DNA from: an uncultured Subdoligranulum sp. | Lineage (GTDB): Bacteria > Bacillota > Clostridia > Christensenellales > CAG-314 | Length of the DNA stretch: 64,000 nucleotides | NCBI GenBank assembly: GCA_964612455.1 | Contig: CAZTCB010000002.1 | Location: 13,809-77,808, forward strand | Direction of reading: 5' to 3' | Shown here: piece after piece, positions 1 to 64,000 of the stretch | Numbering within the stretch: the stretch's first letter is position 1 | How the letters are laid out: each line of letters starts with the position of its first letter | Program-made: the position numbers and the translations under genes | The notes under the pieces: generated by a model | Database searches by the model: none | What the model was told of the DNA's origin: nothing | The model's input: the letters and a program-made list of their open reading frames with translations, nothing else

Positions 1-1958
1 GCGAGTCGGACAACGTTACCAAAAACGTCGGCGACGTTTTATTTGCCGGTAGTTACGTTACGGCGGGAGTGTGCCTTGCCAGAGTGGACAAGGTCGCCGA
101 ATTTAATTATATCGAAAACCTGACGCGAAGAGCGTCAAGGTATCAAAAACCGCGCAGTCAGATACTCTTGTCCTTTAAACTCGTATTAAAAATCGTAGCC
201 GTCATCATCGTGTGTATGTCTATCTTTTTGTTTCAGTCGGCATACAACGCCGTGGCGGTAGATACGAGTCTTACCCACAACGAAATAATAGTCAAGGCTG
301 TCACCAAAACTGCGGCGAGTATTCTCGGCATGATACCTGCGGGACCGTTTTTGCTTACTACCGTCGCGCTTGCGGCGTCGGTCATTACCTTAGCAAAAAA
401 ACGGACGATGGTTCAGGAGTTGTACTGTATCGAAATGTTGGCTCGGGCGGACGTGCTCTGTCTCGACAAAACCGGCACCATTACGGACGGCACGATGGAG
501 GTGGTCGACGTGTTGGATATGTCTGTCGGCGGCAAGTACTCGGTCAAGGACGTCGTCGGCAGTATGAACGACGCTTTACGGGACTCCAATATGACGAGTA
601 TCGCCCTGAAAAATTATTTTGGCGACAATAAAACCCTTAAACACACGGCGATATTGCCATTTAACAGCAAACGAAAGTTTTCCGCAGTCAGTTTCGATGC
701 CGAAGGAACGTTCTTTCTCGGTGCGCCCGAGTTTGTTTTGACGGGTAAAAACCAAAAGATAGAAACGCTCACTCAAAAGTACGCGGAGAAAGGGTACAGA
801 GTGTTATTGCTTGCGCAGGCACCGGGCGAAATAGTAAAAAACGATAAAGGCGAAGTCAAGTTGCCGACAAGTCGTCGCGCCTTTGCTTTGATAGCCATAG
901 AGGATCACGTTAGACCTGACGCTCCCGAAACCATCAGATGGTTTATCGAAAACGGCGTCAACGTAAAAATCATCAGCGGCGACAATCCTTCTACCGTCAG
1001 TTGTATCGCCAAAAAGGTCGGAGTGCCTTTTTCTGACAGATACGTCAGTCTCGAGGGTATGAGCGAGCAGGAAATCCGCCTTATCGCACCGGCGTACACG
1101 ATATTCGGCAGGGTTACTCCGGAGCAAAAGGCAATATTGGTCAAAGAGCTTAAAGCCGAGGGCAAGACCGTGGCGATGACGGGCGACGGCGTAAACGACA
1201 TATTGGCAATGCGCGAGTCCGATTGCGCCATAGCGATGGGAAGCGGCAGCGAGGCGGCGTTTAACGTATCTCACTTGGTGTTGCTCGACAACGATTTTTC
1301 AAATATGCCCAACGTGGTTGCCGAAGGAAGAAAAGTCGTAAACAACATACAGGCGTCGTCGAGCATGTACATCATGAAGATACTGTACAACATGATGATT
1401 AACGCACTCGTGTTGATAGGTTCGGCTTCGGGCATGAAGGTAGCGTATCCGTTTGATCCTACCAACATGTTACTCATGGAGTTTGCCGTCATAGGCTTGC
1501 CCAGTATAATACTGGCGTTGCAACCGAACAAAGAAAAAATAAACGGCAATTTCCTTGCCAACGTTATAAGAAAGTGTTTGCCTGCCGCTTTGACTTTTAC
1601 GATAGTCACGGTTGCGTTGTATTTCGTTTGCCAAAACGGAGAAGGTTTGTTCGGTGTGGAGTTACCGCATTTTTCAACCGTGGCGGCAATAACGCTGACT
1701 TTGTCGGCAATAATAGTACTGTACATTGCGTGCTTGCCGTTGAGCAATCTCAGGGTGTGCGCTCTTGCGGCATGTTTACTTATTACCGCAGTAGGGCTTT
1801 CGTTTGATTGGGCATACGAGTTTTTACGTTACGAACAACTAAACGGAGTTGAAGTTTTGCTCGTTATTACGGGGACGACTTTGTCGTTTTTCATTATGTA
1901 CGGTTGCGAAAAGTTTTTCAGTTGGAGGGAAAAATGCGCAAAGCAACAACGGTATTGA
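1..1958 (+). CDS. Cation-translocating P-type ATPase (5' end cut by window edge)
   Basis: Frame is open from nt 3. It has the DKTGTITDG phosphorylation motif, the TGDGVNDILAM hinge motif and C-terminal TM helices. Confidence 0.9.
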   Translation, partial: ESDNVTKNVGDVLFAGSYVTAGVCLARVDKVAEFNYIENLTRRASRYQKPRSQILLSFKLVLKIVAVIIVCMSIFLFQSAYNAVAVDTSLTHNEIIVKAVTKTAASILGMIPAGPFLLTTVALAASVITLAKKRTMVQELYCIEMLARADVLCLDKTGTITDGTMEVVDVLDMSVGGKYSVKDVVGSMNDALRDSNMTSIALKNYFGDNKTLKHTAILPFNSKRKFSAVSFDAEGTFFLGAPEFVLTGKNQKIETLTQKYAEKGYRVLLLAQAPGEIVKNDKGEVKLPTSRRAFALIAIEDHVRPDAPETIRWFIENGVNVKIISGDNPSTVSCIAKKVGVPFSDRYVSLEGMSEQEIRLIAPAYTIFGRVTPEQKAILVKELKAEGKTVAMTGDGVNDILAMRESDCAIAMGSGSEAAFNVSHLVLLDNDFSNMPNVVAEGRKVVNNIQASSSMYIMKILYNMMINALVLIGSASGMKVAYPFDPTNMLLMEFAVIGLPSIILALQPNKEKINGNFLANVIRKCLPAALTFTIVTVALYFVCQNGEGLFGVELPHFSTVAAITLTLSAIIVLYIACLPLSNLRVCALAACLLITAVGLSFDWAYEFLRYEQLNGVEVLLVITGTTLSFFIMYGCEKFFSWREKCAKQQRY

Positions 1959-2677
1959 TAACGGGAGCAAGTCGCGGCATAGGTGCAGAGTGCGCAAGGT
2001 TGTTTGCAAAACGCGGATACAACGTGGCTGTCAACTACTGCAATAGCGAGCAAAAGGCAACGTCGCTAAAAATCGAAATCAATGCGGCGGGCGGAGTGGC
2101 TGAGGTTTTTAAAGCCGACGTGTCCGACGAAAAACAAGTTTCGGATATGGTTTCGGCGGTTTTAAAGCGTTTCGGAAAAATCGACGTGTTGGTGGCAAAC
2201 GCAGGAGTGTCCGTGAGCGGCTTGTTAATCGATATGACTCAGGCGGATTTCGATACGATTTTTGACGTTAACGTACGCGGCGTGTTTAATGTAGTTAAGT
2301 CCGTATTACCTCATATGTATGCTCGGGAAACGGGCAGTATAGTTACCATATCGAGCATATGGGGACAAACAGGGGGCAGTTGCGAGGTTCTTTACAGTAC
2401 GTCGAAAGCCGCGATAATAGGCATGACAAAGGCTCTCGCCAAGGAAGTTGCCCCTATGGGTATACGAGTCAACAGCGTCAGTCCCGGAGCAATCGATACC
2501 GATATGCTCGACGATTTGACGGTTGAAGAAAAAAAAGACTTTGCGGCGCAGACACCGTTAAACCGACTCGGCACGCCTGCCGACGTGGCAAACGCGGTAT
2601 TTTTTTTGGCGGACGACGATGCTTCTTCTTTTATTACGGGGCATGTTTTGTCGGTCAACGGCGGTTATTTTATTTGA
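1934..2677 (+). CDS. Short-chain dehydrogenase/reductase, 3-oxoacyl-ACP reductase-like
   Basis: TGASRGIG cofactor motif and YSTSK catalytic motif. The internal ATG at 1934 follows GGAGGG; the ORF-track start at 1904 is probably too long. Confidence 0.85.
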   Translation: MRKATTVLITGASRGIGAECARLFAKRGYNVAVNYCNSEQKATSLKIEINAAGGVAEVFKADVSDEKQVSDMVSAVLKRFGKIDVLVANAGVSVSGLLIDMTQADFDTIFDVNVRGVFNVVKSVLPHMYARETGSIVTISSIWGQTGGSCEVLYSTSKAAIIGMTKALAKEVAPMGIRVNSVSPGAIDTDMLDDLTVEEKKDFAAQTPLNRLGTPADVANAVFFLADDDASSFITGHVLSVNGGYFI

Positions 2678-2698
2678 TGACTAAAACAGGAGGACAGT

Positions 2699-4381
2699 AT
2701 GAAAGTTTCACAGATGCCGTACGAGAGAGTGAATATAGACGAGGCGTGCAAAAAGATAGACGGTTTTATTGACGCGTTTAAAAATGCCGAGTCAGCCGAA
2801 GAACAACTCGCGATTGACGCAGAGATTGGTCAGATGCTCGAGGACATGAATACCGATATGACTTTGGCGTCCATTCGGTTTACGCAAAACACAACCGACG
2901 AGTTTTATCGAGCGGAAAAAAATTATTACGACGAAAAAACCCCCGCGCTCGAAGTAAAACTGCGTCAACTCGACAAATGCTATCTCGAAAGCAAATTTAT
3001 AGACGAGTTGAAAAAAAATATTCCCGAAAACTATTTCACCAACGCCCGATTGGCAAGCGAAACCATCGACAATAAAATAATAGACGAGTTGTCGCAGGAA
3101 AATAAATTGTCGACGGAATATACCGAGCTGATGTCCTCGGTCTCGGTGAGTTTTGAAAATAAAAATTACACGTTGTCGCAAATGACGTCCTTTTATCATT
3201 CTCCCGATAGAAAAAGGAGAAAACAAGCATGCGTTGCGGTCGGCAAGGCTATGACAGCCGTCGCGGGACGACTTGACGACATATACGACAAAATGGTAAA
3301 AGTGCGTACCTCGATAGCAAAAAAACTCGGATTTAAGAGTTTTTCCGAGGTTGCTTACCGCCGCTTGGGACGTAATTGCTACGACCAATTCGATATAGCA
3401 AAATTCAGGGAAAACGTAAAAAAATACGTCGTTCCGCTTGTTTGCGAAATAAAACAGCAGTCGGCGGTAGCCAACGGTATAAAAAGGATGGCGTTTTACG
3501 ACGACGAGATATACTCCGCCACGGACGTAAGACCTGTAGGTAATGCGGAGCAGATTTTTGCCTGCGCCGAAAAAATGTACGGAGAAATGCACCCCGATAC
3601 GGCAAATTTGTTTGCTAAAATGAAGGAAACGGAGGCATTTGACCTCTTGGCTCGCGACAACAAGTGGGGCGGAGGGTATTGTACGGGTTTGCCGAATTAT
3701 AAAATACCGTTTATCATGTCCAATTTCAACGGGAGTCTCGGCGACGTGGACGTATTGACGCATGAATTCGGTCATGCCCTCGAGGCGTCGTATTCTTATT
3801 TGGTCACGCCTCCGTCGAGACGCGGCAGCATTACGATGGATACGTGCGAGGTTCATTCTATGAGTATGGAGTTTTTCGCATACAAATGGATGGACTTGTT
3901 TTTCGGAGATAAAAAAGACGATTATATTTACAATCACGTTGCCGGTGCGATATCTTTTATACCTTACGGTACGATTGTGGATTTCTTTCAGCAGACGGCG
4001 TACGATTACTACAACAACACGAAAAAAGACCGCAACGATTTTTGGCGCGATATAGAGGGCGAGTTTTTACCGTACATGTCAAGCAAAGGACTGCCGTATT
4101 TCGATACGGGCAGGCGTTGGCAGATGAAAGCTCATATATTTGAGAGTCCGTTTTACTACATCGACTACTGCCTCGCGCAAATGACGGCGTTTCAGTTTTT
4201 GGCGCTCATGCAAGAAGACTATGACGCAGCCTTTGAAAAGTATTTGCAGTTTGTAAAAATAGGCGGCACAAAAACGTTTTTGGAGACGGTCGAAGCCGTC
4301 GGACTGATTTCTCCATTTGAAGAGGAGTCGTTTAAAAAGGTCACGGATACCGTGAGAAAAATACTCGGTTTAAAACGTTAA
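2699..4381 (+). CDS. M3-family oligoendopeptidase (PepF-like)
   Basis: HEFGH zinc-binding motif. Length of about 560 aa is typical of M3B oligoendopeptidase F. AGGAG RBS. Confidence 0.85.
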   Translation: MKVSQMPYERVNIDEACKKIDGFIDAFKNAESAEEQLAIDAEIGQMLEDMNTDMTLASIRFTQNTTDEFYRAEKNYYDEKTPALEVKLRQLDKCYLESKFIDELKKNIPENYFTNARLASETIDNKIIDELSQENKLSTEYTELMSSVSVSFENKNYTLSQMTSFYHSPDRKRRKQACVAVGKAMTAVAGRLDDIYDKMVKVRTSIAKKLGFKSFSEVAYRRLGRNCYDQFDIAKFRENVKKYVVPLVCEIKQQSAVANGIKRMAFYDDEIYSATDVRPVGNAEQIFACAEKMYGEMHPDTANLFAKMKETEAFDLLARDNKWGGGYCTGLPNYKIPFIMSNFNGSLGDVDVLTHEFGHALEASYSYLVTPPSRRGSITMDTCEVHSMSMEFFAYKWMDLFFGDKKDDYIYNHVAGAISFIPYGTIVDFFQQTAYDYYNNTKKDRNDFWRDIEGEFLPYMSSKGLPYFDTGRRWQMKAHIFESPFYYIDYCLAQMTAFQFLALMQEDYDAAFEKYLQFVKIGGTKTFLETVEAVGLISPFEEESFKKVTDTVRKILGLKR

Positions 4382-4406
4382 ACGTCGACACTTAAGAGGA
4401 ATAAGT

Positions 4407-5555
4407 ATGGAAGAAACTATGGTTGAAAAAAAAGAGCCGTCTCTTTTAAAAAAACTCGGCAAACGTTGGTTTATCGACGCTTTCGGCGGTATGGCGATGG
4501 GGTTGTTCGCAACGCTCATTGCTGGTACCATTCTCGCACAGATTGCCGCTCTTGTCGGTGACAATTTTGTCGGAAATCTCTTAAACGGCGTTGCCCTCGT
4601 TGCAAAAACCCTCATGGGCGCGGGTATCGGCGTCGGTATCGCTTACGCGCTCAAATGCGACAAACTTACGATTTTCAGCTGTGCGGTGGCGGGTTTTGTC
4701 GGTGCCAACGCGGTCGGTTGGGCATGGAGCGAAAACTTTACGATAGGTTTTGGCGTGGGCAATCCGATAGGCGCCTACGTATGCGCTCTCGCGGCGGCTG
4801 AGATATGCAGTCTTTACGCCGGCAAGACCAAATTGGATATATTGTTTATTCCTATCGGCGCGATGCTCGTCGCATGCGTAGTTTCTACGACGCTTTGTCC
4901 GCCTATCAAATGGTTGGTGGACGAAATAGGTAAAGGTATAGCCGTTGCCACCGAGTGGAGTCCTTTTTTGATGGGGATAGTTATATCGACGGTAATGGGC
5001 GTATTGCTCACGATGCCTACAAGCAGTGCCGCGATATGGGTTGCGGTATCGAGCAGCGTTATCGCCGAGGGCGGCGCAGTTGCCGACGCGATGTTGTTGG
5101 CAGGGGGTGCCGCGGTAGTAGGTTGTGCGTGTCACATGATGGGCTTTGCCGCTATGAGTTATAAAGAAAACGGATTGAGCGGCTTTATCGCGCAGGGCTT
5201 TGGCACGAGTATGTTGCAGATTCCCAATATAATGAAAAACGGCAAAATCATATTGCCCCCGACGATAGTGTCCGCCGTCTTGGGACCGATAGCCACATGC
5301 GTCTTTAAACTCAGGTGCGGCGCGAGCGGCGGCGGAATGGGTACGAGCGGATTGGTCGGCGTGATAGATACAATCGCTTGCAGCAGCGGAGAGATATCCG
5401 ACTTTGCGCTCATCGTCGGCGTCGCGCTTTTACTTTTCGTGTTGCCGGTCGTACTGACATGGCTTTGCGGCGAGTTGTTTCGCAAGATTGGCTGGATTAA
5501 AGAAGGCGATCTTAAACTTGAACTCGGAGCCAAAAAGAAAGAGCAAAATAACTGA
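4407..5555 (+). CDS. Polytopic membrane protein, PTS EIIC_2-like
   Basis: About 10 hydrophobic helices. The N-terminus (WFIDAFGGMAMGLFATLIAGTIL) resembles stand-alone PTS IIC (PF13303-type) proteins. The family assignment is from memory only. Confidence 0.4.
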   Translation: MEETMVEKKEPSLLKKLGKRWFIDAFGGMAMGLFATLIAGTILAQIAALVGDNFVGNLLNGVALVAKTLMGAGIGVGIAYALKCDKLTIFSCAVAGFVGANAVGWAWSENFTIGFGVGNPIGAYVCALAAAEICSLYAGKTKLDILFIPIGAMLVACVVSTTLCPPIKWLVDEIGKGIAVATEWSPFLMGIVISTVMGVLLTMPTSSAAIWVAVSSSVIAEGGAVADAMLLAGGAAVVGCACHMMGFAAMSYKENGLSGFIAQGFGTSMLQIPNIMKNGKIILPPTIVSAVLGPIATCVFKLRCGASGGGMGTSGLVGVIDTIACSSGEISDFALIVGVALLLFVLPVVLTWLCGELFRKIGWIKEGDLKLELGAKKKEQNN

Positions 5556-5563
5556 GGTAAAAG

Positions 5564-6304
5564 ATGAAAGAGGTAAGTATAGGTATTTTCAGCGACATAC
5601 ATGGCAATTTTAACGCGCTGAAACGGATTTTAAATTATTTTGAAAGAAAAAAAGTCGACGCGATATTTCATCTCGGTGACGTAGTGTGTATAGGACCTCG
5701 TTCCGCCGAGTGCATGAAAACGTTGCTTTGCACTCCGAATCTGACTTGCATACTCGGCAATCATGACAAAGATTATCTCAACGGCGACGTCAGACCAAAG
5801 GCGTTTTCTAACGTGCCGAAAGCTCACAAAGAATTTGTTTTCGAGCAACTCGGCGACCGATACAAAGATGACGTTTTGCGTTTTCCGACGCTTGTCGTTC
5901 AAAACTACAACGGTCTCAGCGTGGCTTTTACGCATTACGCTTTTGCCCGTCCGTGCGACAAACAAAAGGATAAAAAAGCGGTTTTTCGCCCGATAGAGTA
6001 CGAACCGTCTCCCGAAAAACTGGACGAAATGTTTAAAGAAATCCCCGCCGATATAGTGTTTTTCGGGCATCAACATGCTCCGTACGAGTTTGTCGGACAA
6101 AGGATATATTGCAACGTGGGCAGTGCGGGGTGTTATAAACTGAGCATGACTCGCGGCGCTATACTGACCGTTGACAGAGAGGGCAATCCTACGGTAGAAA
6201 AGTTTAGGATTCCGTACGAGCGCGAAACGACTTTTGCCGAGTTGGACGAGTTGAACGTTCCTGCGGCGGATTTTATGAAAAAGTATTATTTTGAGGTGGA
6301 TTGA
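5564..6304 (+). CDS. Metallophosphoesterase (YfcE/calcineurin-like)
   Basis: SDIHGN, GDVV, GNHD and GHQH metal-binding motifs in canonical order. Confidence 0.8.
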   Translation: MKEVSIGIFSDIHGNFNALKRILNYFERKKVDAIFHLGDVVCIGPRSAECMKTLLCTPNLTCILGNHDKDYLNGDVRPKAFSNVPKAHKEFVFEQLGDRYKDDVLRFPTLVVQNYNGLSVAFTHYAFARPCDKQKDKKAVFRPIEYEPSPEKLDEMFKEIPADIVFFGHQHAPYEFVGQRIYCNVGSAGCYKLSMTRGAILTVDREGNPTVEKFRIPYERETTFAELDELNVPAADFMKKYYFEVD

Positions 6305-6361
6305 GCTTTTCGCGCGAGACAGGCTAAAAGCAGTCGCCATTTTGACGTTGACTGCAAAGTA

Positions 6362-7696
6362 TTGATTTTCGATAAAAAACATGATAAAATAATCGATATG
6401 GTAAAAAACGTCGTAAATAACGAATATTTTGACGAAGGCAGTGCGTTGCCGCCGCTGGCGGAACGTATGCGTCCTAAGGTATTGAGTGAATTTGTCGGGC
6501 AGAGACATTTGATTTACGCCGACAGTTTGCTTTCTCGCGCCATACGCGCCGACAAATTGGGCAGTTGTATTTTTTGGGGACCTCCCGGGTGCGGTAAAAC
6601 GACGCTGGCTAACGTTATCGCTAACAGTACGGAGGCTGTTTTTGAAAAACTTAACGCCGTGACGAGCGGAGTTGCCGATGCAAAAAAAGTTATCGAAGAA
6701 GCAGCCAAACGCAAGCGTCTCTACGGTAAAAAAACTTATCTCATGTTGGACGAGTGTCATCGTTGGAGCAAGGCTCAGAGCGATTGCGTTTTAAGCGCGA
6801 TAGAAGAGGGCACTATCATTTTTATCGGTTCTACGACCGAAAATCCCTATTATAGCATGACGCCCGCTATCGTGTCGCGTTGTCGGGTGTTTGAGTTTTT
6901 ACCTATAGATGCCGAAGACGTGAAAATCGGCATCGGGAGAGCTTTGACCGATGCCAAAGGTTACGGTGACTTAAATATAAAACTCGACGACGAGGCTTTG
7001 GACTATATTTCGGTTTTTTGCGGCGGAGATTTAAGAAACGCTTATAACGCGTTGGAGCTTGCCGTGTTGACGAGCAAAGCCGACGAAAACGGTGTTGTTC
7101 GTATTACCAAGCGGGACGTTGCCGAGTCAATGCAGACTAAACCGTTGAGCGTCGACAGGCAGCATTATTACGACATGATTTCCGCTTTTATAAAGAGCAT
7201 GAGAGGGAGTGATCCCGACGCCGCGATGTTTTGGTTTTGTCGATTGATAGAAGGCGGTTGCGATCCCGTCATGCTGGCAAGGCGTATAGTCATATGCGCG
7301 GCAGAGGACGTCGGATTGGCTGATCCTATGGCGTTGGTAGTGGCGAGTTCGGCGTTGACGGCTTTTTTAAACGTAGGTTTGCCCGAAGGCAGGTTGCCGT
7401 TGACCGAGGCGGTCCTTTATATCGCCAACGCGCCAAAATCCAACAGTTGCGAGACGACTTTGGGTAATGCGACTGCGGCTGCGAAACGCCATGCTACTGC
7501 GCGCGTGCCGTCACATTTGATGGATCAGTCTTTTTCAAGGGGGACGGGTACCAAATACGCGAGCTATAAGTATCCGCATAGTTACGGAGGCTGGGTGGCT
7601 CAGCAGTATCTTCCGGACGAGGCAAACGGCGAGGTTTATTACGCCCCGACGTTTAACGGTCGCGACGTCGGGAGTAAAAACGAAAAAAAGAAATGA
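6362..7696 (+). CDS. rarA: Replication-associated recombination protein A (AAA+ ATPase)
   Basis: GPPGCGKTTLA Walker A, LDECHRW Walker B and a MgsA C-terminal domain (HYYDMISAFIKSMRGSDPDAA). The true start may be the ATG at 6398. Confidence 0.9.
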   Translation: MIFDKKHDKIIDMVKNVVNNEYFDEGSALPPLAERMRPKVLSEFVGQRHLIYADSLLSRAIRADKLGSCIFWGPPGCGKTTLANVIANSTEAVFEKLNAVTSGVADAKKVIEEAAKRKRLYGKKTYLMLDECHRWSKAQSDCVLSAIEEGTIIFIGSTTENPYYSMTPAIVSRCRVFEFLPIDAEDVKIGIGRALTDAKGYGDLNIKLDDEALDYISVFCGGDLRNAYNALELAVLTSKADENGVVRITKRDVAESMQTKPLSVDRQHYYDMISAFIKSMRGSDPDAAMFWFCRLIEGGCDPVMLARRIVICAAEDVGLADPMALVVASSALTAFLNVGLPEGRLPLTEAVLYIANAPKSNSCETTLGNATAAAKRHATARVPSHLMDQSFSRGTGTKYASYKYPHSYGGWVAQQYLPDEANGEVYYAPTFNGRDVGSKNEKKK

Positions 7697-7794
7697 GCGG
7701 TTTTGAGCCGTTAAATAAAATTCGTTGGTAAAAAACGTGTGACGCATGCCGATTTAACGCGACTCGAGGCGGTTGTCCGAAAACGCAAAAATAC

Positions 7795-7823
7795 TTGACG
7801 ATAGCGTAAACAAACTTTAGAAT
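7795..7823 (+). promoter_or_regulatory. Candidate sigma-A promoter for tyrS
   Basis: TTGACG, 17 nt spacer, TAGAAT, about 27 nt upstream of the start codon. Confidence 0.45.
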
Positions 7824-7849
7824 AATCAGTAAACGAGGAGAATTTTTAT

Positions 7850-9040
7850 ATGACAACGAAAAACGTGATGGATACTTTGAGAGAGCGCGGGTTTATCAAA
7901 CAGACTGTATACGAAGACGATTTGTATAAGCTTCTCGGCGAAAAATCCGTTACTTTTTATATAGGTTTTGACCCGACTGCCGATAGTTTGCACGTAGGGC
8001 ATTTCGTGCAACTCATGGCAATGGCGCATATGCAAAGAGCGGGACACAAGCCGATAGCATTGATAGGCGGCGGTACCGCCATGGTAGGAGATCCTTCAGG
8101 GCGTACCGACATGCGTAGCATGATGACCAAAGAGACGATTGCTCACAACAGCGAGTGCTTTAAAAAGCAAATGGAGCGTTTCGTCGATTTTTCGCAAGGC
8201 AAAGCCGTGATGATTAACAACGCCGATTGGTTGCTTGACCTCAATTATATAGACTTTTTGCGTAATATAGGCACTCATTTTTCCGTAAACAAGATGTTGA
8301 CGGCAGAGTGTTTTAAAAAACGTCTTGAAAAAGGATTGTCTTTTCTTGAGTTTAACTATATGTTGATGCAAGGATACGACTTTTTGGTGTTGTATCAAAA
8401 ATACGGTTGTTTGTTGCAACTCGGAGGCGACGACCAGTGGAGCAATATGCTGGCAGGCGCCGATTTAATCAGGCGTAAAGAACAAAAAGACGCGTTCGCC
8501 ATGACTTTTGCGTTGTTGACCACGAGCGAGGGTATCAAAATGGGCAAGACGGCTAAAGGCGCGGTATGGCTCGACGCAGACAAAACCACGCCTTACGAGT
8601 TTTTCCAGTATTGGCGCAACGTCGCCGACGCAGACGTCGAAAAATGCTTAAAACTCTTGACTTTCGTCGATATCGACGAGATAAGAGACCTTTGCAAATA
8701 CAACGACGAGCGTATAAATCAGTCAAAAATCCGCCTTGCGTACGAGGTTACGGCATTGGTACACGGCAAAGAGGTTGCCGACAAGGTAAAGTTACAGGTC
8801 GAAGCGGCTTTTTCAAACAACGCCGACAACATGCAAAGTAAAGAAATCGTCGCCGACAATATTATCGATTGTCTCGTCGAGGTCGGTTTTGCAAAAAGCA
8901 AAGGAGAAGCGCGCAGGCTTATCGAGGGCGGAGGCGTGTCGGTAGACGATACCAAGGTGAGCGGATTCGATTTGGCTTTGCCGACGGAGTTCGTCCTCCA
9001 CAAAGGGAAAAAAGCCCATTTAAAAGTTGTTCGTAAATGA
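7850..9040 (+). CDS. tyrS: Tyrosine--tRNA ligase
   Basis: HVGH (HIGH) and KMGKT (KMSKS) motifs. C-terminal S4-like domain. Confidence 0.95.
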
Positions 9041-9660
9041 GTGAAAAACTTTTTTTATCCCCAATACCCGACGAGGTGTTTTTCAATGAAACCGTGATAA
9101 ATAAATCACGGTTTTTGACGTATTGCAAAAACGTAGCCGACGTCAACGAGGCGACGGATTTTTTACTCGGGATTAAAAAGAAGCATTACGACGCCACTCA
9201 CAACTGTTACGCGTACGTAGTCGGAGACGTTGTAAAATTCAGCGACGACGGAGAGCCGAGCGGTACTGCCGGCAAACCGATATTAAACGCAATACAACAA
9301 AAGGGTTTTTCGGATACGATAGTGGTGGTTACCAGATATTTCGGCGGTATCAAACTCGGTGCCGGCGGTCTGGTGCGAGCGTACGGCGGTGCCGCAAACG
9401 ATATTTTGACGCTTGTCCCGACTTGTAAAGCCGAAACCGTGGCGGACATTTCGGTCGTCGTTTCTTATTCGCAATTGAGCGTCGTCAACGCCGTGCTCGG
9501 TGATACCGCTCTGCGTAAAAACAACGTTTTCGATGCCGTAGTTACCGTCAACGCCACGCTTAGAATTAATGATTTGCAAAAAACCGTTACGGCTATCAAA
9601 GACGCGACTAACGGACAGGCTGTGACAAACGTCGGCAACGAGTACGTTTTAAAAATATGA
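9037..9660 (+). CDS. yigZ: YigZ/IMPACT-family protein
   Basis: SRF...HNCYAY...[14 protein letters not shown]...[18 protein letters not shown] signature. ATGA overlap with tyrS. Confidence 0.85.
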
Positions 9661-9670
9661 GGAGAGAGCA

Positions 9671-10315
9671 ATGCAAGAGTACGTTATAACGTCAATCGTT
9701 CAGAAAAAAAACAATAAAACTCGCTATGAGCTTTATCTCGACGGCGAGCAAAATTGCGTTTTGACGGACGAAAGCGTAGCGATATTCAGATTGAAAGAAG
9801 GGCAGACGTTGACCGAAAGCCGACTCAACGATATTTTGGATACGACCGAAACGCAGATTGCTTTCGACAAGTGTTTAAATTTGCTCGGCAAAAGCATGAA
9901 GACGTCGGGACAAATCAAAGATTACCTTAGACAAAAGGGTTTTAACGAGCGCGTCACGCTTAACGTCATGAATAAACTCAAAGAGTACAAATACGTCGAC
10001 GACTACGATTACGCGGCAGCTTTCGTCGCACAAAACAAATTTTCAAAGGGGTTGTTCAGGTTAAAGAGAGAGATGGCTCTCAAAGGGATAAGCGAAGAAA
10101 TAATCGATGCGGTTTTAAGTACACAGGGCGATGAGGACGAGACCGAAAACGCTTTTTGTCTGGCGGAAAGGTTTACTAAGGGCAAGTGCCTCGACGTAAA
10201 GTCGCTGGCAAGGTTAAACAGGCATCTTTTGTCGCGCGGTTTTGCTTTCGATACGATAAACACGGTTGTCAATCGGCTGAAAGAAAAATACGGTTTTTCA
10301 GACGACCGCAATTGA
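9671..10315 (+). CDS. recX: Recombination regulator RecX
   Basis: Repeated three-helix RecX modules (YLRQKGF...YVDDYDYAAAFV). Confidence 0.8.
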   Translation: MQEYVITSIVQKKNNKTRYELYLDGEQNCVLTDESVAIFRLKEGQTLTESRLNDILDTTETQIAFDKCLNLLGKSMKTSGQIKDYLRQKGFNERVTLNVMNKLKEYKYVDDYDYAAAFVAQNKFSKGLFRLKREMALKGISEEIIDAVLSTQGDEDETENAFCLAERFTKGKCLDVKSLARLNRHLLSRGFAFDTINTVVNRLKEKYGFSDDRN

Positions 10316-10330
10316 AATCGAGCATTAAAA

Positions 10331-10370
10331 GAAAAAAACAGGCGGTTTGGCAAAACCGCCTGTTTTATTT
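10331..10370. terminator. Bidirectional intrinsic terminator between recX and mazF
   Basis: ACAGGCGGTTT/AAACCGCCTGT stem flanked by an A-run and a T-run. Confidence 0.8.
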
Positions 10371-10418
10371 TCGCCTGTTTCAAGGTCGTATTTGGTAACG
10401 CTTTGGTTTTTAAAGTCG

Positions 10419-10772
10419 TCAATGAAAAAAACCGAGACTTATCAGCAGTGCATTGTTTACTTCTTTCATTTGTTCGGGAGTGAGTTCGCCTATTTTTTCT
10501 TTTAAACGACTTTTATCTATCGTGCGGATTTGTTCCAATAGTACGACGCTGTCTTTGGGCAGACTCGAAGTACTACTCGACAACAAAATATGAGTCGGCA
10601 ATTTTGCCTTATTTAGTTTTGAGGTTGTAGCCGCCGCTATGATTGTAGGGCTATATTTGTTGCCGATATCGTTTTGCAGTACAAGCACAGGTCGGATTCC
10701 GCCTTGTTCGCTACCAATGACCGGGCTTAAGTCGGCGTAATATATTTCTCCGCGTTTTATCACTTTGCACAT
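10419..10772 (-). CDS. mazF: Type II toxin MazF/EndoA-family endoribonuclease
   Basis: Near-colinear with B. subtilis EndoA ([33 protein letters not shown]...LPTH...[13 protein letters not shown]). Confidence 0.9.
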
Positions 10773-10939
10773 CCTTTGACGGCAACTATCCTCGTTAATA
10801 CTTTATTCCCGTGACGAATAAAAGGTGTATGTATTCTGCCGTCGTAAAACTATTTTGGACAAAGTCGGCGCATTCTAAACGCCATGTCCGCTTTTTTACG
10901 TTAAAAGGCTTTGTTCGGACAATAAATCGATGTTTTGTC

Positions 10940-10968
10940 TTGACTTAATTTTTATATTGGCTTATAAT
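10940..10968 (+). promoter_or_regulatory. Candidate sigma-A promoter for lgt
   Basis: TTGACT, 17 nt spacer, TATAAT. Confidence 0.55.
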
Positions 10969-10996
10969 ATACGAAAAAGTAAAAGGAGATTGTTTT

Positions 10997-12115
10997 ATGC
11001 TTTCTATGTTGGGCGTACCCGTTATCGATTTTAACGGCGACGTGTCCGGCAATCCTGCGGTCTCTATATTTGGCGTGGGCATTACTTACTACGCGCTGAT
11101 TATAGTCACCGGCATGGTATTGGCGATACTTTTAATAACCTATTTATTTAAAAAGTGCGGGCTTAATCCCGATGATGTCCTGGACTACGCAATAATACTT
11201 ATTCCTTGCGCGGTTTTGGGCTGTCGGTTGTATTTTTTCATGTTTCCTTACGAAGGGACTACGTCCGATTGGTCGGAGTTTTTCAACTTCCGCTCGGGCG
11301 GATTGGCGATTTACGGCGGAGTTATCGCCGGGTATATCGTCGTGAGGGTTGTTTCTTATTTTAAAATGCACAAATTTGAGCGCGTGGCGGATATAATAGC
11401 GGTCGGATTGTTGATGGCTCAGGCGATAGGGCGTTGGGGCAATTTCGTTAACCAGGAGGCATACGGAAACGTCGTGGACAACCCCGCGCTGCAATGGTTC
11501 CCTTACGCGGTACATATCGGTTCGTCGTATTATCAGGCGACGTTTTTCTACGAGTCGTTTTTAAACATTATCGGTGCGGTCGTCGCGTTTTTGTTAATCA
11601 CTCGGTGGAAAAATTACAAACGCGGCTTTAACCTTGCTTTTTACTTTATCTATTACGGCGTAGTGCGTCTTATCGTCGAAAGTTTCCGTTCGGACAGCCT
11701 CTATTTTTTTAACACGGGGATAAAGGTAAGTCAGCTCGTATCGGTCGTCCTTATCGCGATAGGAGCGGTGCGACTTGCGTTGATTTATAGCAAACTGGAT
11801 TTAAAAATCGACGCATGGTTTGCAAAAGTCTTAAAAACGCGCGAGCGGTTTGAACGCAATATAGAAAAAGCGCAGGCGAAAGCCGACAGATTGCAGAGTA
11901 ATGCGGACAAGCTCGCTCAAGAGTTGCCGGCGGATAGCAAACTCGTCCTTTCCGCCCGAAAAAAAGCCGATTACGCCATGTTGGACTTGATTAACGTCAA
12001 GAAAACCGTCAAGAGTTTTTACGACGATTATTACAGACACGGACTCGATTTAAAAACGTTGCAAATAGTAAGTAAACAAGAAAAAACGTTGCAACAAAGC
12101 ACGGAGGAAAAATAA
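10997..12115 (+). CDS. lgt: Prolipoprotein diacylglyceryl transferase with about 100-aa C-terminal extension
   Basis: GGLAIYGGVIAG and GRWGNFVNQEAYG motifs. The C-terminal tail is charged and helical. Confidence 0.9.
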   Translation: MLSMLGVPVIDFNGDVSGNPAVSIFGVGITYYALIIVTGMVLAILLITYLFKKCGLNPDDVLDYAIILIPCAVLGCRLYFFMFPYEGTTSDWSEFFNFRSGGLAIYGGVIAGYIVVRVVSYFKMHKFERVADIIAVGLLMAQAIGRWGNFVNQEAYGNVVDNPALQWFPYAVHIGSSYYQATFFYESFLNIIGAVVAFLLITRWKNYKRGFNLAFYFIYYGVVRLIVESFRSDSLYFFNTGIKVSQLVSVVLIAIGAVRLALIYSKLDLKIDAWFAKVLKTRERFERNIEKAQAKADRLQSNADKLAQELPADSKLVLSARKKADYAMLDLINVKKTVKSFYDDYYRHGLDLKTLQIVSKQEKTLQQSTEEK

Positions 12116-12117
12116 TA

Positions 12118-13554
12118 ATGGAACCGAGAAACCTTACGTTGTTGACCGATTATTACGAGTTGACGATGATGAACGGGTATTTCAGAAAAAATATGCGAAA
12201 CCGTACGGCGGTTTTCGATTTGTTCTTTCGCTCAAACGCAGAGAGCAATTACTGTCTGGCAGCAGGGCTCAGTCAGGCGTTGGATTATATAAAAAATCTT
12301 CACTTCGGCAAAGAAGAAATAGAGTATCTTCGCAGTACGGGTGAATTTAAAGATGACTTTTTGGATTATCTTGCCACGTTTAAGTTTACGGGGGATATTT
12401 ACGCGGTAGAGGAAGGTACCGTCGTTTTCCCTTACGAACCTTTATTGATTGTTAAGGCACCGATAATGGAAGCACAACTCGTCGAGTCGGCGTTGCTGAA
12501 TATCATGAATTTTCAAACGCTGATTGCGACTAAGGCAAGCAGAATAACCCGTGCCGCTTATCCCGGCAAAGTTATCGAGTTCGGGCTCAGGAGAGCGCAG
12601 GCACCGGACGCGGCGATTTACGGCGCGCGAGCGGCGATAATCGGCGGATGCAACAGCACGAGCAACGTTTTGGCGGCGCAGATGTTCGGTTATCCGCCAA
12701 AGGGTACTCATGCTCATAGCTGGATAATGTCTTTTCCGAGCGAGATAGACGCTTTCCGCGCTTATGCCGAAATTTATCCTAACAGTTGTTTATTGCTGGT
12801 CGATACTTACGACACTTTAAACAGCGGCATTCCCAACGCCATTACCGTATTTAAAGAAATGCGGGCAAAAGGTTTAAAACCTTCGGGAATCCGTCTTGAC
12901 AGCGGCGATTTGGCGTATTTGAGCAAAAAGGCGCGCCAGATGCTGGACGCAGAGGGCTTTAATGACGTCAAGATTTTCGCAGGAGGAGACCTTGACGAAT
13001 ACGTCGTCACCAGTCTTAACCTTCAGGGTGCAAAAATCGACTTGTACGGAATAGGTACGAAACTAATCACGAGCTTTACCAATCCGAGCCTCGGCGGCGT
13101 TTACAAGTTGGCGGCTATCCAAGACGAAAACGGCATGCAACCCAAGATGAAAATAAGCGACAATCCCGAAAAGGTAACCAATCCCGGTGAAAAACGCATA
13201 TATAGATTCGTTAATAAAACCACGGGTAAAGCTATTGCCGACGTTATATGTCTTGCCGACGAAAAAATCGACGAAACGAAACCGTACACGTTGATTCATC
13301 CCGTAGACAGATGGAAGACCAAAGAGGTAAAAAACTTTACCGCAGTACCTTTGTATAAAAAAGTAGTAGAAAATGGCGTGCAAATATACGATTGCCCGCC
13401 GCTTGAGAGAGTCTGCCAACACGCTCGCGAGAGTCTCGACGGATTTTGGGAGGAGTACAAGCGCATAGAGAGACCGCAGTTGTACAAGGTCGATTTATCC
13501 GAAAAACTGTACGATTTAAAACAATCGATGCTTTCAAAATTGGGTAAACGTTAA
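12118..13554 (+). CDS. pncB: Nicotinate phosphoribosyltransferase
   Basis: LTDYYELTM N-terminus, GTHAHSW motif, about 480 aa. Confidence 0.9.
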   Translation: MEPRNLTLLTDYYELTMMNGYFRKNMRNRTAVFDLFFRSNAESNYCLAAGLSQALDYIKNLHFGKEEIEYLRSTGEFKDDFLDYLATFKFTGDIYAVEEGTVVFPYEPLLIVKAPIMEAQLVESALLNIMNFQTLIATKASRITRAAYPGKVIEFGLRRAQAPDAAIYGARAAIIGGCNSTSNVLAAQMFGYPPKGTHAHSWIMSFPSEIDAFRAYAEIYPNSCLLLVDTYDTLNSGIPNAITVFKEMRAKGLKPSGIRLDSGDLAYLSKKARQMLDAEGFNDVKIFAGGDLDEYVVTSLNLQGAKIDLYGIGTKLITSFTNPSLGGVYKLAAIQDENGMQPKMKISDNPEKVTNPGEKRIYRFVNKTTGKAIADVICLADEKIDETKPYTLIHPVDRWKTKEVKNFTAVPLYKKVVENGVQIYDCPPLERVCQHARESLDGFWEEYKRIERPQLYKVDLSEKLYDLKQSMLSKLGKR

Positions 13555-13569
13555 AGTCGAAGGTGAACG

Positions 13570-14031
13570 ATGATTTGCATTAAACAAGTAAAAAAAGAAG
13601 TTATCTTGGATTTGGCTTTGTCTTGCGGACAGGATTATTTTATTGCAGCCGATGAAAAAATCGGTACAATCCATGTCGCGTATTTCGATGATGACGGCAG
13701 TGTCGTCGGGTGTCTGTCGATGTCCGTCACGGCAAAGACCTGTTTCGAGTCGATACCGCAATACAAGATAGACGGTATAGCGGTTAAAGAAAACAAGCAA
13801 AACGGCGGTATAGGCTTTGCGTTGTTAAAGATGGCGGAGTTTATCGCGCTCAACAATCAAGTCGGTTGCGTGTGGCTCGATAGCAACGCCGCGTTTGCCG
13901 GTTACTTTAAAAAACACGGGTACTCGATGCAAACCGTAGCTCACGCGCTCGTTAAATACCCCGAGGATCATTGTTGCTCGTCATGCGTCGATTGCAGTCA
14001 AAATAACGTTTGCAGCATTAAGCATGAGTGA
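13570..14031 (+). CDS. GNAT-family N-acetyltransferase (Cys-rich C-terminus)
   Basis: VKENKQNGGIGFALL acetyl-CoA-binding-like motif. Confidence 0.6.
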   Translation: MICIKQVKKEVILDLALSCGQDYFIAADEKIGTIHVAYFDDDGSVVGCLSMSVTAKTCFESIPQYKIDGIAVKENKQNGGIGFALLKMAEFIALNNQVGCVWLDSNAAFAGYFKKHGYSMQTVAHALVKYPEDHCCSSCVDCSQNNVCSIKHE

Positions 14032-14032
14032 T

Positions 14033-14278
14033 TTAATTTTCAAGGTCGAGATTTTCGGCAAAAAAAGCTTTGTCGTCGATAAACTCGCTCGGGGTTACTC
14101 CGAGACCGTTGGCTAACAAAATAACAGTCTTTAAACTGATGCCTTTAGTGCGTCTTTGCATTATACTTTTTATAGTGGCAAACGGAACACCCGAAACCTG
14201 AGCGAGTTTGTATTGAGTCATATCGTCATCCATGTATTTATAAAGCCTTTCGACGACGGCGTCGTTTAATGTTTTCAT
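14033..14278 (-). CDS. XRE-family helix-turn-helix transcriptional regulator
   Basis: 81-aa protein with an HTH_3-like core (MTQYKLAQVSGVPFATIKSIMQ). Confidence 0.75.
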   Translation of the reverse strand: MKTLNDAVVERLYKYMDDDMTQYKLAQVSGVPFATIKSIMQRRTKGISLKTVILLANGLGVTPSEFIDDKAFFAENLDLEN

Positions 14279-14373
14279 AACTTTTTTCTCCGTCGTTAGT
14301 TTGCTTAAAAAACATCAAAATATGTGTGTGTCTGAAAACCTTTTTGCTATCGATTACAATAGGAGAAAAAACA

Positions 14374-15000
14374 ATGGATAAAAATGAATATACGATTCGT
14401 CGGGAAAGACAAGAAGATCATCGGGAGGTTGAAAACCTCGTGAGAGAGGCGTTTTACAACGTTTATCGTCCCGGTTGTCTCGAGCACTACGTTTTAAATC
14501 AATTGCGAGACAATACCGATTTTATCGCTCAACTCGATTTCGTGTTAGAAAAAGACGGAAAAATCATCGGACAAAACGTATTCGTTAACGCAACGGTGAG
14601 AGCCGACGACGGCAAATCTATCCCCGTCGCCACGATGGGACCTATCTGTATCGCGCCGGAGTTAAGAGGGCAGGGCTACGGAAAAATCTTGCTGGACTTT
14701 ACTTTGGATAGAGCCAAGGAGTACGGCGTCAAAGCCGTCTTGTTTGAGGGTGATATCGGTTTTTACGGCAAAAGCGGTTTCGATTACGCAAGCAAATTCG
14801 GTATTCGTTATCACGGATTGCCGGAGGGTGCAGACGATTCGTTTTTTCTTTGCAAAGAGTTGGAAAAAGGTTTTTTCGACGGAGTAACGGGAGAATACGC
14901 TACGCCTAAATGTTATTTTGTGGACGAAGCGGACGCGGAGGAATTTGACAAAACTTTTCCCGCAAAAGAAAAATTGAAACTAAAAGGACAGATTTTTTAA
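14374..15000 (+). CDS. GNAT-family N-acetyltransferase (YhbS-like)
   Basis: IAPELRGQGYGKILL motif. The ATG at 14374 is preceded by AGGAGA. Confidence 0.75.
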   Translation: MDKNEYTIRRERQEDHREVENLVREAFYNVYRPGCLEHYVLNQLRDNTDFIAQLDFVLEKDGKIIGQNVFVNATVRADDGKSIPVATMGPICIAPELRGQGYGKILLDFTLDRAKEYGVKAVLFEGDIGFYGKSGFDYASKFGIRYHGLPEGADDSFFLCKELEKGFFDGVTGEYATPKCYFVDEADAEEFDKTFPAKEKLKLKGQIF

Positions 15001-15048
15001 TAAAGAAATCGATAAACGTAAAAAGTCCTTCACGATTGATTAAATCGA

Positions 15049-15077
15049 TTGACATGAAAAGTGCGACATGGTATAAT
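15049..15077 (+). promoter_or_regulatory. Sigma-A promoter driving the Mn2+ riboswitch/mntP
   Basis: TTGACA, 17 nt spacer, TGgTATAAT (extended -10). Confidence 0.6.
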
Positions 15078-15083
15078 ACCGTT

Positions 15084-15268
15084 GTTCCGTGAGGGAGTAG
15101 TAACCGTTTGTTTGAGACGGAACAAGTCAACATACTGATCGTTTTTTTCGGTCTGGCTTGTTTTAATTTACGAGACTTGCGTAGAGCTATAGCGGCTGTG
15201 CGTTGGTGGAGTTTATCGTGTGTCGACAAACCCGAGTATAGCGTATTATACTCGGGTTTATTTTTTTG
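15084..15268 (+). promoter_or_regulatory. yybP-ykoY (Mn2+) riboswitch with terminator expression platform
   Basis: Conserved GAGGGAGTAG...TTGAGAC...CAACATAC core. It is followed by the AAACCCGAGTATA/TATACTCGGGTTT hairpin plus a T-run, immediately upstream of mntP. Confidence 0.75.
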
Positions 15269-15287
15269 CTGGAGGATAAAAACGGCA

Positions 15288-15869
15288 ATGTGGAACTTTA
15301 CTTATTTTTTCAACAACGTTTTGCTCGGAGTCGGGTTGGCGATGGACGCTTTTACCGTGTCGCTTGCCAACGGGCTTAACGAAAAGGACATGAATAAAGC
15401 AAAAACTTGCGGTATTGCGGGGATATTTGCTTTCTTTCAGGCGCTTATGCCGATGGTTGGCTGGGTGTGCGTACATACGATTTTAACGTATTTTCAGGCA
15501 TTTGAACGCTTTATCCCTTGGATTGCGTTGGTGTTGCTTGTTTTTATCGGTGGCAAAATGCTGATAGAAGGTATACGCAACAAAGGCGACGAAGAACCTA
15601 CCAAAGTCGGCATACTTGCTTTGTTGGTGCAGGGAGTGGCTACGTCGATAGACGCGCTTTCCGTCGGATTTACGATTGCCGAATACGATTTTTTAATGGC
15701 TTTCGTCGCCGCGATGATTATTGCCGCGGTAACTTTTGCCATATGTATGCTCGGGCTGTTTATAGGTAAAAAATTCGGTACGAAACTTGCGGGCAAAGCG
15801 ACGATTTTGGGCGGAATAATACTAATCGGGATAGGCGTAGAAATATTTTTAACGGGCATCTTGGGTTAA
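15288..15869 (+). CDS. mntP: Manganese efflux pump MntP
   Basis: Duplicated DAF/DAL motif halves (GLAMDAFTVSLANG and ATSIDALSVGF), six TM helices, riboswitch upstream. The longer ORF-track start at 15108 would run through the riboswitch. Confidence 0.85.
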   Translation: MWNFTYFFNNVLLGVGLAMDAFTVSLANGLNEKDMNKAKTCGIAGIFAFFQALMPMVGWVCVHTILTYFQAFERFIPWIALVLLVFIGGKMLIEGIRNKGDEEPTKVGILALLVQGVATSIDALSVGFTIAEYDFLMAFVAAMIIAAVTFAICMLGLFIGKKFGTKLAGKATILGGIILIGIGVEIFLTGILG

Positions 15870-16087
15870 CGTTTTACTGTCGCAGTATTTAAATATAATT
15901 GCCAAAAAGGCTGTTTAAGTCGTCAATCAGCGCGTTTAAGTCGCCAATGCGGCGATTTTGTCCGAGAGGGGTTTATTGAAAGCGATTATCGCGAAATAAA
16001 ACTCGGGCTTGCGTTTTTTTAAAAAGCATGGTAAAATATTTTAAAAGCGGTAATTGTCGTTACCGAAAAAAACAAGGAGTATTGACA

Positions 16088-16498
16088 ATGAAAGACGATT
16101 GCATATTTTGTAAAATAATCAAAGGTGAAATTCCGTCGTTTAAAATTTATGAGGACGAAAAGACGTATGCGTTTTTGGATATCAAACGCGACGTGGTCGG
16201 GCATACGCTCGTTATCCCCAAGAAACATTTTGTTAACCTTCTCGATTGCGACGACGAATACCTGACCGCCGTAATGGATACGGTCAAAAAAATTTCACGT
16301 CATTATACGGAAAATTGCGGTTTTAGCGGCGTTAATCTCATCAATTGCAGCGGACTCAGCGCGCAACAATCGGTATTTCACTTTCACGTCCACGTTATTC
16401 CCCGCCGTGACGACGACGGATTAAACCTGTGGCCTCTCGGCGACGGCGACGAAAACATGGATTTGGAGCAGGTAAAAAAAGCGTTGGAGATAAAGTAA
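16088..16498 (+). CDS. HIT-family (histidine triad) nucleotide hydrolase
   Basis: CIFCKI N-terminus and HFHVHVIP triad. AAGGAG RBS before the ATG at 16088. Confidence 0.9.
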   Translation: MKDDCIFCKIIKGEIPSFKIYEDEKTYAFLDIKRDVVGHTLVIPKKHFVNLLDCDDEYLTAVMDTVKKISRHYTENCGFSGVNLINCSGLSAQQSVFHFHVHVIPRRDDDGLNLWPLGDGDENMDLEQVKKALEIK

Positions 16499-16523
16499 CC
16501 GACGTTTAATCGGGTACGCTTGA

Positions 16524-16564
16524 CGGTAAAAGTCGTTTGTTATTCGACTTTTACCGCGTTTTCG
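16524..16564 (+). terminator. Intrinsic terminator after the HIT gene
   Basis: CGGTAAAAGTCG/CGACTTTTACCG stem followed by a T-rich tract. Confidence 0.55.
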
Positions 16565-16603
16565 TGCAATTTTTTTAATGCTGTGTTATTAATAAAAAAG
16601 AAA

Positions 16604-17044
16604 ATGAATAATACGTTGATTAGACCGATAGGCGAAAGAGACAGGACGCGAGTCGTCGAAATGATGAGGGAGTTTTACTCGTCGGAGATGGTTTTTACCG
16701 ACGGTTCCGACGAAATATTCAACGCGGATATAGACGCTTGTATAGGCGACTGTCCGTTTGTCGAAGGCTACGTTTTTGAAAGCGACGGCGTTTTGCAAGG
16801 GTACGCTATGATTGCAAAGAGTTTTTCCACCGAGTTCGGCAAAAAGTGCATATGGCTCGAGGATATATTTATCGGTGAAAAATACAGGGGACTCGGCATA
16901 GGAAGTCGTTTTTTGCGTTATATAGAGGAAAAATACCCCGATTCCGTCTTTCGTCTCGAGGTGGAGACTGAAAATGCTCGTGCCGTACACGTCTATAAAA
17001 AATGCGGTTACGGCGTCCTCCCGTATATGGAAATGAAAAAATAA
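16604..17044 (+). CDS. GNAT-family N-acetyltransferase
   Basis: IGEKYRGLGIGSRFL motif. The start at 16604 lies downstream of the terminator. Confidence 0.75.
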   Translation: MNNTLIRPIGERDRTRVVEMMREFYSSEMVFTDGSDEIFNADIDACIGDCPFVEGYVFESDGVLQGYAMIAKSFSTEFGKKCIWLEDIFIGEKYRGLGIGSRFLRYIEEKYPDSVFRLEVETENARAVHVYKKCGYGVLPYMEMKK

Positions 17045-17085
17045 CTCGGCAAAAGTCTTTTGTCAAGTTGACGAAGCCATGTCGA

Positions 17086-17242
17086 CGGAGCCGAGCCAAG
17101 CGACGGAATAGCGATTGTTACCATTAGGTCAATCGCGTCACCCAAGGGGTGAGATTTCCCGATTGCGCGAAAAAAAGTAAATAAAAAGCACTCGTCAAAA
17201 AAAAGTAACGAGTGCTTAATGTGGCACCTCCAAGGGGAATCG
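17086..17242. repeat. Tandem repeat copy 1 (157 bp): last 21 nt of tRNA-Glu plus 136 bp of its downstream flank
   Basis: Aligns with 17259-17415 with 2 substitutions and two A-run length swaps (7/8 versus 8/7). Confidence 0.9.
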
Positions 17243-17258
17243 TAAGGAGCCCCGCTAT

Positions 17259-17415
17259 CGGAGCCGAGCTAAGCGACGGAATAGCGATTGCTACCATTAG
17301 GTCAATCGCGTCACCCAAGGGGTGAGATTTCCCGATTGCGCGAAAAAAAAGTAAATAAAAAGCACTCGTCAAAAAAAGTAACGAGTGCTTAATGTGGCAC
17401 CTCCAAGGGGAATCG
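17259..17415. repeat. Tandem repeat copy 2 (157 bp), contiguous with the intact tRNA-Glu
   Basis: Same as copy 1. Period is 173 bp. A 16-bp spacer (TAAGGAGCCCCGCTAT) separates the copies. Confidence 0.9.
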
Positions 17416-17469
17416 AACCCCTGACTTCGCCGTGAGAGGGCGGCGTCCTAACCGCTAGACTATGGAGGC
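17395..17469 (-). tRNA. tRNA-Glu (anticodon CUC)
   Basis: Hand-folded cloverleaf: 7-bp acceptor stem (G1-U72 wobble), CTCTCAC anticodon loop, GGGG/TTCGATT/CCCC T-arm, encoded CCA. Confidence 0.85.
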
Positions 17470-17693
17470 ATACGCCAAAGCTCTATTAATGTACCACAAA
17501 ACAAAAAAAATAGCAAGTTTTTTAAACAAACTTTTTAATAATTATTTTTGCATTTTAAAAAGCCGTTAAATTCTCTTTTGTCCGTTGCTTTTTACCTCGA
17601 TGCGGATTAAAGCCAAACTTTAAATTAAAATATACATGCATTAAAATATTCGCTAAAACCGTTGTAAAGTTGCGTATTTTATGCTAAAATAAT

Positions 17694-18089
17694 ATGATGA
17701 ATAATGTCGTACTTGACCGAGATGTCGTAAAGACCTACAATCCTATCGTGCTTGCATTTGTCGGCGATGCCGTGCATACTCTTTTCGTTCGCCAAAATTT
17801 AGCCGTCAATAGCGATTTTAAGTCGGGAGAATTGCATAAACGTGCCAAAAACGTCGTTTGCGCAACGCATCAAAGCAAAATGGCGGAAAGTGTTTTGCCC
17901 GACTTGACGGAAGACGAAAGAGACGTGTTTTTCAGAGCAAGAAACGCGCATGTCAAGAGCGTTGCGAAAAACGCAACGCTGACGGATTATAAAAAAGCGA
18001 GCGGATTGGAGGCTGTTTTCGGCTTTCTTTACCTTACGGGACAGTACGAGCGGTTGCAACAACTTTTAAAAATCGGAGAAGAACAATGA
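17694..18089 (+). CDS. mrnC: Mini-ribonuclease 3
   Basis: LAFVGDAVHTLFVR motif, about 130 aa, upstream of rlmB-sigH as in other Firmicutes. Confidence 0.85.
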   Translation: MMNNVVLDRDVVKTYNPIVLAFVGDAVHTLFVRQNLAVNSDFKSGELHKRAKNVVCATHQSKMAESVLPDLTEDERDVFFRARNAHVKSVAKNATLTDYKKASGLEAVFGFLYLTGQYERLQQLLKIGEEQ

Positions 18090-18802
18090 ATATAGAGGGA
18101 AGAAACGCCGTACTCGAGGCGTTAAAAAGCGATACTACTTTTGAGTCGCTGTTGGTCGAAAAAGGCATGCAGCACAATATCGTTGCAATGGCGCGCGCCA
18201 AGGGTGTAAAAGTTCAATACGTAGACAAATCGGTTCTCGATAAAATCAGCGTAACGAAAAAACATCAGGGTTTTATCGGAAAGATAACCGATTTTGAGTA
18301 CTGCGACGTCGAAGATATTTTAAACCTTGCCAGACAAAGGGGCGAAGACGCTTTCGTCGTGGTGCTCGACGGGGTAGAAGATCCCCACAATCTCGGGAGT
18401 ATTTTGCGCGTTTGCGAGTGTGCCGGAGTACACGGTGTGATTATTCCCAAAAACCGCGCAGTCGGCGTAAACGAAACCGTGATAAAAACGTCTGTCGGCG
18501 CAACTCAGCACATGTCGGTTGCTCGCGTGTCCAATCTCAGCAATGCGGTTGCCGATTTAAAGCGCGCGGGGCTTTGGGTTTACGCCGCCGACATGGACGG
18601 ACAGGATATTTATTCTACCGACCTCAAGGGAAAAATCTGTCTCGTCGTTGGAGGAGAGGGCAAAGGCGTCGGTAAACTACTCAAAGAAAACTGCGACGGC
18701 GTGGTTGCGTTGCCTTTAAAGGGCAAGGTCAATAGTTTAAACGCCTCGGTCGCGTGCGGTGTCGTCGTTTACGAAGCACTACGTCAACGCCTTAAAGGTT
18801 AA
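18086..18802 (+). CDS. rlmB: 23S rRNA (guanosine-2'-O)-methyltransferase, TrmH/SpoU family
   Basis: SpoU motifs (EDPHNLGSILR, LVVGGEGKG, LNASVA). ATGA overlap with mrnC. Confidence 0.85.
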   Translation: MNIEGRNAVLEALKSDTTFESLLVEKGMQHNIVAMARAKGVKVQYVDKSVLDKISVTKKHQGFIGKITDFEYCDVEDILNLARQRGEDAFVVVLDGVEDPHNLGSILRVCECAGVHGVIIPKNRAVGVNETVIKTSVGATQHMSVARVSNLSNAVADLKRAGLWVYAADMDGQDIYSTDLKGKICLVVGGEGKGVGKLLKENCDGVVALPLKGKVNSLNASVACGVVVYEALRQRLKG

Positions 18803-18807
18803 ATCAA

Positions 18808-19407
18808 ATGAAAAAAGACAAAGACGCAACGGATTTATTCGTGCTCGAAGAAACGCTTGACGTCAAAGATTTGACGGACGAGACCATATTGGCGGCGCGA
18901 GACGGCGATCAGAATGCGATGGAAAAAGTTTTTGTCGCATACAAAAGTATGGTGCGCGGACTTGCTAACAGCTATTTTCTGGTCGGCGGCGATAAAGAAG
19001 ATTTGCTGCAAGAGGGAATGTACGGTTTATACAAAGCCGTGCGTGATTTTAAGATGGGCAAAACTTCCTTCGGTACGTTTGCACACACTTGCATATCGCG
19101 ACAGATTATCAACGCGGTCAAACGTTACTCGGCGTATAAAAACAAACCGTTGGCGGATTTCGTTTCTTTGGACGAAATCGCCGCTACGGAGTTGGTTTCG
19201 GACAGCGATCCGCTTGAAGAAACGATAGAAAGAGAGTTTAAATCCACGCTCGTCCAAAGGATACGGACTCGTTTGTCGCCTTTGGAGACCAAAGTTGTAG
19301 GATTGTTCGTCAAGGGTTATTCTTACGACGAAATCGCCGCTTTAATCGGCAAAAGCCCCAAAGCGGTAGACGGTGCGTTGCAACGCGCGCGAAAAAAACT
19401 TTGTTAA
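18808..19407 (+). CDS. sigH: RNA polymerase sigma factor SigH
   Basis: Colinear with B. subtilis SigH (SYFLVGGDKEDLLQEGMYGLYKAVRDF...CISRQIINAVK). Confidence 0.9.
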   Translation: MKKDKDATDLFVLEETLDVKDLTDETILAARDGDQNAMEKVFVAYKSMVRGLANSYFLVGGDKEDLLQEGMYGLYKAVRDFKMGKTSFGTFAHTCISRQIINAVKRYSAYKNKPLADFVSLDEIAATELVSDSDPLEETIEREFKSTLVQRIRTRLSPLETKVVGLFVKGYSYDEIAALIGKSPKAVDGALQRARKKLC

Positions 19408-19428
19408 CCACTAATACGGAGGACAGTC

Positions 19429-21060
19429 ATGGGACATTTGGCGTTGTACAGGCGTTTTCGCCCTCGTACTTTTGACGAAATAGTAGGACAATCGCATGTT
19501 ACCGTTACGCTTAAAAATCAAATAAAATCGGGCGAAATCAGTCACGCATATCTTTTTTGCGGCACACGGGGTACGGGTAAAACCACCGCCGCAAAAGTTT
19601 TCGCGCGTGCGGTAAATTGTCTTGACAGCCATGACGGCAATCCGTGCCTCTCTTGCGAAAACTGCCATGACGGCAATCCTGTCGACGTGGTCGAGCTGGA
19701 CGCCGCCAGCAACAACGGCGTCGATTATATCAGAGATATAGTAGAGAGGGCGGCGTTTTCACCGGTAAACGGCAAGTACAAAGTATATATAGTGGACGAA
19801 GTTCATATGCTCAGCGCAAGTGCCTTCAACGCCTTTTTAAAGACATTAGAAGAACCCCCGTCCCACGCTGTTTTTGTCCTTTGCACGACCGAACCGCAAA
19901 AAATCCCGCAAACGATACTCAGTCGTTGTATGCGTTTTGATTTTCGTCTCGTGTCGGTTTCGGATTTAGAAAAACTACTCACAAGGATACTGCACGACGT
20001 CGGAGCCGTAGCCACCCCCGAAGCGATAACGGCAATTTGCACCGCGGGCGAGGGCAGCGTGCGCGATACGTTGAGCATTGCGGACAGATGCCTTGCTTTT
20101 TCCCGCGGGGCAGTACTCGGATACGACGACGTAATGAATATACTCGGCGCAACCGACAACGCGTCGGTAGAGAGGTTGGCGACTGCTATCCTCGACGACG
20201 ACGTTGCGACGATACTGACCGAAATAAAAAGTCTGACCGACGCAGGCAAAAACGTCGTATCGTTGTCGTCGGATTTGGCGGCTGTTTTCAGAAACGTAGT
20301 CATGTGCAGTACCGTGTCTGACGCAAAACGTTTGCTTAATCTTCCCGAAAACCGTTTTGAGTTTTTTGACGTCGCCGCTAAAAAATATAACGTAAAAAAA
20401 GTTTTGTATGTGCTCGACGTTTTTGCGGGTATCGAAAACGATTTGAGATTTGCGCTCAATCCGACTTTGTTGCTCGAGGCGATTGCGTTGCGTGCGGCGG
20501 CGGGTACGGGCGAGGTAAATACGGACGATTTGCAGTCGCGCGTCAACCGATTGGAGCGCAAGGTTGAGGAATTGTCGAGGCAAATCGTGATGCCCGTTTC
20601 GGCTGTTAATCGGCGTGACGAGGTTGCGCCGCCACTAAACGGTTCTCCCTCGCAACAACAGCCACGACAGCCGTCCGCAACGGTTATCGGCAAGGACGGG
20701 GTAAAAGAAACGCCGTCCGCAAAAGCTGGTCTTCCGTCAGGCGGAGCAGTGTGGGGCAAGGTGATAGCGGCGTTGAGGGTAAGTGACGAGGCGGTTCTTT
20801 TTAATGTTTGCGAGAGCGTCGAAAAAGTATTTGTCGAACAGGAGTCAGCCCTCGTCGTGTTGGTAAAAAGCGGCGGATACGCCATATTGACGCGGCAGGA
20901 CAACAAGGATTTGATTCAAAAAACGGTGAGTAGGTACAGCCCTTATCGTTTTGTCGTCAGACTTGCGGAAGACAAAGACTCGTGGGAGCAAACTCTCAAA
21001 CAGTTTAAAAACATTGCCGGCGACGTGCCCATATACGTTGACGGCAAAAAGGTCAATTGA
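19429..21060 (+). CDS. dnaX: DNA polymerase III subunit gamma/tau
   Basis: GTRGTGKTT Walker A, Cys4 zinc module, DEVHMLS, SRC motif. Confidence 0.95.
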   Translation: MGHLALYRRFRPRTFDEIVGQSHVTVTLKNQIKSGEISHAYLFCGTRGTGKTTAAKVFARAVNCLDSHDGNPCLSCENCHDGNPVDVVELDAASNNGVDYIRDIVERAAFSPVNGKYKVYIVDEVHMLSASAFNAFLKTLEEPPSHAVFVLCTTEPQKIPQTILSRCMRFDFRLVSVSDLEKLLTRILHDVGAVATPEAITAICTAGEGSVRDTLSIADRCLAFSRGAVLGYDDVMNILGATDNASVERLATAILDDDVATILTEIKSLTDAGKNVVSLSSDLAAVFRNVVMCSTVSDAKRLLNLPENRFEFFDVAAKKYNVKKVLYVLDVFAGIENDLRFALNPTLLLEAIALRAAAGTGEVNTDDLQSRVNRLERKVEELSRQIVMPVSAVNRRDEVAPPLNGSPSQQQPRQPSATVIGKDGVKETPSAKAGLPSGGAVWGKVIAALRVSDEAVLFNVCESVEKVFVEQESALVVLVKSGGYAILTRQDNKDLIQKTVSRYSPYRFVVRLAEDKDSWEQTLKQFKNIAGDVPIYVDGKKVN

Positions 21061-21151
21061 CGGCAACGGGTGTCGGTAAAGCGACGTAAAAACAGTAAAA
21101 TAAATAAACAAAAACAAAAAATAATAAAAAAGAAAAAAGGAGATTTTTTTT

Positions 21152-21478
21152 ATGGCAGGTTTCAAAGGATACGGCGGCGGCAATATGCAGGCTATGCTCC
21201 GTCAGGCACAACAAATGCAACAAAAACTCAAAGAGGCGCAAGAAGAACTCGAAGAGTTGCAACTCGAAGGTAGCGCAGGCAGCGGGCTGGTCAAAGTGGT
21301 GGTCAACGGCAAAAAAATCGTTTCGTCCGTCACAATCGATCCCAAAGCAGTCGATCCCGACGACGTAGAGATGCTCGAGGACCTCGTGACGGCGGCTCTC
21401 AACGACGCATACGACAAAGCGGACGAAGAGTACGAAAGGCTCATGGGACCGTTTCAGGCACTTGGAGGCATGTTGTAA
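21152..21478 (+). CDS. ybaB: Nucleoid-associated protein YbaB/EbfC
   Basis: 108 aa, MLRQAQQMQQKL N-terminus, dnaX-ybaB-recR synteny. Confidence 0.9.
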   Translation: MAGFKGYGGGNMQAMLRQAQQMQQKLKEAQEELEELQLEGSAGSGLVKVVVNGKKIVSSVTIDPKAVDPDDVEMLEDLVTAALNDAYDKADEEYERLMGPFQALGGML

Positions 21479-22075
21479 TTGAGAGAGTTTATAGATCCGA
21501 TCGCCCGTCTCGTCAATCAATTCAGTAAATTGCCGGGAGTAGGACAAAAAACAGCTCAACGTTACGCCTACAGGATTCTCGATATGTCGTCCGCGCAGGT
21601 CAGAGAGTTTGCAGACGTCCTCGTCGCCACCAAAGAAACCGTACGTTTTTGCTCGGTTTGCGGCAACTTTACCGAAAGCGAGAGATGTCGGATTTGCGAC
21701 GACGCGTCGCGCGACCACTCCGTCGTTTGCGTGGTCAGGGACGCGAAAGATATTTTGGCGATAGAAAAGATAAACGAGTACAAGGGCGTTTATCATGTCC
21801 TCGGCGGACTCTTAAACCCGATAGAAAACGTCGGACCAAACGACTTGCATATCAAATCGTTGATGACTCGTCTCGACGGCTCGGTAAAAGAAGTGATAGT
21901 CGCAACCAACCCGACGGTAGAAGGAGAAGCAACGGCAATGTACCTTGCCCGACTTATCAAACCTCTCGGCGTCAAAGTGACGCGTCCCGCGCAGGGGGTT
22001 TCCGCAGGCAGCGAGTTGGAGTATACCGACAACGCCACTCTGACTCAGGCATTGGAAAACCGAAGAGAAATCTGA
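21479..22075 (+). CDS. recR: Recombination protein RecR
   Basis: LPGVGQKTAQR HhH motif, CxxC...CxxC zinc finger, Toprim domain. TTG start. Confidence 0.95.
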   Translation: MREFIDPIARLVNQFSKLPGVGQKTAQRYAYRILDMSSAQVREFADVLVATKETVRFCSVCGNFTESERCRICDDASRDHSVVCVVRDAKDILAIEKINEYKGVYHVLGGLLNPIENVGPNDLHIKSLMTRLDGSVKEVIVATNPTVEGEATAMYLARLIKPLGVKVTRPAQGVSAGSELEYTDNATLTQALENRREI

Positions 22076-22227
22076 CCGTTTTTTTAATGCAGTTAAAAAT
22101 CTTTATACACTTATAATCAACTAAGAGATGGTTTTTTTTGATTATAATGTCATCGATGAAACATCGATGGAAAATAAATCGTTTTAATAGTTTCATTTCA
22201 ATAATATTTTGCAGATAGGGAGAAATT

Positions 22228-22920
22228 TTGGTGTTAAAAACATATGAAAAACACAAAGCAAATATATGCTTTTTAGTTGGTCTAATGTTCTTATGTATCA
22301 CTGTTTTTTTTAGCTGTTTTTTTACTGACTCGGGTATTGATAAGTTATATTCCGAAACGATGAAAAAAACAGTAGAAATTCGATGTTACAACACCGAAAA
22401 CAACATAAACTATGCAACGGGTTGTGTTATTTCGGAAGATGGAGAAATATTGACAAATAAACATGTTATAATGACTAAAGACGATATCTTTCAATATGTT
22501 GAGGTAAGATTTTATACTGATGATGAATTTATCCGCTCAGAGGTTATTAAGGTATCAGAAACAGAAGATTTGGCTTTAATAAAAGTAAATCAAAAAACAA
22601 AAGATGCTTTTGCTATAGGTAAAAGCGTAAAAGGAGGTGAAAGAGTATTTACTATAGGAAATCCTAATGGTTTTGGGTTGTCTTTTACTGAAGGAATAGT
22701 ATCTTCGCCGTTGAGATATGTCAAATATGAAGGAAAAGAAATAAAAACAACACAAACTTCGCTCATTATCAATGCAGGGAATAGTGGGGGACCGTTGTTT
22801 AATACAAGTGGAGAACTTATTGGCTTGGTTACATTTAGAATACGTAATAATTCGGGAGACATAATTCAGGGTGTTTCGTTTGCGCTGCATTATTCTGTGC
22901 TTCAACAATTTTTACAATAA
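22228..22920 (+). CDS. Membrane-anchored trypsin-like (S1) serine protease
   Basis: His (TNKHV), Asp (DLALIKV) and Ser (GNSGGPLF) triad contexts. N-terminal TM helix. GTG start after GGGAGA. Confidence 0.75.
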   Translation: MVLKTYEKHKANICFLVGLMFLCITVFFSCFFTDSGIDKLYSETMKKTVEIRCYNTENNINYATGCVISEDGEILTNKHVIMTKDDIFQYVEVRFYTDDEFIRSEVIKVSETEDLALIKVNQKTKDAFAIGKSVKGGERVFTIGNPNGFGLSFTEGIVSSPLRYVKYEGKEIKTTQTSLIINAGNSGGPLFNTSGELIGLVTFRIRNNSGDIIQGVSFALHYSVLQQFLQ

Positions 22921-22987
22921 ATTGATTTTTTTTGAGTTGTGCGAATGGAAATAGAAAGATAAAAACTAAGTCAAGTAGGGAGAATAT

Positions 22988-24103
22988 ATGAAAAATTGTA
23001 AAATCAAAATCGAATGTATTTCGGTTATTTTATCCGCAGTTTTATTAATAGGATTTTTGTTGCCTTCATTCCAATTGAGTAATATTTTTGACTTGGGTGT
23101 AAGTGAAAATGTAAGGACGATAACTGCAAATGAGATTTTTAATGTATCCATAGAAGATGAAATTGAACTTTTTTTAAATCAATTTGACGATTACGAATGT
23201 ATAGTAGATGAAGATTTAGAACAAGTATTGGTGCGAGAAACGAAGTGTTTGGATGGTGCTGTAACAGTTTACGAAACTTATATTAATTATATGGCCAATG
23301 AGTTGAGGGCATTTACTGTAATACTTAGGTCATACAATGAGGAGGGCATGTTAGAAACGGAGGATTGTTACGCAGTTCAATTGTATTACGAGACGGAAGA
23401 GGATGAGTATTATATAGTTTTTGGAAATGAGATGATTTCCATAAGCGAGCTTGTCGGAACAGATGTTTTAGAAAATTGTATTGCGATAGCGGATGATATT
23501 GCCGTGTCCGTTGCGTTATTAGCTGTCACGGCGGTGATAGTCTGTCATCCTTACATAAAGACGATAGTTACGACGGTGGTGACTACTGTAGTTAGTTGGG
23601 TTAAGTCGCTTTGGCGTTGGCTCAATGGTGTATTTATTACCAAAAAGGTAACAACTACGACTGTCGAGCCGGTTGTATATTATCGTACAAATATTTTTTC
23701 TCGAGATTTTGAATTAGAAAGAGTTGAAGCAACGGATGTTGCGTGTGAGGTATCGCGTGATGCGGGTGGGTATTATTTGGCTGTTGTGGTTGGCTCAATT
23801 GTATATATTTCGATTGAAACTATAACGGAGAGCGAAGCGGTTGCTGTGCTTGCTTCAAATATTGACGTAAGAATAGAAGAAACAGATTTTCAATTAAATA
23901 CATATACAGCAGGAGAAATGGATGCTGAGAGTATAGCCTTGCAAGCGGCAAATTATAACGGACTTTTGGAAATTACGAGACATACTTATCATAATCGAGG
24001 AGGAACGAAGAAGGGTATCTATTTTGAGCATTATCATCCCGGACCTTCTTATATGCATGGATTGCCGCACAGCTTTTTTGGTGTTCCGATGATAGTGGTA
24101 TAG
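22988..24103 (+). CDS. Hypothetical membrane protein with His-rich C-terminal motif
   Basis: RBS GGGAGA. N-terminal signal anchor, central TM segment (AVSVALLAVTAVIVC...TTVVTTVVSWV), C-terminal FEHYHPGPSYMHGLPHSFFG. Confidence 0.6.
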   Translation: MKNCKIKIECISVILSAVLLIGFLLPSFQLSNIFDLGVSENVRTITANEIFNVSIEDEIELFLNQFDDYECIVDEDLEQVLVRETKCLDGAVTVYETYINYMANELRAFTVILRSYNEEGMLETEDCYAVQLYYETEEDEYYIVFGNEMISISELVGTDVLENCIAIADDIAVSVALLAVTAVIVCHPYIKTIVTTVVTTVVSWVKSLWRWLNGVFITKKVTTTTVEPVVYYRTNIFSRDFELERVEATDVACEVSRDAGGYYLAVVVGSIVYISIETITESEAVAVLASNIDVRIEETDFQLNTYTAGEMDAESIALQAANYNGLLEITRHTYHNRGGTKKGIYFEHYHPGPSYMHGLPHSFFGVPMIVV

Positions 24104-24114
24104 CGGGTACGGGT

Positions 24115-24651
24115 ATGAAAAAGGACATGAATGAGTTATATCGTCGGTTTGTTGACGAGATTGATATGTGGCAGCGGAAAATAGATAGATACAATCAAAA
24201 AAATCATTTGCCGCTTGTGGGAGCAAATAGTAGAACGATTGAGCAAGAAGAAAACATAATTATCAACAAATATGGAGGAAAAAAGTTAAATACAGAGTAC
24301 TTTTACGAGCATTTAACCGATTTTTTCGGCGACAAAGAGTGCGTAGAGTATTATCAACGGGTATCCCCGTGTAAAATAATTTTTGCAAAAACGGAGGAAA
24401 TTATACCTGATGATTATTTTTATTCTTTCTATCTGATTCCGATTGATAGAGCACAAAAAAAAGACGTAAATTATGGTAGAGAGGTAGTTGTTTATATAAC
24501 ATCAAGAGACGGAATAAATGTTTACGTAAGTGGATTTATGAATGAGTACATACTGTCTTCAAGAGAGAATATAAATGAGTTTCATTCGGCGATGTCTTAT
24601 TACGCAGGAGGAATCGCTGTTTATTATCGGGAAATAGAAGACAAAATATAA
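24115..24651 (+). CDS. Hypothetical cytoplasmic protein (possibly SMI1/KNR4-like)
   Basis: Starts 11 nt after the preceding gene. No signal peptide. Only a weak by-eye resemblance to SUKH immunity proteins. Confidence 0.5.
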   Translation: MKKDMNELYRRFVDEIDMWQRKIDRYNQKNHLPLVGANSRTIEQEENIIINKYGGKKLNTEYFYEHLTDFFGDKECVEYYQRVSPCKIIFAKTEEIIPDDYFYSFYLIPIDRAQKKDVNYGREVVVYITSRDGINVYVSGFMNEYILSSRENINEFHSAMSYYAGGIAVYYREIEDKI

Positions 24652-24795
24652 TATTAATATTCGAAATCAAATTGAGGAATATAGATCGACGAGTATTATT
24701 TCATATGTGATTGCTTTACCTCGTAAACGAGTGGTACCGATGACGTACGAGATAAAATCATGGCGATATGAATATGTAAAAATAATGTAAAAGAC

Positions 24796-24824
24796 TTGAC
24801 ATCTCAAAGACTTTATTTTAAAAT
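24796..24824 (+). promoter_or_regulatory. Candidate sigma-A promoter for cassette 1
   Basis: TTGACA, 17 nt spacer, TAAAAT. Confidence 0.5.
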
Positions 24825-24892
24825 GAATAAAAGTGGGTTTCGTTCAGGTGGCTCATCGATACGAAAACCATGAAAATTTTAGGAGGTTTTTT

Positions 24893-26005
24893 ATGAAAAG
24901 AACAAAATTGCATGTTTTTACTGCAGTAGCGTTGACCGCGCTTGTTTTATTGTCGGTTGTGTTTTATTGCGATTGCGTGCAGCCTGAAAAAGTATCTGCA
25001 ATAGATAGCGATACTTTTTCGAGTATGACAGAGATTCATTACTATAGTGATTCTGCACCGCGGGTGTCTCCGGCGACCTTTTCGGCAAATTTTACAACGC
25101 CGATACAATATCACTATCTGTTTGACCTTACCGAACAGGATCTTGACGATATGCTTTTAAACGGTGATTTTTCATTCGGTAGCGAGTACACTCTCATTAT
25201 TTTTGAGATAAGGCGCGATATTATTGATGGTAGTGTTTTGGAAAACGTCTTTAGTGAGTTTAAGGCGCATGGTTGCTATATCATTTTTAATAGTGCGTAT
25301 TTTTCGTACGAATACTCTAATACCGATTTTACCAATTACGTAGACGAATTTTTGCTGTGTTCGTTTGATTTTTTCTACTTATTCGTAAAGCAGACCGTAT
25401 TTGATATTTTGAATGTTCAATCGGGTATAGATAATTCATGCATATTGTTGGACGGTAGATGGTTTTCGGACGTGGGTGACTTTAGTGCAGATATGGAGAC
25501 AATGTGCGACTCTTCTCCGTTTTTAAAAATATTAATGCGGCAACTTTGCATACAGTTAGGTATGTCGTACGATAGGGATTATGACGTGATCGTGCAGGAG
25601 TTACGGAGTAGAAATGTACATCTATTGGTAAATATAGGTAACTATATGTATGTTGATTTACTGCACGATACGGATCAAGTGAGTCCGATTATTGTGAGTG
25701 ACGGTATATATATTAATGTACATGAACGTAACGACTTACGTTATTATTTTTCTGGATATACATTGTACGCCATGGGACAATGGAGTTTAGAAAGCGAGTT
25801 TTATCATTTACTCTTAAGTATTCAAGAAACGTCTGGTGATGATGTAGAGGTTTACGTTTTTGAGGTTGATCCGATAGTATACGGTCACGGACTGAGGATA
25901 CATAGTGATACGGATTTAGTTACTTCTTACGGCGGTTATTATAGTCCTGTTGAGTATGAAATAGACATACTCCTTGATGAATTGATTGCCGGTGGATTAA
26001 GATAA
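24893..26005 (+). CDS. Uncharacterised membrane-anchored protein, 'family A' paralog 1
   Basis: AGGAGG RBS and N-terminal TM helix. Shares motifs with 29286-30395 and 35877-36932 (IIFEIRRD, GCYIIF, SSPFLK, HLLVNIG..YVD, VFEVDPIVYGHG). Confidence 0.7.
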   Translation: MKRTKLHVFTAVALTALVLLSVVFYCDCVQPEKVSAIDSDTFSSMTEIHYYSDSAPRVSPATFSANFTTPIQYHYLFDLTEQDLDDMLLNGDFSFGSEYTLIIFEIRRDIIDGSVLENVFSEFKAHGCYIIFNSAYFSYEYSNTDFTNYVDEFLLCSFDFFYLFVKQTVFDILNVQSGIDNSCILLDGRWFSDVGDFSADMETMCDSSPFLKILMRQLCIQLGMSYDRDYDVIVQELRSRNVHLLVNIGNYMYVDLLHDTDQVSPIIVSDGIYINVHERNDLRYYFSGYTLYAMGQWSLESEFYHLLLSIQETSGDDVEVYVFEVDPIVYGHGLRIHSDTDLVTSYGGYYSPVEYEIDILLDELIAGGLR

Positions 26006-26026
26006 AAAGAGATTAGGAGGTTTTTT

Positions 26027-27469
26027 ATGAATAGGATTAAAATAACACGATACGTTGTTCTATTATTACTCGTTTGTTGTCTTTGTCTTGTTTTGGGTGC
26101 TTGTACACCAAACACGCCGGAGCCGACGCCGGAGCCTACACCGACGCCGAGCGAGCCTACTACCGTACAACTCGATGCCCCCGCAAACGTAGTGTTGGAC
26201 GAAAATAACAGACTCAACTGGGACGCGGTAGAAAACGCTGATTTTTACACGATAAAAATCGACGATAAACAATACAAGAGCAAAAACCCGTATTACAACT
26301 TCAGCTCTTACTTGGGTAGGAGTACGACGGTTTATATCAAGGCAACGGGTGACGGCGAGAGTTATACCGATTCCAAATGGACGGTTTTTGAGTATAAGAT
26401 TCCGGCACCGTTAAAGTACAAATTGCTGGATGACGGGAGCGGATACGAAGTCAGCGCGTTGGACGAAACCGACCTCAATCCGGAAGGTTATAGGGGTACG
26501 CTCGTTATCCCCGATTATTACGAAGGATTGCCGGTGACGAAAATCGCAGACGAAGCGTTTTTCTCGCAAAAATCCCCCGACGGTAACAAAGTGACGACTA
26601 CGATACAGTTTCCCGCACAGCTTAAGGTAATAGGACTACACGCGTTTTCCTATTTTAAAGCGTTGGAGTCTATAGAAATACCTGCTTCCGTAACGAAAAT
26701 AGACTATTGGGCATTTTCAGGTTGTACGGCGTTAAAGACAGTCACGTTAAACGATGGTTTACAGACTATTGAGTCGGGGGCGTTTAAGAATTGCTCTGCT
26801 TTAACCAAAATAGTTATCCCTGATACCGTAACGAGTCTGGGCGGCAGTGTGTTTGACGGTTGTACAAAGTTGTCTAAGATTACTTTGTCGGCAAATCTGC
26901 AGGCAATGGGGAGAGATGTATTTGCTAATACCGCTTGGTATACCAAGCAAGCACTCGGCTATGTTGTCTTGCGCGGGGATCTCTTGTACGGATATAAAGG
27001 AGACGTCCCTGCGGTTATCGATGACCTCCCCGAAGAGATAAAGTATATAGGCGGCGGCGCGTTTGCGGAGACTGACCTCGAGTCGATTGTGTTACGCGAC
27101 GGTATGGTTATTTTTGAAGGTGCTTTTTCAAATTGCAAAAAATTAAAAACCGTTCGTTTACCGTCTGATTTAAAAGTGTTGCCGGAGTTTGCGTTTAGCT
27201 ATTGTACGAGTTTAACCGAGTTAATCATTCCGAAAACGGTGACGACGATAGAGACATCCGCACTCCTTGTTTCTGCCAATACAAAAATGTATTATTGCGG
27301 CACGTTGGAGGATTGGGATAAAATAGCCGTGGCAGACAGCTACTTAAAGTCGTACGTCATGTTTTATTCCGAAACCCAACCTACCGATGCGGACAACAAG
27401 TATTGGCATTACGATGCCGACGGCAATAAAGCGGTATGGCAAAAGAAAGAGGAGAATACGACGGAATAA
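26027..27469 (+). CDS. Lipoprotein with Pro/Thr linker, Fn3-like domain and BspA-type leucine-rich repeats (paralog 1)
   Basis: Lipobox LGAC. TPEPTPEPTPTP linker. IP..V..I...AF..C..L repeats. C-terminal YWHYDADGNKAVW motif. Confidence 0.8.
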   Translation: MNRIKITRYVVLLLLVCCLCLVLGACTPNTPEPTPEPTPTPSEPTTVQLDAPANVVLDENNRLNWDAVENADFYTIKIDDKQYKSKNPYYNFSSYLGRSTTVYIKATGDGESYTDSKWTVFEYKIPAPLKYKLLDDGSGYEVSALDETDLNPEGYRGTLVIPDYYEGLPVTKIADEAFFSQKSPDGNKVTTTIQFPAQLKVIGLHAFSYFKALESIEIPASVTKIDYWAFSGCTALKTVTLNDGLQTIESGAFKNCSALTKIVIPDTVTSLGGSVFDGCTKLSKITLSANLQAMGRDVFANTAWYTKQALGYVVLRGDLLYGYKGDVPAVIDDLPEEIKYIGGGAFAETDLESIVLRDGMVIFEGAFSNCKKLKTVRLPSDLKVLPEFAFSYCTSLTELIIPKTVTTIETSALLVSANTKMYYCGTLEDWDKIAVADSYLKSYVMFYSETQPTDADNKYWHYDADGNKAVWQKKEENTTE

Positions 27470-27504
27470 ACATATTGATAGGATAAAATATTTTGATAAA
27501 TCAA

Positions 27505-27546
27505 CACCCCGAAAGCTTTTTTTAAGACTCTCGGGGTGCTTTTTTG
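27505..27546 (+). terminator. Intrinsic terminator after cassette 1
   Basis: CACCCCGA/TCGGGGTG stem followed by CTTTTTT. Confidence 0.55.
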
Positions 27547-27571
27547 TAGTTTGGTTAAGGTAAAAAACGCA

Positions 27572-27613
27572 TGAAAAAAGACTTAAAATCACATCCGATT
27601 CTAAGTCTTTTTT
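27572..27613 (-). terminator. Intrinsic terminator of the tRNA-Gly/tRNA-Cys transcript
   Basis: AAGACTTA/TAAGTCTT stem with a T-run on the minus strand, directly after tRNA-Cys. Confidence 0.55.
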
Positions 27614-27614
27614 C

Positions 27615-27689
27615 TGGAGGCGCCACCCGGAATCGAACCGGGGGATATAGATTTTGCAGACCTTTGCCTTACCGCTTGGCCATGGCGCC
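27615..27689 (-). tRNA. tRNA-Cys (anticodon GCA)
   Basis: GGCGCCA/TGGCGCC acceptor stem, CTGCAAA anticodon loop, CCCGG/TTCGATT/CCGGG T-arm, encoded CCA. Confidence 0.9.
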
Positions 27690-27694
27690 GAATG

Positions 27695-27769
27695 TGGAGC
27701 GGGAGACGGGATTCGGACCCGCGATATCTGCCTTGGCAAGGCAGCGCTCTACCACTGAGCCACTCCCGC
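27695..27769 (-). tRNA. tRNA-Gly (anticodon GCC), atypical T-loop
   Basis: GCGGGAG/CTCCCGC acceptor stem, CTGCC/TTGCCAA/GGCAG anticodon arm, encoded CCA. The T-loop reads TCCGAAT, so position 55 is C rather than U. Confidence 0.85.
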
Positions 27770-27890
27770 GAAATCTAACGCTCGTATATCATAACAAATA
27801 TTATAAAAAAAATCAAGGAATTTAATCCAAATTATTGAAAATTTTTTTTATCTATGATAAACTCTACTTGACCATCAAAAAGGAGAGTAT

Positions 27891-28787
27891 ATGGATAAAT
27901 TTTTTCTTTCTACGGACAGTACTGCGGATTTATACGCACACGAGGTAGACGAGCTACGTTGCGGCTTTTTACCGCTGACGATAACAATCCAGCGCGACGG
28001 CAATACGGAGTTTTTGGCCGACAACTTTACGACGGAAAAACAATATTACGATTTTTACGACGCGCTTAAAGACAAATCGGTATCCATCACGACGTCCAAA
28101 AACAACACTGAGATACATCGCGCTTATTTTGAAAAGCTGGCGAAGGAAGGGCATATGGACGTTTTGCACTTTACTATAGGCTACGGACTCGCCAATACTC
28201 TCGACAACGCGGAGGAGGCGGCGCAACTTGTCAAACAGACTTATCCTGACTTTAATCTCAAGGTCGTGGAGAGTTGTACCACTACCGTCGGTCAGGGTAT
28301 GCTCGTCCGTATCGCGGCAAAACTCAGAGACGAGGGAAAGACTATCGACGAGGTGTACGCTCATTGTCAAGAGGTCAAACATCGTATTCAGCACTTTATC
28401 ATGGTGGACGACTTGTTTTATCTCAAGCGCGGCGGCAGAGTCAGCGGCGCGGCGGCGGCGGTCGGCACCATTATTCAACTGAAAGTAGTCATTACCTTTG
28501 ATAAAGAAGGCAAACTAAAGGTCATCAAAAAGATTCCCGGGGGGAAACGCAAGTGCGAAAAAGCTATCTTTGACGACGTGGATACCTTTACCTTTGACCG
28601 TGACGATTTTTATCCCATCGTGGTGCACACGGGTAACGCGGAGTTTGCCGAGCAGGTTGCGGACGATATTAACGAAAAATACGGTTTTCGCCCCGAGATA
28701 AGGCTCATGGGACCGACTATCTCCTGCCATATCGGTCCGGGCGGTGTGGCGTTTGCCTTTATTGCGAAAGAGCAAAGACCGTATTGA
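27891..28787 (+). CDS. DegV-family fatty-acid-binding protein
   Basis: STDSTADL N-terminus, LRKGGRVS-type motif (LKRGGRVSGAAA), about 298 aa. Confidence 0.9.
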   Translation: MDKFFLSTDSTADLYAHEVDELRCGFLPLTITIQRDGNTEFLADNFTTEKQYYDFYDALKDKSVSITTSKNNTEIHRAYFEKLAKEGHMDVLHFTIGYGLANTLDNAEEAAQLVKQTYPDFNLKVVESCTTTVGQGMLVRIAAKLRDEGKTIDEVYAHCQEVKHRIQHFIMVDDLFYLKRGGRVSGAAAAVGTIIQLKVVITFDKEGKLKVIKKIPGGKRKCEKAIFDDVDTFTFDRDDFYPIVVHTGNAEFAEQVADDINEKYGFRPEIRLMGPTISCHIGPGGVAFAFIAKEQRPY

Positions 28788-28843
28788 CGATTTTAATCGA
28801 TATCGACTGTTGTCGATTGTGGTTAATAAATATGCTAAACGTC

Positions 28844-28875
28844 AGGATTCGGAAAAAACCGAATCCTTTTTTTTA
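28844..28875 (+). terminator. Intrinsic terminator after degV-family gene
   Basis: AGGATTCGG/CCGAATCCT stem plus T8. Confidence 0.8.
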
Positions 28876-29060
28876 ATGTAAAAAGTGTTTTCGTTTCGTA
28901 TCGTGTTGTTTGTCGACCGGGCTTATTTGGTTTTAACGGGCGACTGAGATTAAATTCAGTTTGAGTACTTTTGTTATTTTTGCCGTTTTTGCTAAAAAAA
29001 CACAATATAATTTTTGACAATATTGAGTGAAAAAAACGACATTAAATTTTTAAAAAAGTA

Positions 29061-29089
29061 TTGCATTTTTGTCGTTTTTGATGTATAAT
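29061..29089 (+). promoter_or_regulatory. Candidate sigma-A promoter for cassette 2
   Basis: TTGCAT, 17 nt spacer, TATAAT. Confidence 0.45.
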
Positions 29090-29107
29090 GATAAAAACCG
29101 ATTGGTT

Positions 29108-29194
29108 GCTCGATAAATATAGATGTCGTCCGCTCCGTTAACCGATGGCAACTACCGATATTACGACGGCGACGGCAAACCTGTCAAATGGTGA
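29108..29194 (+). pseudogene. Relic 3' end of a BspA-LRR lipoprotein gene
   Basis: Translates to ..MSSAPLTDGNYRYYDGDGKPVKW*, which matches the C-termini of the three intact lipoproteins. Upstream codons carry in-frame TAA and TAG stops. Confidence 0.55.
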
Positions 29195-29285
29195 CGTCTC
29201 GGTGTCTTTATTGTATCTACGTTTCCCCGTAGTCACGCATATATTGTTGTGATGAAAACAATCAAAAAGGAAAAGGAGATGTATC

Positions 29286-30395
29286 ATGAAGAAAACAAAA
29301 ATGCAAGTCGTCACGGTCATTGTAGTTATTTTACTCTTGTTGATTGTGTCGACGTCCTTAGGTGCGAGTATTCAAAAAGCGCAGGCATATTCGCCTGATT
29401 ATAGCCCGACGCAATACTCGATTTATTACTTTTTTGACTATTATCCGACTTTGGGTAGAGACGTATTGTCTAATACGTTTGGGTATTACAGTGTTTTTTA
29501 CGACGCCCAATGGATTGACAGTGACGAATTTGACTCGCTCGTGACCAACTGGTATTTTAGCGGAATTGCATCCAATACCCTTGCATCCAATACCATAGTA
29601 ATAATCGATATAAAAACTTTTAAACCAGATGCTGATACGTTGGAGCTTTTGTTCTTAAACCTTAAGGTATTTCAGGGTTGTCAGACGATATTTATTACTC
29701 CGTATGAGGAGTACGAGTACGGTGACACTACTTTCGTATCCTGCGTAGACAAGTATTTTGTGACGTATTTTGAAGAAATAAACGTCATGATACGCCAAAT
29801 GTATGACGATAGTTATGACAACTCAGAGGGTGCATTGGCGAATAAAATGTTTTTGCTTGACAACCGTCTGGTAAATGTTACAGGATACAATCAAGGCGCA
29901 CCCATAGAGATTTTACTTGAGTCGTCGCCTTTCTTGCGTGAGCTTTTCAGTGAATATAGCGTAGGCGAAGACATGATGTATGAGAACTATACCGAATTTT
30001 TAACGGATTTGCACAATACCTATAATACGTATTTTCTTGTACACTTGGGCGGAGATGAGTTTGTAGATATTTACGACTGGGTGTTGTATAGAGGCAGTTA
30101 TTTGAGCGAAATGGAGAGTGACAGTGGTTTGAGCAGTGATGTTGCTTGTGCGGTCGGGTTTTGGAACTTAGACGGCGATTTTTACAACTTTATCTGGCGT
30201 TCGCAAATTGAAGCGTCGGCAGATTCGGAAAATAATACGGATTTACGTGCATACGTAATCGACATAGACCCGATTTTGTTAGGGACAGGTCCCGTAGTTA
30301 CGGGGTTTAGCTGGATAGCTAACAGCTATAGTCAATATTTAACGGATAGAAACGATTTGTTGGCATATTTAGACGACATAACAGGAGGAAATTAA
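29286..30395 (+). CDS. Uncharacterised membrane-anchored protein, 'family A' paralog 2
   Basis: GGAGA RBS and N-terminal TM helix. Shared motifs: IYYFFDYY, VIIDIKTFKPD, QGCQTIFIT, SSPFLR, FLVHLGGDEFVDI, VIDIDPILLGTG. Confidence 0.7.
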   Translation: MKKTKMQVVTVIVVILLLLIVSTSLGASIQKAQAYSPDYSPTQYSIYYFFDYYPTLGRDVLSNTFGYYSVFYDAQWIDSDEFDSLVTNWYFSGIASNTLASNTIVIIDIKTFKPDADTLELLFLNLKVFQGCQTIFITPYEEYEYGDTTFVSCVDKYFVTYFEEINVMIRQMYDDSYDNSEGALANKMFLLDNRLVNVTGYNQGAPIEILLESSPFLRELFSEYSVGEDMMYENYTEFLTDLHNTYNTYFLVHLGGDEFVDIYDWVLYRGSYLSEMESDSGLSSDVACAVGFWNLDGDFYNFIWRSQIEASADSENNTDLRAYVIDIDPILLGTGPVVTGFSWIANSYSQYLTDRNDLLAYLDDITGGN

Positions 30396-30397
30396 TA

Positions 30398-32002
30398 ATG
30401 AAAAATTTTAGTAAAAAAACGTGTATAGGTGTACTTTTGGTGTTGGCGGTATTGCTCGTTTTTTCTTTCGCCGGTTGCGAGCCGACGCCCGAGCCTGTGC
30501 CTAATGGTCCCGTTCAACTCGATTATCCGATAAATATAGTTGCCGTCCGTAGACTCCTGACATGGGACGAGGTGAGTCATGCTACCGGTTACGTGGTAGA
30601 ATTTAGGGGCACCGAGTATGAGACTACGGGGTGTAGTCTCGATTTGAGTTTTGATACCGGATACGGCGACGTGGAGATAAAGGTAAAAGCCAAAGGCGAC
30701 GGCACCGACTACAGTGACTCGGAGTGGACGACAAAAACGATAACGTTAAATCAAAAAGTACAAACCGGCAGCGACGAGGCGGGGTTTGAGTACACTCTCT
30801 TGGCTGACGGGAGCGGATACGAAATATCTCTAGGTACCGCCAGCATTAAAGGCGACAAAGGCGTGATTACCATTCCCGAGTATTTTGGCGACTATCCCGT
30901 CAAACGCATAGCCGACAGAATGTTTTATATCAAAGGCGCAAGTTTCCTGACCGGTGTGGGGTGCAACAATCTGACGACAGGGATAATCCTTCCCGAACAG
31001 TTGGAGAGCATAGGGGAGAGAGCATTTATGGCTTTAATCGGGATAGAGTCTATGACTATCCCCAATAGCGTCAAAGATATAGGAGAGGCTGCTTTTTACG
31101 GGTGCGTAAATCTTAAAACCGTCAAGTTGTCTAAAAATCTTAAGACAATCCCCGATAAATGTTTTATGGCTACGGGTTTGGCGCAAATCAATCTGCCAAA
31201 GTCTGTCGAAACGATAGGTGTGCAAGCTTTTGCTGCGAGTGATACGCTCGGTATGAGCGGGACTGAATCAGACCTTAAGGAATTGACAATACCGAGCAAC
31301 GTAAAAAATATAGGAAATTATGCCTTTATGGGGCGAGAAAAATTGGAAACGATAACCCTTAGTGCCGACAACTTGGAAAACTTTGGCATTAAGGTGTTTG
31401 AGGGTACTCGGTGGTATGAAAAACGCGGTGACGGATTGGTCATCCTTTACGGGGTGTTGCTTGGCTACAAGGGTACCGTTCAGTCGGGCTATGTATTGAC
31501 TCTCCCGAGTAGCGTCAAAGTAATAGCGTCTATGGGGCTATCTGTCAGCGGTATAAAAAAGGTAATCATTCCCGACGGTGTGAGATTTGCGGGTGGCGAG
31601 CGTATCTTCGGCTCAGATTTGGAGGAAGTCGTCTTGCCGTCCGACCTGACGTCGATACCGGACAAAGCGTTTTATGCTTGTAGAAGACTCGAGTCGATTT
31701 CGTTGCCGAGTACTTTGACCGATATCGGAGACGAGGCTTTCAAGAGTTCGGGATTAAAGGAGATAGTCATTCCGTCGTCGGTGGTAGAAATCGGCGAAAA
31801 TCCTTTTATCGGTTGTGATAATTTGGAGAGTATTTATTACGACGGCACGTCAAGCGAGTGGAACGCGTTGGTTAAAGAAAACAACGCCGACAATGCGGAT
31901 GCTTTTGCGTCGGCTACGATATATACGTATTCGGCAACAACTCCGACAGACAACGGCAATTACTGGTTTTACGACAGCAACGGCAATCCTATCAAATGGT
32001 AG
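30398..32002 (+). CDS. Lipoprotein with Fn3-like domain and BspA-type leucine-rich repeats (paralog 2)
   Basis: Starts 2 nt after the family A stop codon. Lipobox FAGC. LRR_5-like repeats. C-terminal YWFYDSNGNPIKW. Confidence 0.8.
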   Translation: MKNFSKKTCIGVLLVLAVLLVFSFAGCEPTPEPVPNGPVQLDYPINIVAVRRLLTWDEVSHATGYVVEFRGTEYETTGCSLDLSFDTGYGDVEIKVKAKGDGTDYSDSEWTTKTITLNQKVQTGSDEAGFEYTLLADGSGYEISLGTASIKGDKGVITIPEYFGDYPVKRIADRMFYIKGASFLTGVGCNNLTTGIILPEQLESIGERAFMALIGIESMTIPNSVKDIGEAAFYGCVNLKTVKLSKNLKTIPDKCFMATGLAQINLPKSVETIGVQAFAASDTLGMSGTESDLKELTIPSNVKNIGNYAFMGREKLETITLSADNLENFGIKVFEGTRWYEKRGDGLVILYGVLLGYKGTVQSGYVLTLPSSVKVIASMGLSVSGIKKVIIPDGVRFAGGERIFGSDLEEVVLPSDLTSIPDKAFYACRRLESISLPSTLTDIGDEAFKSSGLKEIVIPSSVVEIGENPFIGCDNLESIYYDGTSSEWNALVKENNADNADAFASATIYTYSATTPTDNGNYWFYDSNGNPIKW

Positions 32003-32023
32003 AGTCGTAGAATAACACTTTAT

Positions 32024-32069
32024 AAAAAAACCAACCCGATACGTTTTACTGTATCGGGTTGGTTTTTTT
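32024..32069. terminator. Bidirectional intrinsic terminator
   Basis: AACCAACCCGATA/TATCGGGTTGGTT stem flanked by an A-run and a T-run. Confidence 0.8.
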
Positions 32070-32144
32070 AGATAAAACCGTTGAGCGGTCGTCTCTGTCG
32101 CGATGAGCAAATTTAAACCGATAATAAAGATAAGATAATAAAGA

Positions 32145-32180
32145 TAAAAAAATATTCACCCGAAAAAAACGAGTGAATAT
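32145..32180 (-). terminator. Intrinsic terminator of rpsT
   Basis: ATATTCAC/GTGAATAT stem with a T-run on the minus strand. Confidence 0.6.
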
Positions 32181-32211
32181 TAGTTTTAAAGATATAAAAA
32201 GCGGGTGGCGA

Positions 32212-32703
32212 TTATTCCGAAACGGTATCGTCGCTCTTTTTAGTCGCTTTTTTGGTCGCCTTTTTGGCGGCAGTCTTTTTAGCGGGTGCTTTTTCGGCTG
32301 CTTTGGCGGCTTCTCTCTCTTTGCGAGCGGTGTTGCGCGACTGTTTAATCGCCTCTGCCTCTTGCGCTTTGCGTTGCGCTGCGGCTTTTTGCTCGGCTTG
32401 TTTGAGAGTCTTGACGTCGGCTTTGACAACCACGACGCCGTTTTTAAGGAGGCTGAGAGCCTTACCTATCTGGGACTTGGCGTGGTTTGCTTTGTTTTTA
32501 TGGATAACGCCCTTTGTAGCGGCGGAATCGATAGCACTGCTTGCGATGGGCAAAAGTCTCTCGGCTTCTTCCGCGTTGTTTTCGGAGATGGCGAGGTTAA
32601 ACTTTTTGACCGCGGTCTTCATTTCGCTGAGAATCATTCTATTTTGAGCTCTCTTTTTGTCGATGACCAAAACTCTTTTTTTAGCGGATTTAATATTTGG
32701 CAT
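32212..32703 (-). CDS. rpsT: 30S ribosomal protein S20 with about 75-aa Lys/Ala/Glu-rich C-terminal extension
   Basis: Canonical S20 N-terminus MPNIKSAKKRVLVIDKKRAQN...HKNKANHAKS. The ORF continues in frame to 163 aa. Confidence 0.9.
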   Translation of the reverse strand: MPNIKSAKKRVLVIDKKRAQNRMILSEMKTAVKKFNLAISENNAEEAERLLPIASSAIDSAATKGVIHKNKANHAKSQIGKALSLLKNGVVVVKADVKTLKQAEQKAAAQRKAQEAEAIKQSRNTARKEREAAKAAEKAPAKKTAAKKATKKATKKSDDTVSE

Positions 32704-32847
32704 ATAAAAATACTCCTTAACCTAATTTTCAACCATAAAATTCTACCATGTAATCTTTTTTTTGGCAAGGATTTTTTAGCAAAATTTTGGTGTTTTTTGC
32801 AATTATTTTTTTGTTCGGCATAAAATTCAGGTGACGGAGGGGGTAAT

Positions 32848-33585
32848 ATGTCGAAAAAATGCGTGGCGGTGATAGACAGCGGCGTTGGCGGATTGAGCGT
32901 ATTGAAAAGGTTGACGGAGGCGTTGCCGAGCGTCGATTTGGTGTACTTTGCCGACAACGCCAATCTGCCTTACGGAAACAAGGGCGTCGCCGAGTTGAGG
33001 GATATAGCGGCGGGCGCGGTAAAAAAGATTTCTGACAGATTTGACGCGGATTTGTTCGTCGTCGCGTGCAACACGCTGACGGCGGCGGCGATAGACGAGT
33101 TGAGAGGTAGGTTTTTAAACAAAATTTTCGTCGGGTGTGAGCCAAACCTCAACGAGCCGCTCAGATTCGGTTTTAAGGATATCCTCGTGTTGTGTACCGC
33201 ATTTACCAAAAACAGCCGCCGTATCAACGAGAGATTTGCCTCGCGTGCGGAGTTTTTGGATATGCCCGAGCTTGCCGAGTTGATAGAAAACGGCGAGTCG
33301 GACGAAAAAATTGCCGCATACGTCGCCGATAGAGCGGGAAAGGCGGCTAAGAGAGCGGATTGCGTTTCGCTCGGTTGTACTCACTATTGTCTTAAAGAAA
33401 AACTCATTTCCGACGCATTGGGATTGCCGACGTTTAGTAGTGTAGAGGGAGTCGTGAGACGTGCGGCGGCTTTGTATCGCGAAATGGGCGGAGCCGAGCA
33501 CGTAGAGGGCGAAAAAACGCGCACCATAGCTTTTTTTTCGTCGGGAAAACGGCTTGATATAGGCATTATAAAGGGGTATATGTAA
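32848..33585 (+). CDS. murI: Glutamate racemase
   Basis: DSGVGGLSVL, ACNTLT and LGCTHY motifs. Confidence 0.9.
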   Translation: MSKKCVAVIDSGVGGLSVLKRLTEALPSVDLVYFADNANLPYGNKGVAELRDIAAGAVKKISDRFDADLFVVACNTLTAAAIDELRGRFLNKIFVGCEPNLNEPLRFGFKDILVLCTAFTKNSRRINERFASRAEFLDMPELAELIENGESDEKIAAYVADRAGKAAKRADCVSLGCTHYCLKEKLISDALGLPTFSSVEGVVRRAAALYREMGGAEHVEGEKTRTIAFFSSGKRLDIGIIKGYM

Positions 33586-33623
33586 AAAAATCCAAAAAAG
33601 TTTTAAAAACTTTACCAAACCAA

Positions 33624-33652
33624 TTGAAAAATACGCAATTTTGTTGTATAGT
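33624..33652 (+). promoter_or_regulatory. Candidate sigma-A promoter for the EF-G gene
   Basis: TTGAAA, 17 nt spacer, TATAGT. Confidence 0.4.
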
Positions 33653-33682
33653 ATACTTATCACTTTTTTAGAGGTATATTGT

Positions 33683-35764
33683 ATGGCAGTATTTAATGCA
33701 AAAAACATTCGCAATATCGCCGTTATCGGACATGGCGGCGAGGGCAAGACAACGTTGATCGAGGCTATACTGTTTAATGCGAAAGCAATAGACAGACAGG
33801 GCAGAGTAGACGACGGCAACACCACCACCGACTTTGATCCGGAAGAAATTAATAAAAAGATTTCTATCAGTATGGCTATTGCCAACTGCGTATATAAAGG
33901 CACAAAGTTTAACTTTCTCGACGTCCCCGGTTTTTTTGACTTTGAGGGTGAGTTCGTACAGGCAATGGCTGTCGCCGATTGCGCGTTGGTAGTCACCGGT
34001 GCGGGCGGCAACCTCACGGTCGGTTGCGAAAAAGCTCTCGATTATTGCGTCGAGCACAGAGTGCCGACTATGATTTTCGTGTCCGACATGGACAAAGAAA
34101 ACAGCAACTACTTTACCACCGTTGAGGCTATCCAGGCAAAGTACGGTACGCGTATCGCTCCTTTGATGTTGCCTTTGATGGAGGGCGGTAAATTTAAGGG
34201 TTATGCCAATATCGCGGACGGCAAGTACTACGCCGTAGGCGCTCACGGCGACAACGGTCAGGATATCCCCGCCGCACTCGCAGCCAAGTTTGAAGAAGTA
34301 AGCGCAGTCGTGCAAGAAAAAGCAGCCGAAAGCGACGAAGAGTTAATGGAGATTTTCTTTGAAAACGGCGCGTTGGAGAAAGACCAGATAGTTAAAGGCA
34401 TCAAGGCGGGCATTTGCGACGGTAGCGCGATAGGCGTATTCGGCGGTAGCGGACTTGTCAATCAGGGCGTGTTTAACCTCATGAACAACCTCATCGGGTT
34501 TATGCCTTCTCCTGCCGACGTGAGACCGGTAAAGGCACATGACGAAAACGGCAACGAGACCGAGATAGTCGCCGACGACAAGGCTCCCGTCGTCCTCAGA
34601 GTATTCAAGACCATCGTCGACCCGTTTGTCGGTCGTATGAACCTCATCAAGGTCATGAGCGGTACGCTTAAGAGCGGCACCACTATCAAAAACGTCACCA
34701 AAGACGGCGATGAAAAAATATCGACGATTTATTTCCTAAGGGGTAAAAAACAAGAGTCAACCGATACTATCTGTGCGGGAGACATGGGCGCGCTGGCGAA
34801 ACTGTCAAACACCACTACGGGCGACACTCTTTGCGAAGGTAAAGCAGTCGTTTTGCCGGAAATCAAGATGCCTAACCCCGTCCTTAATATGGCAGTCTAT
34901 GCCACCAAGAAAGGCGACGAAGACAAGATATTTGCCGGACTGTCCAAACTGAAAGACGAGGATATCAGCTTTACCGTCGTCAAGAACATCGAGACCAACG
35001 AAATGCTCCTTTGCGGCGTCGGCGAAACCCAACTCGACATTCTCTGCCGCAAACTTAAAAACAAGTTTGGCGTAGAGGCAGTGTTGAAAGAACCTCGCAT
35101 AGCTTACCGCGAAACGATAAGAAAGATGGCTGAGGCTGAAGGTAAGCACAAGAAACAGTCGGGCGGTGCAGGTCAGTTTGGTGTTTGTTCCGTCAGGTTT
35201 GAACCGGGCGCGGCAGACGGCGAGTTTGAGTTTGTCGACGCGGTCGTCGGCGGTGCCGTACCTCGTCAGTTTATCCCCGCCGTTGAAAAAGGCTTGAGAG
35301 AAGCGATAAAAGCCGGTGTTTTGGCAGGATATCCGATGGTCAACCTCAAGGCAACTTTGTTTGACGGTAAATATCACCCCGTCGACTCTAAGGAAATCGC
35401 CTTCGTCTCTGCGGCAAAACTCGCTTACGCAGACGGTATCGCGAAAGCCGGTCCCATCTTGCTCGAACCGATTTATTCGTTAAAGATTACCGTTCCCGAG
35501 AGCTTTATGGGTGACATTCTCGGCGACATGAACAAGCGTCGCGGCAGAGTGCTCGGTATGGAGGCTGTGGGCGGCAAACAAGTCATCAGCGCAGAGTGCC
35601 CCCTCGGCGAAATCACCAAGTATGCAACCGATTTGCGTAGCATGACTCAAGGCAGAGGCAGTTACGAACTCGAATTTGCACGCTATGAAGAAGTCCCCGC
35701 AACCAGCGTACCCAAGATTATCGAGGACGCCAAAAAGTTTGCGGCTGAGAAAGACAACGCATAA
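33683..35764 (+). CDS. fusA: Elongation factor G family GTPase (stand-alone copy, not in an str operon)
   Basis: GHGGEGKTT G1 motif, DVPG G3 motif, EF-G domains II-V (HKKQSGGAGQFG). Confidence 0.9.
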   Translation: MAVFNAKNIRNIAVIGHGGEGKTTLIEAILFNAKAIDRQGRVDDGNTTTDFDPEEINKKISISMAIANCVYKGTKFNFLDVPGFFDFEGEFVQAMAVADCALVVTGAGGNLTVGCEKALDYCVEHRVPTMIFVSDMDKENSNYFTTVEAIQAKYGTRIAPLMLPLMEGGKFKGYANIADGKYYAVGAHGDNGQDIPAALAAKFEEVSAVVQEKAAESDEELMEIFFENGALEKDQIVKGIKAGICDGSAIGVFGGSGLVNQGVFNLMNNLIGFMPSPADVRPVKAHDENGNETEIVADDKAPVVLRVFKTIVDPFVGRMNLIKVMSGTLKSGTTIKNVTKDGDEKISTIYFLRGKKQESTDTICAGDMGALAKLSNTTTGDTLCEGKAVVLPEIKMPNPVLNMAVYATKKGDEDKIFAGLSKLKDEDISFTVVKNIETNEMLLCGVGETQLDILCRKLKNKFGVEAVLKEPRIAYRETIRKMAEAEGKHKKQSGGAGQFGVCSVRFEPGAADGEFEFVDAVVGGAVPRQFIPAVEKGLREAIKAGVLAGYPMVNLKATLFDGKYHPVDSKEIAFVSAAKLAYADGIAKAGPILLEPIYSLKITVPESFMGDILGDMNKRRGRVLGMEAVGGKQVISAECPLGEITKYATDLRSMTQGRGSYELEFARYEEVPATSVPKIIEDAKKFAAEKDNA

Positions 35765-35815
35765 TTTAATATTTTTTATCGCAACAGTCCCGATGTTTTT
35801 GAACACGGGACTGTT
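35728..35815. repeat. 88-bp direct repeat, left copy (EF-G 3' end plus terminator hairpin)
   Basis: Identical base-for-base to 38876-38963 by hand alignment. Confidence 0.95.
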
Positions 35816-35876
35816 GTCGAATAGGGGCAAAATATCACTACTCATTTGTTATTAAAAAAATAAAAGGAGAATAGCA

Positions 35877-36932
35877 ATGAAATTTAAAAGTTTAATTCTT
35901 GCAACGATGATTGTGGTAACGTTGTTTGCCGGTGTCATTGTTGTCGGTATGCCGCAAAATGAAGCAAAAGCTCTTTCGTCGGAATACCACGGTGAGCCGG
36001 ATACTATTTATTACTTTTATGATTTTTATCAGTCTATCGAAGAAATGTCGTTGATGACGGCATTTGTCGGATACAATGTAGTTTTCGACCATAATGGCTC
36101 GTTGGGATCCGATTTTACTCAGTTGGTAAATCAGAATTATTTCGATAATTTTGGTGACAATTGCGTTGTTGTTATAGATATAAAGTCATTTTTGCCTGAT
36201 TGTAATATTTTAATGCAATTGTTTATGGAACTTAAAATGGAACAAGGGTGTACGACTATATTTGTAACCTTGTTTGATAAAACGGATTTTGAAAATCAAT
36301 CGTTTTTAACTTACTTGGATATGTACTTTAAGAGCGATGCTAACAGATTGTATGATTTATGTGATGGCTCCGTCGAGTATTTGATAAATAATAACGGAGG
36401 ATTGAATAATACAACTATATTGATAGATAGAAATCTGGTAGATATTAACACGCACTACGGTGCTCCCATTAGCGTGTTATGTGAGGATTCGTTTTTTTTA
36501 AAGCAATTGTTGTCCACCATAGGTGAGGCTTTGTCACTCGGAGAAGATTATGACGTTGAATATCAATTATGCAATTATCGCAATATAAGACTGCTTGTGC
36601 ATTACGGCACTTGTCAATTTGTGGATATTATTAGCTGGAATACTTATACTGCGCATACGATAGACGCATTGGAAGAAAATGTAAACATATCATGGAATTA
36701 TATATGCGGTATCGGGGCTTGGTATCTGAATCAACATTTTTATGATTTCTTGCTTGATGCTCAAACAAAAATTACTTTGCCGGTGTTTGTCATAGAAGTC
36801 GATCCGATTGTGTTTGGCAATGGTTTGACTGCTATCGTGTACGGTGCATGTGAAGATTGCGATACAAGTTACAACGATGGCAAAACTTTCTTGGATGCGC
36901 TGTACGAAATCTTATATCCTACCGGGGAATAA
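35877..36932 (+). CDS. Uncharacterised membrane-anchored protein, 'family A' paralog 3
   Basis: AAGGAG RBS and N-terminal TM helix. Shared motifs: IYYFYDFY, VVIDIKSFLPD, QGCTTIFVT, DSFFLK, LLVHYGTCQFVDI, VIEVDPIVFGNG. Confidence 0.7.
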   Translation: MKFKSLILATMIVVTLFAGVIVVGMPQNEAKALSSEYHGEPDTIYYFYDFYQSIEEMSLMTAFVGYNVVFDHNGSLGSDFTQLVNQNYFDNFGDNCVVVIDIKSFLPDCNILMQLFMELKMEQGCTTIFVTLFDKTDFENQSFLTYLDMYFKSDANRLYDLCDGSVEYLINNNGGLNNTTILIDRNLVDINTHYGAPISVLCEDSFFLKQLLSTIGEALSLGEDYDVEYQLCNYRNIRLLVHYGTCQFVDIISWNTYTAHTIDALEENVNISWNYICGIGAWYLNQHFYDFLLDAQTKITLPVFVIEVDPIVFGNGLTAIVYGACEDCDTSYNDGKTFLDALYEILYPTGE

Positions 36933-36934
36933 TT

Positions 36935-38776
36935 ATGAAAAAGAGATTTTTGTTATTTATTGCGGTTGTTTGTTTTGTGGCTCTTTTGGGTTGTCTTGTG
37001 GCGTGTGCCGAAAAAGAACCCGACGATGATCCGAGAGCTTTGTCTTTGGCAGCACCTGAAAAGCTCAGCGCAGAGGGGAGAGTTGTTATATGGAAGGCGG
37101 TCGAAAATGCCGTCGGATACGTCGTCAATTTTGAAAGAAACGATTATGAAACGACGTCAACTACGTTTAATTTGTTTTTTAGCGATGCCGAGGGAGAATT
37201 AGAACTCTCTGTTAGAGCGATAGGCGACGGTATTAACTATACAAATTCCGATTGGTCGACTACGCACGTTACGTTGAGCAAAAAGGTGACTCAAGCACGC
37301 GATGATTCGGGGCTATTGTATACGCTTTTGTCGGATAGAGAGGGATATGAGGTTTCGTATGGTACTCCTGATAGTAGAAAAGGTAAAATCGTTATTCCTG
37401 ACTTTTTTGCCGACCTTCCCGTTACGCGAATCGCCGATTATGGCTTTGGTGATTTTAGGACAGACGTCAATCCGCTTAAAGAAATAAATTGCAATACGGT
37501 GACGACCGGGGTTGTCTTTCCCAAGTATCTCAAAACTATAGGCGTCGGGGCATTTTATTGCTGTGTAAGGCTTGCCGACGTCGGAGCTATTCCTGATACT
37601 GTAACGGAAATTTGCGGAGGAGCTTTTAGCGGTTGTACGCATTTGACAAGTATTGCGCTACCTAAAGGTTTGAAAGAAATTCCCGCAAATTGTTTTAAGA
37701 ATACGGCACTCGCCGAGATTGTTTTGCCGGAGCAACTGGAACGCATATGCGATCAGGCGTTTTATTGTCAATATCTGACACCTACCAATGAACATTGTTA
37801 TTCTGAGCTTTCAGAGGTAGTTATACCGGAGTCGGTGCAATATATCGGTATCGGTGCGTTTTATGGGCGCGAAAAGCTAAAGACGATAACAATGTCAGAC
37901 AAAGTGGATTTAAGAAGAGGAGCTTTAGACAAGACGCTGTGGTATGAAAATCAACCGAACGGGTGTGTGTATTTAGGTACCATTTTGTATTCTTACAAAG
38001 GCGAGATGCCCGAAAACTGTGAGCTGACGATAGATTTTGCTACCACTAAAGCAATAGGAGATATGGCGTTTGCGGGGCAAAAAAATCTTAAGAAGATATA
38101 CGTAGAGGATGGCGTAAAGTTTTTGGGTGAATGTACGTTTTCTTCCTGCTCGTCGTTGAGCGAGGTGCGGTTGCCGTCGGACATGACGTCGATACTTTTG
38201 GGAATGTTCGGCGTTTGCGAAAGTCTTAAGTCGATAGAACTGCCAAAAACAGTATCGTTTATTGATATCGGAGCTTTTAGCGGTTCCGGGTTAGAAACCA
38301 TTTATATTCCGTCCGGCGAAATAGAAGACAGGGCTTTTATTGGCTGTGTGGCATTAAAAGAAGCAGTATTGGCGGACGGTGTCGAGTATTTAGGGAGAGA
38401 AGCGTTTAAAGATTGTACTGCCTTGACGAAAGTAGTTTTGCCTGATACGTTAAAAAGTATAGGAGTGCTTGCTTTTTCGGGGTGTAACTCTCTCGAGACG
38501 GTTAAGATTCCGTCGTCGGTGATTGCTCTCGGCGCCGAGCCTTTTGCATCGTGTGAAAAATTGACAGAGGTTTACTATTGCGGTAATTTCGAACAGTGGG
38601 AGACTCTTTTGTATAGCAACAACAAAGATAAAAAAGATGCTTTTTCATCGGCAACGGTTTATTTTTATTCCGCAACGCAACCGTCTAATAATGGTAACTA
38701 TTGGCATTACGACGGTAGTGGCAATAGTATAAAATGGAATGGTCCTGCGGACGATACAATCGATAAAGAGGATTGA
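36935..38776 (+). CDS. Lipoprotein with Fn3-like domain and BspA-type leucine-rich repeats (paralog 3)
   Basis: Starts 2 nt after the family A stop codon. Lipobox LVAC. LRR_5-like repeats. C-terminal YWHYDGSGNSIKW. Confidence 0.8.
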   Translation: MKKRFLLFIAVVCFVALLGCLVACAEKEPDDDPRALSLAAPEKLSAEGRVVIWKAVENAVGYVVNFERNDYETTSTTFNLFFSDAEGELELSVRAIGDGINYTNSDWSTTHVTLSKKVTQARDDSGLLYTLLSDREGYEVSYGTPDSRKGKIVIPDFFADLPVTRIADYGFGDFRTDVNPLKEINCNTVTTGVVFPKYLKTIGVGAFYCCVRLADVGAIPDTVTEICGGAFSGCTHLTSIALPKGLKEIPANCFKNTALAEIVLPEQLERICDQAFYCQYLTPTNEHCYSELSEVVIPESVQYIGIGAFYGREKLKTITMSDKVDLRRGALDKTLWYENQPNGCVYLGTILYSYKGEMPENCELTIDFATTKAIGDMAFAGQKNLKKIYVEDGVKFLGECTFSSCSSLSEVRLPSDMTSILLGMFGVCESLKSIELPKTVSFIDIGAFSGSGLETIYIPSGEIEDRAFIGCVALKEAVLADGVEYLGREAFKDCTALTKVVLPDTLKSIGVLAFSGCNSLETVKIPSSVIALGAEPFASCEKLTEVYYCGNFEQWETLLYSNNKDKKDAFSSATVYFYSATQPSNNGNYWHYDGSGNSIKWNGPADDTIDKED

Positions 38777-38836
38777 TTTATCTTTCGTAATCTCGTCGGT
38801 AACGGGAAAGAAATAACGGCAGTGAAATAAGTGCGG

Positions 38837-38888
38837 CTCAATAATGAAAAAAAATTAAAAGATTTTGTTATATCTCGCCAAAAAGTTT
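38837..38888. repeat. 52-bp module-end repeat, copy A
   Basis: Matches 43246-43297 with 2 mismatches. Its last 13 nt (CGCCAAAAAGTTT) are also the first 13 nt of the 88-bp repeat. Confidence 0.9.
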
Positions 38889-38963
38889 GCGGCTGAGAAA
38901 GACAACGCATAATTTAATATTTTTTATCGCAACAGTCCCGATGTTTTTGAACACGGGACTGTT
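38876..38963. repeat. 88-bp direct repeat, right copy (orphan EF-G 3' end plus complete terminator)
   Basis: Identical to 35728-35815. Here the hairpin is followed by a T-run. Confidence 0.95.
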
Positions 38964-39211
38964 TTTTACCTTTTTAAATACGTCTTTCTAAAAAAAATAG
39001 GTCGTTTCGTCATATTGTAATAAATAATACGCAGAAACCGGAAGTGTGAGAATAATATCATGATTATTTTATCAGATATTCACCTATCTTTTCTTTCTGA
39101 ATTGTCATGTATATAGAGAGAAAAATAATATGGAAAAAGACGCGACTAAAATACGAAAGGGTGCTTTGGTCGAAATATAATTTATTGCTGACAACGGAGG
39201 TAAAAGAAAAA

Positions 39212-41611
39212 ATGAAAAGAAAATTGTTAGTGGTTGTATTTTTATTGCTGAGTTTACTCTCGACGGTGTTACTGTCGTCGTGTAGCGGCAGAGTGACGGT
39301 GACGCTTGAAACCAATACCACGGCAGGGACGGAAAAGGTAAAGTTTAACAAGGGTGAGACAATCGGAGATTTGCTTACGCCGACCAAAGTCGGTTTTGAG
39401 TTTGACGGATGGTATTACGACCAATTGTTTAAAAATCCAGTTAGCTCTACGGACGAGGTCGTTAAATGCACCGTATACGCCAAGTGGATTCCGACCGTGT
39501 ATGAAAAAATAGCGGTAGGAAGCACGGCTTGTGCCGCCATATACGTAGACGGCGGCTTGTACACATGGGGTACAAATGATAAAGGCGTTTTGGGTACGGG
39601 AGATTACTACTCGTCTAAGGAGCCTGTCAGGATAATGCCGGACAAGACGTTTGTTCATGTCGCCGCTGACAATTCTTTATTTGTGGCTATAGATAGTGAC
39701 GGACAGTTGTATCAATGGGGGGCTATTTGCTACGGGTTTTTAAGTGGGTATGAGTGCGATGAGTTTAATCTGCCGACGCCGATGGCGTCTGATGTGAGAT
39801 TTAAACAAGCAGACGTTGATGACGGCAATGGTTTGAGCGGGGTTATTTTGGCTCTTGACGTAGACGGCAATATCTGGAGTTGGGGAGATAACCAGTTCAA
39901 ACAGCTCGGCATGTCCGGTGTGGCTTACTCTAAAACTCCCCTAAAAATCGATTCGGATTATAAATTTACAAAGGTTTCTGTAGGTTCGCAAAATTGCGCT
40001 GCCATTACTACAAAGGGTATCCTGTATACCTGGGGCGCCAACGGTGTCGGTTTAGGTTCTTCGGTAAAGCTGACTTTTTCGTCCGTAAATCTTTTGTCGA
40101 TGTATAAAGTGGATATCGGCGGCGAAAAAGTAAAAGACGTTTCTTTGGGTACTTTATACGGGCTTGCTTTAAGCAAAAGCGGTACCGTGTATAGTTGGGG
40201 ACAAAACAACAAGGGTGAGATCGGCAACGGTACGGTTAATTCGCGAGACGTCTACAATAGCGTGGTTTATCCTGAGGCGATATGGACGTCGGGAGAAAAA
40301 ATAGCAAGGGTAAAAGCACAAGGTAGCACCTCTTTGGTTATTGCCGAGTCAGGTAACGTATACGTATTTGGGGCAATGCTTTCGGTAATGGCGGAATCCG
40401 AGGAACTTTCCATCCGAACGGTGCCGTACAGGCTATATGACGACGCAAGGTATACTTACGTCGCGTGTTCTTTGTCTGGCGGCGTATTGTTGACTATGAC
40501 GGATGACGGCGAGTGTTTTTCATCGGGAAACAATGCTTATATGATGATTGGCAACGGAGAGAGCTACGCCACGACCGAACCTACGAAAGCCACTACCGAC
40601 ATGTCGATAGAGTACTACAATACGACAAACGGTAATACGGTGTTTATCATCGATACCGACGGACAACTGTGGGGCTACGGTAAAAACGATTACGGTCAGT
40701 TGGGAGACGGAACAACTACCGATCGTACGAAACACACCAAGATACTCGACGGAGTAAAGGTCAAGGATTTTTACGAATATAACGGTAATTGCGCATGTAT
40801 AGACGTCGACGGAAACCTGTATGTTTGGGGAAGAAATAAAAACGGCGTACTCGGTACGGGCAATACGGATATGATACTTACGCCTACAAAAATAACGGAA
40901 AGTCGTTTTAAATTTATTAATTTGAGGGTGTTCGGTAGCGCCATAGATATATACGGCAACGTGTGGGCGTGCGGGACTCCTACCAGAGAGGGTTTTATTG
41001 GCAATAAAAACGAAACTTTCGGTTGGCAAAAAGTGACGGACGGCGTAACGTTTGAGTATGCGGATGTTACTGCCGGCGACTTAATCGGACTCGATAAAAA
41101 CGGTGACGTATATTGTCTCGACGCAAATAAATATTCAGAATTGACTAAACTCGATTACGGTACAAAGTTTTGTAAAATCGTTCGCGCCGGTTCGACTACC
41201 ATGTTGCTGTCTACGGACGGTAGACTGTACGGTTACGGCAGTAACTATTACGGCATATTAAATTCCGATGAAGACACCGTGTCTGCCGCCGCGCCGAGTT
41301 TGATAGCCGAGGGCGTAACTGAGGTATATACGGACGGAAAGTCGGCAGTGATAAAAAAAGACGGTAAATACTATGGATGCGGATATTATTTCGGAATCCT
41401 GTTGGGCACTAACTACGTCAAAGACGTAGAGGATTACACACCGATAGCAATAAGCGTAAACGTTAAAAAGGTATTCTGTTCTTTTAGCGGTAGAGCGCTG
41501 TTTGTCTTGTCGGATGATAATCGATTGTATGGATGGGGGGTGATAGGAGAAGATATTAAAGAGTGGAATACTATGTGTTCTGATATTTATAGGTATAGAA
41601 TTAGTTTTTAA
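39212..41611 (+). CDS. RCC1-repeat (beta-propeller) lipoprotein with N-terminal Listeria/Bacteroides-type repeat
   Basis: Lipobox LSSC. GFEFDGWYYD...VYAKW repeat. Multiple WG.N..GQLG-type blades (WGDNQFKQLG, WGQNNKGEIGNG, GKNDYGQLGDGTT, WGRNKNGVLGTG). Confidence 0.85.
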   Translation: MKRKLLVVVFLLLSLLSTVLLSSCSGRVTVTLETNTTAGTEKVKFNKGETIGDLLTPTKVGFEFDGWYYDQLFKNPVSSTDEVVKCTVYAKWIPTVYEKIAVGSTACAAIYVDGGLYTWGTNDKGVLGTGDYYSSKEPVRIMPDKTFVHVAADNSLFVAIDSDGQLYQWGAICYGFLSGYECDEFNLPTPMASDVRFKQADVDDGNGLSGVILALDVDGNIWSWGDNQFKQLGMSGVAYSKTPLKIDSDYKFTKVSVGSQNCAAITTKGILYTWGANGVGLGSSVKLTFSSVNLLSMYKVDIGGEKVKDVSLGTLYGLALSKSGTVYSWGQNNKGEIGNGTVNSRDVYNSVVYPEAIWTSGEKIARVKAQGSTSLVIAESGNVYVFGAMLSVMAESEELSIRTVPYRLYDDARYTYVACSLSGGVLLTMTDDGECFSSGNNAYMMIGNGESYATTEPTKATTDMSIEYYNTTNGNTVFIIDTDGQLWGYGKNDYGQLGDGTTTDRTKHTKILDGVKVKDFYEYNGNCACIDVDGNLYVWGRNKNGVLGTGNTDMILTPTKITESRFKFINLRVFGSAIDIYGNVWACGTPTREGFIGNKNETFGWQKVTDGVTFEYADVTAGDLIGLDKNGDVYCLDANKYSELTKLDYGTKFCKIVRAGSTTMLLSTDGRLYGYGSNYYGILNSDEDTVSAAAPSLIAEGVTEVYTDGKSAVIKKDGKYYGCGYYFGILLGTNYVKDVEDYTPIAISVNVKKVFCSFSGRALFVLSDDNRLYGWGVIGEDIKEWNTMCSDIYRYRISF

Positions 41612-41642
41612 TTTTAAGAAGTGCAAAAAGGAGAAAGTTATT

Positions 41643-43241
41643 ATGAAAAAAGGTTTGTTTAAAACAATGTCTGCATTAATGTTGGTTTTAATGCTGTTAA
41701 TGATGACGGAAAGTATCTCTGCCGTAGTTTTTGCCGATTCGCCGGTAAATATTTCTATATCCGTTGACGAGGATTTTGGCGATTTGGATATTTTTACTAT
41801 GACGCACGCAAGTAAAAGCGCGGATTATATTTTTACCTGTATTTACGACAGGTTGATAGAGCTCGACAGTGATGGCAATTTTGTTCCGTCGCTTGTGACG
41901 TCATGGCAAGTCATACCCGATCCGAATGCGGAGGGGTATGGCAATCCGATAAATATCTCCGATTACGAATTTATTGAGTTATCTGAAGAGTTGTCAGATG
42001 AAATCATTGACGGTTGGTCTGCCGAGCCCGAGGATTTAACGTTTTTAAGTCCTGACGAAATGGAGTTTTTTGACGGACCGGGTACTTTGATTCTGGAGTT
42101 GACGTTACGGCAGAACGTAGTATTTTACGACGGTGCTGATTTTAACGCTCATAAATTAGCTGAGTTTATAGATTTTACGCAAACTTGTTCGTCGGATACG
42201 TTGATATACAAACAGTGGGAGTGTGTAACTCCACGCATCGTTTCCGACTATGTTTTGAGATTATATTTTGATTTTAGTAACGTATCTTACGGATACTATG
42301 ATTTTTTATATGGTCTTACGTCGCCAATAGCAAGCATAGCCGATATAAGGGAAGAATCGCAAGTGGACGAAGATTGCTCGATGGGGGCTTATTGTTTGCG
42401 TTCTGTTGAGGAGTCTCAATACGTTGAGATTGGTAAAAATGACAATTGGTGGGATACGAGAGGGGTTTATGCCGACACGTTGACTTTTTATTATACAAAC
42501 GTAAATGCGTCAAGCTATAGATTGTACGATATTAATGTTATGTCGGGTTCGGATTGTTATGCAATGGATTTAAATTCGGCTGACACGGTTGCGAACAATC
42601 CGATTATTATTAAAGATTGTCGACAGGACGTATCTTCACATGCTATTCTTTCGGTGATTAGTTATCCCGGTATGGCAGCTGCTGCAGCTGCTGATGCCGA
42701 TATTCGTCTCGTGACGGAGTCTCCTGATTATTGGATATATTACGATATATGTGCAATAGCTCCGATAGATATGTCGTGGGTAGGAGACGTTTCGATATTG
42801 TGTCCGGATTCGTTTACTTGTCGCTACGTAGCCGAGGCGGTGGATACGTTTTTGAGAGAATTAAATATAAACTCGTCGTTAAATATAGTACCTACGGAGG
42901 AGTTTGACACTGAAATCGAAACGGGTTCTTACGACTTTATAATAAAAGAGGTAGAAATGGAGTATATAAACTCAAATTATCTTGAGTTTTACGGATTTAC
43001 GGGAGACAATAACGCAGATGATATCATGGATTTGGCGAAAAAGAGCAAAACAAGAAATGCATATTACAATATGCAGTTGCAGACGCAAGCGTACATGTTT
43101 TCTGAGAGATACGTCGGAAATTTCGGGTGGACTACCAAGGAAATTGTATATGGAGGGGACGTTATTGACGGTTTGATTGTTCCCGATTGTTTTTGCCCGT
43201 ATGGTAACGCCGGTAGAATAGATTTCAGGTGGGTACGTTAG
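41643..43241 (+). CDS. Secreted solute-binding-protein family 5-like protein (orphan, no ABC partners nearby)
   Basis: Signal peptide. IYDRLIELDSDGNFVPSLVTSWQV and LTLRQNVVFYDGADFNA resemble SBP_bac_5 N-terminal motifs. Confidence 0.55.
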   Translation: MKKGLFKTMSALMLVLMLLMMTESISAVVFADSPVNISISVDEDFGDLDIFTMTHASKSADYIFTCIYDRLIELDSDGNFVPSLVTSWQVIPDPNAEGYGNPINISDYEFIELSEELSDEIIDGWSAEPEDLTFLSPDEMEFFDGPGTLILELTLRQNVVFYDGADFNAHKLAEFIDFTQTCSSDTLIYKQWECVTPRIVSDYVLRLYFDFSNVSYGYYDFLYGLTSPIASIADIREESQVDEDCSMGAYCLRSVEESQYVEIGKNDNWWDTRGVYADTLTFYYTNVNASSYRLYDINVMSGSDCYAMDLNSADTVANNPIIIKDCRQDVSSHAILSVISYPGMAAAAAADADIRLVTESPDYWIYYDICAIAPIDMSWVGDVSILCPDSFTCRYVAEAVDTFLRELNINSSLNIVPTEEFDTEIETGSYDFIIKEVEMEYINSNYLEFYGFTGDNNADDIMDLAKKSKTRNAYYNMQLQTQAYMFSERYVGNFGWTTKEIVYGGDVIDGLIVPDCFCPYGNAGRIDFRWVR

Positions 43242-43245
43242 AAAT

Positions 43246-43297
43246 CTCAATAATGAAAAAATATTAAAAGATTTTGTTTTATCTCGCCAAAAAGTTT
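43246..43297. repeat. 52-bp module-end repeat, copy B
   Basis: Begins 4 nt after the SBP-like stop codon. 50/52 identity to 38837-38888. Confidence 0.9.
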
Positions 43298-43426
43298 CAC
43301 GACGAGTGAGTAACAATAAATCCACAAAAATTTTAAAATTTGTGGATAACTCGGTGGATAAGTGCATAACTCCTTTGATTTTTCACGTTCTTTTGTTAAA
43401 ATAGGGCTATTAAAGCTGATTTTTTA

Positions 43427-43466
43427 AAAAAAATAAGAGGCAGACAAATTTTGTCTGCCTCTTTTA
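43427..43466. terminator. Bidirectional intrinsic terminator (nifJ end)
   Basis: AAGAGGCAGACAAA/TTTGTCTGCCTCTT stem flanked by an A-run and a T-run. Confidence 0.8.
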
Positions 43467-43478
43467 TCTTGTCAAAAA

Positions 43479-46400
43479 TCAGTCGTTTTTAGCGAGATTT
43501 TCGTACTTGGCAAGTCTCTCTTTGGAGTCTTTTTCGGTCTTGACAAAGAGTTGTTCCGCTACTTCGGGCATTGTCTTGAGCAAGCTCGTGTAGCGAGTTT
43601 CTTTGCGTAAAAACTCCTGATAGTCGCCCGTCGGTTTTTTGCTGTCGAGAGTGAAGGGGTTTTTACCTTCGTCGGCGAGAGACGGGTTGTAACGATAGAG
43701 TTGCCAGTAACCGCAATCAACTGCCTCTTTAATGACAGCCTGAGGATTGCTCATATCGATACCGTGGTTGATGCAGGGGGCATAAGCAATGACGAGAGAC
43801 GGTCCCGGATAAGCTTCTGCCTCTTTGAGGGCTTTGACGACTTGTTCGTAATCCGCACCCATACCTACCTGTGCGACGTAAACGTAGCCGTAACTCATAG
43901 CCATCATGCCGAGGTCTTTCTTCTTTGTTCTCTTGCCTGCCGCCGCAAACTTGGCAACCGCGCCCGTCGGAGACGCTTTAGACGCCTGACCGCCGGTGTT
44001 GGAGTAAACTTCGGTATCGAGGACGAGAACGTTGACGTCTTCGCCCTGAGCGAGGACGTGATCCAATCCGCCGTAACCGATATCGTACGCCCAACCGTCG
44101 CCGCCGAAAATCCAGAAGGATTTTTTGACAAAGCAGTCTTCCATCTTGCGGAGTTCTTCTGCTTTTTCGCCTTTCATCGTAGCGAGAACGGTTTTTAGAT
44201 CCTCGGATGCTTTCTTGCTGCCTTCCGCGTCGAGTTTGTTTTCAATCCATGCGTTTGCCGCCGCGACAAATTTGTCGTCCGCGCCTTCGGCAATTATTTC
44301 TTTGAGGAGTCTTTCGACGTTGTCTCTGCGTTGCTGATAGGCAATCTGCATACCAAAGCCGAATTCACTGTTGTCTTCAAACAGACTGTTTGCCCATGCG
44401 GGACCGTGACCTTGCTTGTTGACGGTGTAGGGGCAGGTAGGAGCGCTGCCGCCGTAGATAGAAGAGCAACCCGTCGCGTTGGCGATAATCATTCTGTCGC
44501 CAAAGAGTTGTGTTACGAGTTTGACGTAAGGAGTTTCGCCGCAACCCGCGCAAGCGCCGCTGTATTCAAACAAAGGTTGTTTAAACTGGCTGCTCTTTGC
44601 GTTGAGTTTCATACCGCTTTCGACTTGGTCGACTTTTTCGGAGAACTCAAAGTTGGCAACTTCGTCGACTTTCTCTGCGGGAACCATGACGAGGGCTTTT
44701 TCTTTGGCGATACATACGTTGGCGCAGCTGCCGCAACCGGAGCAGTCCAACGGAGAAACCTGAATACGATATTTAGCACCTTTGACGCCGTTGGCGGCTT
44801 TAGTGACAAACGTCTCGGGTACGACGGTGTTTTCGTCGATTAATACGGGGCGGATTGCCGCGTGCGGGCAGACCATCGAGCAACGGTTGCACTGTATGCA
44901 CTTGGTTGCGTCCCATACGGGGATATTGACGGCGATACCGCGTTTTTCAAAACGGGTGGTAGAAGTAGGTACTACGCCTGCGGGATTGAAAGCGGATACG
45001 GGGAGCTCGTCGCCTTTCTGGTCGAGAATGGGTTTGATAAAGTTGACGAAATAAGGATCGTCGCTGCTCTTTGCCATATCTGCGCCGGTGGTCGCGGTTT
45101 TCCAGCTGTCGGGAACGTTGACTTTAATGAGTCCCTTGACGGCATTGTCGACTGCCGCAAAGTTGCAATCGAGTACTTTTTGACCTTTCTTGCCGTAGGT
45201 CTTGACGATTGCCTTCTTCATATACTCTTCTGCTTGCTCGTAAGGTATAATGTTGGCGAGTTTAAAGAAAGCCGCCTGCATGACCATATTGGTGGATTTT
45301 GCCGAGCCTGCTTCCTTAGCAAGTTTCAAACCGTCGATGATGTAAAATTGAAGGTTTTTGTTGGCAATGTCGTTTTTGACCTTGGCGGGGAGTTTTTCGT
45401 CCAATTCTTCCACCGACCAGTTGCAGTTGAGGAGGAAAGTGCCGCCTTGACGAGCGTCCGCCAACATGTCGTAACGCGTAATGTAGCTCTGGTTGTGGCA
45501 GGCGATAAACTCCGCGTTGTCGATGAGATAGCTGGATTGAATGGGGGTTTTTCCGAAACGCAGGTGGCTGATGGTCAAGCCGCCGGATTTTTTGCTGTCG
45601 TAGGAGAAATACCCTTGAGCGTACAAATCGGTGTGGTCACCGATAATCTTGATGCTGTTTTTGTTGGCGCCGACGGTACCGTCGCTGCCGAGACCGTAAA
45701 ACTTGCAACGAGTCGTCCCCTCGGGAGCAACGTCGATTTTTTCGTCGACGGGGAGAGAGGTAAACGTAACGTCGTCGTTGATACCGACCGTAAAGTGGTT
45801 TTTCGGATTGGTTTGTTGAAGGTTTTTATAGATGGCGAGTATCATAGAAGGCGTAAACTCTTTGCTACCCATACCGTATCTGCCGCCCACGACGGTGTAT
45901 TTGTCCGCCACGCCGTGCTCTTTGAGGCAAGCGACCACGTCGAGATAGAAAGGTTCGCCTAAACTGCCGGCTTCTTTCGTGCGGTCCATGACGGCGATAT
46001 GTTTGACCGTCGCGGGTAATGCCTGAATAAATCTTTCGGAGGGGAAAGGTCTGTAAAGTCTTACTTTAAGAACGCCGACTTTCTTGCCTTGCTTGACGAG
46101 ATAATTGACGGTTTCTTCGCAAGCTTCCGCGCCGCTACCCATGATAACGATGACGTCCGTTGCGTCGGGTGCGCCTACGTAATCGACGAGGTTGTACTTT
46201 CTGCCGGTGAGCTCACCGACTTTTTGCATATATTTTTCTACGATTGCGGGCGTTGCGTCGTACAAACCGTTGCAAGCCTCTCTGTTCTGGAAGTAAATAT
46301 CGGGGTTTTGAGCGGTACCTTGGAGTTGCGGATGCTCGGGGTTGAGTGCGCGTGCTCTAAACTCGTCTACGTACTTTCTGTCGAGCAGTTTGTCCATGTC

Positions 46401-46961
46401 GGCGTAATCGATAGCGTCGATTTTGCTGACTTCGTGGCTGGTACGGAAACCGTCAAAGAAGTGAATGAAAGGTACTTTGGACTCGAGTGTGGAGAGGTGT
46501 GCTACCAACGCGAGGTCCATAGCCTCCTGGACGCTGTTGCTGCAAAGCATTGCAAAACCGGTCTGACGGCATGCCATGACGTCGGCGTGGTCGCCGAAGA
46601 TATTGAGGGCGTGCGCAGCCAAAGCTCTGGCGGAAACATGGAAAACGCAAGGAAGGTTTTCACCCGCGATTTTGTACATGTTGGGGATCATGAGCAACAA
46701 ACCCTGACTCGCCGTAAAGGTGCTGGTGAGAGCGCCTGCGACCAAGCTGCCGTGGACGGCGCCTGCCGCACCGGCTTCGGACTCCATTTCTGCAATTTTA
46801 ACTGTCTGACCGAAAAGGTTTTTTCTGCCTTGAGCGGCCCATTCATCAGCGACTTCCGCCATGGGCGAAGACGGCGTGATGGGGTAGATAGCGGCTACGT
46901 CCGAAAAGGCGTACGCTACATGGCTGGCGGCAGTATTGCCGTCGATTGTCATTTTTGCCAT
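43479..46961 (-). CDS. nifJ: Pyruvate:ferredoxin (flavodoxin) oxidoreductase
   Basis: 1160 aa. Two CxxCxxCxxxCP ferredoxin motifs. TPP-binding GGDGWAYDIG. N-terminus typical of PFOR. Confidence 0.95.
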   Translation of the reverse strand: MAKMTIDGNTAASHVAYAFSDVAAIYPITPSSPMAEVADEWAAQGRKNLFGQTVKIAEMESEAGAAGAVHGSLVAGALTSTFTASQGLLLMIPNMYKIAGENLPCVFHVSARALAAHALNIFGDHADVMACRQTGFAMLCSNSVQEAMDLALVAHLSTLESKVPFIHFFDGFRTSHEVSKIDAIDYADMDKLLDRKYVDEFRARALNPEHPQLQGTAQNPDIYFQNREACNGLYDATPAIVEKYMQKVGELTGRKYNLVDYVGAPDATDVIVIMGSGAEACEETVNYLVKQGKKVGVLKVRLYRPFPSERFIQALPATVKHIAVMDRTKEAGSLGEPFYLDVVACLKEHGVADKYTVVGGRYGMGSKEFTPSMILAIYKNLQQTNPKNHFTVGINDDVTFTSLPVDEKIDVAPEGTTRCKFYGLGSDGTVGANKNSIKIIGDHTDLYAQGYFSYDSKKSGGLTISHLRFGKTPIQSSYLIDNAEFIACHNQSYITRYDMLADARQGGTFLLNCNWSVEELDEKLPAKVKNDIANKNLQFYIIDGLKLAKEAGSAKSTNMVMQAAFFKLANIIPYEQAEEYMKKAIVKTYGKKGQKVLDCNFAAVDNAVKGLIKVNVPDSWKTATTGADMAKSSDDPYFVNFIKPILDQKGDELPVSAFNPAGVVPTSTTRFEKRGIAVNIPVWDATKCIQCNRCSMVCPHAAIRPVLIDENTVVPETFVTKAANGVKGAKYRIQVSPLDCSGCGSCANVCIAKEKALVMVPAEKVDEVANFEFSEKVDQVESGMKLNAKSSQFKQPLFEYSGACAGCGETPYVKLVTQLFGDRMIIANATGCSSIYGGSAPTCPYTVNKQGHGPAWANSLFEDNSEFGFGMQIAYQQRRDNVERLLKEIIAEGADDKFVAAANAWIENKLDAEGSKKASEDLKTVLATMKGEKAEELRKMEDCFVKKSFWIFGGDGWAYDIGYGGLDHVLAQGEDVNVLVLDTEVYSNTGGQASKASPTGAVAKFAAAGKRTKKKDLGMMAMSYGYVYVAQVGMGADYEQVVKALKEAEAYPGPSLVIAYAPCINHGIDMSNPQAVIKEAVDCGYWQLYRYNPSLADEGKNPFTLDSKKPTGDYQEFLRKETRYTSLLKTMPEVAEQLFVKTEKDSKERLAKYENLAKND

Positions 46962-47281
46962 ATTGTTTTTCCTCCGTTAAGAAAATTTAAATTTGATTTC
47001 GTTATTTTGCAGGTAAAAAACGCGATATTTTGCGTGTATTTTTGTTAAAAAGCACACAAAAAAAGCGGCGTATCCCTGCGTCCTACAAATTATATCACAT
47101 TAAAAAAATATGTCAAACAATTTAACAACCCCTGATTTAATTTAATTAAAATTAATGCAAAGAAACCGATAAATTTAATCTAATTTACACTTTGTTTTTC
47201 TTGTTGCGCTTGACTAAACGACTATCGTTGTGATATTATAATCGGTAGCTAAAAAACGGCTAAAACGAGCGAGGCTTAGCG

Positions 47282-48157
47282 TTGGAAAAAAATCTTGACA
47301 GAGCACCCGTAGTCACGTTGACAGACGTGATATACAATTATAAGGAGTACGACCAATACGGAGAGGAAAAACCGACCGACCGCGGTGTCAACGGCGTGAC
47401 TTTATCCGTTTATAAAGGGGAGTTTTTGGCGTTGGTGGGACGCAACGGTAGCGGCAAGAGTACGTTGGCAAAGATGTTCAACGGACTTTTGCTTGCCCAA
47501 AAAGGCAAAGTCGACGTTTACGGGCTTAATCCCGCGATTGAAAAAGAGCTTTACCAAATCCGTGCGAAAGTCGGTATGGTTTTTCAAAATCCCGACAATC
47601 AGACGGTTGCGTCCATAGTCGAGGACGACGTCGCTTTCGGTCCCGAAAATCTCGGCATTTCTCAAAAAGAACTGAGAGAGCGCGTAGATACCGCGCTTGC
47701 CGACGTCAATATGTCTAAATACGCGACGAAAACCACCTCTCGATTGAGCGGCGGACAAAAACAACGCGTCGCAATTGCGGGCGCATTGGCGTTGCGTCCT
47801 AAGATACTCGTGCTGGACGAGGCGACGAGCATGCTCGATCCCGAAGGTCGCAGAGACGTAATGGATACCGTATCTAAACTCAACGACGCCGGTATGACCG
47901 TGGTTGCGATTACTCACTTTATGGACGAAGCCGCGCGCGCCGACCGAATCGTTGCGTTAAAAAACGGTAAAATCGCTTTAGAAGGTACTCCCGCGGAGGT
48001 TTTCGCGCAACACGACAGATTAGAACAACTCGGGCTCAAGACTCCTCGCGACGTGGAGCTTGCGTTAAGGCTCAAAGAGAGTGGTCTCGATATAGAACCG
48101 CAAGAAGATATTTTTAAACTCGGGGAGGCATTATGTCGATTACTGTCAAAGACTTGA
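47282..48157 (+). CDS. ecfA1: ECF transporter ATPase component EcfA1
   Basis: GRNGSGKST Walker A, LSGGQKQRVAIA signature, ILVLDEATS Walker B. TTG start. Confidence 0.9.
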   Translation: MEKNLDRAPVVTLTDVIYNYKEYDQYGEEKPTDRGVNGVTLSVYKGEFLALVGRNGSGKSTLAKMFNGLLLAQKGKVDVYGLNPAIEKELYQIRAKVGMVFQNPDNQTVASIVEDDVAFGPENLGISQKELRERVDTALADVNMSKYATKTTSRLSGGQKQRVAIAGALALRPKILVLDEATSMLDPEGRRDVMDTVSKLNDAGMTVVAITHFMDEAARADRIVALKNGKIALEGTPAEVFAQHDRLEQLGLKTPRDVELALRLKESGLDIEPQEDIFKLGEALCRLLSKT

Positions 48158-49008
48158 GTTACGTTTACAATCCGCGGTCTCCTTACGAGACGATTGCGCT
48201 CGACGGCATTACGCTCGAAATAAAAACCGGTGAGTTTGTGGCGGTTTGCGGTCGTACCGGCAGTGGCAAGACGACTTTCGTACAGCACTTCAACGCTCTC
48301 GTGACCGCTCAATCCGGAGAGCTTACGGTAGAAGGGCTCGATCTTACGGAAAAAAATAAAAAATTGCGCCGCGAGATGCTCAAAAAGTTGCGCGGTAAGG
48401 TGGGAATGGTTTTTCAGTACCCCGAGTATCAGCTTTTTGCGAACACGGTGTACGAAGACGTTGCTTTCGGTCCGTTAAACATGGGTTTGTCGACGGATGA
48501 AGTCGATCGTCGTGTGCGCGCCGCGATAAAATCCGTCGGTCTCGATTTTGATTCTATATCTAAATCTTCGCCTTTTGAAATAAGCGGCGGAGAAAAACGT
48601 CGCGTGGCGCTTGCGGGTGTGTTGGCAATGAATCCCAACATACTCGTACTCGACGAACCCACGGCAGGACTCGATCCTCTCGGCAAAGAAGAAATATTAA
48701 ACCTCGTCGTAAAACTTAATAAAAAAGACGGACTTACCGTGGTTATGGTGAGCCACGACGTCAACGAGGTGTACGAATACACCGATCGTACGATTGTGTT
48801 TTCGCATGGCAAAGTTTTGTTTAATATGGCGACTCGCGACCTATTCACTGCGGTTGACGTCGCCAAGTATGGACTTGAAGAACCTCAACTTGCAATTATC
48901 GATAAAATGCTGTTAAAAAACGGCATCCTTCTCGACGGCGAAAATCGCAATGTAAACGACATGGCGGCGGCGATTATTAAATATACCAAAGGGGGCGGCA
49001 ATGCTTAA
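48133..49008 (+). CDS. ecfA2: ECF transporter ATPase component EcfA2
   Basis: GRTGSGKTT Walker A, ISGGEKRRVALA signature, ILVLDEPTAGLD Walker B. Confidence 0.9.
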   Translation: MSITVKDLSYVYNPRSPYETIALDGITLEIKTGEFVAVCGRTGSGKTTFVQHFNALVTAQSGELTVEGLDLTEKNKKLRREMLKKLRGKVGMVFQYPEYQLFANTVYEDVAFGPLNMGLSTDEVDRRVRAAIKSVGLDFDSISKSSPFEISGGEKRRVALAGVLAMNPNILVLDEPTAGLDPLGKEEILNLVVKLNKKDGLTVVMVSHDVNEVYEYTDRTIVFSHGKVLFNMATRDLFTAVDVAKYGLEEPQLAIIDKMLLKNGILLDGENRNVNDMAAAIIKYTKGGGNA

Positions 49009-49861
49009 CGACGTTGCGTTCGGGCAGTATTACCCGTCGGACAGTTTTATTCATCGTATGGATGCTCGGGTAAAAATTTTATTGAGCATTGCGTACATGG
49101 TCGCGATTTTTATCGTAAAATCTTTTTTTTGTTATGCCGTTCTCGCCGTATATCTACTGGGGAAAATTTTAGTATCCAAGATACCGTTGCGTAGCGTTTT
49201 AAAAAGCGTCAAGGCGGTATTGTTTCTGGCTGTTTTTACGGCGATAATCAATATTTTTTTCGCAAAAGGCGCGGAAGAAAACCTTATCTGGAGCTACGGT
49301 ATTATCAATATATATAGTACGGGACTCGTCACCGCGGGAAAGATGGTGTGCAGACTCGTTTTACTCGTCATGGGGGCGAGTCTGTTGACTCTTACGACTA
49401 CTCCCGTAGACCTCACTCATGCCATAGAGAGTTTGCTTTCCCCGTTAAAACTCGTCAGGGTGCCCGTTGCGGACATTGCTCTCATTATGAGTATAACGTT
49501 GCGCTTTATACCTACGTTGATGGAAGAAACCAACAAAATAATATGCGCTCAAAAGGCAAGAGGGGCGCAATTCGATACCGGCAATATCGTTCAGCGAGCG
49601 AAAGCGTTTGTTCCTATTCTCATTCCTTTGCTCGTCAATAGTTTTCGCAGGGCGGAGGAGTTGGCGTTGGCGATGAATGCCCGCTGCTTTGAGGGGAGTA
49701 CCAAGCGTACGAGGTTAAAAAAGCTGAGATGCACGTGGCGCGACCTCGTCGGTTTTCTGCTTTTCGTCGTCGGCGTCGGGGCTGCGTTGTTTGTCAGGTA
49801 TGCGGGCGTCGATTGGATAGGCGAGCTTTTTGGTATTGGCGTAGAGTGGATGAAACTGTAA
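49001..49861 (+). CDS. ecfT: ECF transporter transmembrane component EcfT
   Basis: CbiQ/EcfT fold. Conserved ARG and RRAEEL-type coupling-helix motifs (AQKARGAQF, SFRRAEELALAM). Confidence 0.9.
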   Translation: MLNDVAFGQYYPSDSFIHRMDARVKILLSIAYMVAIFIVKSFFCYAVLAVYLLGKILVSKIPLRSVLKSVKAVLFLAVFTAIINIFFAKGAEENLIWSYGIINIYSTGLVTAGKMVCRLVLLVMGASLLTLTTTPVDLTHAIESLLSPLKLVRVPVADIALIMSITLRFIPTLMEETNKIICAQKARGAQFDTGNIVQRAKAFVPILIPLLVNSFRRAEELALAMNARCFEGSTKRTRLKKLRCTWRDLVGFLLFVVGVGAALFVRYAGVDWIGELFGIGVEWMKL

Positions 49862-50596
49862 ATGAGATACGCAATAACCATACAATATATAGGTGCCGCG
49901 TACAACGGTTGGCAAAGCCAGCAAAACGGCGTTGGCATTCAGGACGTGGTGGAATCCGCGTTGGCAAAGGTCTTTAATCATCCCGTCAGAGTTACGGCGA
50001 GCGGTCGTACCGACGAGGGCGTCAACGCACTCGGTCAGGTGGCGCATTTTGACAGCGACCGCGAGATAAAACCCTACAATCTTTGCCGCGGAGCAAACGT
50101 TTTTTTGCCAAAAGACGTATCGATAGTCGATGCGAAAGTCGTTTCGGACGACTTTAATGCCCGAAAGTCGGCAAAGCGTAAGACGTATGTTTATAAAATG
50201 TACGTTTCCTGTTTTCGCAATCCGCTGTGGGATATCGACCATAAACAAATATTTAAGCAACCCGACGTGGCATCGATGCGGCGCGCTGCGGCTTATATCG
50301 AGGGTAAGCACGATTTCAGGTGCTTTATGTCCACGGGCAGCAATCAAAAGACCACGGTGAGAGAAGTGTACGAGTGTTCGGTAACGCAGGTCGGCAACGA
50401 AATCGTCGTTTCCGTTAGCGGCAACGCTTTTCTTTACAATATGGTGCGCGCGATAGCGGGTACGTTGCTTTTTGTCGGTTACGGACGTATCGACGCCGAC
50501 GATATTCCTCGGATTATTACCGAAGGAGAGCGCGGCAATGCGGGCAAGACCATGCCGCCCAACGGTTTGACGCTGTTGAAGGTCGATTACGACTGA
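49862..50596 (+). CDS. truA: tRNA pseudouridine(38-40) synthase
   Basis: GWQSQ, ASGRTDEGVNA (catalytic Asp) and FLYNMVR motifs. Confidence 0.9.
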   Translation: MRYAITIQYIGAAYNGWQSQQNGVGIQDVVESALAKVFNHPVRVTASGRTDEGVNALGQVAHFDSDREIKPYNLCRGANVFLPKDVSIVDAKVVSDDFNARKSAKRKTYVYKMYVSCFRNPLWDIDHKQIFKQPDVASMRRAAAYIEGKHDFRCFMSTGSNQKTTVREVYECSVTQVGNEIVVSVSGNAFLYNMVRAIAGTLLFVGYGRIDADDIPRIITEGERGNAGKTMPPNGLTLLKVDYD

Positions 50597-50663
50597 AAAC
50601 GCACTCACGAACGCTTTTTCATTAAAAAATCACAAAAATAAACCGCAAATCGCTTAAAAACGT

Positions 50664-50693
50664 TTGACTTGTCGGACGCGTTTGTGGTACAAT
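50664..50693 (+). promoter_or_regulatory. Candidate sigma-A promoter for rplM-rpsI
   Basis: TTGACT, 18 nt spacer, TGgTACAAT. Confidence 0.5.
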
Positions 50694-50699
50694 ACTCAA

Positions 50700-50828
50700 G
50701 CTGTGAATAATCAGGCGCGTATTTTAAGCTCTGCGCGCCGTTTGTCGGTTTCCACTTACGGCGGTTATTCTTCGTGAACGGCACAATGCATATCCATGCA
50801 AATCTTAAATTTCAGGAGAAAAGAAACA
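50700..50828 (+). promoter_or_regulatory. Structured 5' leader of rplM (possible L13 autoregulatory leader)
   Basis: About 130-nt leader with GGCGCG/CGCGCC and CCG...CGG hairpins. L13 leaders are known in Firmicutes, but the match was not verified against a covariance model. Confidence 0.3.
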
Positions 50829-51263
50829 ATGAAAAGTTTTATGGCTAAACAAGAGGAAGTCAGACGTAATTGGTACGTTGTCGACGCAAGCGGTATGCCT
50901 CTCGGCAGACTCGCCAGTCAGGTTGCGAGCATTTTGCGCGGCAAAAACAAGCCTGAGTTTACTCCTCACGTAGATACCGGCGATTTCGTAATCGTCGTCA
51001 ACACCGACAAAGTCGTCCTGACCGGCGACAAACTCAACCAAAAGGTATTTCGCCGTCACAGCGGCAAGCCCGGCAACCTCAAGGAGATTAAGTACGGCAA
51101 TCTCATGCAGACTCGCAGCGATTTCGTGGTCTACAGAGCGGTCAAGGGTATGTTGCCCAAAAACAGCTTGGGTGCCAAGATGCTCACCAAATTGCGCGTT
51201 TATAAAGGCGCAGAGCACGACCAACAGGCTCAAAAGCCCGTTGCAATCGATTTGAAGGACTAA
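50829..51263 (+). CDS. rplM: 50S ribosomal protein L13
   Basis: RNWYVVDA...LGRLAS.VA..LRGK N-terminus. ATG at 50829 after AGGAGA. Confidence 0.95.
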
Positions 51264-51280
51264 TGGGGGGGTAAAGATTT

Positions 51281-51685
51281 ATGGTAAAGACAAGTAAAAA
51301 AGTTCAATTTTGGGGCACCGGCAGACGTAAAAAGTCCGTTGCCAGCGTCAGACTTTTGCCCAACGGCAACGGTACCATCACCGTCAACGACAGAGAGTTT
51401 GAGGCTTATTTCCCTCTCGATACGTTGAGATATATCGTTAAGCAACCGTTGGTTGCCACCGAGACCGCGACCAAATACGACGTTGCCGTCAAAGTAGTCG
51501 GCGGCGGTTATACCGGTCAGGCGGGCGCAGTCCGTCAGGGTATAGCGCGTGCTCTCGTCATTGCGGGCGAGGACAAAGACGTTCTTAAAAAAGCAGGTTT
51601 CCTCACTCGTGATCCTCGTATGAAAGAGCGTAAAAAGTACGGCTTGCACAAAGCTCGTAAAGCACCGCAGTTCTCCAAGAGATAA
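51281..51685 (+). CDS. rpsI: 30S ribosomal protein S9
   Basis: GTGRRK...GGG.TGQAGA...RDPR.KERKKYG...KAPQFSKR. Confidence 0.95.
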
Positions 51686-51718
51686 TCGGTACGATTTTTT
51701 CAATCCTTTTAAAAAGAT

Positions 51719-51748
51719 TTACCCGACCTTTGCGTCGGGTTTTTCTTT
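51719..51748 (+). terminator. Intrinsic terminator after rpsI
   Basis: ACCCGAC/GTCGGGT stem plus a T-run. Confidence 0.7.
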
Positions 51749-51950
51749 GCTCTCGTAAAAATCGCATACCGCTTTGTCGGACGGTTCGGGTGATGAAAAA
51801 AAACGAAAAACTCCGCAAAACGTAGAAAAAAACGATAAAAACCCGAAACGTGCGGCGGAAAAAGGTTTTATCTTGTCCCGTTTGCACGTTTTTTCGGGAT
51901 AAACGGATAAATCGGAATAAAAAAACATACATTTTTTTTAGCGATAACGA

Positions 51951-51979
51951 TTGACACTTTAAAAGGCAGGGTGTATAAT
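51951..51979 (+). promoter_or_regulatory. Candidate sigma-A promoter for the giant surface-protein gene
   Basis: TTGACA, 17 nt spacer, TATAAT. Confidence 0.55.
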
Positions 51980-52051
51980 GTTCAAAGGTATAAGTATGAC
52001 TTGTACTTTAAGGTGTATCTTAAAATTTAAACAAAAGGAGAAGTAACGAAA

Positions 52052-55000
52052 ATGAAGCAATTGTCTAAAATTTTGTTAGTTGTTTTGTTTGCAACGTTAG
52101 TCTTCGCTTTGGCGGCATGTACACAGACCGAACCGGAGGACCCGGTGCACGTCCACGCGTACGGCGAAGCGACCATTACGAAGGCGGCGACCTGCACGGA
52201 GGCGGGCGAATCAACCGCTTTATGCGAATGCGGCGATAGTTTAGTCACTGTTATTCCCGCATTGGGGCACAAACTCGTCTATCAACCCAAAGTGGGCGCG
52301 ACCTGTACCGAAGACGGTAGGGACGCGTACTACAAGTGCTCCGTCTGCAACAAACTGTTTGACGGCAACAACGACGAGGTTGAAGAAAAAGACCTCGTTA
52401 TCAAGGCGCTCGGTCACATGGCAGGCGCTGCGGTTCAGGAGAATTACGTTGACGCAACCTGCAAGGCGACGGGTAGCTATGATTTGGTTACCAGATGCGT
52501 TTATTGCGACGAGGTTATGTCGAGCCAGTCTATGACCGTGTCTCTTTCGGCGCACAAAGCCGGTACCGTCCGTACCGAAAACGTAATTGCCTCGACGTGC
52601 ACTACCGCCGGTAGCTATCAGACCGTCAATTATTGCGTATTTTGCAACGCGGAGATTGAAGGCTCGAGAAAAACCGTCACCGTTGATCCTCTCGGACATG
52701 ACCTCGTACATCACGATGCAGTGGACGCTACGTGCCTGGCGGAAGGTAACAAAGCTTACGACACTTGCTCTCGTTGCGATTACAATACGTTTGAGAAGGT
52801 TCCTAAACTCGACCACGTTGAGGGTGAGAGCGTAGAGGAAAACAGAGTAGAGGCTACTTGCACGGCTAAGGGCGGATTCGATACCGTCGTCCGTTGCACG
52901 TTCTGCAACTCCGTTTTGTCGTCCGAACATACCGATATCGATATGTTGGAGCACAATCTCAGCGACGTAGAGGCTCAGACGGCTACTTGCCATCAAATCG
53001 GTTGGGATGCTTATCAATATTGCTTGGATTGCGATTACACCACTAAGGTAGAGATCCCGATGCTCGAGCACGTTGCGGCAGACGGCGTTGAGGAAAACAG
53101 AGTAGAGGCTACTTGCGAAGTCAAGGGCGGATACGACGTGGTCGTTTATTGCTCTCTTTGCAGTGACGAACTCTCCAGGCAATATCAGGAAATCGCCGCA
53201 CTCGGTCACAAACCCGGTATGGCGGTAGTTGAAAATAAAGTCGATGCCACGTGCTCGGCTGCGGGTAGCTATGACAGCGTTACTTACTGCACTGTTTGCA
53301 CCGCCGCTATCCACCGTGAAAAGACAATGATACCTCAACTCGCACACGACCTCGTAGAGGTAGAAGCTCGCGACGCCGCTTGCGAAGTTGTCGGTTACAA
53401 CGCTCACAAAGCATGCCGCAATTGCGACTATAAAGAAGACTACGTTGAAATCCCCGCTCTCGAACACGTTTACGGCGATTGGAATATCGTCAAAAACGCC
53501 GAATGTGGGATTGTCGGCGAGAGAAACCGCGTTTGCTCTCTCTGCTCCGGCATAGACACGGAGGAAATCCCCGCTCTCGAACACAAGTACGGCGATTGGT
53601 CGGTTGTTACTCCCGCCACCTGCACGACCGACGGTTTGCAAGAGAGAGTCTGCTCTCTTTGCACCGATAAAGACGAGCAAGTGATACCCGCCGCTCACAC
53701 TTGGGTATACGTGGATTACCTCGTACCTACCGAAACGACGGAAGGTCACACCCAGTACTACGAATGCAGCGTTTGCTTGGAAAAATCCGGTTATCAGATA
53801 TTGGATAAACACGCTCACGAGCCTGCGGATCCCGTCATCGAAAAATACGTTGCGTCTACTTGCATTTCGAGCGGTTCTTACGACGTAGTTATTTACTGCT
53901 CCTGCTCGGTATGTTTGTATGCGGAAATTTCGAGGACGACGCAAACCATTGCTACCAGCGGACATACGTGGGTTGCTTACGAATACACCGCGGCAACCTG
54001 TACCGAAATCGGTTGGGATGCTTACGAGCAATGCCTTAACTGCAACGCGTATAAAAACGATTATTACGTCGAATACGCTGCGCTCGGTCATGATTTGGTA
54101 TACGAAATCCAACTCAATCCCACTTGCACCGTCGACGGTTTGAGATACGAGTGCTGCACCCGTTGCGACAGGAGTATCGAGCAAGTTATGCCGGCGCTCC
54201 GTCAGCACAGTTTTAAAAACGGTGTCTGCACCGTCTGCAAAGCCGCTCTTTATGAGGCTTTGACCTACGAACTCAACGGTGACGCTTATACTGTCACGGG
54301 ACTTAACGATAGCACCGTGACGACGGTGGTTATCCCCGATACTTATCTTGGATTGCCCGTTACTGCTCTTGCTAACAATATCTTTAAAAACAACAAGACC
54401 ATTAAGGAAGTTTATATCGGCAGCAACGTAACCGCTATCCCGACCTATGCTTTCTATGGTTGCAGTGCGCTCGAGACCATTCATATCGGCGTGGGCGTAA
54501 CAAAGATGAACAGCTATGCATTTACCTCGACGAGTGCCTTGAAACACGTTTATTACGACGGCACAATCGATCAATGGGCACAGATAGTGTTCGGCACGTC
54601 GGCTACTGCCGGTACCGCTAGCGCGTCTCCGTTCACAGCAGGTTACGGTAAACTCTACATCAATGGCGAGGTCATCGGAACGGCGACCGTCAACGTGGAC
54701 GTTAACAGTTACGCATTCTGTAAAGTCGGCGGTATCACCGAGTTGATACTAAACTGCGGAGTGGTCAATACTTACGCTTTTGAATATTGTTATGATTTGG
54801 TACACGTTTCCGTAGGTCAAAACGTTACCAAGATCGGCAATTACGCTTTCATGTACTGCTACAAGAAAGTAATAGTAACCGACCATTCGAGTTTGGACAT
54901 TACTACAAGTGATACGACTTACTCCAAAAAAGGCGGTATTGCTTCCAACGCCAAAAAAATCGGCAGTTCTTATTCCGTATTTACCGTAGGCGACTTCGTA

Positions 55001-57439
55001 TTCTTTGATGAGGACGCTTCTGACGAAAATAGCACGATTTACCTCGTCAGCTACAAAGGAAACGACTCTGTCGTAACTTTGCCCGAAAAAGCGGACGGCA
55101 AATCGTATACCGTAAATGCTTATGCATTCTATAGGGTAACCAACCTCAGAGGCATCGTAGTTACCGGCAACGATACTGCATTCCTCAAAAATGCAGTCAA
55201 CACATGCTCCAACTTTAAGTACATCTTTGTTGCGAACGGCGTCACCGGCGTAACCGTTGACAAGACCGCAACGCCTCTCAAGACTGCGACCGAGTTGAGT
55301 TACAACGCTGAGGGCGGCGACGGCAATTGGTACTACGGTACCGAGGGCGAAATCGTATTCGAACATACTCACAGCTACGCGACCGAGTTTGTAGCTCCTG
55401 TCGGTCACAAAGACGGCTACGAGAGAAGCGTTTGCGAATATTGCGGTAAAGTAGAGAGCGAGCAAGCTGTTTATTCCGTCGGTCACACCTTTGGTGAGTG
55501 GTCGCTGTATAGAAAGGGTACTTGTCAGGTACTCGGTATCGAGATGCGTACCTGCTCTTGCGGTTTCAGAGAAATCAAGAGAATCGTCGGTGATCACGTA
55601 GCGGACGAAAACGGTCTTTGCGTAGATTGCGGCACTACTGTTTACGACGCTTTGACTTACGAACTCAACGGTGAAGAGTACACCGTAACGGGGCTTGCGG
55701 ATGAAAACACTACGATTGTCTTTATACCCGCAACATACGACGGCAAACCCGTCACCGCTATGGCTGACAGCGTCTTTAAAAACAACACCAACATTAAAGA
55801 AGTATACATCGGTAAAAACGTTAAGACCATCTCCGGTAGTGCTTTCTATGGTTGCAGTGCGCTCGAGACCATTCATATCGGCGTCGGCGTAACCGCTATC
55901 AAAGCGTCTGCGTTTTCCGCAACGACTGCGTTGAAACACGTTTATTACGATGGTACGATTGACCAATACGCACAGATAGCGTTTGGTACTTCGGCAGCAA
56001 GCGGCACGAGTACGGCTTCTCCGTTCTACGCAGGTTACGGCAGGCTGTACATTGACGGCAAAGTGGTTAACCACGCGGTCATTACGGCTCCCGCGGTCAG
56101 CAGTTATGCATTTTACCACAGCACCGGTATCGTGACTCTCGATATCAGCTCTGCGACAATCAATACCTACGCGTTTAATATGTGCTTGGATTTGACTCAG
56201 ATTATCCTGCGCGAAGGCGTAACAAGTATCAAAAACAATGCGTTTTTGGCTTGCTACAGCAAGGCGGAAGTAATCAATCTTTCGAGTTTGAGTGTTACTA
56301 TAAAAGATACGACGGCGTCCAAAAACGGCGGTATTTGCTATCATGCATATCAGTTGCTGACCGCTATACCCGTAGAGAGCAACGTTATCGTTACTGACGA
56401 CGGCAACGTATTTTATAACAACAACGGCGAGTATTTGTTCCTTTCGTTTATCGGCGAAGGTGCGTGCGTTCTCCCTGAAAAGATTAACGGAAACGATTAT
56501 ACCGTCGAAGGATATGCTTTCTATTACAACAAATTTGTTACTTCGTTGACCATTCCCGCGACGATAACGGCGTTTAAGGCTAGTACGTTTACGGGGACGA
56601 ACAACCTCCTCGACGTTTATTACGGCGGCACGGTCGACCAATGGGCGTCTATGACCTTTGGTACGTCGGCAACAAGCGGAACGAGTACTGCCTCTCCCTT
56701 CTATGCAAGTTACGGCAAACTGTATATCAACGGTAAAGTTCTCGGCGACGTAACGATCAGCGTGGACGTCAGCAGTTATGCGTTCTACAGAGTAAGCGGT
56801 CTTTATTCCGTTGTTATCAACGGTACTAAGGTCGGCACATATGCGTTTAATGGCTGTGAAGATTTGTTGTCCGTTACTATCGGTCAAAACGTGACTTCTA
56901 TCGGTAACTATTCATTCATGACTTGTTACAAGAAGGTAGAGGTAATTAATCTCTCCGGATTGACCATTACGGGTTCCGATACGACTTACGGCAAAAACGG
57001 CGGCATTGCCTACAACGCAAAGGTTTTACTGACAGAAACCCCCGCTACGAGCAACTTTGTCAGAGAAGGAGACTTTTTCTTCTTTAACGACGGCAATAGT
57101 TGGTATCTCGTCAGCTACGTCGGCGACGACGAAATCGTCACGTTGCCCAAAGATATAAACGGCAACAGTTACGTCGTTAATGCGTATGCTTTCTATAAAT
57201 GCACCAACCTTAAGGCAATAATCGTCACTGCGGATAAACAAGAGTTTGCCGACAACGCAGTTTACCAATGTAGCAGTCTCGAGTATTTGTATCTTGCGGA
57301 CGGCGTAACGAGCGTCACTATCGGTACTACCAACGCCAATCTTAAAGATGCAACGCAAATCGCGTACAGCGAGACGGAAAAAGCCGGCAGTTGGCATTAC
57401 GTAGACGGTGTCCCCGCAATTTGGGAAACCAAAGCCTAA
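52052..57439 (+). CDS. Giant (1795 aa) surface lipoprotein: about 19 His/Cys-rich repeats plus three BspA-type LRR modules
   Basis: Lipobox LAAC. Repeats of about 40 aa with the pattern LxH-x(9-12)-ATC-x(2)-G-x(6-8)-C-x(2)-C. LRR modules start with LTYELNG..YTVTGL. The intragenic DNA repeat 54449-54501 matches 55841-55893. Confidence 0.85.
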   Translation: MKQLSKILLVVLFATLVFALAACTQTEPEDPVHVHAYGEATITKAATCTEAGESTALCECGDSLVTVIPALGHKLVYQPKVGATCTEDGRDAYYKCSVCNKLFDGNNDEVEEKDLVIKALGHMAGAAVQENYVDATCKATGSYDLVTRCVYCDEVMSSQSMTVSLSAHKAGTVRTENVIASTCTTAGSYQTVNYCVFCNAEIEGSRKTVTVDPLGHDLVHHDAVDATCLAEGNKAYDTCSRCDYNTFEKVPKLDHVEGESVEENRVEATCTAKGGFDTVVRCTFCNSVLSSEHTDIDMLEHNLSDVEAQTATCHQIGWDAYQYCLDCDYTTKVEIPMLEHVAADGVEENRVEATCEVKGGYDVVVYCSLCSDELSRQYQEIAALGHKPGMAVVENKVDATCSAAGSYDSVTYCTVCTAAIHREKTMIPQLAHDLVEVEARDAACEVVGYNAHKACRNCDYKEDYVEIPALEHVYGDWNIVKNAECGIVGERNRVCSLCSGIDTEEIPALEHKYGDWSVVTPATCTTDGLQERVCSLCTDKDEQVIPAAHTWVYVDYLVPTETTEGHTQYYECSVCLEKSGYQILDKHAHEPADPVIEKYVASTCISSGSYDVVIYCSCSVCLYAEISRTTQTIATSGHTWVAYEYTAATCTEIGWDAYEQCLNCNAYKNDYYVEYAALGHDLVYEIQLNPTCTVDGLRYECCTRCDRSIEQVMPALRQHSFKNGVCTVCKAALYEALTYELNGDAYTVTGLNDSTVTTVVIPDTYLGLPVTALANNIFKNNKTIKEVYIGSNVTAIPTYAFYGCSALETIHIGVGVTKMNSYAFTSTSALKHVYYDGTIDQWAQIVFGTSATAGTASASPFTAGYGKLYINGEVIGTATVNVDVNSYAFCKVGGITELILNCGVVNTYAFEYCYDLVHVSVGQNVTKIGNYAFMYCYKKVIVTDHSSLDITTSDTTYSKKGGIASNAKKIGSSYSVFTVGDFVFFDEDASDENSTIYLVSYKGNDSVVTLPEKADGKSYTVNAYAFYRVTNLRGIVVTGNDTAFLKNAVNTCSNFKYIFVANGVTGVTVDKTATPLKTATELSYNAEGGDGNWYYGTEGEIVFEHTHSYATEFVAPVGHKDGYERSVCEYCGKVESEQAVYSVGHTFGEWSLYRKGTCQVLGIEMRTCSCGFREIKRIVGDHVADENGLCVDCGTTVYDALTYELNGEEYTVTGLADENTTIVFIPATYDGKPVTAMADSVFKNNTNIKEVYIGKNVKTISGSAFYGCSALETIHIGVGVTAIKASAFSATTALKHVYYDGTIDQYAQIAFGTSAASGTSTASPFYAGYGRLYIDGKVVNHAVITAPAVSSYAFYHSTGIVTLDISSATINTYAFNMCLDLTQIILREGVTSIKNNAFLACYSKAEVINLSSLSVTIKDTTASKNGGICYHAYQLLTAIPVESNVIVTDDGNVFYNNNGEYLFLSFIGEGACVLPEKINGNDYTVEGYAFYYNKFVTSLTIPATITAFKASTFTGTNNLLDVYYGGTVDQWASMTFGTSATSGTSTASPFYASYGKLYINGKVLGDVTISVDVSSYAFYRVSGLYSVVINGTKVGTYAFNGCEDLLSVTIGQNVTSIGNYSFMTCYKKVEVINLSGLTITGSDTTYGKNGGIAYNAKVLLTETPATSNFVREGDFFFFNDGNSWYLVSYVGDDEIVTLPKDINGNSYVVNAYAFYKCTNLKAIIVTADKQEFADNAVYQCSSLEYLYLADGVTSVTIGTTNANLKDATQIAYSETEKAGSWHYVDGVPAIWETKA

Positions 57440-57453
57440 AAAAATTAAACCAA

Positions 57454-57483
57454 AAAAGACACCCTTGTGGGTGTCTTTTTTTA
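57454..57483 (+). terminator. Intrinsic terminator after the giant gene
   Basis: AAGACACCC/GGGTGTCTT stem plus T8. Confidence 0.85.
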
Positions 57484-57548
57484 CTATAAAAAACAAAATT
57501 AACAATTTTTATCTCCCTGACTCATAAAATAAACGAGGAGGTAAAAAC

Positions 57549-58904
57549 ATGAATTTATTCGGTACTGACGGTATACGCGGGAGATACGGCGAGTTTTTGA
57601 CTGACGGCGTTGCGTATTCTCTCGGCAAAGCTATCGCACTTGAAAACGACGACTGTGTCGTAGTGGTTGGCAGCGACACGAGGGAGAGCGGAGAGGCACT
57701 CGTTGCGGCGCTTTCTCGCGGGGTTTCAGACAACGGCGGCGAAGTAATAAACATGGGAGTAGTCCCGACCAATGCCGTGGCGCATTACGTATTAAAAGCG
57801 GGAGCGGATTACGGAGTTATGGTTTCCGCAAGTCACAACCCTCCCGATTACAACGGGCTTAAGGTTTTTGACAGATACGGGGTAAAGATATGCGAAAAAA
57901 AGCAGGAAGAATTCAGTGAAAAAATTTCCGCGTTGCGCGTCGATTTTAACGTTGACGACTCGAGCGGCGCGCGGATATTTAAGGACGGGGTAGACGCTTA
58001 CGAAAAATACCTCGTCGAAAAAATCAATTGTGATTTTAACGGGCTAAAAATCGCTCTCGATTGTTGCTACGGCAGCGCGTACGAAATAGCGGAAAGAGTT
58101 TTCGTGCGGCTCGGTGGGAAAATCGTGGCGTATTGCAATTTCAACAAAGGAAAACTCATCAACGTCGATTGCGGCGCGACGGAAACTTCTTTTTTGGGCA
58201 GGCGAATGAAAGAAAACGCCTGTGCGCTCGGTTTTGCATTTGACGGCGACGCGGACAGACTTGCGGCGTTTGAGGGAAAAACGTTGCTCGATACCGACAG
58301 AGTGTTTTTCGCTTTCGCAAAGTATCTTTCGGAGAGCGGTCAACTCGCCAAAAACACTGTGGTAGGCACTATACTGACAAACAGCGGTCTTGAAAAAAGC
58401 CTTAAAAAAATAGGAATTGACCTTGTCAGAACGGACGTCGGCGACAGTAAGATTTACGCCAAAATGTTGAGCGAGGGATATGTTCTCGGCGGCGAAAACA
58501 GCGGACACTATCTACTCGGTCAATACGCTACGGGTAGCGACGCTTTGCTGAACGCAATGTTGTTGACAAAGATTTATTGTCTGAAAGGCAGTATAATGCA
58601 GTACACGGCAGAGTATAAACCGTATTTTTCTCTCAATGAAAACGTCGTCGTTACCGATGCGGTCGCGACCGCTCTGAAAAAAGACGACAAGCTCTTTTCG
58701 ACGATAAAAAACGCTTTTTATTCGCGTTACCCGACGTTGCGCCTCGTAGCGCGAATGAGCGGAACCGAACCGAAAATCCGCCTTTTTGTCGAAGGAAAAT
58801 CGCAAAAAAACGTTGCCGTCGGCATGGAGTATCTCGTGCGTTCGGTGCAGGCTTTTGTCACCAATAGTGACAAATTGTTTGACAATGTAAAAAAAAGCAG
58901 TTAA
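57549..58904 (+). CDS. glmM: Phosphoglucosamine mutase
   Basis: FGTDGIRG N-terminus, SASHNPPDYNGLK active-site loop, FDGDADR, GGENSGH. Confidence 0.95.
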   Translation: MNLFGTDGIRGRYGEFLTDGVAYSLGKAIALENDDCVVVVGSDTRESGEALVAALSRGVSDNGGEVINMGVVPTNAVAHYVLKAGADYGVMVSASHNPPDYNGLKVFDRYGVKICEKKQEEFSEKISALRVDFNVDDSSGARIFKDGVDAYEKYLVEKINCDFNGLKIALDCCYGSAYEIAERVFVRLGGKIVAYCNFNKGKLINVDCGATETSFLGRRMKENACALGFAFDGDADRLAAFEGKTLLDTDRVFFAFAKYLSESGQLAKNTVVGTILTNSGLEKSLKKIGIDLVRTDVGDSKIYAKMLSEGYVLGGENSGHYLLGQYATGSDALLNAMLLTKIYCLKGSIMQYTAEYKPYFSLNENVVVTDAVATALKKDDKLFSTIKNAFYSRYPTLRLVARMSGTEPKIRLFVEGKSQKNVAVGMEYLVRSVQAFVTNSDKLFDNVKKSS

Positions 58905-58934
58905 AATTAACTCGTAAAGAGACGAGAGATTTTT

Positions 58935-60050
58935 ATGCAGGTTTCTAAAACACAGAGAAGAAAAAAGAACGTCGCGGGTGTCGTTTTTGCCTTTATATTC
59001 AACGTGCTGCTCGGCATAGCCAAAGGCGTCGTCGGATTGACGTCGGGTTACGTCAGCCTGATTGCCGACGCAGTCAACAATCTGTCCGACGCAGGGAGCA
59101 ACGTGGTGTCTTTTATAGGCATCAGGATAGCCGAAAAACCCGCGGATAAAGAACATCCTTTCGGGCATGAGCGCATGGAGTACGTTGCGGGTACGATAGT
59201 CGGCATAGTAGTCGTCATGCTTGCGTTTGAGTTGTTTGCCGACGGTGTGGAAAAAATAATAGAAAGCGTCAATTCTGCGTTTGTTTCTGATTTTAATGTC
59301 GTCGTCGCTACCGTGCTCGGCGCCTCGGTAATAGCAAAGACGGTAATGTTTGCCGTTTTACGCGCAAGCGGTAAAAAATACGACCTTACCTTGCATCGCG
59401 CAATGTCTGCAGACAGTCTAAGCGACGCAATCGGTTCGGCAGCGATACTCGCCGGCATCGTAGTCGGCTACTTTGTAAAAATCAATCTCGACGGTTTTAT
59501 AGGGGTAGTAGTAAGCGTTATCATTTTCATCAGCGGCGTCAAGGTGCTTAAAGACACGTTAAACCCATTGCTCGGCATTGCTCCCGACGTTAAGGAGGCG
59601 GAGGATATCCGAAAAACCGTTCTTGCGTTTGAGGGCGTGTTGGGCGTGCATGACCTTACCGTCCATCAATATGGTCCGAATAAACGTTTCGTAACCGTTC
59701 ATATCGAGATAGACGCCAAAACGTCGAGTATGGACGCGCATGAATTGGCTGATTCTATCGAACGCCTGTATGCGGAAAAAGACGTTGAATTGTTGGTGCA
59801 TACCGATCCGATAGTTACCGACGATGAGTTTGCCAACGTCAAAAAAGCGGAAATAACGGAAAGTTTGAGGTCGTTGACGGATTTTGTCGATTTGCATGAC
59901 TTTAGAGTCGTATACGGCAAACGCGATAGGATTTTGTTTGACGCGGTGTTGCGTTTCGGTTCGCGGCAGACACCGTCGACGCTGGCAAAAAAACTTGCAG
60001 ACGAGGTTTCCGACGAGTACGATTACTGCATTTCGATAGATTACAGATAG
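58935..60050 (+). CDS. Cation diffusion facilitator family transporter
   Basis: LIADAVNNLSDA and HPFGHERMEY motifs. Six TM helices plus a cytoplasmic C-terminal domain. Confidence 0.85.
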   Translation: MQVSKTQRRKKNVAGVVFAFIFNVLLGIAKGVVGLTSGYVSLIADAVNNLSDAGSNVVSFIGIRIAEKPADKEHPFGHERMEYVAGTIVGIVVVMLAFELFADGVEKIIESVNSAFVSDFNVVVATVLGASVIAKTVMFAVLRASGKKYDLTLHRAMSADSLSDAIGSAAILAGIVVGYFVKINLDGFIGVVVSVIIFISGVKVLKDTLNPLLGIAPDVKEAEDIRKTVLAFEGVLGVHDLTVHQYGPNKRFVTVHIEIDAKTSSMDAHELADSIERLYAEKDVELLVHTDPIVTDDEFANVKKAEITESLRSLTDFVDLHDFRVVYGKRDRILFDAVLRFGSRQTPSTLAKKLADEVSDEYDYCISIDYR

Positions 60051-60060
60051 AGAGGTACAT

Positions 60061-60888
60061 ATGAGCAAAGCCGATGAGATTTTTGTAAAAAACGTTTTGG
60101 ATATTCTTAACAACGGCTGGAGAGACGACGACGTCCCGGTCCGTCCGCGTTGGAGCGACGGTACGCCCGCGCATACGATTAAAAGGTTTTGCATAGTCAA
60201 CCGTTACGACCTGAGTGAGGAGTTTCCCGTTATTACGTTGCGAAAAACACGGTTTAAAAACTGTATCGACGAAATGCTTTGGATATGGCAGCGAAAAAGT
60301 AACAATATCGCCGACCTTAACAGTAAAATATGGGATAGTTGGGCAGACGAAAACGGCTCGATAGGCAAGGCGTACGGTTATCAACTCGCGCAAAAGAGTA
60401 CTTATCCCGAGGGGGAGTTCGATCAGGTCGACCGTATTTTGTTTGACCTTAAAAACAATCCTCACAGTCGCAGGATAATGGCAAACATGTATGTGCACGG
60501 GGATTTACACGAAATGAATCTTTATCCTTGCGCCTACTCGTTTACTTTAAACGTTTCGGGCAACAGGCTCAACGGTATTTTAAATCAACGTTCGCAGGAT
60601 ATGTTGGTCGCCAACAACTGGAACGTCGCTCAGTATGCCGCGTTGCTTTGCGCTTTTGCGAAAGTCAGCGGTTTCGTGCCGGGCGAGCTCGTGCACGTCA
60701 TCGCCGACGCTCATATTTACGACAGGCATATTCCGTTGATATTGGATTTGATAAAAAAAGAGCAATTTCCCGCTCCTCGGTTTATCCTTTCGGACAAAAA
60801 AGACTTTTACGACTTTAACGTCGACGACTTTAAACTCGTCGATTATCGATACAACGAGTTTAACGAAAAACCGGAGGTTGCCGTTTAA
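60061..60888 (+). CDS. thyA: Thymidylate synthase
   Basis: LYPCAYSFTL active-site Cys context, RSQDM motif, DAHIY. Confidence 0.95.
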   Translation: MSKADEIFVKNVLDILNNGWRDDDVPVRPRWSDGTPAHTIKRFCIVNRYDLSEEFPVITLRKTRFKNCIDEMLWIWQRKSNNIADLNSKIWDSWADENGSIGKAYGYQLAQKSTYPEGEFDQVDRILFDLKNNPHSRRIMANMYVHGDLHEMNLYPCAYSFTLNVSGNRLNGILNQRSQDMLVANNWNVAQYAALLCAFAKVSGFVPGELVHVIADAHIYDRHIPLILDLIKKEQFPAPRFILSDKKDFYDFNVDDFKLVDYRYNEFNEKPEVAV

Positions 60889-61388
60889 TGAAAGCAATAG
60901 TGGCGGTAGATAAAAATTGGGGCATAGGTAAAAAAAACGGTTTACTTTTTAACTTGCCCGAAGACATGAAGTTTTTTCGTCAAAAGACGACGGGCAAGGT
61001 GGTCGCCATGGGTAACAACACTTTGCGCTCGTTTCCGAATGAAAAACCGTTAAAAAACCGCGTCAACGTGGTCCTTTGTCCCGATGCGAAAGACCGTGAC
61101 GACTGCGTAATGGTTCGCTCTCTGCAAGAAATGCGCGAAACGCTTAAAAAATATCCTTCCGACGACGTTTTTATTATCGGCGGGGCGATGTTTTACCGTA
61201 CGATGCTCGAGTTTTGCGATACCGCGTACGTAACCAAGGTTGACGCCGACGGCGATGCGGAGGTTTTTTTTGACAATCTCGACCAAAACCCCGATTGGAG
61301 ACTTGACGAGATTAATATGAGTGTAAAAGACGGCGATTACGACCTGACTTTTTGCGTTTATAAAAACGATTTTCCTAAGGCATTGTAA
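60888..61388 (+). CDS. folA: Dihydrofolate reductase
   Basis: IVAVDKNWGIGK, VVAMGNNTLRS and IIGGAMFY motifs. Overlaps the thyA stop codon. Confidence 0.9.
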   Translation: MKAIVAVDKNWGIGKKNGLLFNLPEDMKFFRQKTTGKVVAMGNNTLRSFPNEKPLKNRVNVVLCPDAKDRDDCVMVRSLQEMRETLKKYPSDDVFIIGGAMFYRTMLEFCDTAYVTKVDADGDAEVFFDNLDQNPDWRLDEINMSVKDGDYDLTFCVYKNDFPKAL

Positions 61389-61452
61389 GAGCGACTTAAT
61401 CAAAAGATTAAAAAAAGTTGACAAATTTCTACGAGTGTAGTATATTTCCAAT

Positions 61453-62037
61453 ATGGTAAAACGCGATTTGCAAAAAACGGATACGAGGATTGTCCGTACC
61501 GTCTCTTTACTCAAGTCGGCATTGTTTGATTTGCTAAAAAAAACTTCGTACGACAGTATTACCGTTATCGATATATGCGATAGGGCGATGGTGCATCGTA
61601 CTACTTTTTACAAACACTTTGACAACAAAGAGCAGTTACTGATAGCGGCGTTAGACGACAAGCGCGAAAAGATTTTCGGCGACCTTGCCGCCAAAAGAGA
61701 GTTTGAGTCGCCAAAAGAGATTTACATGTACATAGCGTACAACGGTTTTGACTATCTTGCGAAACACAAGGCGTCCGTCCTTGCGATATACCGCAACCTC
61801 AACAACGACGACGTGTTTAACGTCGCAAAGAGAGGTCTCGAGCGCAGTATCAAGTATTTGTTTTTGCAAAACCGTCCTTTTAAAAACTACCCCGTACCGA
61901 TAGATATCATGACCGCATTTTATACCGGCGGAATGATAAACCTTTTACAGTGGTGGTTAAACGACGGCGGTTCGTACTCGGCGGAGGATATGCTCAGATA
62001 CGTCAATATGATTTTGTCGGAAGAAAACTGCGGCTGA
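61453..62037 (+). CDS. TetR/AcrR-family transcriptional regulator
   Basis: N-terminal HTH (SYDSITVIDICDRAMVHRTTFYKHF). Confidence 0.8.
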   Translation: MVKRDLQKTDTRIVRTVSLLKSALFDLLKKTSYDSITVIDICDRAMVHRTTFYKHFDNKEQLLIAALDDKREKIFGDLAAKREFESPKEIYMYIAYNGFDYLAKHKASVLAIYRNLNNDDVFNVAKRGLERSIKYLFLQNRPFKNYPVPIDIMTAFYTGGMINLLQWWLNDGGSYSAEDMLRYVNMILSEENCG

Positions 62038-62060
62038 TTTTGTTTAAGTTTTTTTCGATT

Positions 62061-62089
62061 ATCCCGCCGACTCTGCGGGATTTTTTTTG
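62061..62089 (+). terminator. Intrinsic terminator after the TetR gene
   Basis: ATCCCGC/GCGGGAT stem plus T8. Confidence 0.8.
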
Positions 62090-62113
62090 TGAAACGGGTT
62101 AAGGATAATAAAA

Positions 62114-63412
62114 ATGGTTTTTTCGGCAATAGTTATAGCGGTTACGGTTGCGGCTTTGCTTTTTTGTATAATAACGGATAAACGCGTAGCGATAGGTAAA
62201 AACTCACTCGGTTTGTACTGTCTCGTGCCTCTCGTCGGCGCAATCGTGCTGGTGGCAGGCGGACGGTTGCCTCTCGGAGAACTTGCCGAGTATTTTGTGG
62301 CTGATACGACGGTCAATCCGATAAAAATACTTTTGTTGTTTTTGTCAATGACGATTTTTTCGGTTGTACTCGACGAAGCCGGGTTTTTTACGTACGTTGC
62401 CAATCTGGCGGCAGGTAAATCCGGCACAAGTCAACGCCGATTGTTTTTTACGTTGTACTTTACGGTTGCCGTTTTGACGATTTTTACGTCAAACGACGTC
62501 GTAATACTTACCGTCACGCCCTTCGTCATAGCGTTTTGTCGTAGGGCTGATTGCAATCCGTTGCCCCATCTGCTGATAGAATTTATCACCGCCAATACAT
62601 GGAGCATGCTCCTTGTTATCGGCAATCCCACCAATATTTACGTTGCTTCGGCTTTCGGAATAACTTTTGCCGAATACTTTTTTACTATGGCGTTGCCTAC
62701 CGTCGCAGGCGGCGTCGTGTCATGCGCGGTCGTTTACGCTATGTTTTGCAAATCGTTATCAAAACCGATACGTCCCGAAAAAAACGACACCGCGCTTAGA
62801 GACAAACCGCTCGCCGTTATCGCCGGCTGTCATCTCGCCCTTTGCGTGGTCTTGCTCGCGGTAAGCAATCTGCTCGGCATAGAAATGTGGCAAATCAGCG
62901 TATCTCTTGCCGTTTTGCTCGTCGCGTGTACGTTCGTTTATCTTGCCGTCGGCAAAAAGTCCTTTGCTCCGTTGACCAACGGTTTAAAGCGTCTCCCGTA
63001 CGAAATCATTCCGTTTATCGTCGGGATGTTCGTAATAGTCCTCGTCGTGACGCGAGAGGGATGGAGCGAGCGAATATACAAGCTTTTTTCGGCGGGAGAA
63101 TCGGTGTTTTCCTACGGTTTCGGTACCGCTATCGGTTCAAATTTAATCAATAATATCCCTGCAACGGTTTTGTTTTCGCAGGTGCTGTCGTGCGGTGCGT
63201 TTTTAGACGCCGCTGCCGTCTACGCCGTCATAGTCGGGTCCAACGTGGGTGCGTATCTGACGCCTGTCGGTGCTTTGGCGGGGATAATGTGGCACAATAT
63301 ATTGTCCCACAACGATATTAAGTTATCTTTCGGCAGATTTTCGCTTTACGGCATTGCCGTCGCGATACCGACGCTCGCGGCAACCTTGACCGTATTGTCC
63401 TTAATGCTTTAA
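62114..63412 (+). CDS. ArsB/NhaD-superfamily (CitMHS-like) permease
   Basis: About 12 TM helices. Duplicated N.P.T/NNIPAT-type hairpin motifs (GNPTNIYV, NLINNIPATV). Confidence 0.6.
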   Translation: MVFSAIVIAVTVAALLFCIITDKRVAIGKNSLGLYCLVPLVGAIVLVAGGRLPLGELAEYFVADTTVNPIKILLLFLSMTIFSVVLDEAGFFTYVANLAAGKSGTSQRRLFFTLYFTVAVLTIFTSNDVVILTVTPFVIAFCRRADCNPLPHLLIEFITANTWSMLLVIGNPTNIYVASAFGITFAEYFFTMALPTVAGGVVSCAVVYAMFCKSLSKPIRPEKNDTALRDKPLAVIAGCHLALCVVLLAVSNLLGIEMWQISVSLAVLLVACTFVYLAVGKKSFAPLTNGLKRLPYEIIPFIVGMFVIVLVVTREGWSERIYKLFSAGESVFSYGFGTAIGSNLINNIPATVLFSQVLSCGAFLDAAAVYAVIVGSNVGAYLTPVGALAGIMWHNILSHNDIKLSFGRFSLYGIAVAIPTLAATLTVLSLML

Positions 63413-63445
63413 AAGCCCGCTTTCGGATTTAAAGGCAAAGAAATA

Positions 63446-64000
63446 AATGAAAGAAAAAACATTAAAAGTGTTAAAAATAATATGCTGTTCGGTATTTGCC
63501 GCGGCGGAGTTTACCCTTTGGCTGCTCGTCGTCACGCTGTCCGACGTCGATACCGTAAATACGCTGTGTTACGTTTCGGTTTTGCTTGCTTTTTTCTTTT
63601 CGCTGTTGTGGTTAAAAAACGGTAAAAGCTCGGCTTTGATATCGATTGCGCTGTTTTTTACCGCATGTGCCGATTATTGTCTCGTGGTCAATCTGTCTGC
63701 GCCGTACGAGTTGGCACTCGCTTTTTTTGCCGTGGTACAGCTATCGTACTGTGTGTTGCTCGCCGTCAATCAATCGCCCCGTCTGCGAAAAATTCACCTT
63801 TTTACGCGCGGTGTGGCGGTAATCGCGGCTTTGTTGCTGACCGTCGTCGTCTTTGGGGAAAAAACCGACCTGTTGACGTTGTTGACTATATTTTATTTCT
63901 CAAATCTCGTTTGCAATTTTGCCTTTTCGTGCGTTCAAATCAAGTCGTACGCCATTTTTGCCTTGGGACTGTTGTTCTTTATCGGGTGCGATGTTTTTGT
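63446..64000 (+). CDS. Polytopic membrane protein, possibly YhhN-like (3' end beyond window)
   Basis: ATG at 63446 with the frame open to the window end. It is not in the ORF track because no stop codon is reached. Several hydrophobic helices. The family guess is weak. Confidence 0.5.

Follow-up and report, generated by a model that had tools for sequence, protein, structure and literature searches.

The LRR_5 solenoid is a classic macromolecule-binding scaffold, and the family of BspA (Tannerella forsythia) and LrrA (Treponema denticola) has been linked to adhesion to host proteins and other cells. Among Gram-positive bacteria, Slr of Streptococcus pyogenes and Blr, its counterpart in group B Streptococcus, are lipid-anchored LRR surface adhesins. 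Collagen I is described as a ligand of Slr (PMC3105044). In the 64-kb stretch of DNA analysed here (the window), which comes from a Christensenellales-like, uncultured member of the gut Clostridia, three genes for putative lipoproteins with LRR_5 repeats (B1-B3) are each directly preceded by a gene for a putatively exported protein of a different family (A1-A3).

Table 1. Coordinates of the cassette genes and associated elements in the window.
Feature	Position	Strand	Basis
A1, family A, 370 aa	24893..26005	+	ORF call; tblastn
B1, lipoprotein, 480 aa	26027..27469	+	ORF call; LRR_5 164.5 bits
A2, family A, 369 aa	29286..30395	+	ORF call; AlphaFold2-modelled copy
B2, lipoprotein, 534 aa	30398..32002	+	ORF call; LRR_5 189 bits
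A3, family A, 351 aa	35877..36932	+	ORF call; tblastn
B3, lipoprotein, 613 aa	36935..38776	+	ORF call; LRR_5 231.5 bits
Sigma-70-like promoter candidate upstream of A1, TTGACA-17-TAAAAT, 11/12 matches	24796..24824	+	Consensus match only
Hairpin, 19-bp stem, 3' of B1	27573..27614	.	Sequence
B-type C-terminus relic, PLTDGNYRYYDGDGKPVKW*, ~90 nt 5' of A2	29135..29194	+	Repeat family D3; motif search
88-nt perfect direct repeat, left copy	35728..35815	+	Repeat D2
88-nt perfect direct repeat, right copy	38876..38963	+	Repeat D2

ORF calls and tblastn agree with the initial annotation in placing three A→B cassettes at these positions (Table 1) and in describing them as old, strongly diverged paralogs. 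Within the window, pairwise identity is 26-32% among the A copies (E 1e-17 to 1e-44) and 33-40% among the B copies (E 1e-49 to 1e-92), a similarity that by these alignments is far above chance, and tblastn found no family A copy in the 64 kb beyond A1-A3. A1 has diverged furthest and has a 97% identical ortholog (P0002) in a related strain. A and B are separated by 21, 2 and 2 nt in cassettes 1, 2 and 3, respectively, a GGAGG precedes B1 and B2, and no terminator-like site lies between A and B. The hairpin 3' of B1 is likely to be a bidirectional terminator shared with tRNA genes, while B3 is followed by a hairpin and T run within the right 88-nt repeat; each cassette is thus proposed to be a bicistronic operon. 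The short gaps had also suggested translational coupling, which is not a fixed feature since elsewhere the two genes may overlap by 4 nt or lie up to 56 nt apart. The surroundings are of the housekeeping type previously listed (tRNAs, degV, rpsT, murI, EF-G): tRNA-Cys and tRNA-Gly genes, DegV and ribosomal protein S20 (from Pfam labels of L046, a contig of a near-identical strain), and glutamate-racemase-like and EF-G-like ORFs recognized by eye.

The domain organization of B, read from the N-terminus, would comprise a lipobox, a Pro/Thr linker (in B1), an Fn3-like domain, LRR_5 repeats and a C-terminal motif. The lipoboxes originally reported (LGAC in B1, FAGC with a non-canonical Phe at -3 in B2, LVAC in B3) are present, and all inspected B orthologs from other loci with a complete N-terminus have one as well; on this reading, with [LVI][ASTVI][GAS]C as the pattern, B proteins are taken to be lipoproteins. 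All three score far above the 27.7-bit cut-off of PF13306, which is also found in B orthologs at other loci. The case for the Fn3-like domain is marginal. Pfam fn3 gave no match to B at E ≤ 1, and a profile of the N-terminal domain from 11 sequences had as its best PDB match residues 873-943 of 6m76, the FN3 domain of an Enterococcus faecalis GH31 (E 0.01), followed by weaker matches at E 0.3-2 that include Fn3 chains (IL-10R beta, 1wj3). The C-terminal motif YW.YD..GN...W is indeed invariant in 3/3 copies (YWHYD..GN...W in B1), but its supposed likeness to a cell-wall/choline-binding repeat found no profile support, CW_binding_1 matching neither full-length B at E ≤ 1 nor the last ~80 aa of five B proteins at E ≤ 5.

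Family A proved as hard to place as first reported. A1-A3 have no significant match in Pfam-A, NCBIfam, PHROGs or PADLOC, and comparison with PDB sequences matched no characterized family. When 100 members were scanned singly, no Pfam family was hit in more than two and no NCBIfam family in more than one, and the long-form members likewise lack a Pfam match. A search of 1.84 billion representatives nevertheless yielded 198 clusters at 50% identity, none of the members examined bearing a functional name, and by these searches A is a real family that databases do not describe. The conserved blocks noted earlier are visible in the alignments, clearly in A2 and A3 and in degenerate form in A1. Mature A is predicted to be Tyr/Phe-rich and acidic, with a pI of ~4.05 and a net charge that for most copies lies between about -35 and -50 and is -20 for the least charged; B is acidic as well.

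The N-terminus of A is K-rich and runs into a hydrophobic helix of ~18 residues (helix 2-25 in the AlphaFold2 model), initially annotated as a transmembrane helix. Because an A-x-A motif follows this segment across the family (A, V or T at -3 in 72, 15 and 7 of 100 members; A at -1 in 91), a cleaved signal peptide is a more likely interpretation than a permanent anchor. The features of a Sec signal peptide (n-region, h-region, small residues at -3/-1) are all there at the level of sequence pattern. The earlier idea that A might be an anchor is therefore unlikely, since B has a lipid anchor of its own and A this conserved signal-peptidase-type site. AlphaFold2 produced a confident model of A2 (pLDDT 91.1, pTM 0.86) with two α/β lobes, in which the conserved polar residues D51, D73, D108, K110, D155 and D192 all fall in the N-lobe, at or near strand ends. 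Foldseek found no PDB neighbour of this model with a TM-score above 0.41; its matches (E ≥ 1e-3) are scattered over many unrelated folds with two lobes, among them ATCase, GDH and PleD, and a search of BFVD gave no structural match.

The association of A with B extends well beyond the window. Among independent A lineages (<70% identity) from other gut Clostridia, ~20 of ~20 have A followed directly, on the same strand, by a gene of B type, by the start of an ORF with a lipobox or by a relic of B, as expected from the original proposal of a conserved pairing, and the adjacency holds in all sampled lineages, down to ~20-25% A identity. Conversely, two of three loci picked via B have A directly upstream. 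No third gene is conserved near the pair, whose association is fixed and old. Its stoichiometry is not fixed: one A precedes two or three Bs at L006 and L008, and A sits between Bs at L043 and L035, yet A never outnumbers B within a locus. At L050, in one strain, A has been precisely deleted while B is intact and has acquired a new lipoprotein signal; B can therefore be maintained without A in cis. The identity matrices of A and B correlate (Mantel r 0.48, p~0.004), and the best outside matches of A2 and B2 (40% and 50% identity) both come from one Christensenellales locus, L039, exceeding the paralogs in the same genome. With mean pairwise identities of 27% for A and 39% for B, A is the faster-evolving partner. 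Between-strain dN/dS values of 0.23-0.43 (A) and 0.19-0.47 (B), as compared with 0-0.18 for flanking housekeeping genes, indicate that both are functional and evolve faster than their neighbours, under selection that by this measure is purifying but relaxed.

Cassette loci turn over frequently. The motif of the relic 5' of A2 occurs otherwise only at the ends of B2 and B3, and in none of 200 shuffles, which identifies it, as judged by this motif, as the remnant of a lost B gene. The 88-nt repeats enclose a 3148-bp unit containing A3-B3; the left copy takes in the last part of the EF-G-like gene together with a G+C-rich inverted repeat and the T run behind it, which may be the terminator of that gene. 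L045, a contig from a related strain, runs from within the left copy to where the right one begins. At L029-type loci A is followed by B relics, L035 has a full B, and A itself is frameshifted or truncated at L035/L036 and L013/L015. Cassettes occupy different chromosomal sites in related genomes and their neighbourhood varies between strains, although the degV/tRNA-Gly/tRNA-Cys neighbourhood is common to a distant species. No integrase or transposase was found near the cassettes.

The scenario that we favour, with a probability of roughly 40%, is that A and B are two extracytoplasmic proteins that work together as a surface module of a Gram-positive gut anaerobe. The lipid anchor of B would fix it in the outer leaflet of the membrane, from which it would project a short linker, an Fn3-like stalk of ~85 aa and a BspA-type LRR_5 solenoid. 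A would be exported via Sec and probably freed by signal peptidase I at the A-x-A motif, giving a mature protein of ~335 aa, extremely acidic, rich in Tyr and Phe, two-lobed and with no anchor of its own. It would be the cognate partner of the adjacent B protein(s), most likely retained at the surface by binding B non-covalently, the two forming a heteromeric adhesin or receptor module whose diversified paralogs might represent different specificities or antigenic types. We infer the physical A-B complex, as we do the cleavage of the signal peptide and any ligand. Both proteins being acidic, simple electrostatic docking is disfavoured, and the variable stoichiometry and the solitary B at L050 count against the model. 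It is somewhat doubtful that, more specifically, the A proteins, as secreted, highly acidic molecules with two lobes, constitute a structurally new class and associate specifically with Fn3-LRR_5 lipoproteins in a heteromeric complex. If so, this would represent a new two-component adhesin/receptor system of the cell surface in Christensenellales and related gut Clostridia, in which paralogous A/B pairs co-diversify in specificity.

The two Rossmann-like lobes, which suggest a cleft, raise the unlikely alternative that A is an extracytoplasmic enzyme or a Venus-flytrap-like protein binding a small ligand, acting on or capturing material recruited by B (e.g. a nutrient, or a glycan of host or dietary origin) with no stable A-B complex. 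The highest Foldseek probabilities are indeed for type I periplasmic sugar-binding proteins, namely 3h75 (0.93; TM-score 0.38/0.41, which differing hinge angles could depress; E 1.4e-2), GGBP 2hph (0.89) and LsrB 1tm2 (0.82), the conserved Asp and Lys residues lie where α/β proteins usually have their active or binding sites, and abundant Tyr/Phe is common in carbohydrate-binding sites. However, these structural matches are as weak as those to many unrelated folds, no sequence family matches A, no conserved transporter or enzyme partner is found nearby, and divergence faster than that of B would not normally be expected of an enzyme whose substrate is fixed. Less probable still is a role of A as a dedicated helper in the maturation, folding or export of B-type LRR_5 lipoproteins, acting transiently at the membrane and anchored there by an uncleaved signal. 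The gene order, often tightly coupled with 2-nt gaps or overlaps, is what would be expected, as are single A genes before several Bs and A copies never in excess of B. Nevertheless, the chaperone role once suggested fits poorly because A diverges faster than the B protein it would assist (at similar dN/dS) and B persists alone at L050. Moreover, every diverged B in the window retains its own diverged A, the A-x-A motif argues for release from the membrane, and neither the Pfam scan nor Foldseek likens A to any known foldase.

Locus turnover, as seen in the B relics, the broken A genes, the 88-nt repeats at A3-B3 and the differing chromosomal sites, together with dN/dS raised in both genes, could also be accounted for if A and B were independent variable surface or secreted proteins, only co-regulated and co-inherited and not interacting directly, as might be the case at a contingency or antigen-variation locus. 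We give this little credence, since adjacency at ~20-25% A identity would be hard to keep if selection did not act on the pair, and the A→B order is conserved too. The perfect repeats around cassette 3, the dispersal of the copies and the strain-to-strain differences in neighbourhood might instead betray a module that is selfish or mobile, for instance a pair derived from phage and serving receptor binding, exclusion or toxin immunity. This is highly improbable in view of the surroundings shared with a distant species, the purifying selection on both genes, the lack of matches in PHROG, PADLOC and BFVD and the lack of any integrase or transposase nearby.

How does the putative A-B surface module compare with known systems? 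A motif in A, VIIDIK.F.PD...L..LF..LK, locally resembles DLVLLD..MPGMDGLELL..LR of CheY-like receivers, there are weak PDB sequence matches to a response regulator (E 0.24-0.4), and the tandem-REC proteins PleD and PorX are among the Foldseek matches. However, when the A family alignment was compared with nine REC domains by hhalign, the probability was 4.9%, in a different region, and A, predicted to be extracytoplasmic, is not taken as a relative. Type I periplasmic binding proteins have two α/β lobes of similar size as in A, but with TM-scores of 0.30-0.41, E ≥ 4.6e-3, 6-9% identity and no sequence-profile match; since ATCase, GDH, D-2-hydroxyacid dehydrogenases and PleD match about as strongly, only a generic fold class is shared. 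For B, the best NCBIfam match is HupY/LrrG of group B Streptococcus (NF047961), via the LRR_5 repeats only, and with scores of 60.6-95.9 bits, where the equivalog cut-off is 1250, B falls outside that family. B would resemble Slr and Blr as a lipid-anchored LRR protein of a Gram-positive surface, but these have internalin-type LRRs rather than LRR_5, another N-terminal domain and, to our knowledge, no conserved secreted partner upstream. Nor do we know of an A-type partner gene described for BspA or LrrA. With these B1-B3 share strong LRR_5 repeats and predicted surface exposure, but as Gram-positive lipoproteins, bearing an Fn3-like stalk at the N-terminus and an NYWHYD..GN...W cap at the C-terminus, they would be built differently at both ends.

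In each of the three cassettes, a gene of family A (A1, A2 or A3) is directly followed by a gene that encodes an LRR_5 lipoprotein (B1, B2 or B3). The ORF list agrees with the three pairs as located in the initial annotation; it opens A1 at a GTG at 24833 rather than at the ATG, and B3 at a TTG at 36857, within A3. When the six proteins were searched against the window with tblastn, A was found in exactly three copies (26-32% identity, E 1e-17 to 1e-44) and B in three (33-40% identity), the sole further similarity being a weaker one, to a 1795-aa LRR_5 ORF. The three-copy cassette is thus real and far beyond chance. The blocks that the A copies had been said to share are visible in alignments, and the gaps between A and B measure 21, 2 and 2 nt in cassettes 1, 2 and 3, as originally read.

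Coordinates of the cassettes and of surrounding features in the window
Feature	Position	Remarks
2.6-kb segment	22085-24724	missing in strain L001
Trypsin-like peptidase	22228-22920	in 2.6-kb segment
371-aa membrane protein	22988-24103	in 2.6-kb segment; without family match
178-aa protein	24115-24651	in 2.6-kb segment; without family match
Strong promoter-like site	24796-24824	upstream of A1
A1	24893-26005	370 aa; ATG at 24893 with upstream AGGAGG is the likely start
B1	26027-27469	ORF list
Hairpin after B1	27573-27614	
degV, tRNA-Gly(GCC), tRNA-Cys(GCA)	27615-28787	beside cassette
degV-A2 gap	28788-29285	~500 nt
Relic of B C-terminus	29135-29194	PLTDGNYRYYDGDGKPVKW*; between degV and A2, upstream of A2
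A2	29286-30395	ORF list
B2	30398-32002	ORF list
Hairpin after B2	32151-32181	at rpsT end
88-nt perfect direct repeat	35728-35815 = 38876-38963	brackets A3-B3 as a 3148-bp unit
A3	35877-36932	ORF list
B3	36935-38776	ATG at 36935 yields lipoprotein signal
~50-nt near-identical element	38838-38888 and 43247-43297	CTCAATAATGAAAAAA.ATTAAAAGATTTTGTT.TATCTCGCCAAAAAGTTT
834-aa protein	39107-41611	just downstream of cassette 3
SBP_bac_5 gene	41643-43241	
Giant 1795-aa LRR_5 protein	52052-57439	219 bits; weak phage tail-tip fibre match, E 9e-4

No terminator-like site lies between A and its B in any of the three cassettes. Hairpins follow B1 and B2, the second of which may serve both B2 and rpsT, while B3 is followed by a hairpin and then a T run, within the right 88-nt repeat. 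Rfam revealed no regulatory RNA: tRNAs were its sole matches, with neither a riboswitch nor another RNA element in the gap between degV and A2, which holds a B relic instead.

The initial annotation described B as a lipoprotein with BspA/LRR_5-type repeats, and this holds: the Pfam LRR_5 scores of the three copies are 164, 189 and 231 bits (cut-off 27.7), and a lipobox is present in all three, as well as in the B orthologues inspected that have a complete N-terminus. The best NCBIfam match, HupY/LrrG, scores far under its cut-off and arises from the repeats only. B is thus a new subfamily of a known kind, the BspA-type LRR_5 surface proteins. The linker is followed by a domain of ~85 aa (L.AP.N....L.WD.V..A.GY.V...YE....F.L......Y...V.A.GDG..Y.DS.W), for which the label 'Fn3-like' is plausible but marginal: Pfam fn3 makes no call on it, but the best PDB match of an 11-domain profile is to residues 873-943 of an Enterococcus GH31 enzyme (6m76, E 0.01), which we take to be its FN3 domain, and weaker matches include Fn3 chains such as IL-10R beta and 1wj3. 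The C-terminal Y-W-x-Y-D-x-x-G-N-x-x-x-W motif is invariant in alignments of the B copies, but its proposed resemblance to a cell-wall/choline-binding repeat is unsupported, CW_binding_1 giving no signal even at E <= 5. The same motif (GNFWHYVDGVPTAW) ends a 414-aa lipoprotein in another locus (L006 156-1400) with a weak match to the B profile (103 bits), and may be a module in its own right, separable from the B-type LRR architecture.

Family A had been set down as fitting no described family, and A1-A3 indeed have no significant match in Pfam, NCBIfam, PHROGs, PADLOC or PDB sequences. A word-indexed homology search retrieved nothing besides A3 of the window itself and a single A1 variant from a related strain; an exhaustive HMMER search of 1.84 billion representatives retrieved 198 clusters, 107 of them at E < 1e-30. 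Most members are 340-375 aa long; in a subgroup, 440-500 aa in length, the lobes described below are separated by an insertion. The few names attached to them read 'hypothetical protein', one coming from a Christensenellales MAG, and no Pfam or NCBIfam match recurs among 100 members scanned singly. AlphaFold2, run on the A2 copy, produced a confident model from a 100-sequence alignment (pLDDT 91.1, pTM 0.86) and a poor one from a 3-sequence alignment (pLDDT 52). The confident model comprises an N-terminal helix (2-25), a disordered linker (27-43) and two α/β lobes (~45-195 and 207-365). Foldseek found nothing in BFVD, and in the PDB only generic two-lobed Rossmann-like proteins and no convincing neighbour (best E-value 1e-3), the best TM-score, 0.38/0.41, being to the periplasmic sugar-binding protein 3h75, with LsrB, GGBP, ATCase, GDH and PleD among the other matches. 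Family A is undescribed, and nothing in the PDB lies close to its model. Homology to receiver domains, prompted by a motif resemblance and weak matches to PDB sequences, was rejected (hhalign probability 4.9%), and an internal duplication relating the lobes was undetected (0.4%).

Just past the hydrophobic helix, the 100 aligned sequences have Ala at -3 in 72% (the rest mostly V or T) and at -1 in 91%, an A-x-A of the pattern expected where signal peptidase I cuts; on this sequence evidence A is probably released after export. In the same alignment, conserved residues of the N-lobe are D51, D73, D108, K110, C132, D155 and D192, located at strand ends or close by, and those of the C-lobe are S214, D261, G291 and G335. 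The mature protein has a pI of ~4.05 and 8-10% Tyr; its net charge is about -35 to -50 for the majority of copies, with -20 as the smallest magnitude. A is thus an exported, very acidic, two-lobed α/β protein.

Adjacency to LRR lipoproteins extends to other genomes. About 50 loci, from gut Clostridia MAGs and gut metagenomes, were gathered by scanning species-representative genomes (with a pattern from 12 closer sequences) and metagenomes for A, and by looking up single members; sources, where labelled, are human, sheep colon and a sample called 'Lapin' (rabbit), and the organisms are labelled as Christensenellales, Clostridiales, Eubacteriales and 'Subdoligranulum sp.', among others. All ORFs were searched with A and B HMMs and A proteins were clustered at 70% identity. 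A same-strand B gene, an ORF start with a lipobox (L042 and L044, whose contigs end there) or a relic of the B C-terminus (L029-type loci) lies directly downstream of A in ~20 of ~20 independent lineages, a count that takes in the later look-up loci. Spacing ranges from -4 to +56 nt, and A-B-B (L006), A-B-B-B (L008) and B-A-B (L043, L035, L013) arrangements occur. Beyond the pair itself, no gene of the neighbourhood is conserved across the loci compared. When loci were selected via B (n=3), B was immediately preceded by a long-form A in two, L051 and L052 (HMM 209 and 159 bits). L050, the third, and L039, from a Christensenellales MAG, are one and the same locus (95-97% nucleotide identity), L050 representing a natural deletion in which A and the first ~140 nt of B are swapped for 141 bp (L050 4987-5127 vs L039 9776-11225), leaving an intact B with a new, different lipoprotein signal peptide and the same promoter region upstream. 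Because this B stands without A, the association is very strong but not absolute. In some human-gut metagenome contigs, A is split by a frameshift (L035/L036 6001-7045) or truncated to 267 aa (L013/L015), which may reflect population-level pseudogenization or assembly error. There is no family A gene beside the giant LRR_5 ORF of the window; it is therefore no general rule that LRR_5 proteins are accompanied by A.

The partners also share a history. Pairwise identity matrices of A and adjacent B are correlated (Mantel r 0.48, p ~0.004), and A2 and B2 both have their best matches in L039, ahead of their in-genome paralogues, hence the cassettes were duplicated as units before the species split. 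A diverges faster than B (mean pairwise identity 27% vs 39%). For A, dN/dS between near-identical strains lies at 0.23-0.43, and for B at 0.19-0.47, as compared to 0-0.18 for neighbours (recR, dnaX, degV, rpsT and others). Both genes are functional but evolve under relaxed constraint or fast, a pattern common in exposed proteins.

The loci themselves are dynamic. The relic upstream of A2 is what is left of a decayed B gene, and L029-type loci, which also adjoin degV and tRNA-Gly/tRNA-Cys, mirror this site, their upstream B being intact and their downstream B a relic. In the species that shares this neighbourhood (L017/L029 1671-3200) A is only ~21-29% identical and the cassette is inverted, so that the position is either ancient or a tRNA-adjacent recombination hot spot. 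The 88-nt repeats, each consisting of the last ~34 nt of an EF-G-like gene plus its terminator hairpin, suggest insertion, duplication or excision by recombination. A Logan contig of a related strain (95.7% identical) begins inside the left copy and stops where the right one begins. The ~50-nt element, for which chance predicts zero copies, is found immediately to the left of the right repeat and again downstream of the SBP_bac_5 gene. In L001, a 96-98% identical strain, A1 directly follows recR. The 834-aa protein has a Listeria-Bacteroides repeat (Flg_new), RCC1-like beta-propeller repeats (WD40_RLD, 274 bits) and, by eye, a lipoprotein-signal-like hydrophobic segment ending in LLSSC, and is probably a further surface protein. 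With their relics, deletions and repeat-flanked units, the loci illustrate the turnover of surface-protein repertoires.

The best-supported reading, to which we give a probability of roughly 0.4, is that A and B form a two-protein surface module. B would be a lipid-anchored binder, with an Fn3 stalk and LRR_5 repeats, and A a Sec-exported acidic partner acting together with the adjacent B or Bs; B would most plausibly retain A at the surface, since mature A has no anchor of its own. Such a module would explain the invariant adjacency, co-duplication, co-divergence and comparable selective regimes. It is weakened by the loss of A in L050 and by the variable A:B ratio, and the A-B interaction is one that we infer. 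The two-lobed fold would also suit an enzyme or Venus-flytrap-like binder acting on material recruited by B, which we consider rather unlikely. That A is a dedicated maturation factor is improbable, since A diverges faster than B and an intact B persists in L050. More doubtful still is that A and B are merely co-regulated variable surface proteins, and a mobile or selfish cassette seems very improbable; PADLOC and PHROG gave no matches that would point to a phage or defence-system origin.

To our knowledge, the surface biology of Christensenellales and related uncultured gut Clostridia is almost unknown, and BspA-type LRR proteins are the main candidate adhesins of many host-associated microbes. 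Should A prove to be an obligatory, co-evolving partner, these proteins would include a subclass that operates as a two-protein module; this would open it to focused work on interactions, structure and ligands, and would lend a name and context to about 200 orphan protein clusters. We met with no account in the literature of an LRR_5 lipoprotein obligately paired with a secreted partner encoded upstream. That the pair forms a genuinely new two-component adhesin or receptor system is conceivable, if on the doubtful side; the pair is a solid, conserved and uncharacterized module in an understudied gut clade and does not overturn current understanding. Among known systems, B can be likened in function to Blr, a Gram-positive LRR lipoprotein. 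Literature on partners of LRR_5/LRR lipoproteins, in Clostridia or Christensenellales, yielded nothing relevant beyond Slr. B is functionally analogous to this Gram-positive LRR lipoprotein (PMC3105044) as well.

Follow-up and report, generated by a model that had tools for sequence, protein, structure and literature searches.

CIMEs and the elements ICESt1 and ICESt3 are integrated at the 3' end of fda in Streptococcus thermophilus. Duplications and amplifications at short repeats, together with Campbell-type insertions by a single crossover, form another known class of rearrangement. Genes can be stacked beside a conserved anchor gene by homology-facilitated illegitimate recombination, an established route (PMC5361080). 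In transformable bacteria, foreign DNA is trapped beside the anchor homology (PMC5361080, citing Prudhomme 2002, de Vries & Wackernagel 2002, Meier & Wackernagel 2003); further examples are orphan Rhs 3' arrays and the model put forward for the effector-immunity arrays of the Vibrio cholerae T6SS (PMC5361080). Here we describe a locus in a 64,000-nt stretch of DNA from an uncultured Subdoligranulum sp., referred to below as the window, in which a two-gene segment (cassette 3) lies immediately downstream of an EF-G family gene (Table 1).

A strain-variable islet between the EF-G hairpin and its T-run

Direct sequence comparison and a repeat search showed that the two 88-nt copies are 100% identical and lie at an offset of 3148 bp, as an earlier reading of this DNA from its letters alone (the sequence-only reading) had stated. 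A perfect match of this length within 64 kb cannot be chance. The left copy consists of a 13-nt core followed by 75 nt (Y75), and it includes the final 37 nt of the EF-G ORF with the stop codon at 35762-35764. The hairpin carried by the repeat has the stem AACAGTCCCG/CGGGACTGTT and a folding energy of -19.2 kcal/mol (z-score -5.4). Judged as intrinsic terminators, that is, as a GC-rich hairpin followed by a U-tract, the two copies differ. The right copy continues into TTTTACCTTTTT, its -19.2 kcal/mol hairpin being followed by UUUUUUACCUUUUU, and forms a complete terminator. The left copy supplies the hairpin only and runs into GTCGAATAGG, in agreement with the earlier observation that a T-run follows the right copy alone. 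Its stem can, in addition, be extended by pairing with cassette sequence, to -26.5 kcal/mol. A simple terminator scanner called neither hairpin because its maximum loop was 8 nt.

Table 1. Coordinates of the features discussed (window numbering)
Feature	Position	Strand	Remarks
EF-G family gene, 693 aa	33683..35764	+	Pfam EFG_IV, GTP_EFTU, EFG_C and others
Left 88-nt copy (13-nt core + Y75)	35728..35815	+	EF-G 3' end, stop codon, spacer, hairpin
Core copy A, CGCCAAAAAGTTT	35728..35740	+	Context X-core-Y
Left hairpin without U-tract	35783..35815	+	Fold
Segment found only in the occupied allele, 3060 bp	35816..38875	+	Absent from L108
famA, 351 aa, hydrophobic N-terminus	35877..36932	+	Uncharacterised family
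BspA-type LRR_5 protein gene, 613 aa	36935..38776	+	Pfam LRR_5, 3.2e-69
Z-core copy B, junction Z-core-Y	38837..38888	+	Present also in Logan contig L110
Right 88-nt copy	38876..38963	+	Followed by the T-run; complete intrinsic terminator
RCC1-repeat / Flg_new surface protein gene	39212..41611	+	Pfam
SBP_bac_5 solute-binding-like protein gene	41643..43241	+	Pfam; deleted in strain S
Z-core copy C, context Z-core-W	43246..43297	+	After the SBP gene; present also in L108

The 3060 bp enclosed by the repeats begin with a 61-nt leader; famA and the LRR lipoprotein gene follow, and after a 60-nt spacer comes a 39-nt sequence, Z. The GC content of the segment is 40%, compared with 51% for EF-G; GC is low across the whole EF-G to PFOR interval. 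Searches of Pfam and NCBIfam with famA gave no match. Its family numbers 140 representative clusters at E<=1e-3, all of about 340-375 aa, and the gene next downstream of the homologues in contigs L115 and L116 is again of the LRR_5 type; in L119 and L120 the downstream gene ends at the contig edge and is unannotated. The translated LRR_5 protein has a lipobox-like LVAC near its N-terminus. Recent copying between cassettes was considered and rejected, the paralogues being only 30-34% identical in protein (famA 30% to its cassette-2 paralogue, the LRR_5 gene 32-34% to the window's other LRR genes). Profile searches agreed with the sequence-only reading that the bracketed unit holds famA and the LRR gene without a recombinase. 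No sigma-70-like site was found on the + strand from 35600 to the famA start, and an Rfam search of 27-47 kb gave nothing relevant. Since the left hairpin has no U-tract and the 61-nt leader no sigma-70-like match, we infer that this hairpin does not terminate and that EF-G transcription runs into the cassette, which would probably be transcribed by read-through and terminated at the right copy.

The empty site that had been proposed as a check exists. A conspecific contig, L108, reads from EF-G through one 88-mer and the T-run into the RCC1 gene, which is the first gene past the repeat in empty and occupied alleles alike. Its identity to the window is 98.9% over 32674-35815 and 95.4% over 38876-43905; these alignments overlap on one 88-mer, and the sequence past the T-run matches 38964 onward. 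Where L108 has one 88-mer, the window has two plus 3060 bp, the arrangement of flanking repeats found with integrative elements. The 88-bp repeat therefore bounds a discrete insertion/deletion unit, as the sequence-only reading had supposed, and cassette 3 is a real strain-variable islet of 3.06 kb lying between the EF-G hairpin and the hairpin's T-run.

Three strains of this species were compared, two with an occupied allele and one with an empty allele; they are about equidistant (5.3-6.4%), and their divergence in the flanking accessory DNA is 4-6%. In the second strain, strain S (contigs L105 and L111, from another study), the cassette is ~4% diverged and the left junction is unchanged. 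Strain S has lost the SBP gene, L111 joining positions equivalent to 41673 and 43185, and its RCC1 gene is split into three ORFs. At the end of the repeat strain S carries a T in both contexts, whereas the window carries a G in both copies. A SNP common to both contexts points to homogenisation of the copies rather than to a very recent event. Of the two explanations offered earlier for the perfect identity, gene conversion gains support, and recency as the sole explanation is unlikely. Independent support came from the Logan k=31 contigs of the public read set SRR10277277, in which both junctions are reproduced. Contig L109 is 100% identical to window 27743-35757 and ends exactly 30 nt (k-1) inside the left copy; L110 is 100% identical to 35786-38905 and spans the cassette, extending 30 nt into the 88-mer on either side.

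The EF-G gene itself matches NCBIfam NF009381 'elongation factor G' with 849.6 bits against a cut-off of 583. Upstream it is neighboured by S20 (minus strand) and a racemase gene, and it does not lie among ribosomal-protein genes. An exact-protein look-up with the window EF-G returned no match, and a genome scan retrieved other species only, at <=83% nucleotide identity. Being too diverged for an empty-site comparison, these relatives were used for synteny and for the native C-terminus. Their EF-G proteins end in a conserved ...DAKKFAAEK(D/E)NA, and AAEKDNA, the tail that the repeat encodes, is native, being kept in relatives without the cassette. The DNA of the tail differs from that of the sister species about as much as the remainder of the gene does. 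At the same spot the sister species has a different insertion of roughly 900 bp without a long repeat, and more distant relatives have ClpC-like genes at the position downstream of EF-G. This interval differs by rearrangement among strains and among species alike. Either W, the sequence to the right of core copy C, or the region upstream of RCC1 was considered as an orthologue of the sister species' EF-G downstream sequence, and both matches proved marginal (33/500 and 12/500 shuffles reach the score) and were set aside.

A 13-nt core in three contexts

A second repeat, absent from the sequence-only reading, overlaps the first. It is 52 nt long with 2 mismatches between its copies, and consists of Z, the 39 nt directly preceding the right 88-mer, and the first 13 nt of that 88-mer; the 13-nt overlap is the core CGCCAAAAAGTTT. 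At <=1 mismatch the core has exactly three copies in the window, in the contexts X-core-Y (copy A), Z-core-Y (copy B) and Z-core-W (copy C). The left half of copy B is that of copy C and its right half is that of EF-G copy A, which makes the middle junction chimeric. The empty allele of L108 already contains the two parental copies, A and C, and exactly 13 nt are common to them, so that copy B is a novel joint at a microhomology between pre-existing sequences, as in illegitimate recombination. We take Z-core copy C to be the resident right flank of a variable slot. The secondary structure of the Z-core is not significant (z-scores +0.8 and -0.2).

Two further observations concern repeats in the window. 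A 12-mer, GACTGTTGTCGA, is common to the left junction and a site after DegV and may be a chance match (4/100 shuffles). There is also a tandem duplication of 173 bp, within which a tRNA 3' end lies.

We consider the locus to be best explained, with a probability of about 0.5, by unequal or illegitimate recombination at the 13-nt microhomology, which would have joined two alternative slot alleles and stacked both cassettes. The replaceable slot would be flanked on the left by the EF-G hairpin (core + Y75) and on the right by Z-core-W, just before the PFOR terminator. One allele, E, would carry RCC1-SBP, as observed in L108; the other, H, would carry cassette 3 and is hypothetical, an allele with cassette 3 directly followed by Z-core-W not having been observed among the three strains. 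That EF-G shares these 13 nt at its 3' end with the right flank would be happenstance. One crossover at this microhomology could have joined H up to Z-core to E from core-Y onward, for instance when H-type DNA entered a cell whose chromosome carried E, with EF-G homology as the anchor (homology-facilitated illegitimate recombination); an equivalent route would be loop-out at the two cores and, after it, one homologous crossover. This one event would yield both cassettes stacked together with interleaved repeats of 88 nt (core + Y75) and 52 nt (Z + core) that overlap by exactly the core, and would leave the T-run to the right hairpin alone. An element-encoded or site-specific recombinase would be unnecessary. 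For RecA-type deletion 88 bp of repeat suffices, and the repeats would permit precise deletion back to the E allele, while gene conversion between them would keep both copies identical. The 13-nt identity between the two flanks is a modest coincidence and counts against the microhomology model. We see in the locus a commonplace form of genome plasticity that has left an unusually clear footprint.

Mobile-element features and rival explanations

Domain searches found no recombinase or transposase within the cassette or among the ~46 window ORFs of >=150 aa, which cover the apparent genes. A repeat search reported no terminal inverted repeats in 30-45 kb and none at the cassette ends; a transposon or IS is thus not recognisable by transposase or by an inverted pair at the ends, and the duplication is 88 nt where such an element would give a short one of fixed length. 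The imperfect inverted repeat of an integron attC with adjacent intI/attI was likewise not found, and the Z-core folds no better than its shuffles. Outside this species, the 88-mer, Z, W and the left end of the cassette were not found among 120 related loci; an att core would be expected to recur in other elements or genomes. The 88-mer hairpin and Z-core are absent from viral contigs, cassette DNA had no match in plasmid and phage collections, and a metagenome scan with a hairpin query containing an N-loop returned unrelated terminators only. The proposal of the sequence-only reading that the repeats are attL/attR of an element carrying a replacement EF-G end was not supported. The AAEKDNA tail is native in relatives without the cassette, and a naive site X-core-W conflicts with this conserved tail; the 88-mer and Z-core were not found outside the species, and the right junction is chimeric at the 13-nt core. 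Such a junction, with its shared core, fits illegitimate or unequal recombination without a dedicated integrase.

Formally, the X/Z/Y/W pattern is also a product of tandem site-specific integration, the three core contexts fitting B-O-P', P-O-P' and P-O-B' exactly. Cassette 3, and perhaps RCC1-SBP, would then be non-autonomous units integrated in tandem at the EF-G 3'-end core by a recombinase encoded elsewhere (CIME-like or integron-like), with attP = Z-core-Y and the 88-mers as attL and attR. The single copy of the repeat in the empty allele agrees with this, as does a unit without a recombinase, known from cis-mobilisable elements, and repeated excision and integration would give identical copies within each strain. 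A famA-LRR cassette in another species (L115) lies between perfect 37-nt direct repeats of the upstream terminator region and hints at a recurrent, perhaps dedicated, mechanism; a third partial copy of this 37-nt repeat was not found. However, the tandem version predicts a naive X-core-W site at which EF-G would end in ...KKFHDE*, in conflict with the native AAEKDNA, no recombinase was found among the ORFs scanned in the 64 kb, the Z-core has neither inverted core-type sites nor structure, and the motif is absent from all other loci searched and from viral, phage and plasmid collections. The 88-nt and 37-nt repeats, moreover, have no common sequence or position rule, and different integrases would therefore be needed. 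We regard integration in trans as unlikely. Still less probable is that famA-LRR modules are cassettes moved by an as yet unknown, sequence-independent mechanism into the terminators of expressed housekeeping genes, with duplication of a long piece of target each time, 88 nt in the window and 37 nt at the unrelated locus L115; that Z-core-type ends serve as joining sites belongs to the same reading, and the two together share this low estimate.

The same chimeric Z-core-Y junction would be used if a tandem duplication of ~7.6 kb from core to Z, by unequal sister-chromosome exchange at the two 13-nt cores, had been followed by replacement of the first copy's interior with cassette 3. Both parental cores are in the empty allele, and the window's 173-bp tandem duplication also speaks for this route. 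Yet this route takes at least two events and a donor with cassette 3 between Y75 and Z, which is the H allele again, and no residual similarity links cassette 3 to RCC1-SBP; it has a small probability. Improbable too, if less so, is a history of deletion only, in which the ancestor had the occupied allele and the cassette of the empty strain was lost by recombination between the 88-bp repeats. With three roughly equidistant strains, two occupied and one empty, either polarity is possible, and the repeats are long enough for such a deletion; the origin of the chimeric Z-core-Y, necessarily later than copies A and C, would nevertheless be left unexplained. The 88-mer of L108 also shows three differences of its own from the occupied strains, which suggests a long separate history and is not decisive. 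Finally, an empty chromosome and a free 3148-bp circle sharing the 88-mer could have been threaded together by the assembler, or strains could have been mixed. The integrated and the circular form would give one and the same k=31 graph, and the repeat is perfect. Against this stand a 3.1-kb unit without a replication or recombination gene, the recurrence of the left junction and branching pattern in the ~4% diverged second strain, and reads that, if 150 nt long, would span an 88-nt repeat; we consider an artefact or episome very unlikely.

Significance and comparison with known systems

In an uncultured gut Clostridia lineage, this locus shows cleanly, and in nature, how a housekeeping transcription unit gains and loses accessory surface-protein genes. 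The evidence comprises the two parental sequences and the chimeric junction derived from them, the allele without the cassette, and indications that the two repeat copies are maintained as identical. If the microhomology model is true, stacked cassettes with att-like repeats arise without an integrase, which would call for caution in pipelines that search for islands and att sites, and terminator-proximal slots behind highly expressed genes would be platforms from which variable LRR adhesin-like proteins are expressed. If instead the sequence-independent reading is true, the locus would represent a new cassette platform, with a recombinase in trans or none, for surface variation in these bacteria. 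A wider survey is worthwhile in view of the L115 cassette, which belongs to another species and is likewise flanked by a perfect repeat.

Among described systems, integron gene cassettes are likewise promoterless and arrayed downstream of an expressed region, with a similar short sequence at the end of every cassette. Here, in contrast, there is no intI, no attC-type imperfect palindrome and no GTTRRRY core, and the cassettes are only two. The resemblance to CIMEs and ICESt1/ICESt3 extends to direct repeats containing a housekeeping gene's 3' end, a unit without a recombinase, hybrid internal sites created by tandem accretion, and a one-copy empty site in other strains. It ends with the absence of a cognate integrase or ICE from the 64-kb window, with a repeat that is native and not an element-borne substitute, with a third site that shares only 13 nt, and with a motif found nowhere else searched. 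As in short-repeat duplications and Campbell-type insertions, a chimeric junction joins resident sequences with a short identity, the flanking repeats are the shared segment, and the structure can be collapsed by homologous recombination; the units here hold different genes, however, and require two alleles or a later replacement. The products of homology-facilitated illegitimate recombination share with this locus the stacking of genes directly downstream of an anchor gene, older cassettes being pushed downstream, and the combination of long homology on one side with a microhomology joint on the other and no integrase. They differ in that the joint here lies upstream of the anchor's end and gives an 88-nt duplication instead of deletion or displacement, and in that the donor allele here is hypothetical.

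Interleaved repeats at the EF-G 3' end

A repeat search of the window sequence confirmed a perfect 88-nt direct repeat of the EF-G 3' end on either side of cassette 3, the 3060-bp unit carrying a famA gene and an LRR_5 lipoprotein gene, with an offset of 3148 bp between the copies. The hairpin in the repeat, whose stem in the left copy is AACAGTCCCG/CGGGACTGTT, folds at -19.2 kcal/mol (z-score -5.4). Downstream of the right copy, TTTTACCTTTTT completes the intrinsic terminator. After the left copy comes GTCGAATAGG, and a U-tract is absent behind its hairpin.

The 88-mer opens with a 13-nt core (CGCCAAAAAGTTT), which has exactly three copies in the window. We denote by X the EF-G sequence left of core copy A, by Y the 75 nt that complete the 88-mer, by Z the 39 nt left of the right 88-mer and by W the sequence right of core copy C. 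Z and the core recur together, with two mismatches, 5 nt after the SBP stop codon; one polymorphism in Z is common to copies and strains. From the contexts in which the three cores lie (see table), copy B is a chimera, its left half being that of C and its right half that of A.

Features of the EF-G locus, its surroundings and comparison contigs (window coordinates unless a contig is named)
Feature	Position	Description
EF-G ORF	33683-35764	
Left 88-mer	35728-35815	last 37 nt of EF-G ORF, spacer, hairpin
Right 88-mer	38876-38963	
Core copy A	in EF-G	X-core-Y
Core copy B	38837 onward	Z-core-Y
Core copy C	43246 onward (Z and core, 43246-43297)	Z-core-W
12-mer GACTGTTGTCGA	35809-35820	across left junction of cassette 3
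12-mer GACTGTTGTCGA	28805-28816	directly after DegV stop codon
Low-GC block (32-37%)	22228-27469	RecR to tRNA-Cys/Gly pair
LRR remnant	29130-29195	orphan C-terminus (...NYRYYDGDGKPVKW, stop), just upstream of cassette 2
Tandem duplication	17086-17415	173 bp, 93-100% identical
tRNA-Glu	17395-17469	minus strand
Truncated tRNA 3' fragment	~17222-17242	
Palindrome ATCCACAAAAATTTTAAAATTTGTGGAT	43310-43360	between SBP gene and PFOR terminator
LRR_5 protein, 1795 aa	52052-57439	internal 300-nt repeats 54216-54515 and 55608-55907, 70% identical
37-nt repeat, L115	7526-7562 and 11826-11862	copies 4300 bp apart
Insertion, L098	12085-13010	~900 bp, sister species

The second site of the 12-mer is the insertion point of cassette 2, the famA/LRR block after DegV, relative to the sister species; the sharing of this 12-mer may be due to chance (4/100 shuffles). 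The palindrome near core copy C overlaps DnaA-box-like motifs (TGTGGATAA, GGTGGATAAG), and no GC-skew switch was seen there.

Occupied and empty alleles in independent assemblies

Logan (k=31) contigs of public read sets were found by exact-protein look-ups. Contigs of SRR10277277 match the window at 100% identity: L109 corresponds to 27743-35757 and breaks off once it has covered exactly 30 nt (k-1) of the left 88-mer, and L110 (3120 bp) corresponds to 35786-38905, the cassette with 30 nt of repeat at each end. Therefore, both the junction of the hairpin with GTCGAA and that of Z with the core are present in an independent assembly. The empty site sought by the sequence-only reading was found in SRR10277276, as contig L108 (8083 bp; racemase, EF-G, RCC1, SBP and the end of PFOR). 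Its alignments to window 32674-35815 (L108 1-3142, 98.9%) and 38876-43905 (L108 3055-8083, 95.4%) overlap on one 88-mer, and it already holds core copies A and C.

The cassette is also present in strain S, a third strain (SRR25400526/27/31), where it is 95.7% identical to that of the window and has an unchanged left junction (L105). In this strain RCC1 is split into three ORFs (L111:1-2822, SRR25400531) and SBP is almost wholly deleted, the equivalents of window positions 41673 and 43185 being joined; the accessory interval is decaying there. Divergence between the two occupied strains is ~4% in the cassette and ~6% in the RCC1 region, yet the window 88-mers are identical to each other. Near the repeat end, within its final 30 nt, strain S has a T both before GTCGAA (L105) and before TTTATC...RCC1 (L111), where the window has a G in both copies; L105, L106 and L107 are identical over their overlaps. 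The pattern suggests concerted evolution through gene conversion, or else that the cassette was repeatedly lost and regained via the repeat; a mixture of alleles within those samples is a possible alternative for the T/G pattern. The strain-specific nucleotide in both contexts, despite ~4-6% divergence, lends support to the ongoing gene conversion first proposed from the repeat identity, and a very recent single event is disfavoured by within-strain identity alongside such divergence.

Cassette genes and their surroundings

Cassette 3 encodes famA (351 aa), which has no Pfam or NCBIfam match, and a BspA-type LRR_5 protein (613 aa) starting with a lipobox-like LVAC. As there is no U-tract behind the left hairpin, nor a promoter-like match in the 61-nt leader, both genes are probably transcribed by read-through from EF-G, ending at the right 88-mer. 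The famA family is fast-evolving and uncharacterised (~140 clusters); the downstream gene, where annotatable (L115, L116), is LRR_5, and in other species the pairs lie between unrelated housekeeping genes. Paralogous cassettes, with famA copies 30% and LRR copies 32-34% identical, are old.

The host, an uncultured Clostridia member, has 'Subdoligranulum sp. CAG:314' and Christensenellales MAGs among its relatives. A sister species (EF-G 96% identical in protein, 83% in DNA) has the gene order DnaX-YbaB-RecR ... tRNAs-DegV-S20-racemase-EF-G and lacks the famA/LRR blocks beside RecR, DegV and EF-G, so that these blocks are additions specific to the lineage. The position directly downstream of EF-G varies in relatives also. 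Some sister-species strains (L098, L099, L103) have an insertion that separates the EF-G stop codon from the EF-G terminator; it encodes an HTH regulator (minus strand) and a 160-aa lipoprotein and has no long flanking repeat. In more distant relatives EF-G is followed directly by a ClpC-like gene, in one of them also by an LRR_5 fragment. In most sister-species strains a prophage (terminase, portal, capsid) lies beyond EF-G at a distance of a few kb.

Elsewhere in the window, the low-GC block encodes a trypsin-like protease, two 370-aa proteins without family match and another LRR_5 lipoprotein; in the sister species this place is taken by acetyltransferase, hydrolase and AraC genes. The 173-bp duplication includes the last 21 nt of tRNA-Glu, leaving the truncated fragment. 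The LRR remnant looks like a trace of an adjacent cassette in a donor tandem array; such arrays are seen in L112-L114, contigs that begin and finish with identical sequence within the conserved LRR 3' end.

Origin of the junctions

We propose that the region from the EF-G hairpin to Z is a variable slot with alternative contents, RCC1-SBP alone (allele E, observed in L108) or cassette 3 alone (allele H, hypothetical), which would lie between ...CGGGACTGTT and CTCAATAATG; in the predicted allele H the cassette 3 spacer would be followed by TTATATCTCGCCAAAAAGTTTCACGACGAG. The EF-G left flank and the right flank beside Z share the 13-nt microhomology, and one crossover there, unequal or illegitimate, would connect H[...Z-core] with E[core-Y...]. 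This single event would stack both cassettes, create 88-nt (core and Y) and 52-nt (Z and core) repeats overlapping by exactly the core, and leave the T-run on the right hairpin only. It is supported by the lack of a recombinase or transposase among the about 46 window ORFs of at least 150 aa scanned with Pfam (covering the apparent genes, all housekeeping or surface proteins), of terminal inverted repeats in the repeat search, of structure in folded Z-core, and of matches to the 88-mer, Z, W or the cassette left end outside this species among 120 loci, viral contigs, phages and plasmids. Such a crossover is the simplest account explaining all junctions, and we give it a probability of about 0.5 because allele H was not found.

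Site-specific integration in trans, as of a CIME-like element, fits the formal B-O-P'/P-O-P'/P-O-B' pattern as well as the empty site. Its naive site, however, would have to be X-core-W (ATCGAGGACGCCAAAAAGTTTCACGACGAG), which clashes with the conserved EF-G tail. The Y-encoded AAEKDNA is native, cassette-less relatives ending in AAEKENA or AAERENG, so that the cassette does not carry a replacement EF-G end and W is not a displaced one. With no recombinase among the scanned ORFs and no conserved att site or structure in its favour, we regard integration as rather unlikely. In another Clostridia species (L115), a famA (41% identical) and LRR_5 pair lies between the copies of a perfect 37-nt direct repeat (AACACGACGGTTTTTAATTTGTTTAAAACTATTTTAA). 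This repeat comprises three parts of the terminator of the gene upstream (loop, 3' arm and T-run) and a further 20 nt; Logan contig L117 begins within its left copy, 30 nt in. The two repeats have neither sequence nor position rule in common, which counts against one site-specific integrase for both loci; the recurrence of a repeat-bracketed pair keeps a more novel reading open and merits a survey. Of the sequence-only reading, the real insertion/deletion unit with its empty site, the missing recombinase and the copy homogenisation are supported, and the att-site and replacement-end idea is not.

Deletion alone would leave the origin of the chimeric junction unexplained and seems unlikely. The three strains are about equidistant (5.3-6.4%), so that their comparison favours neither insertion nor deletion. 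Tandem duplication followed by replacement would take more steps and still require allele H, which makes it quite improbable. An episome or assembler loop is very unlikely, because the 3.1-kb unit lacks replication functions and a diverged strain of a separate study shows the same topology.

The best reading of the footprint, at even odds, is that two alleles of a variable slot were stacked through microhomology. Genome plasticity of this type is ordinary; what is unusual is how complete the set of junctions is. Homology-facilitated illegitimate recombination, with one end anchored by homology and the other joined at microhomology, is an established route for stacking beside a conserved gene (PMC5361080 and papers cited therein).
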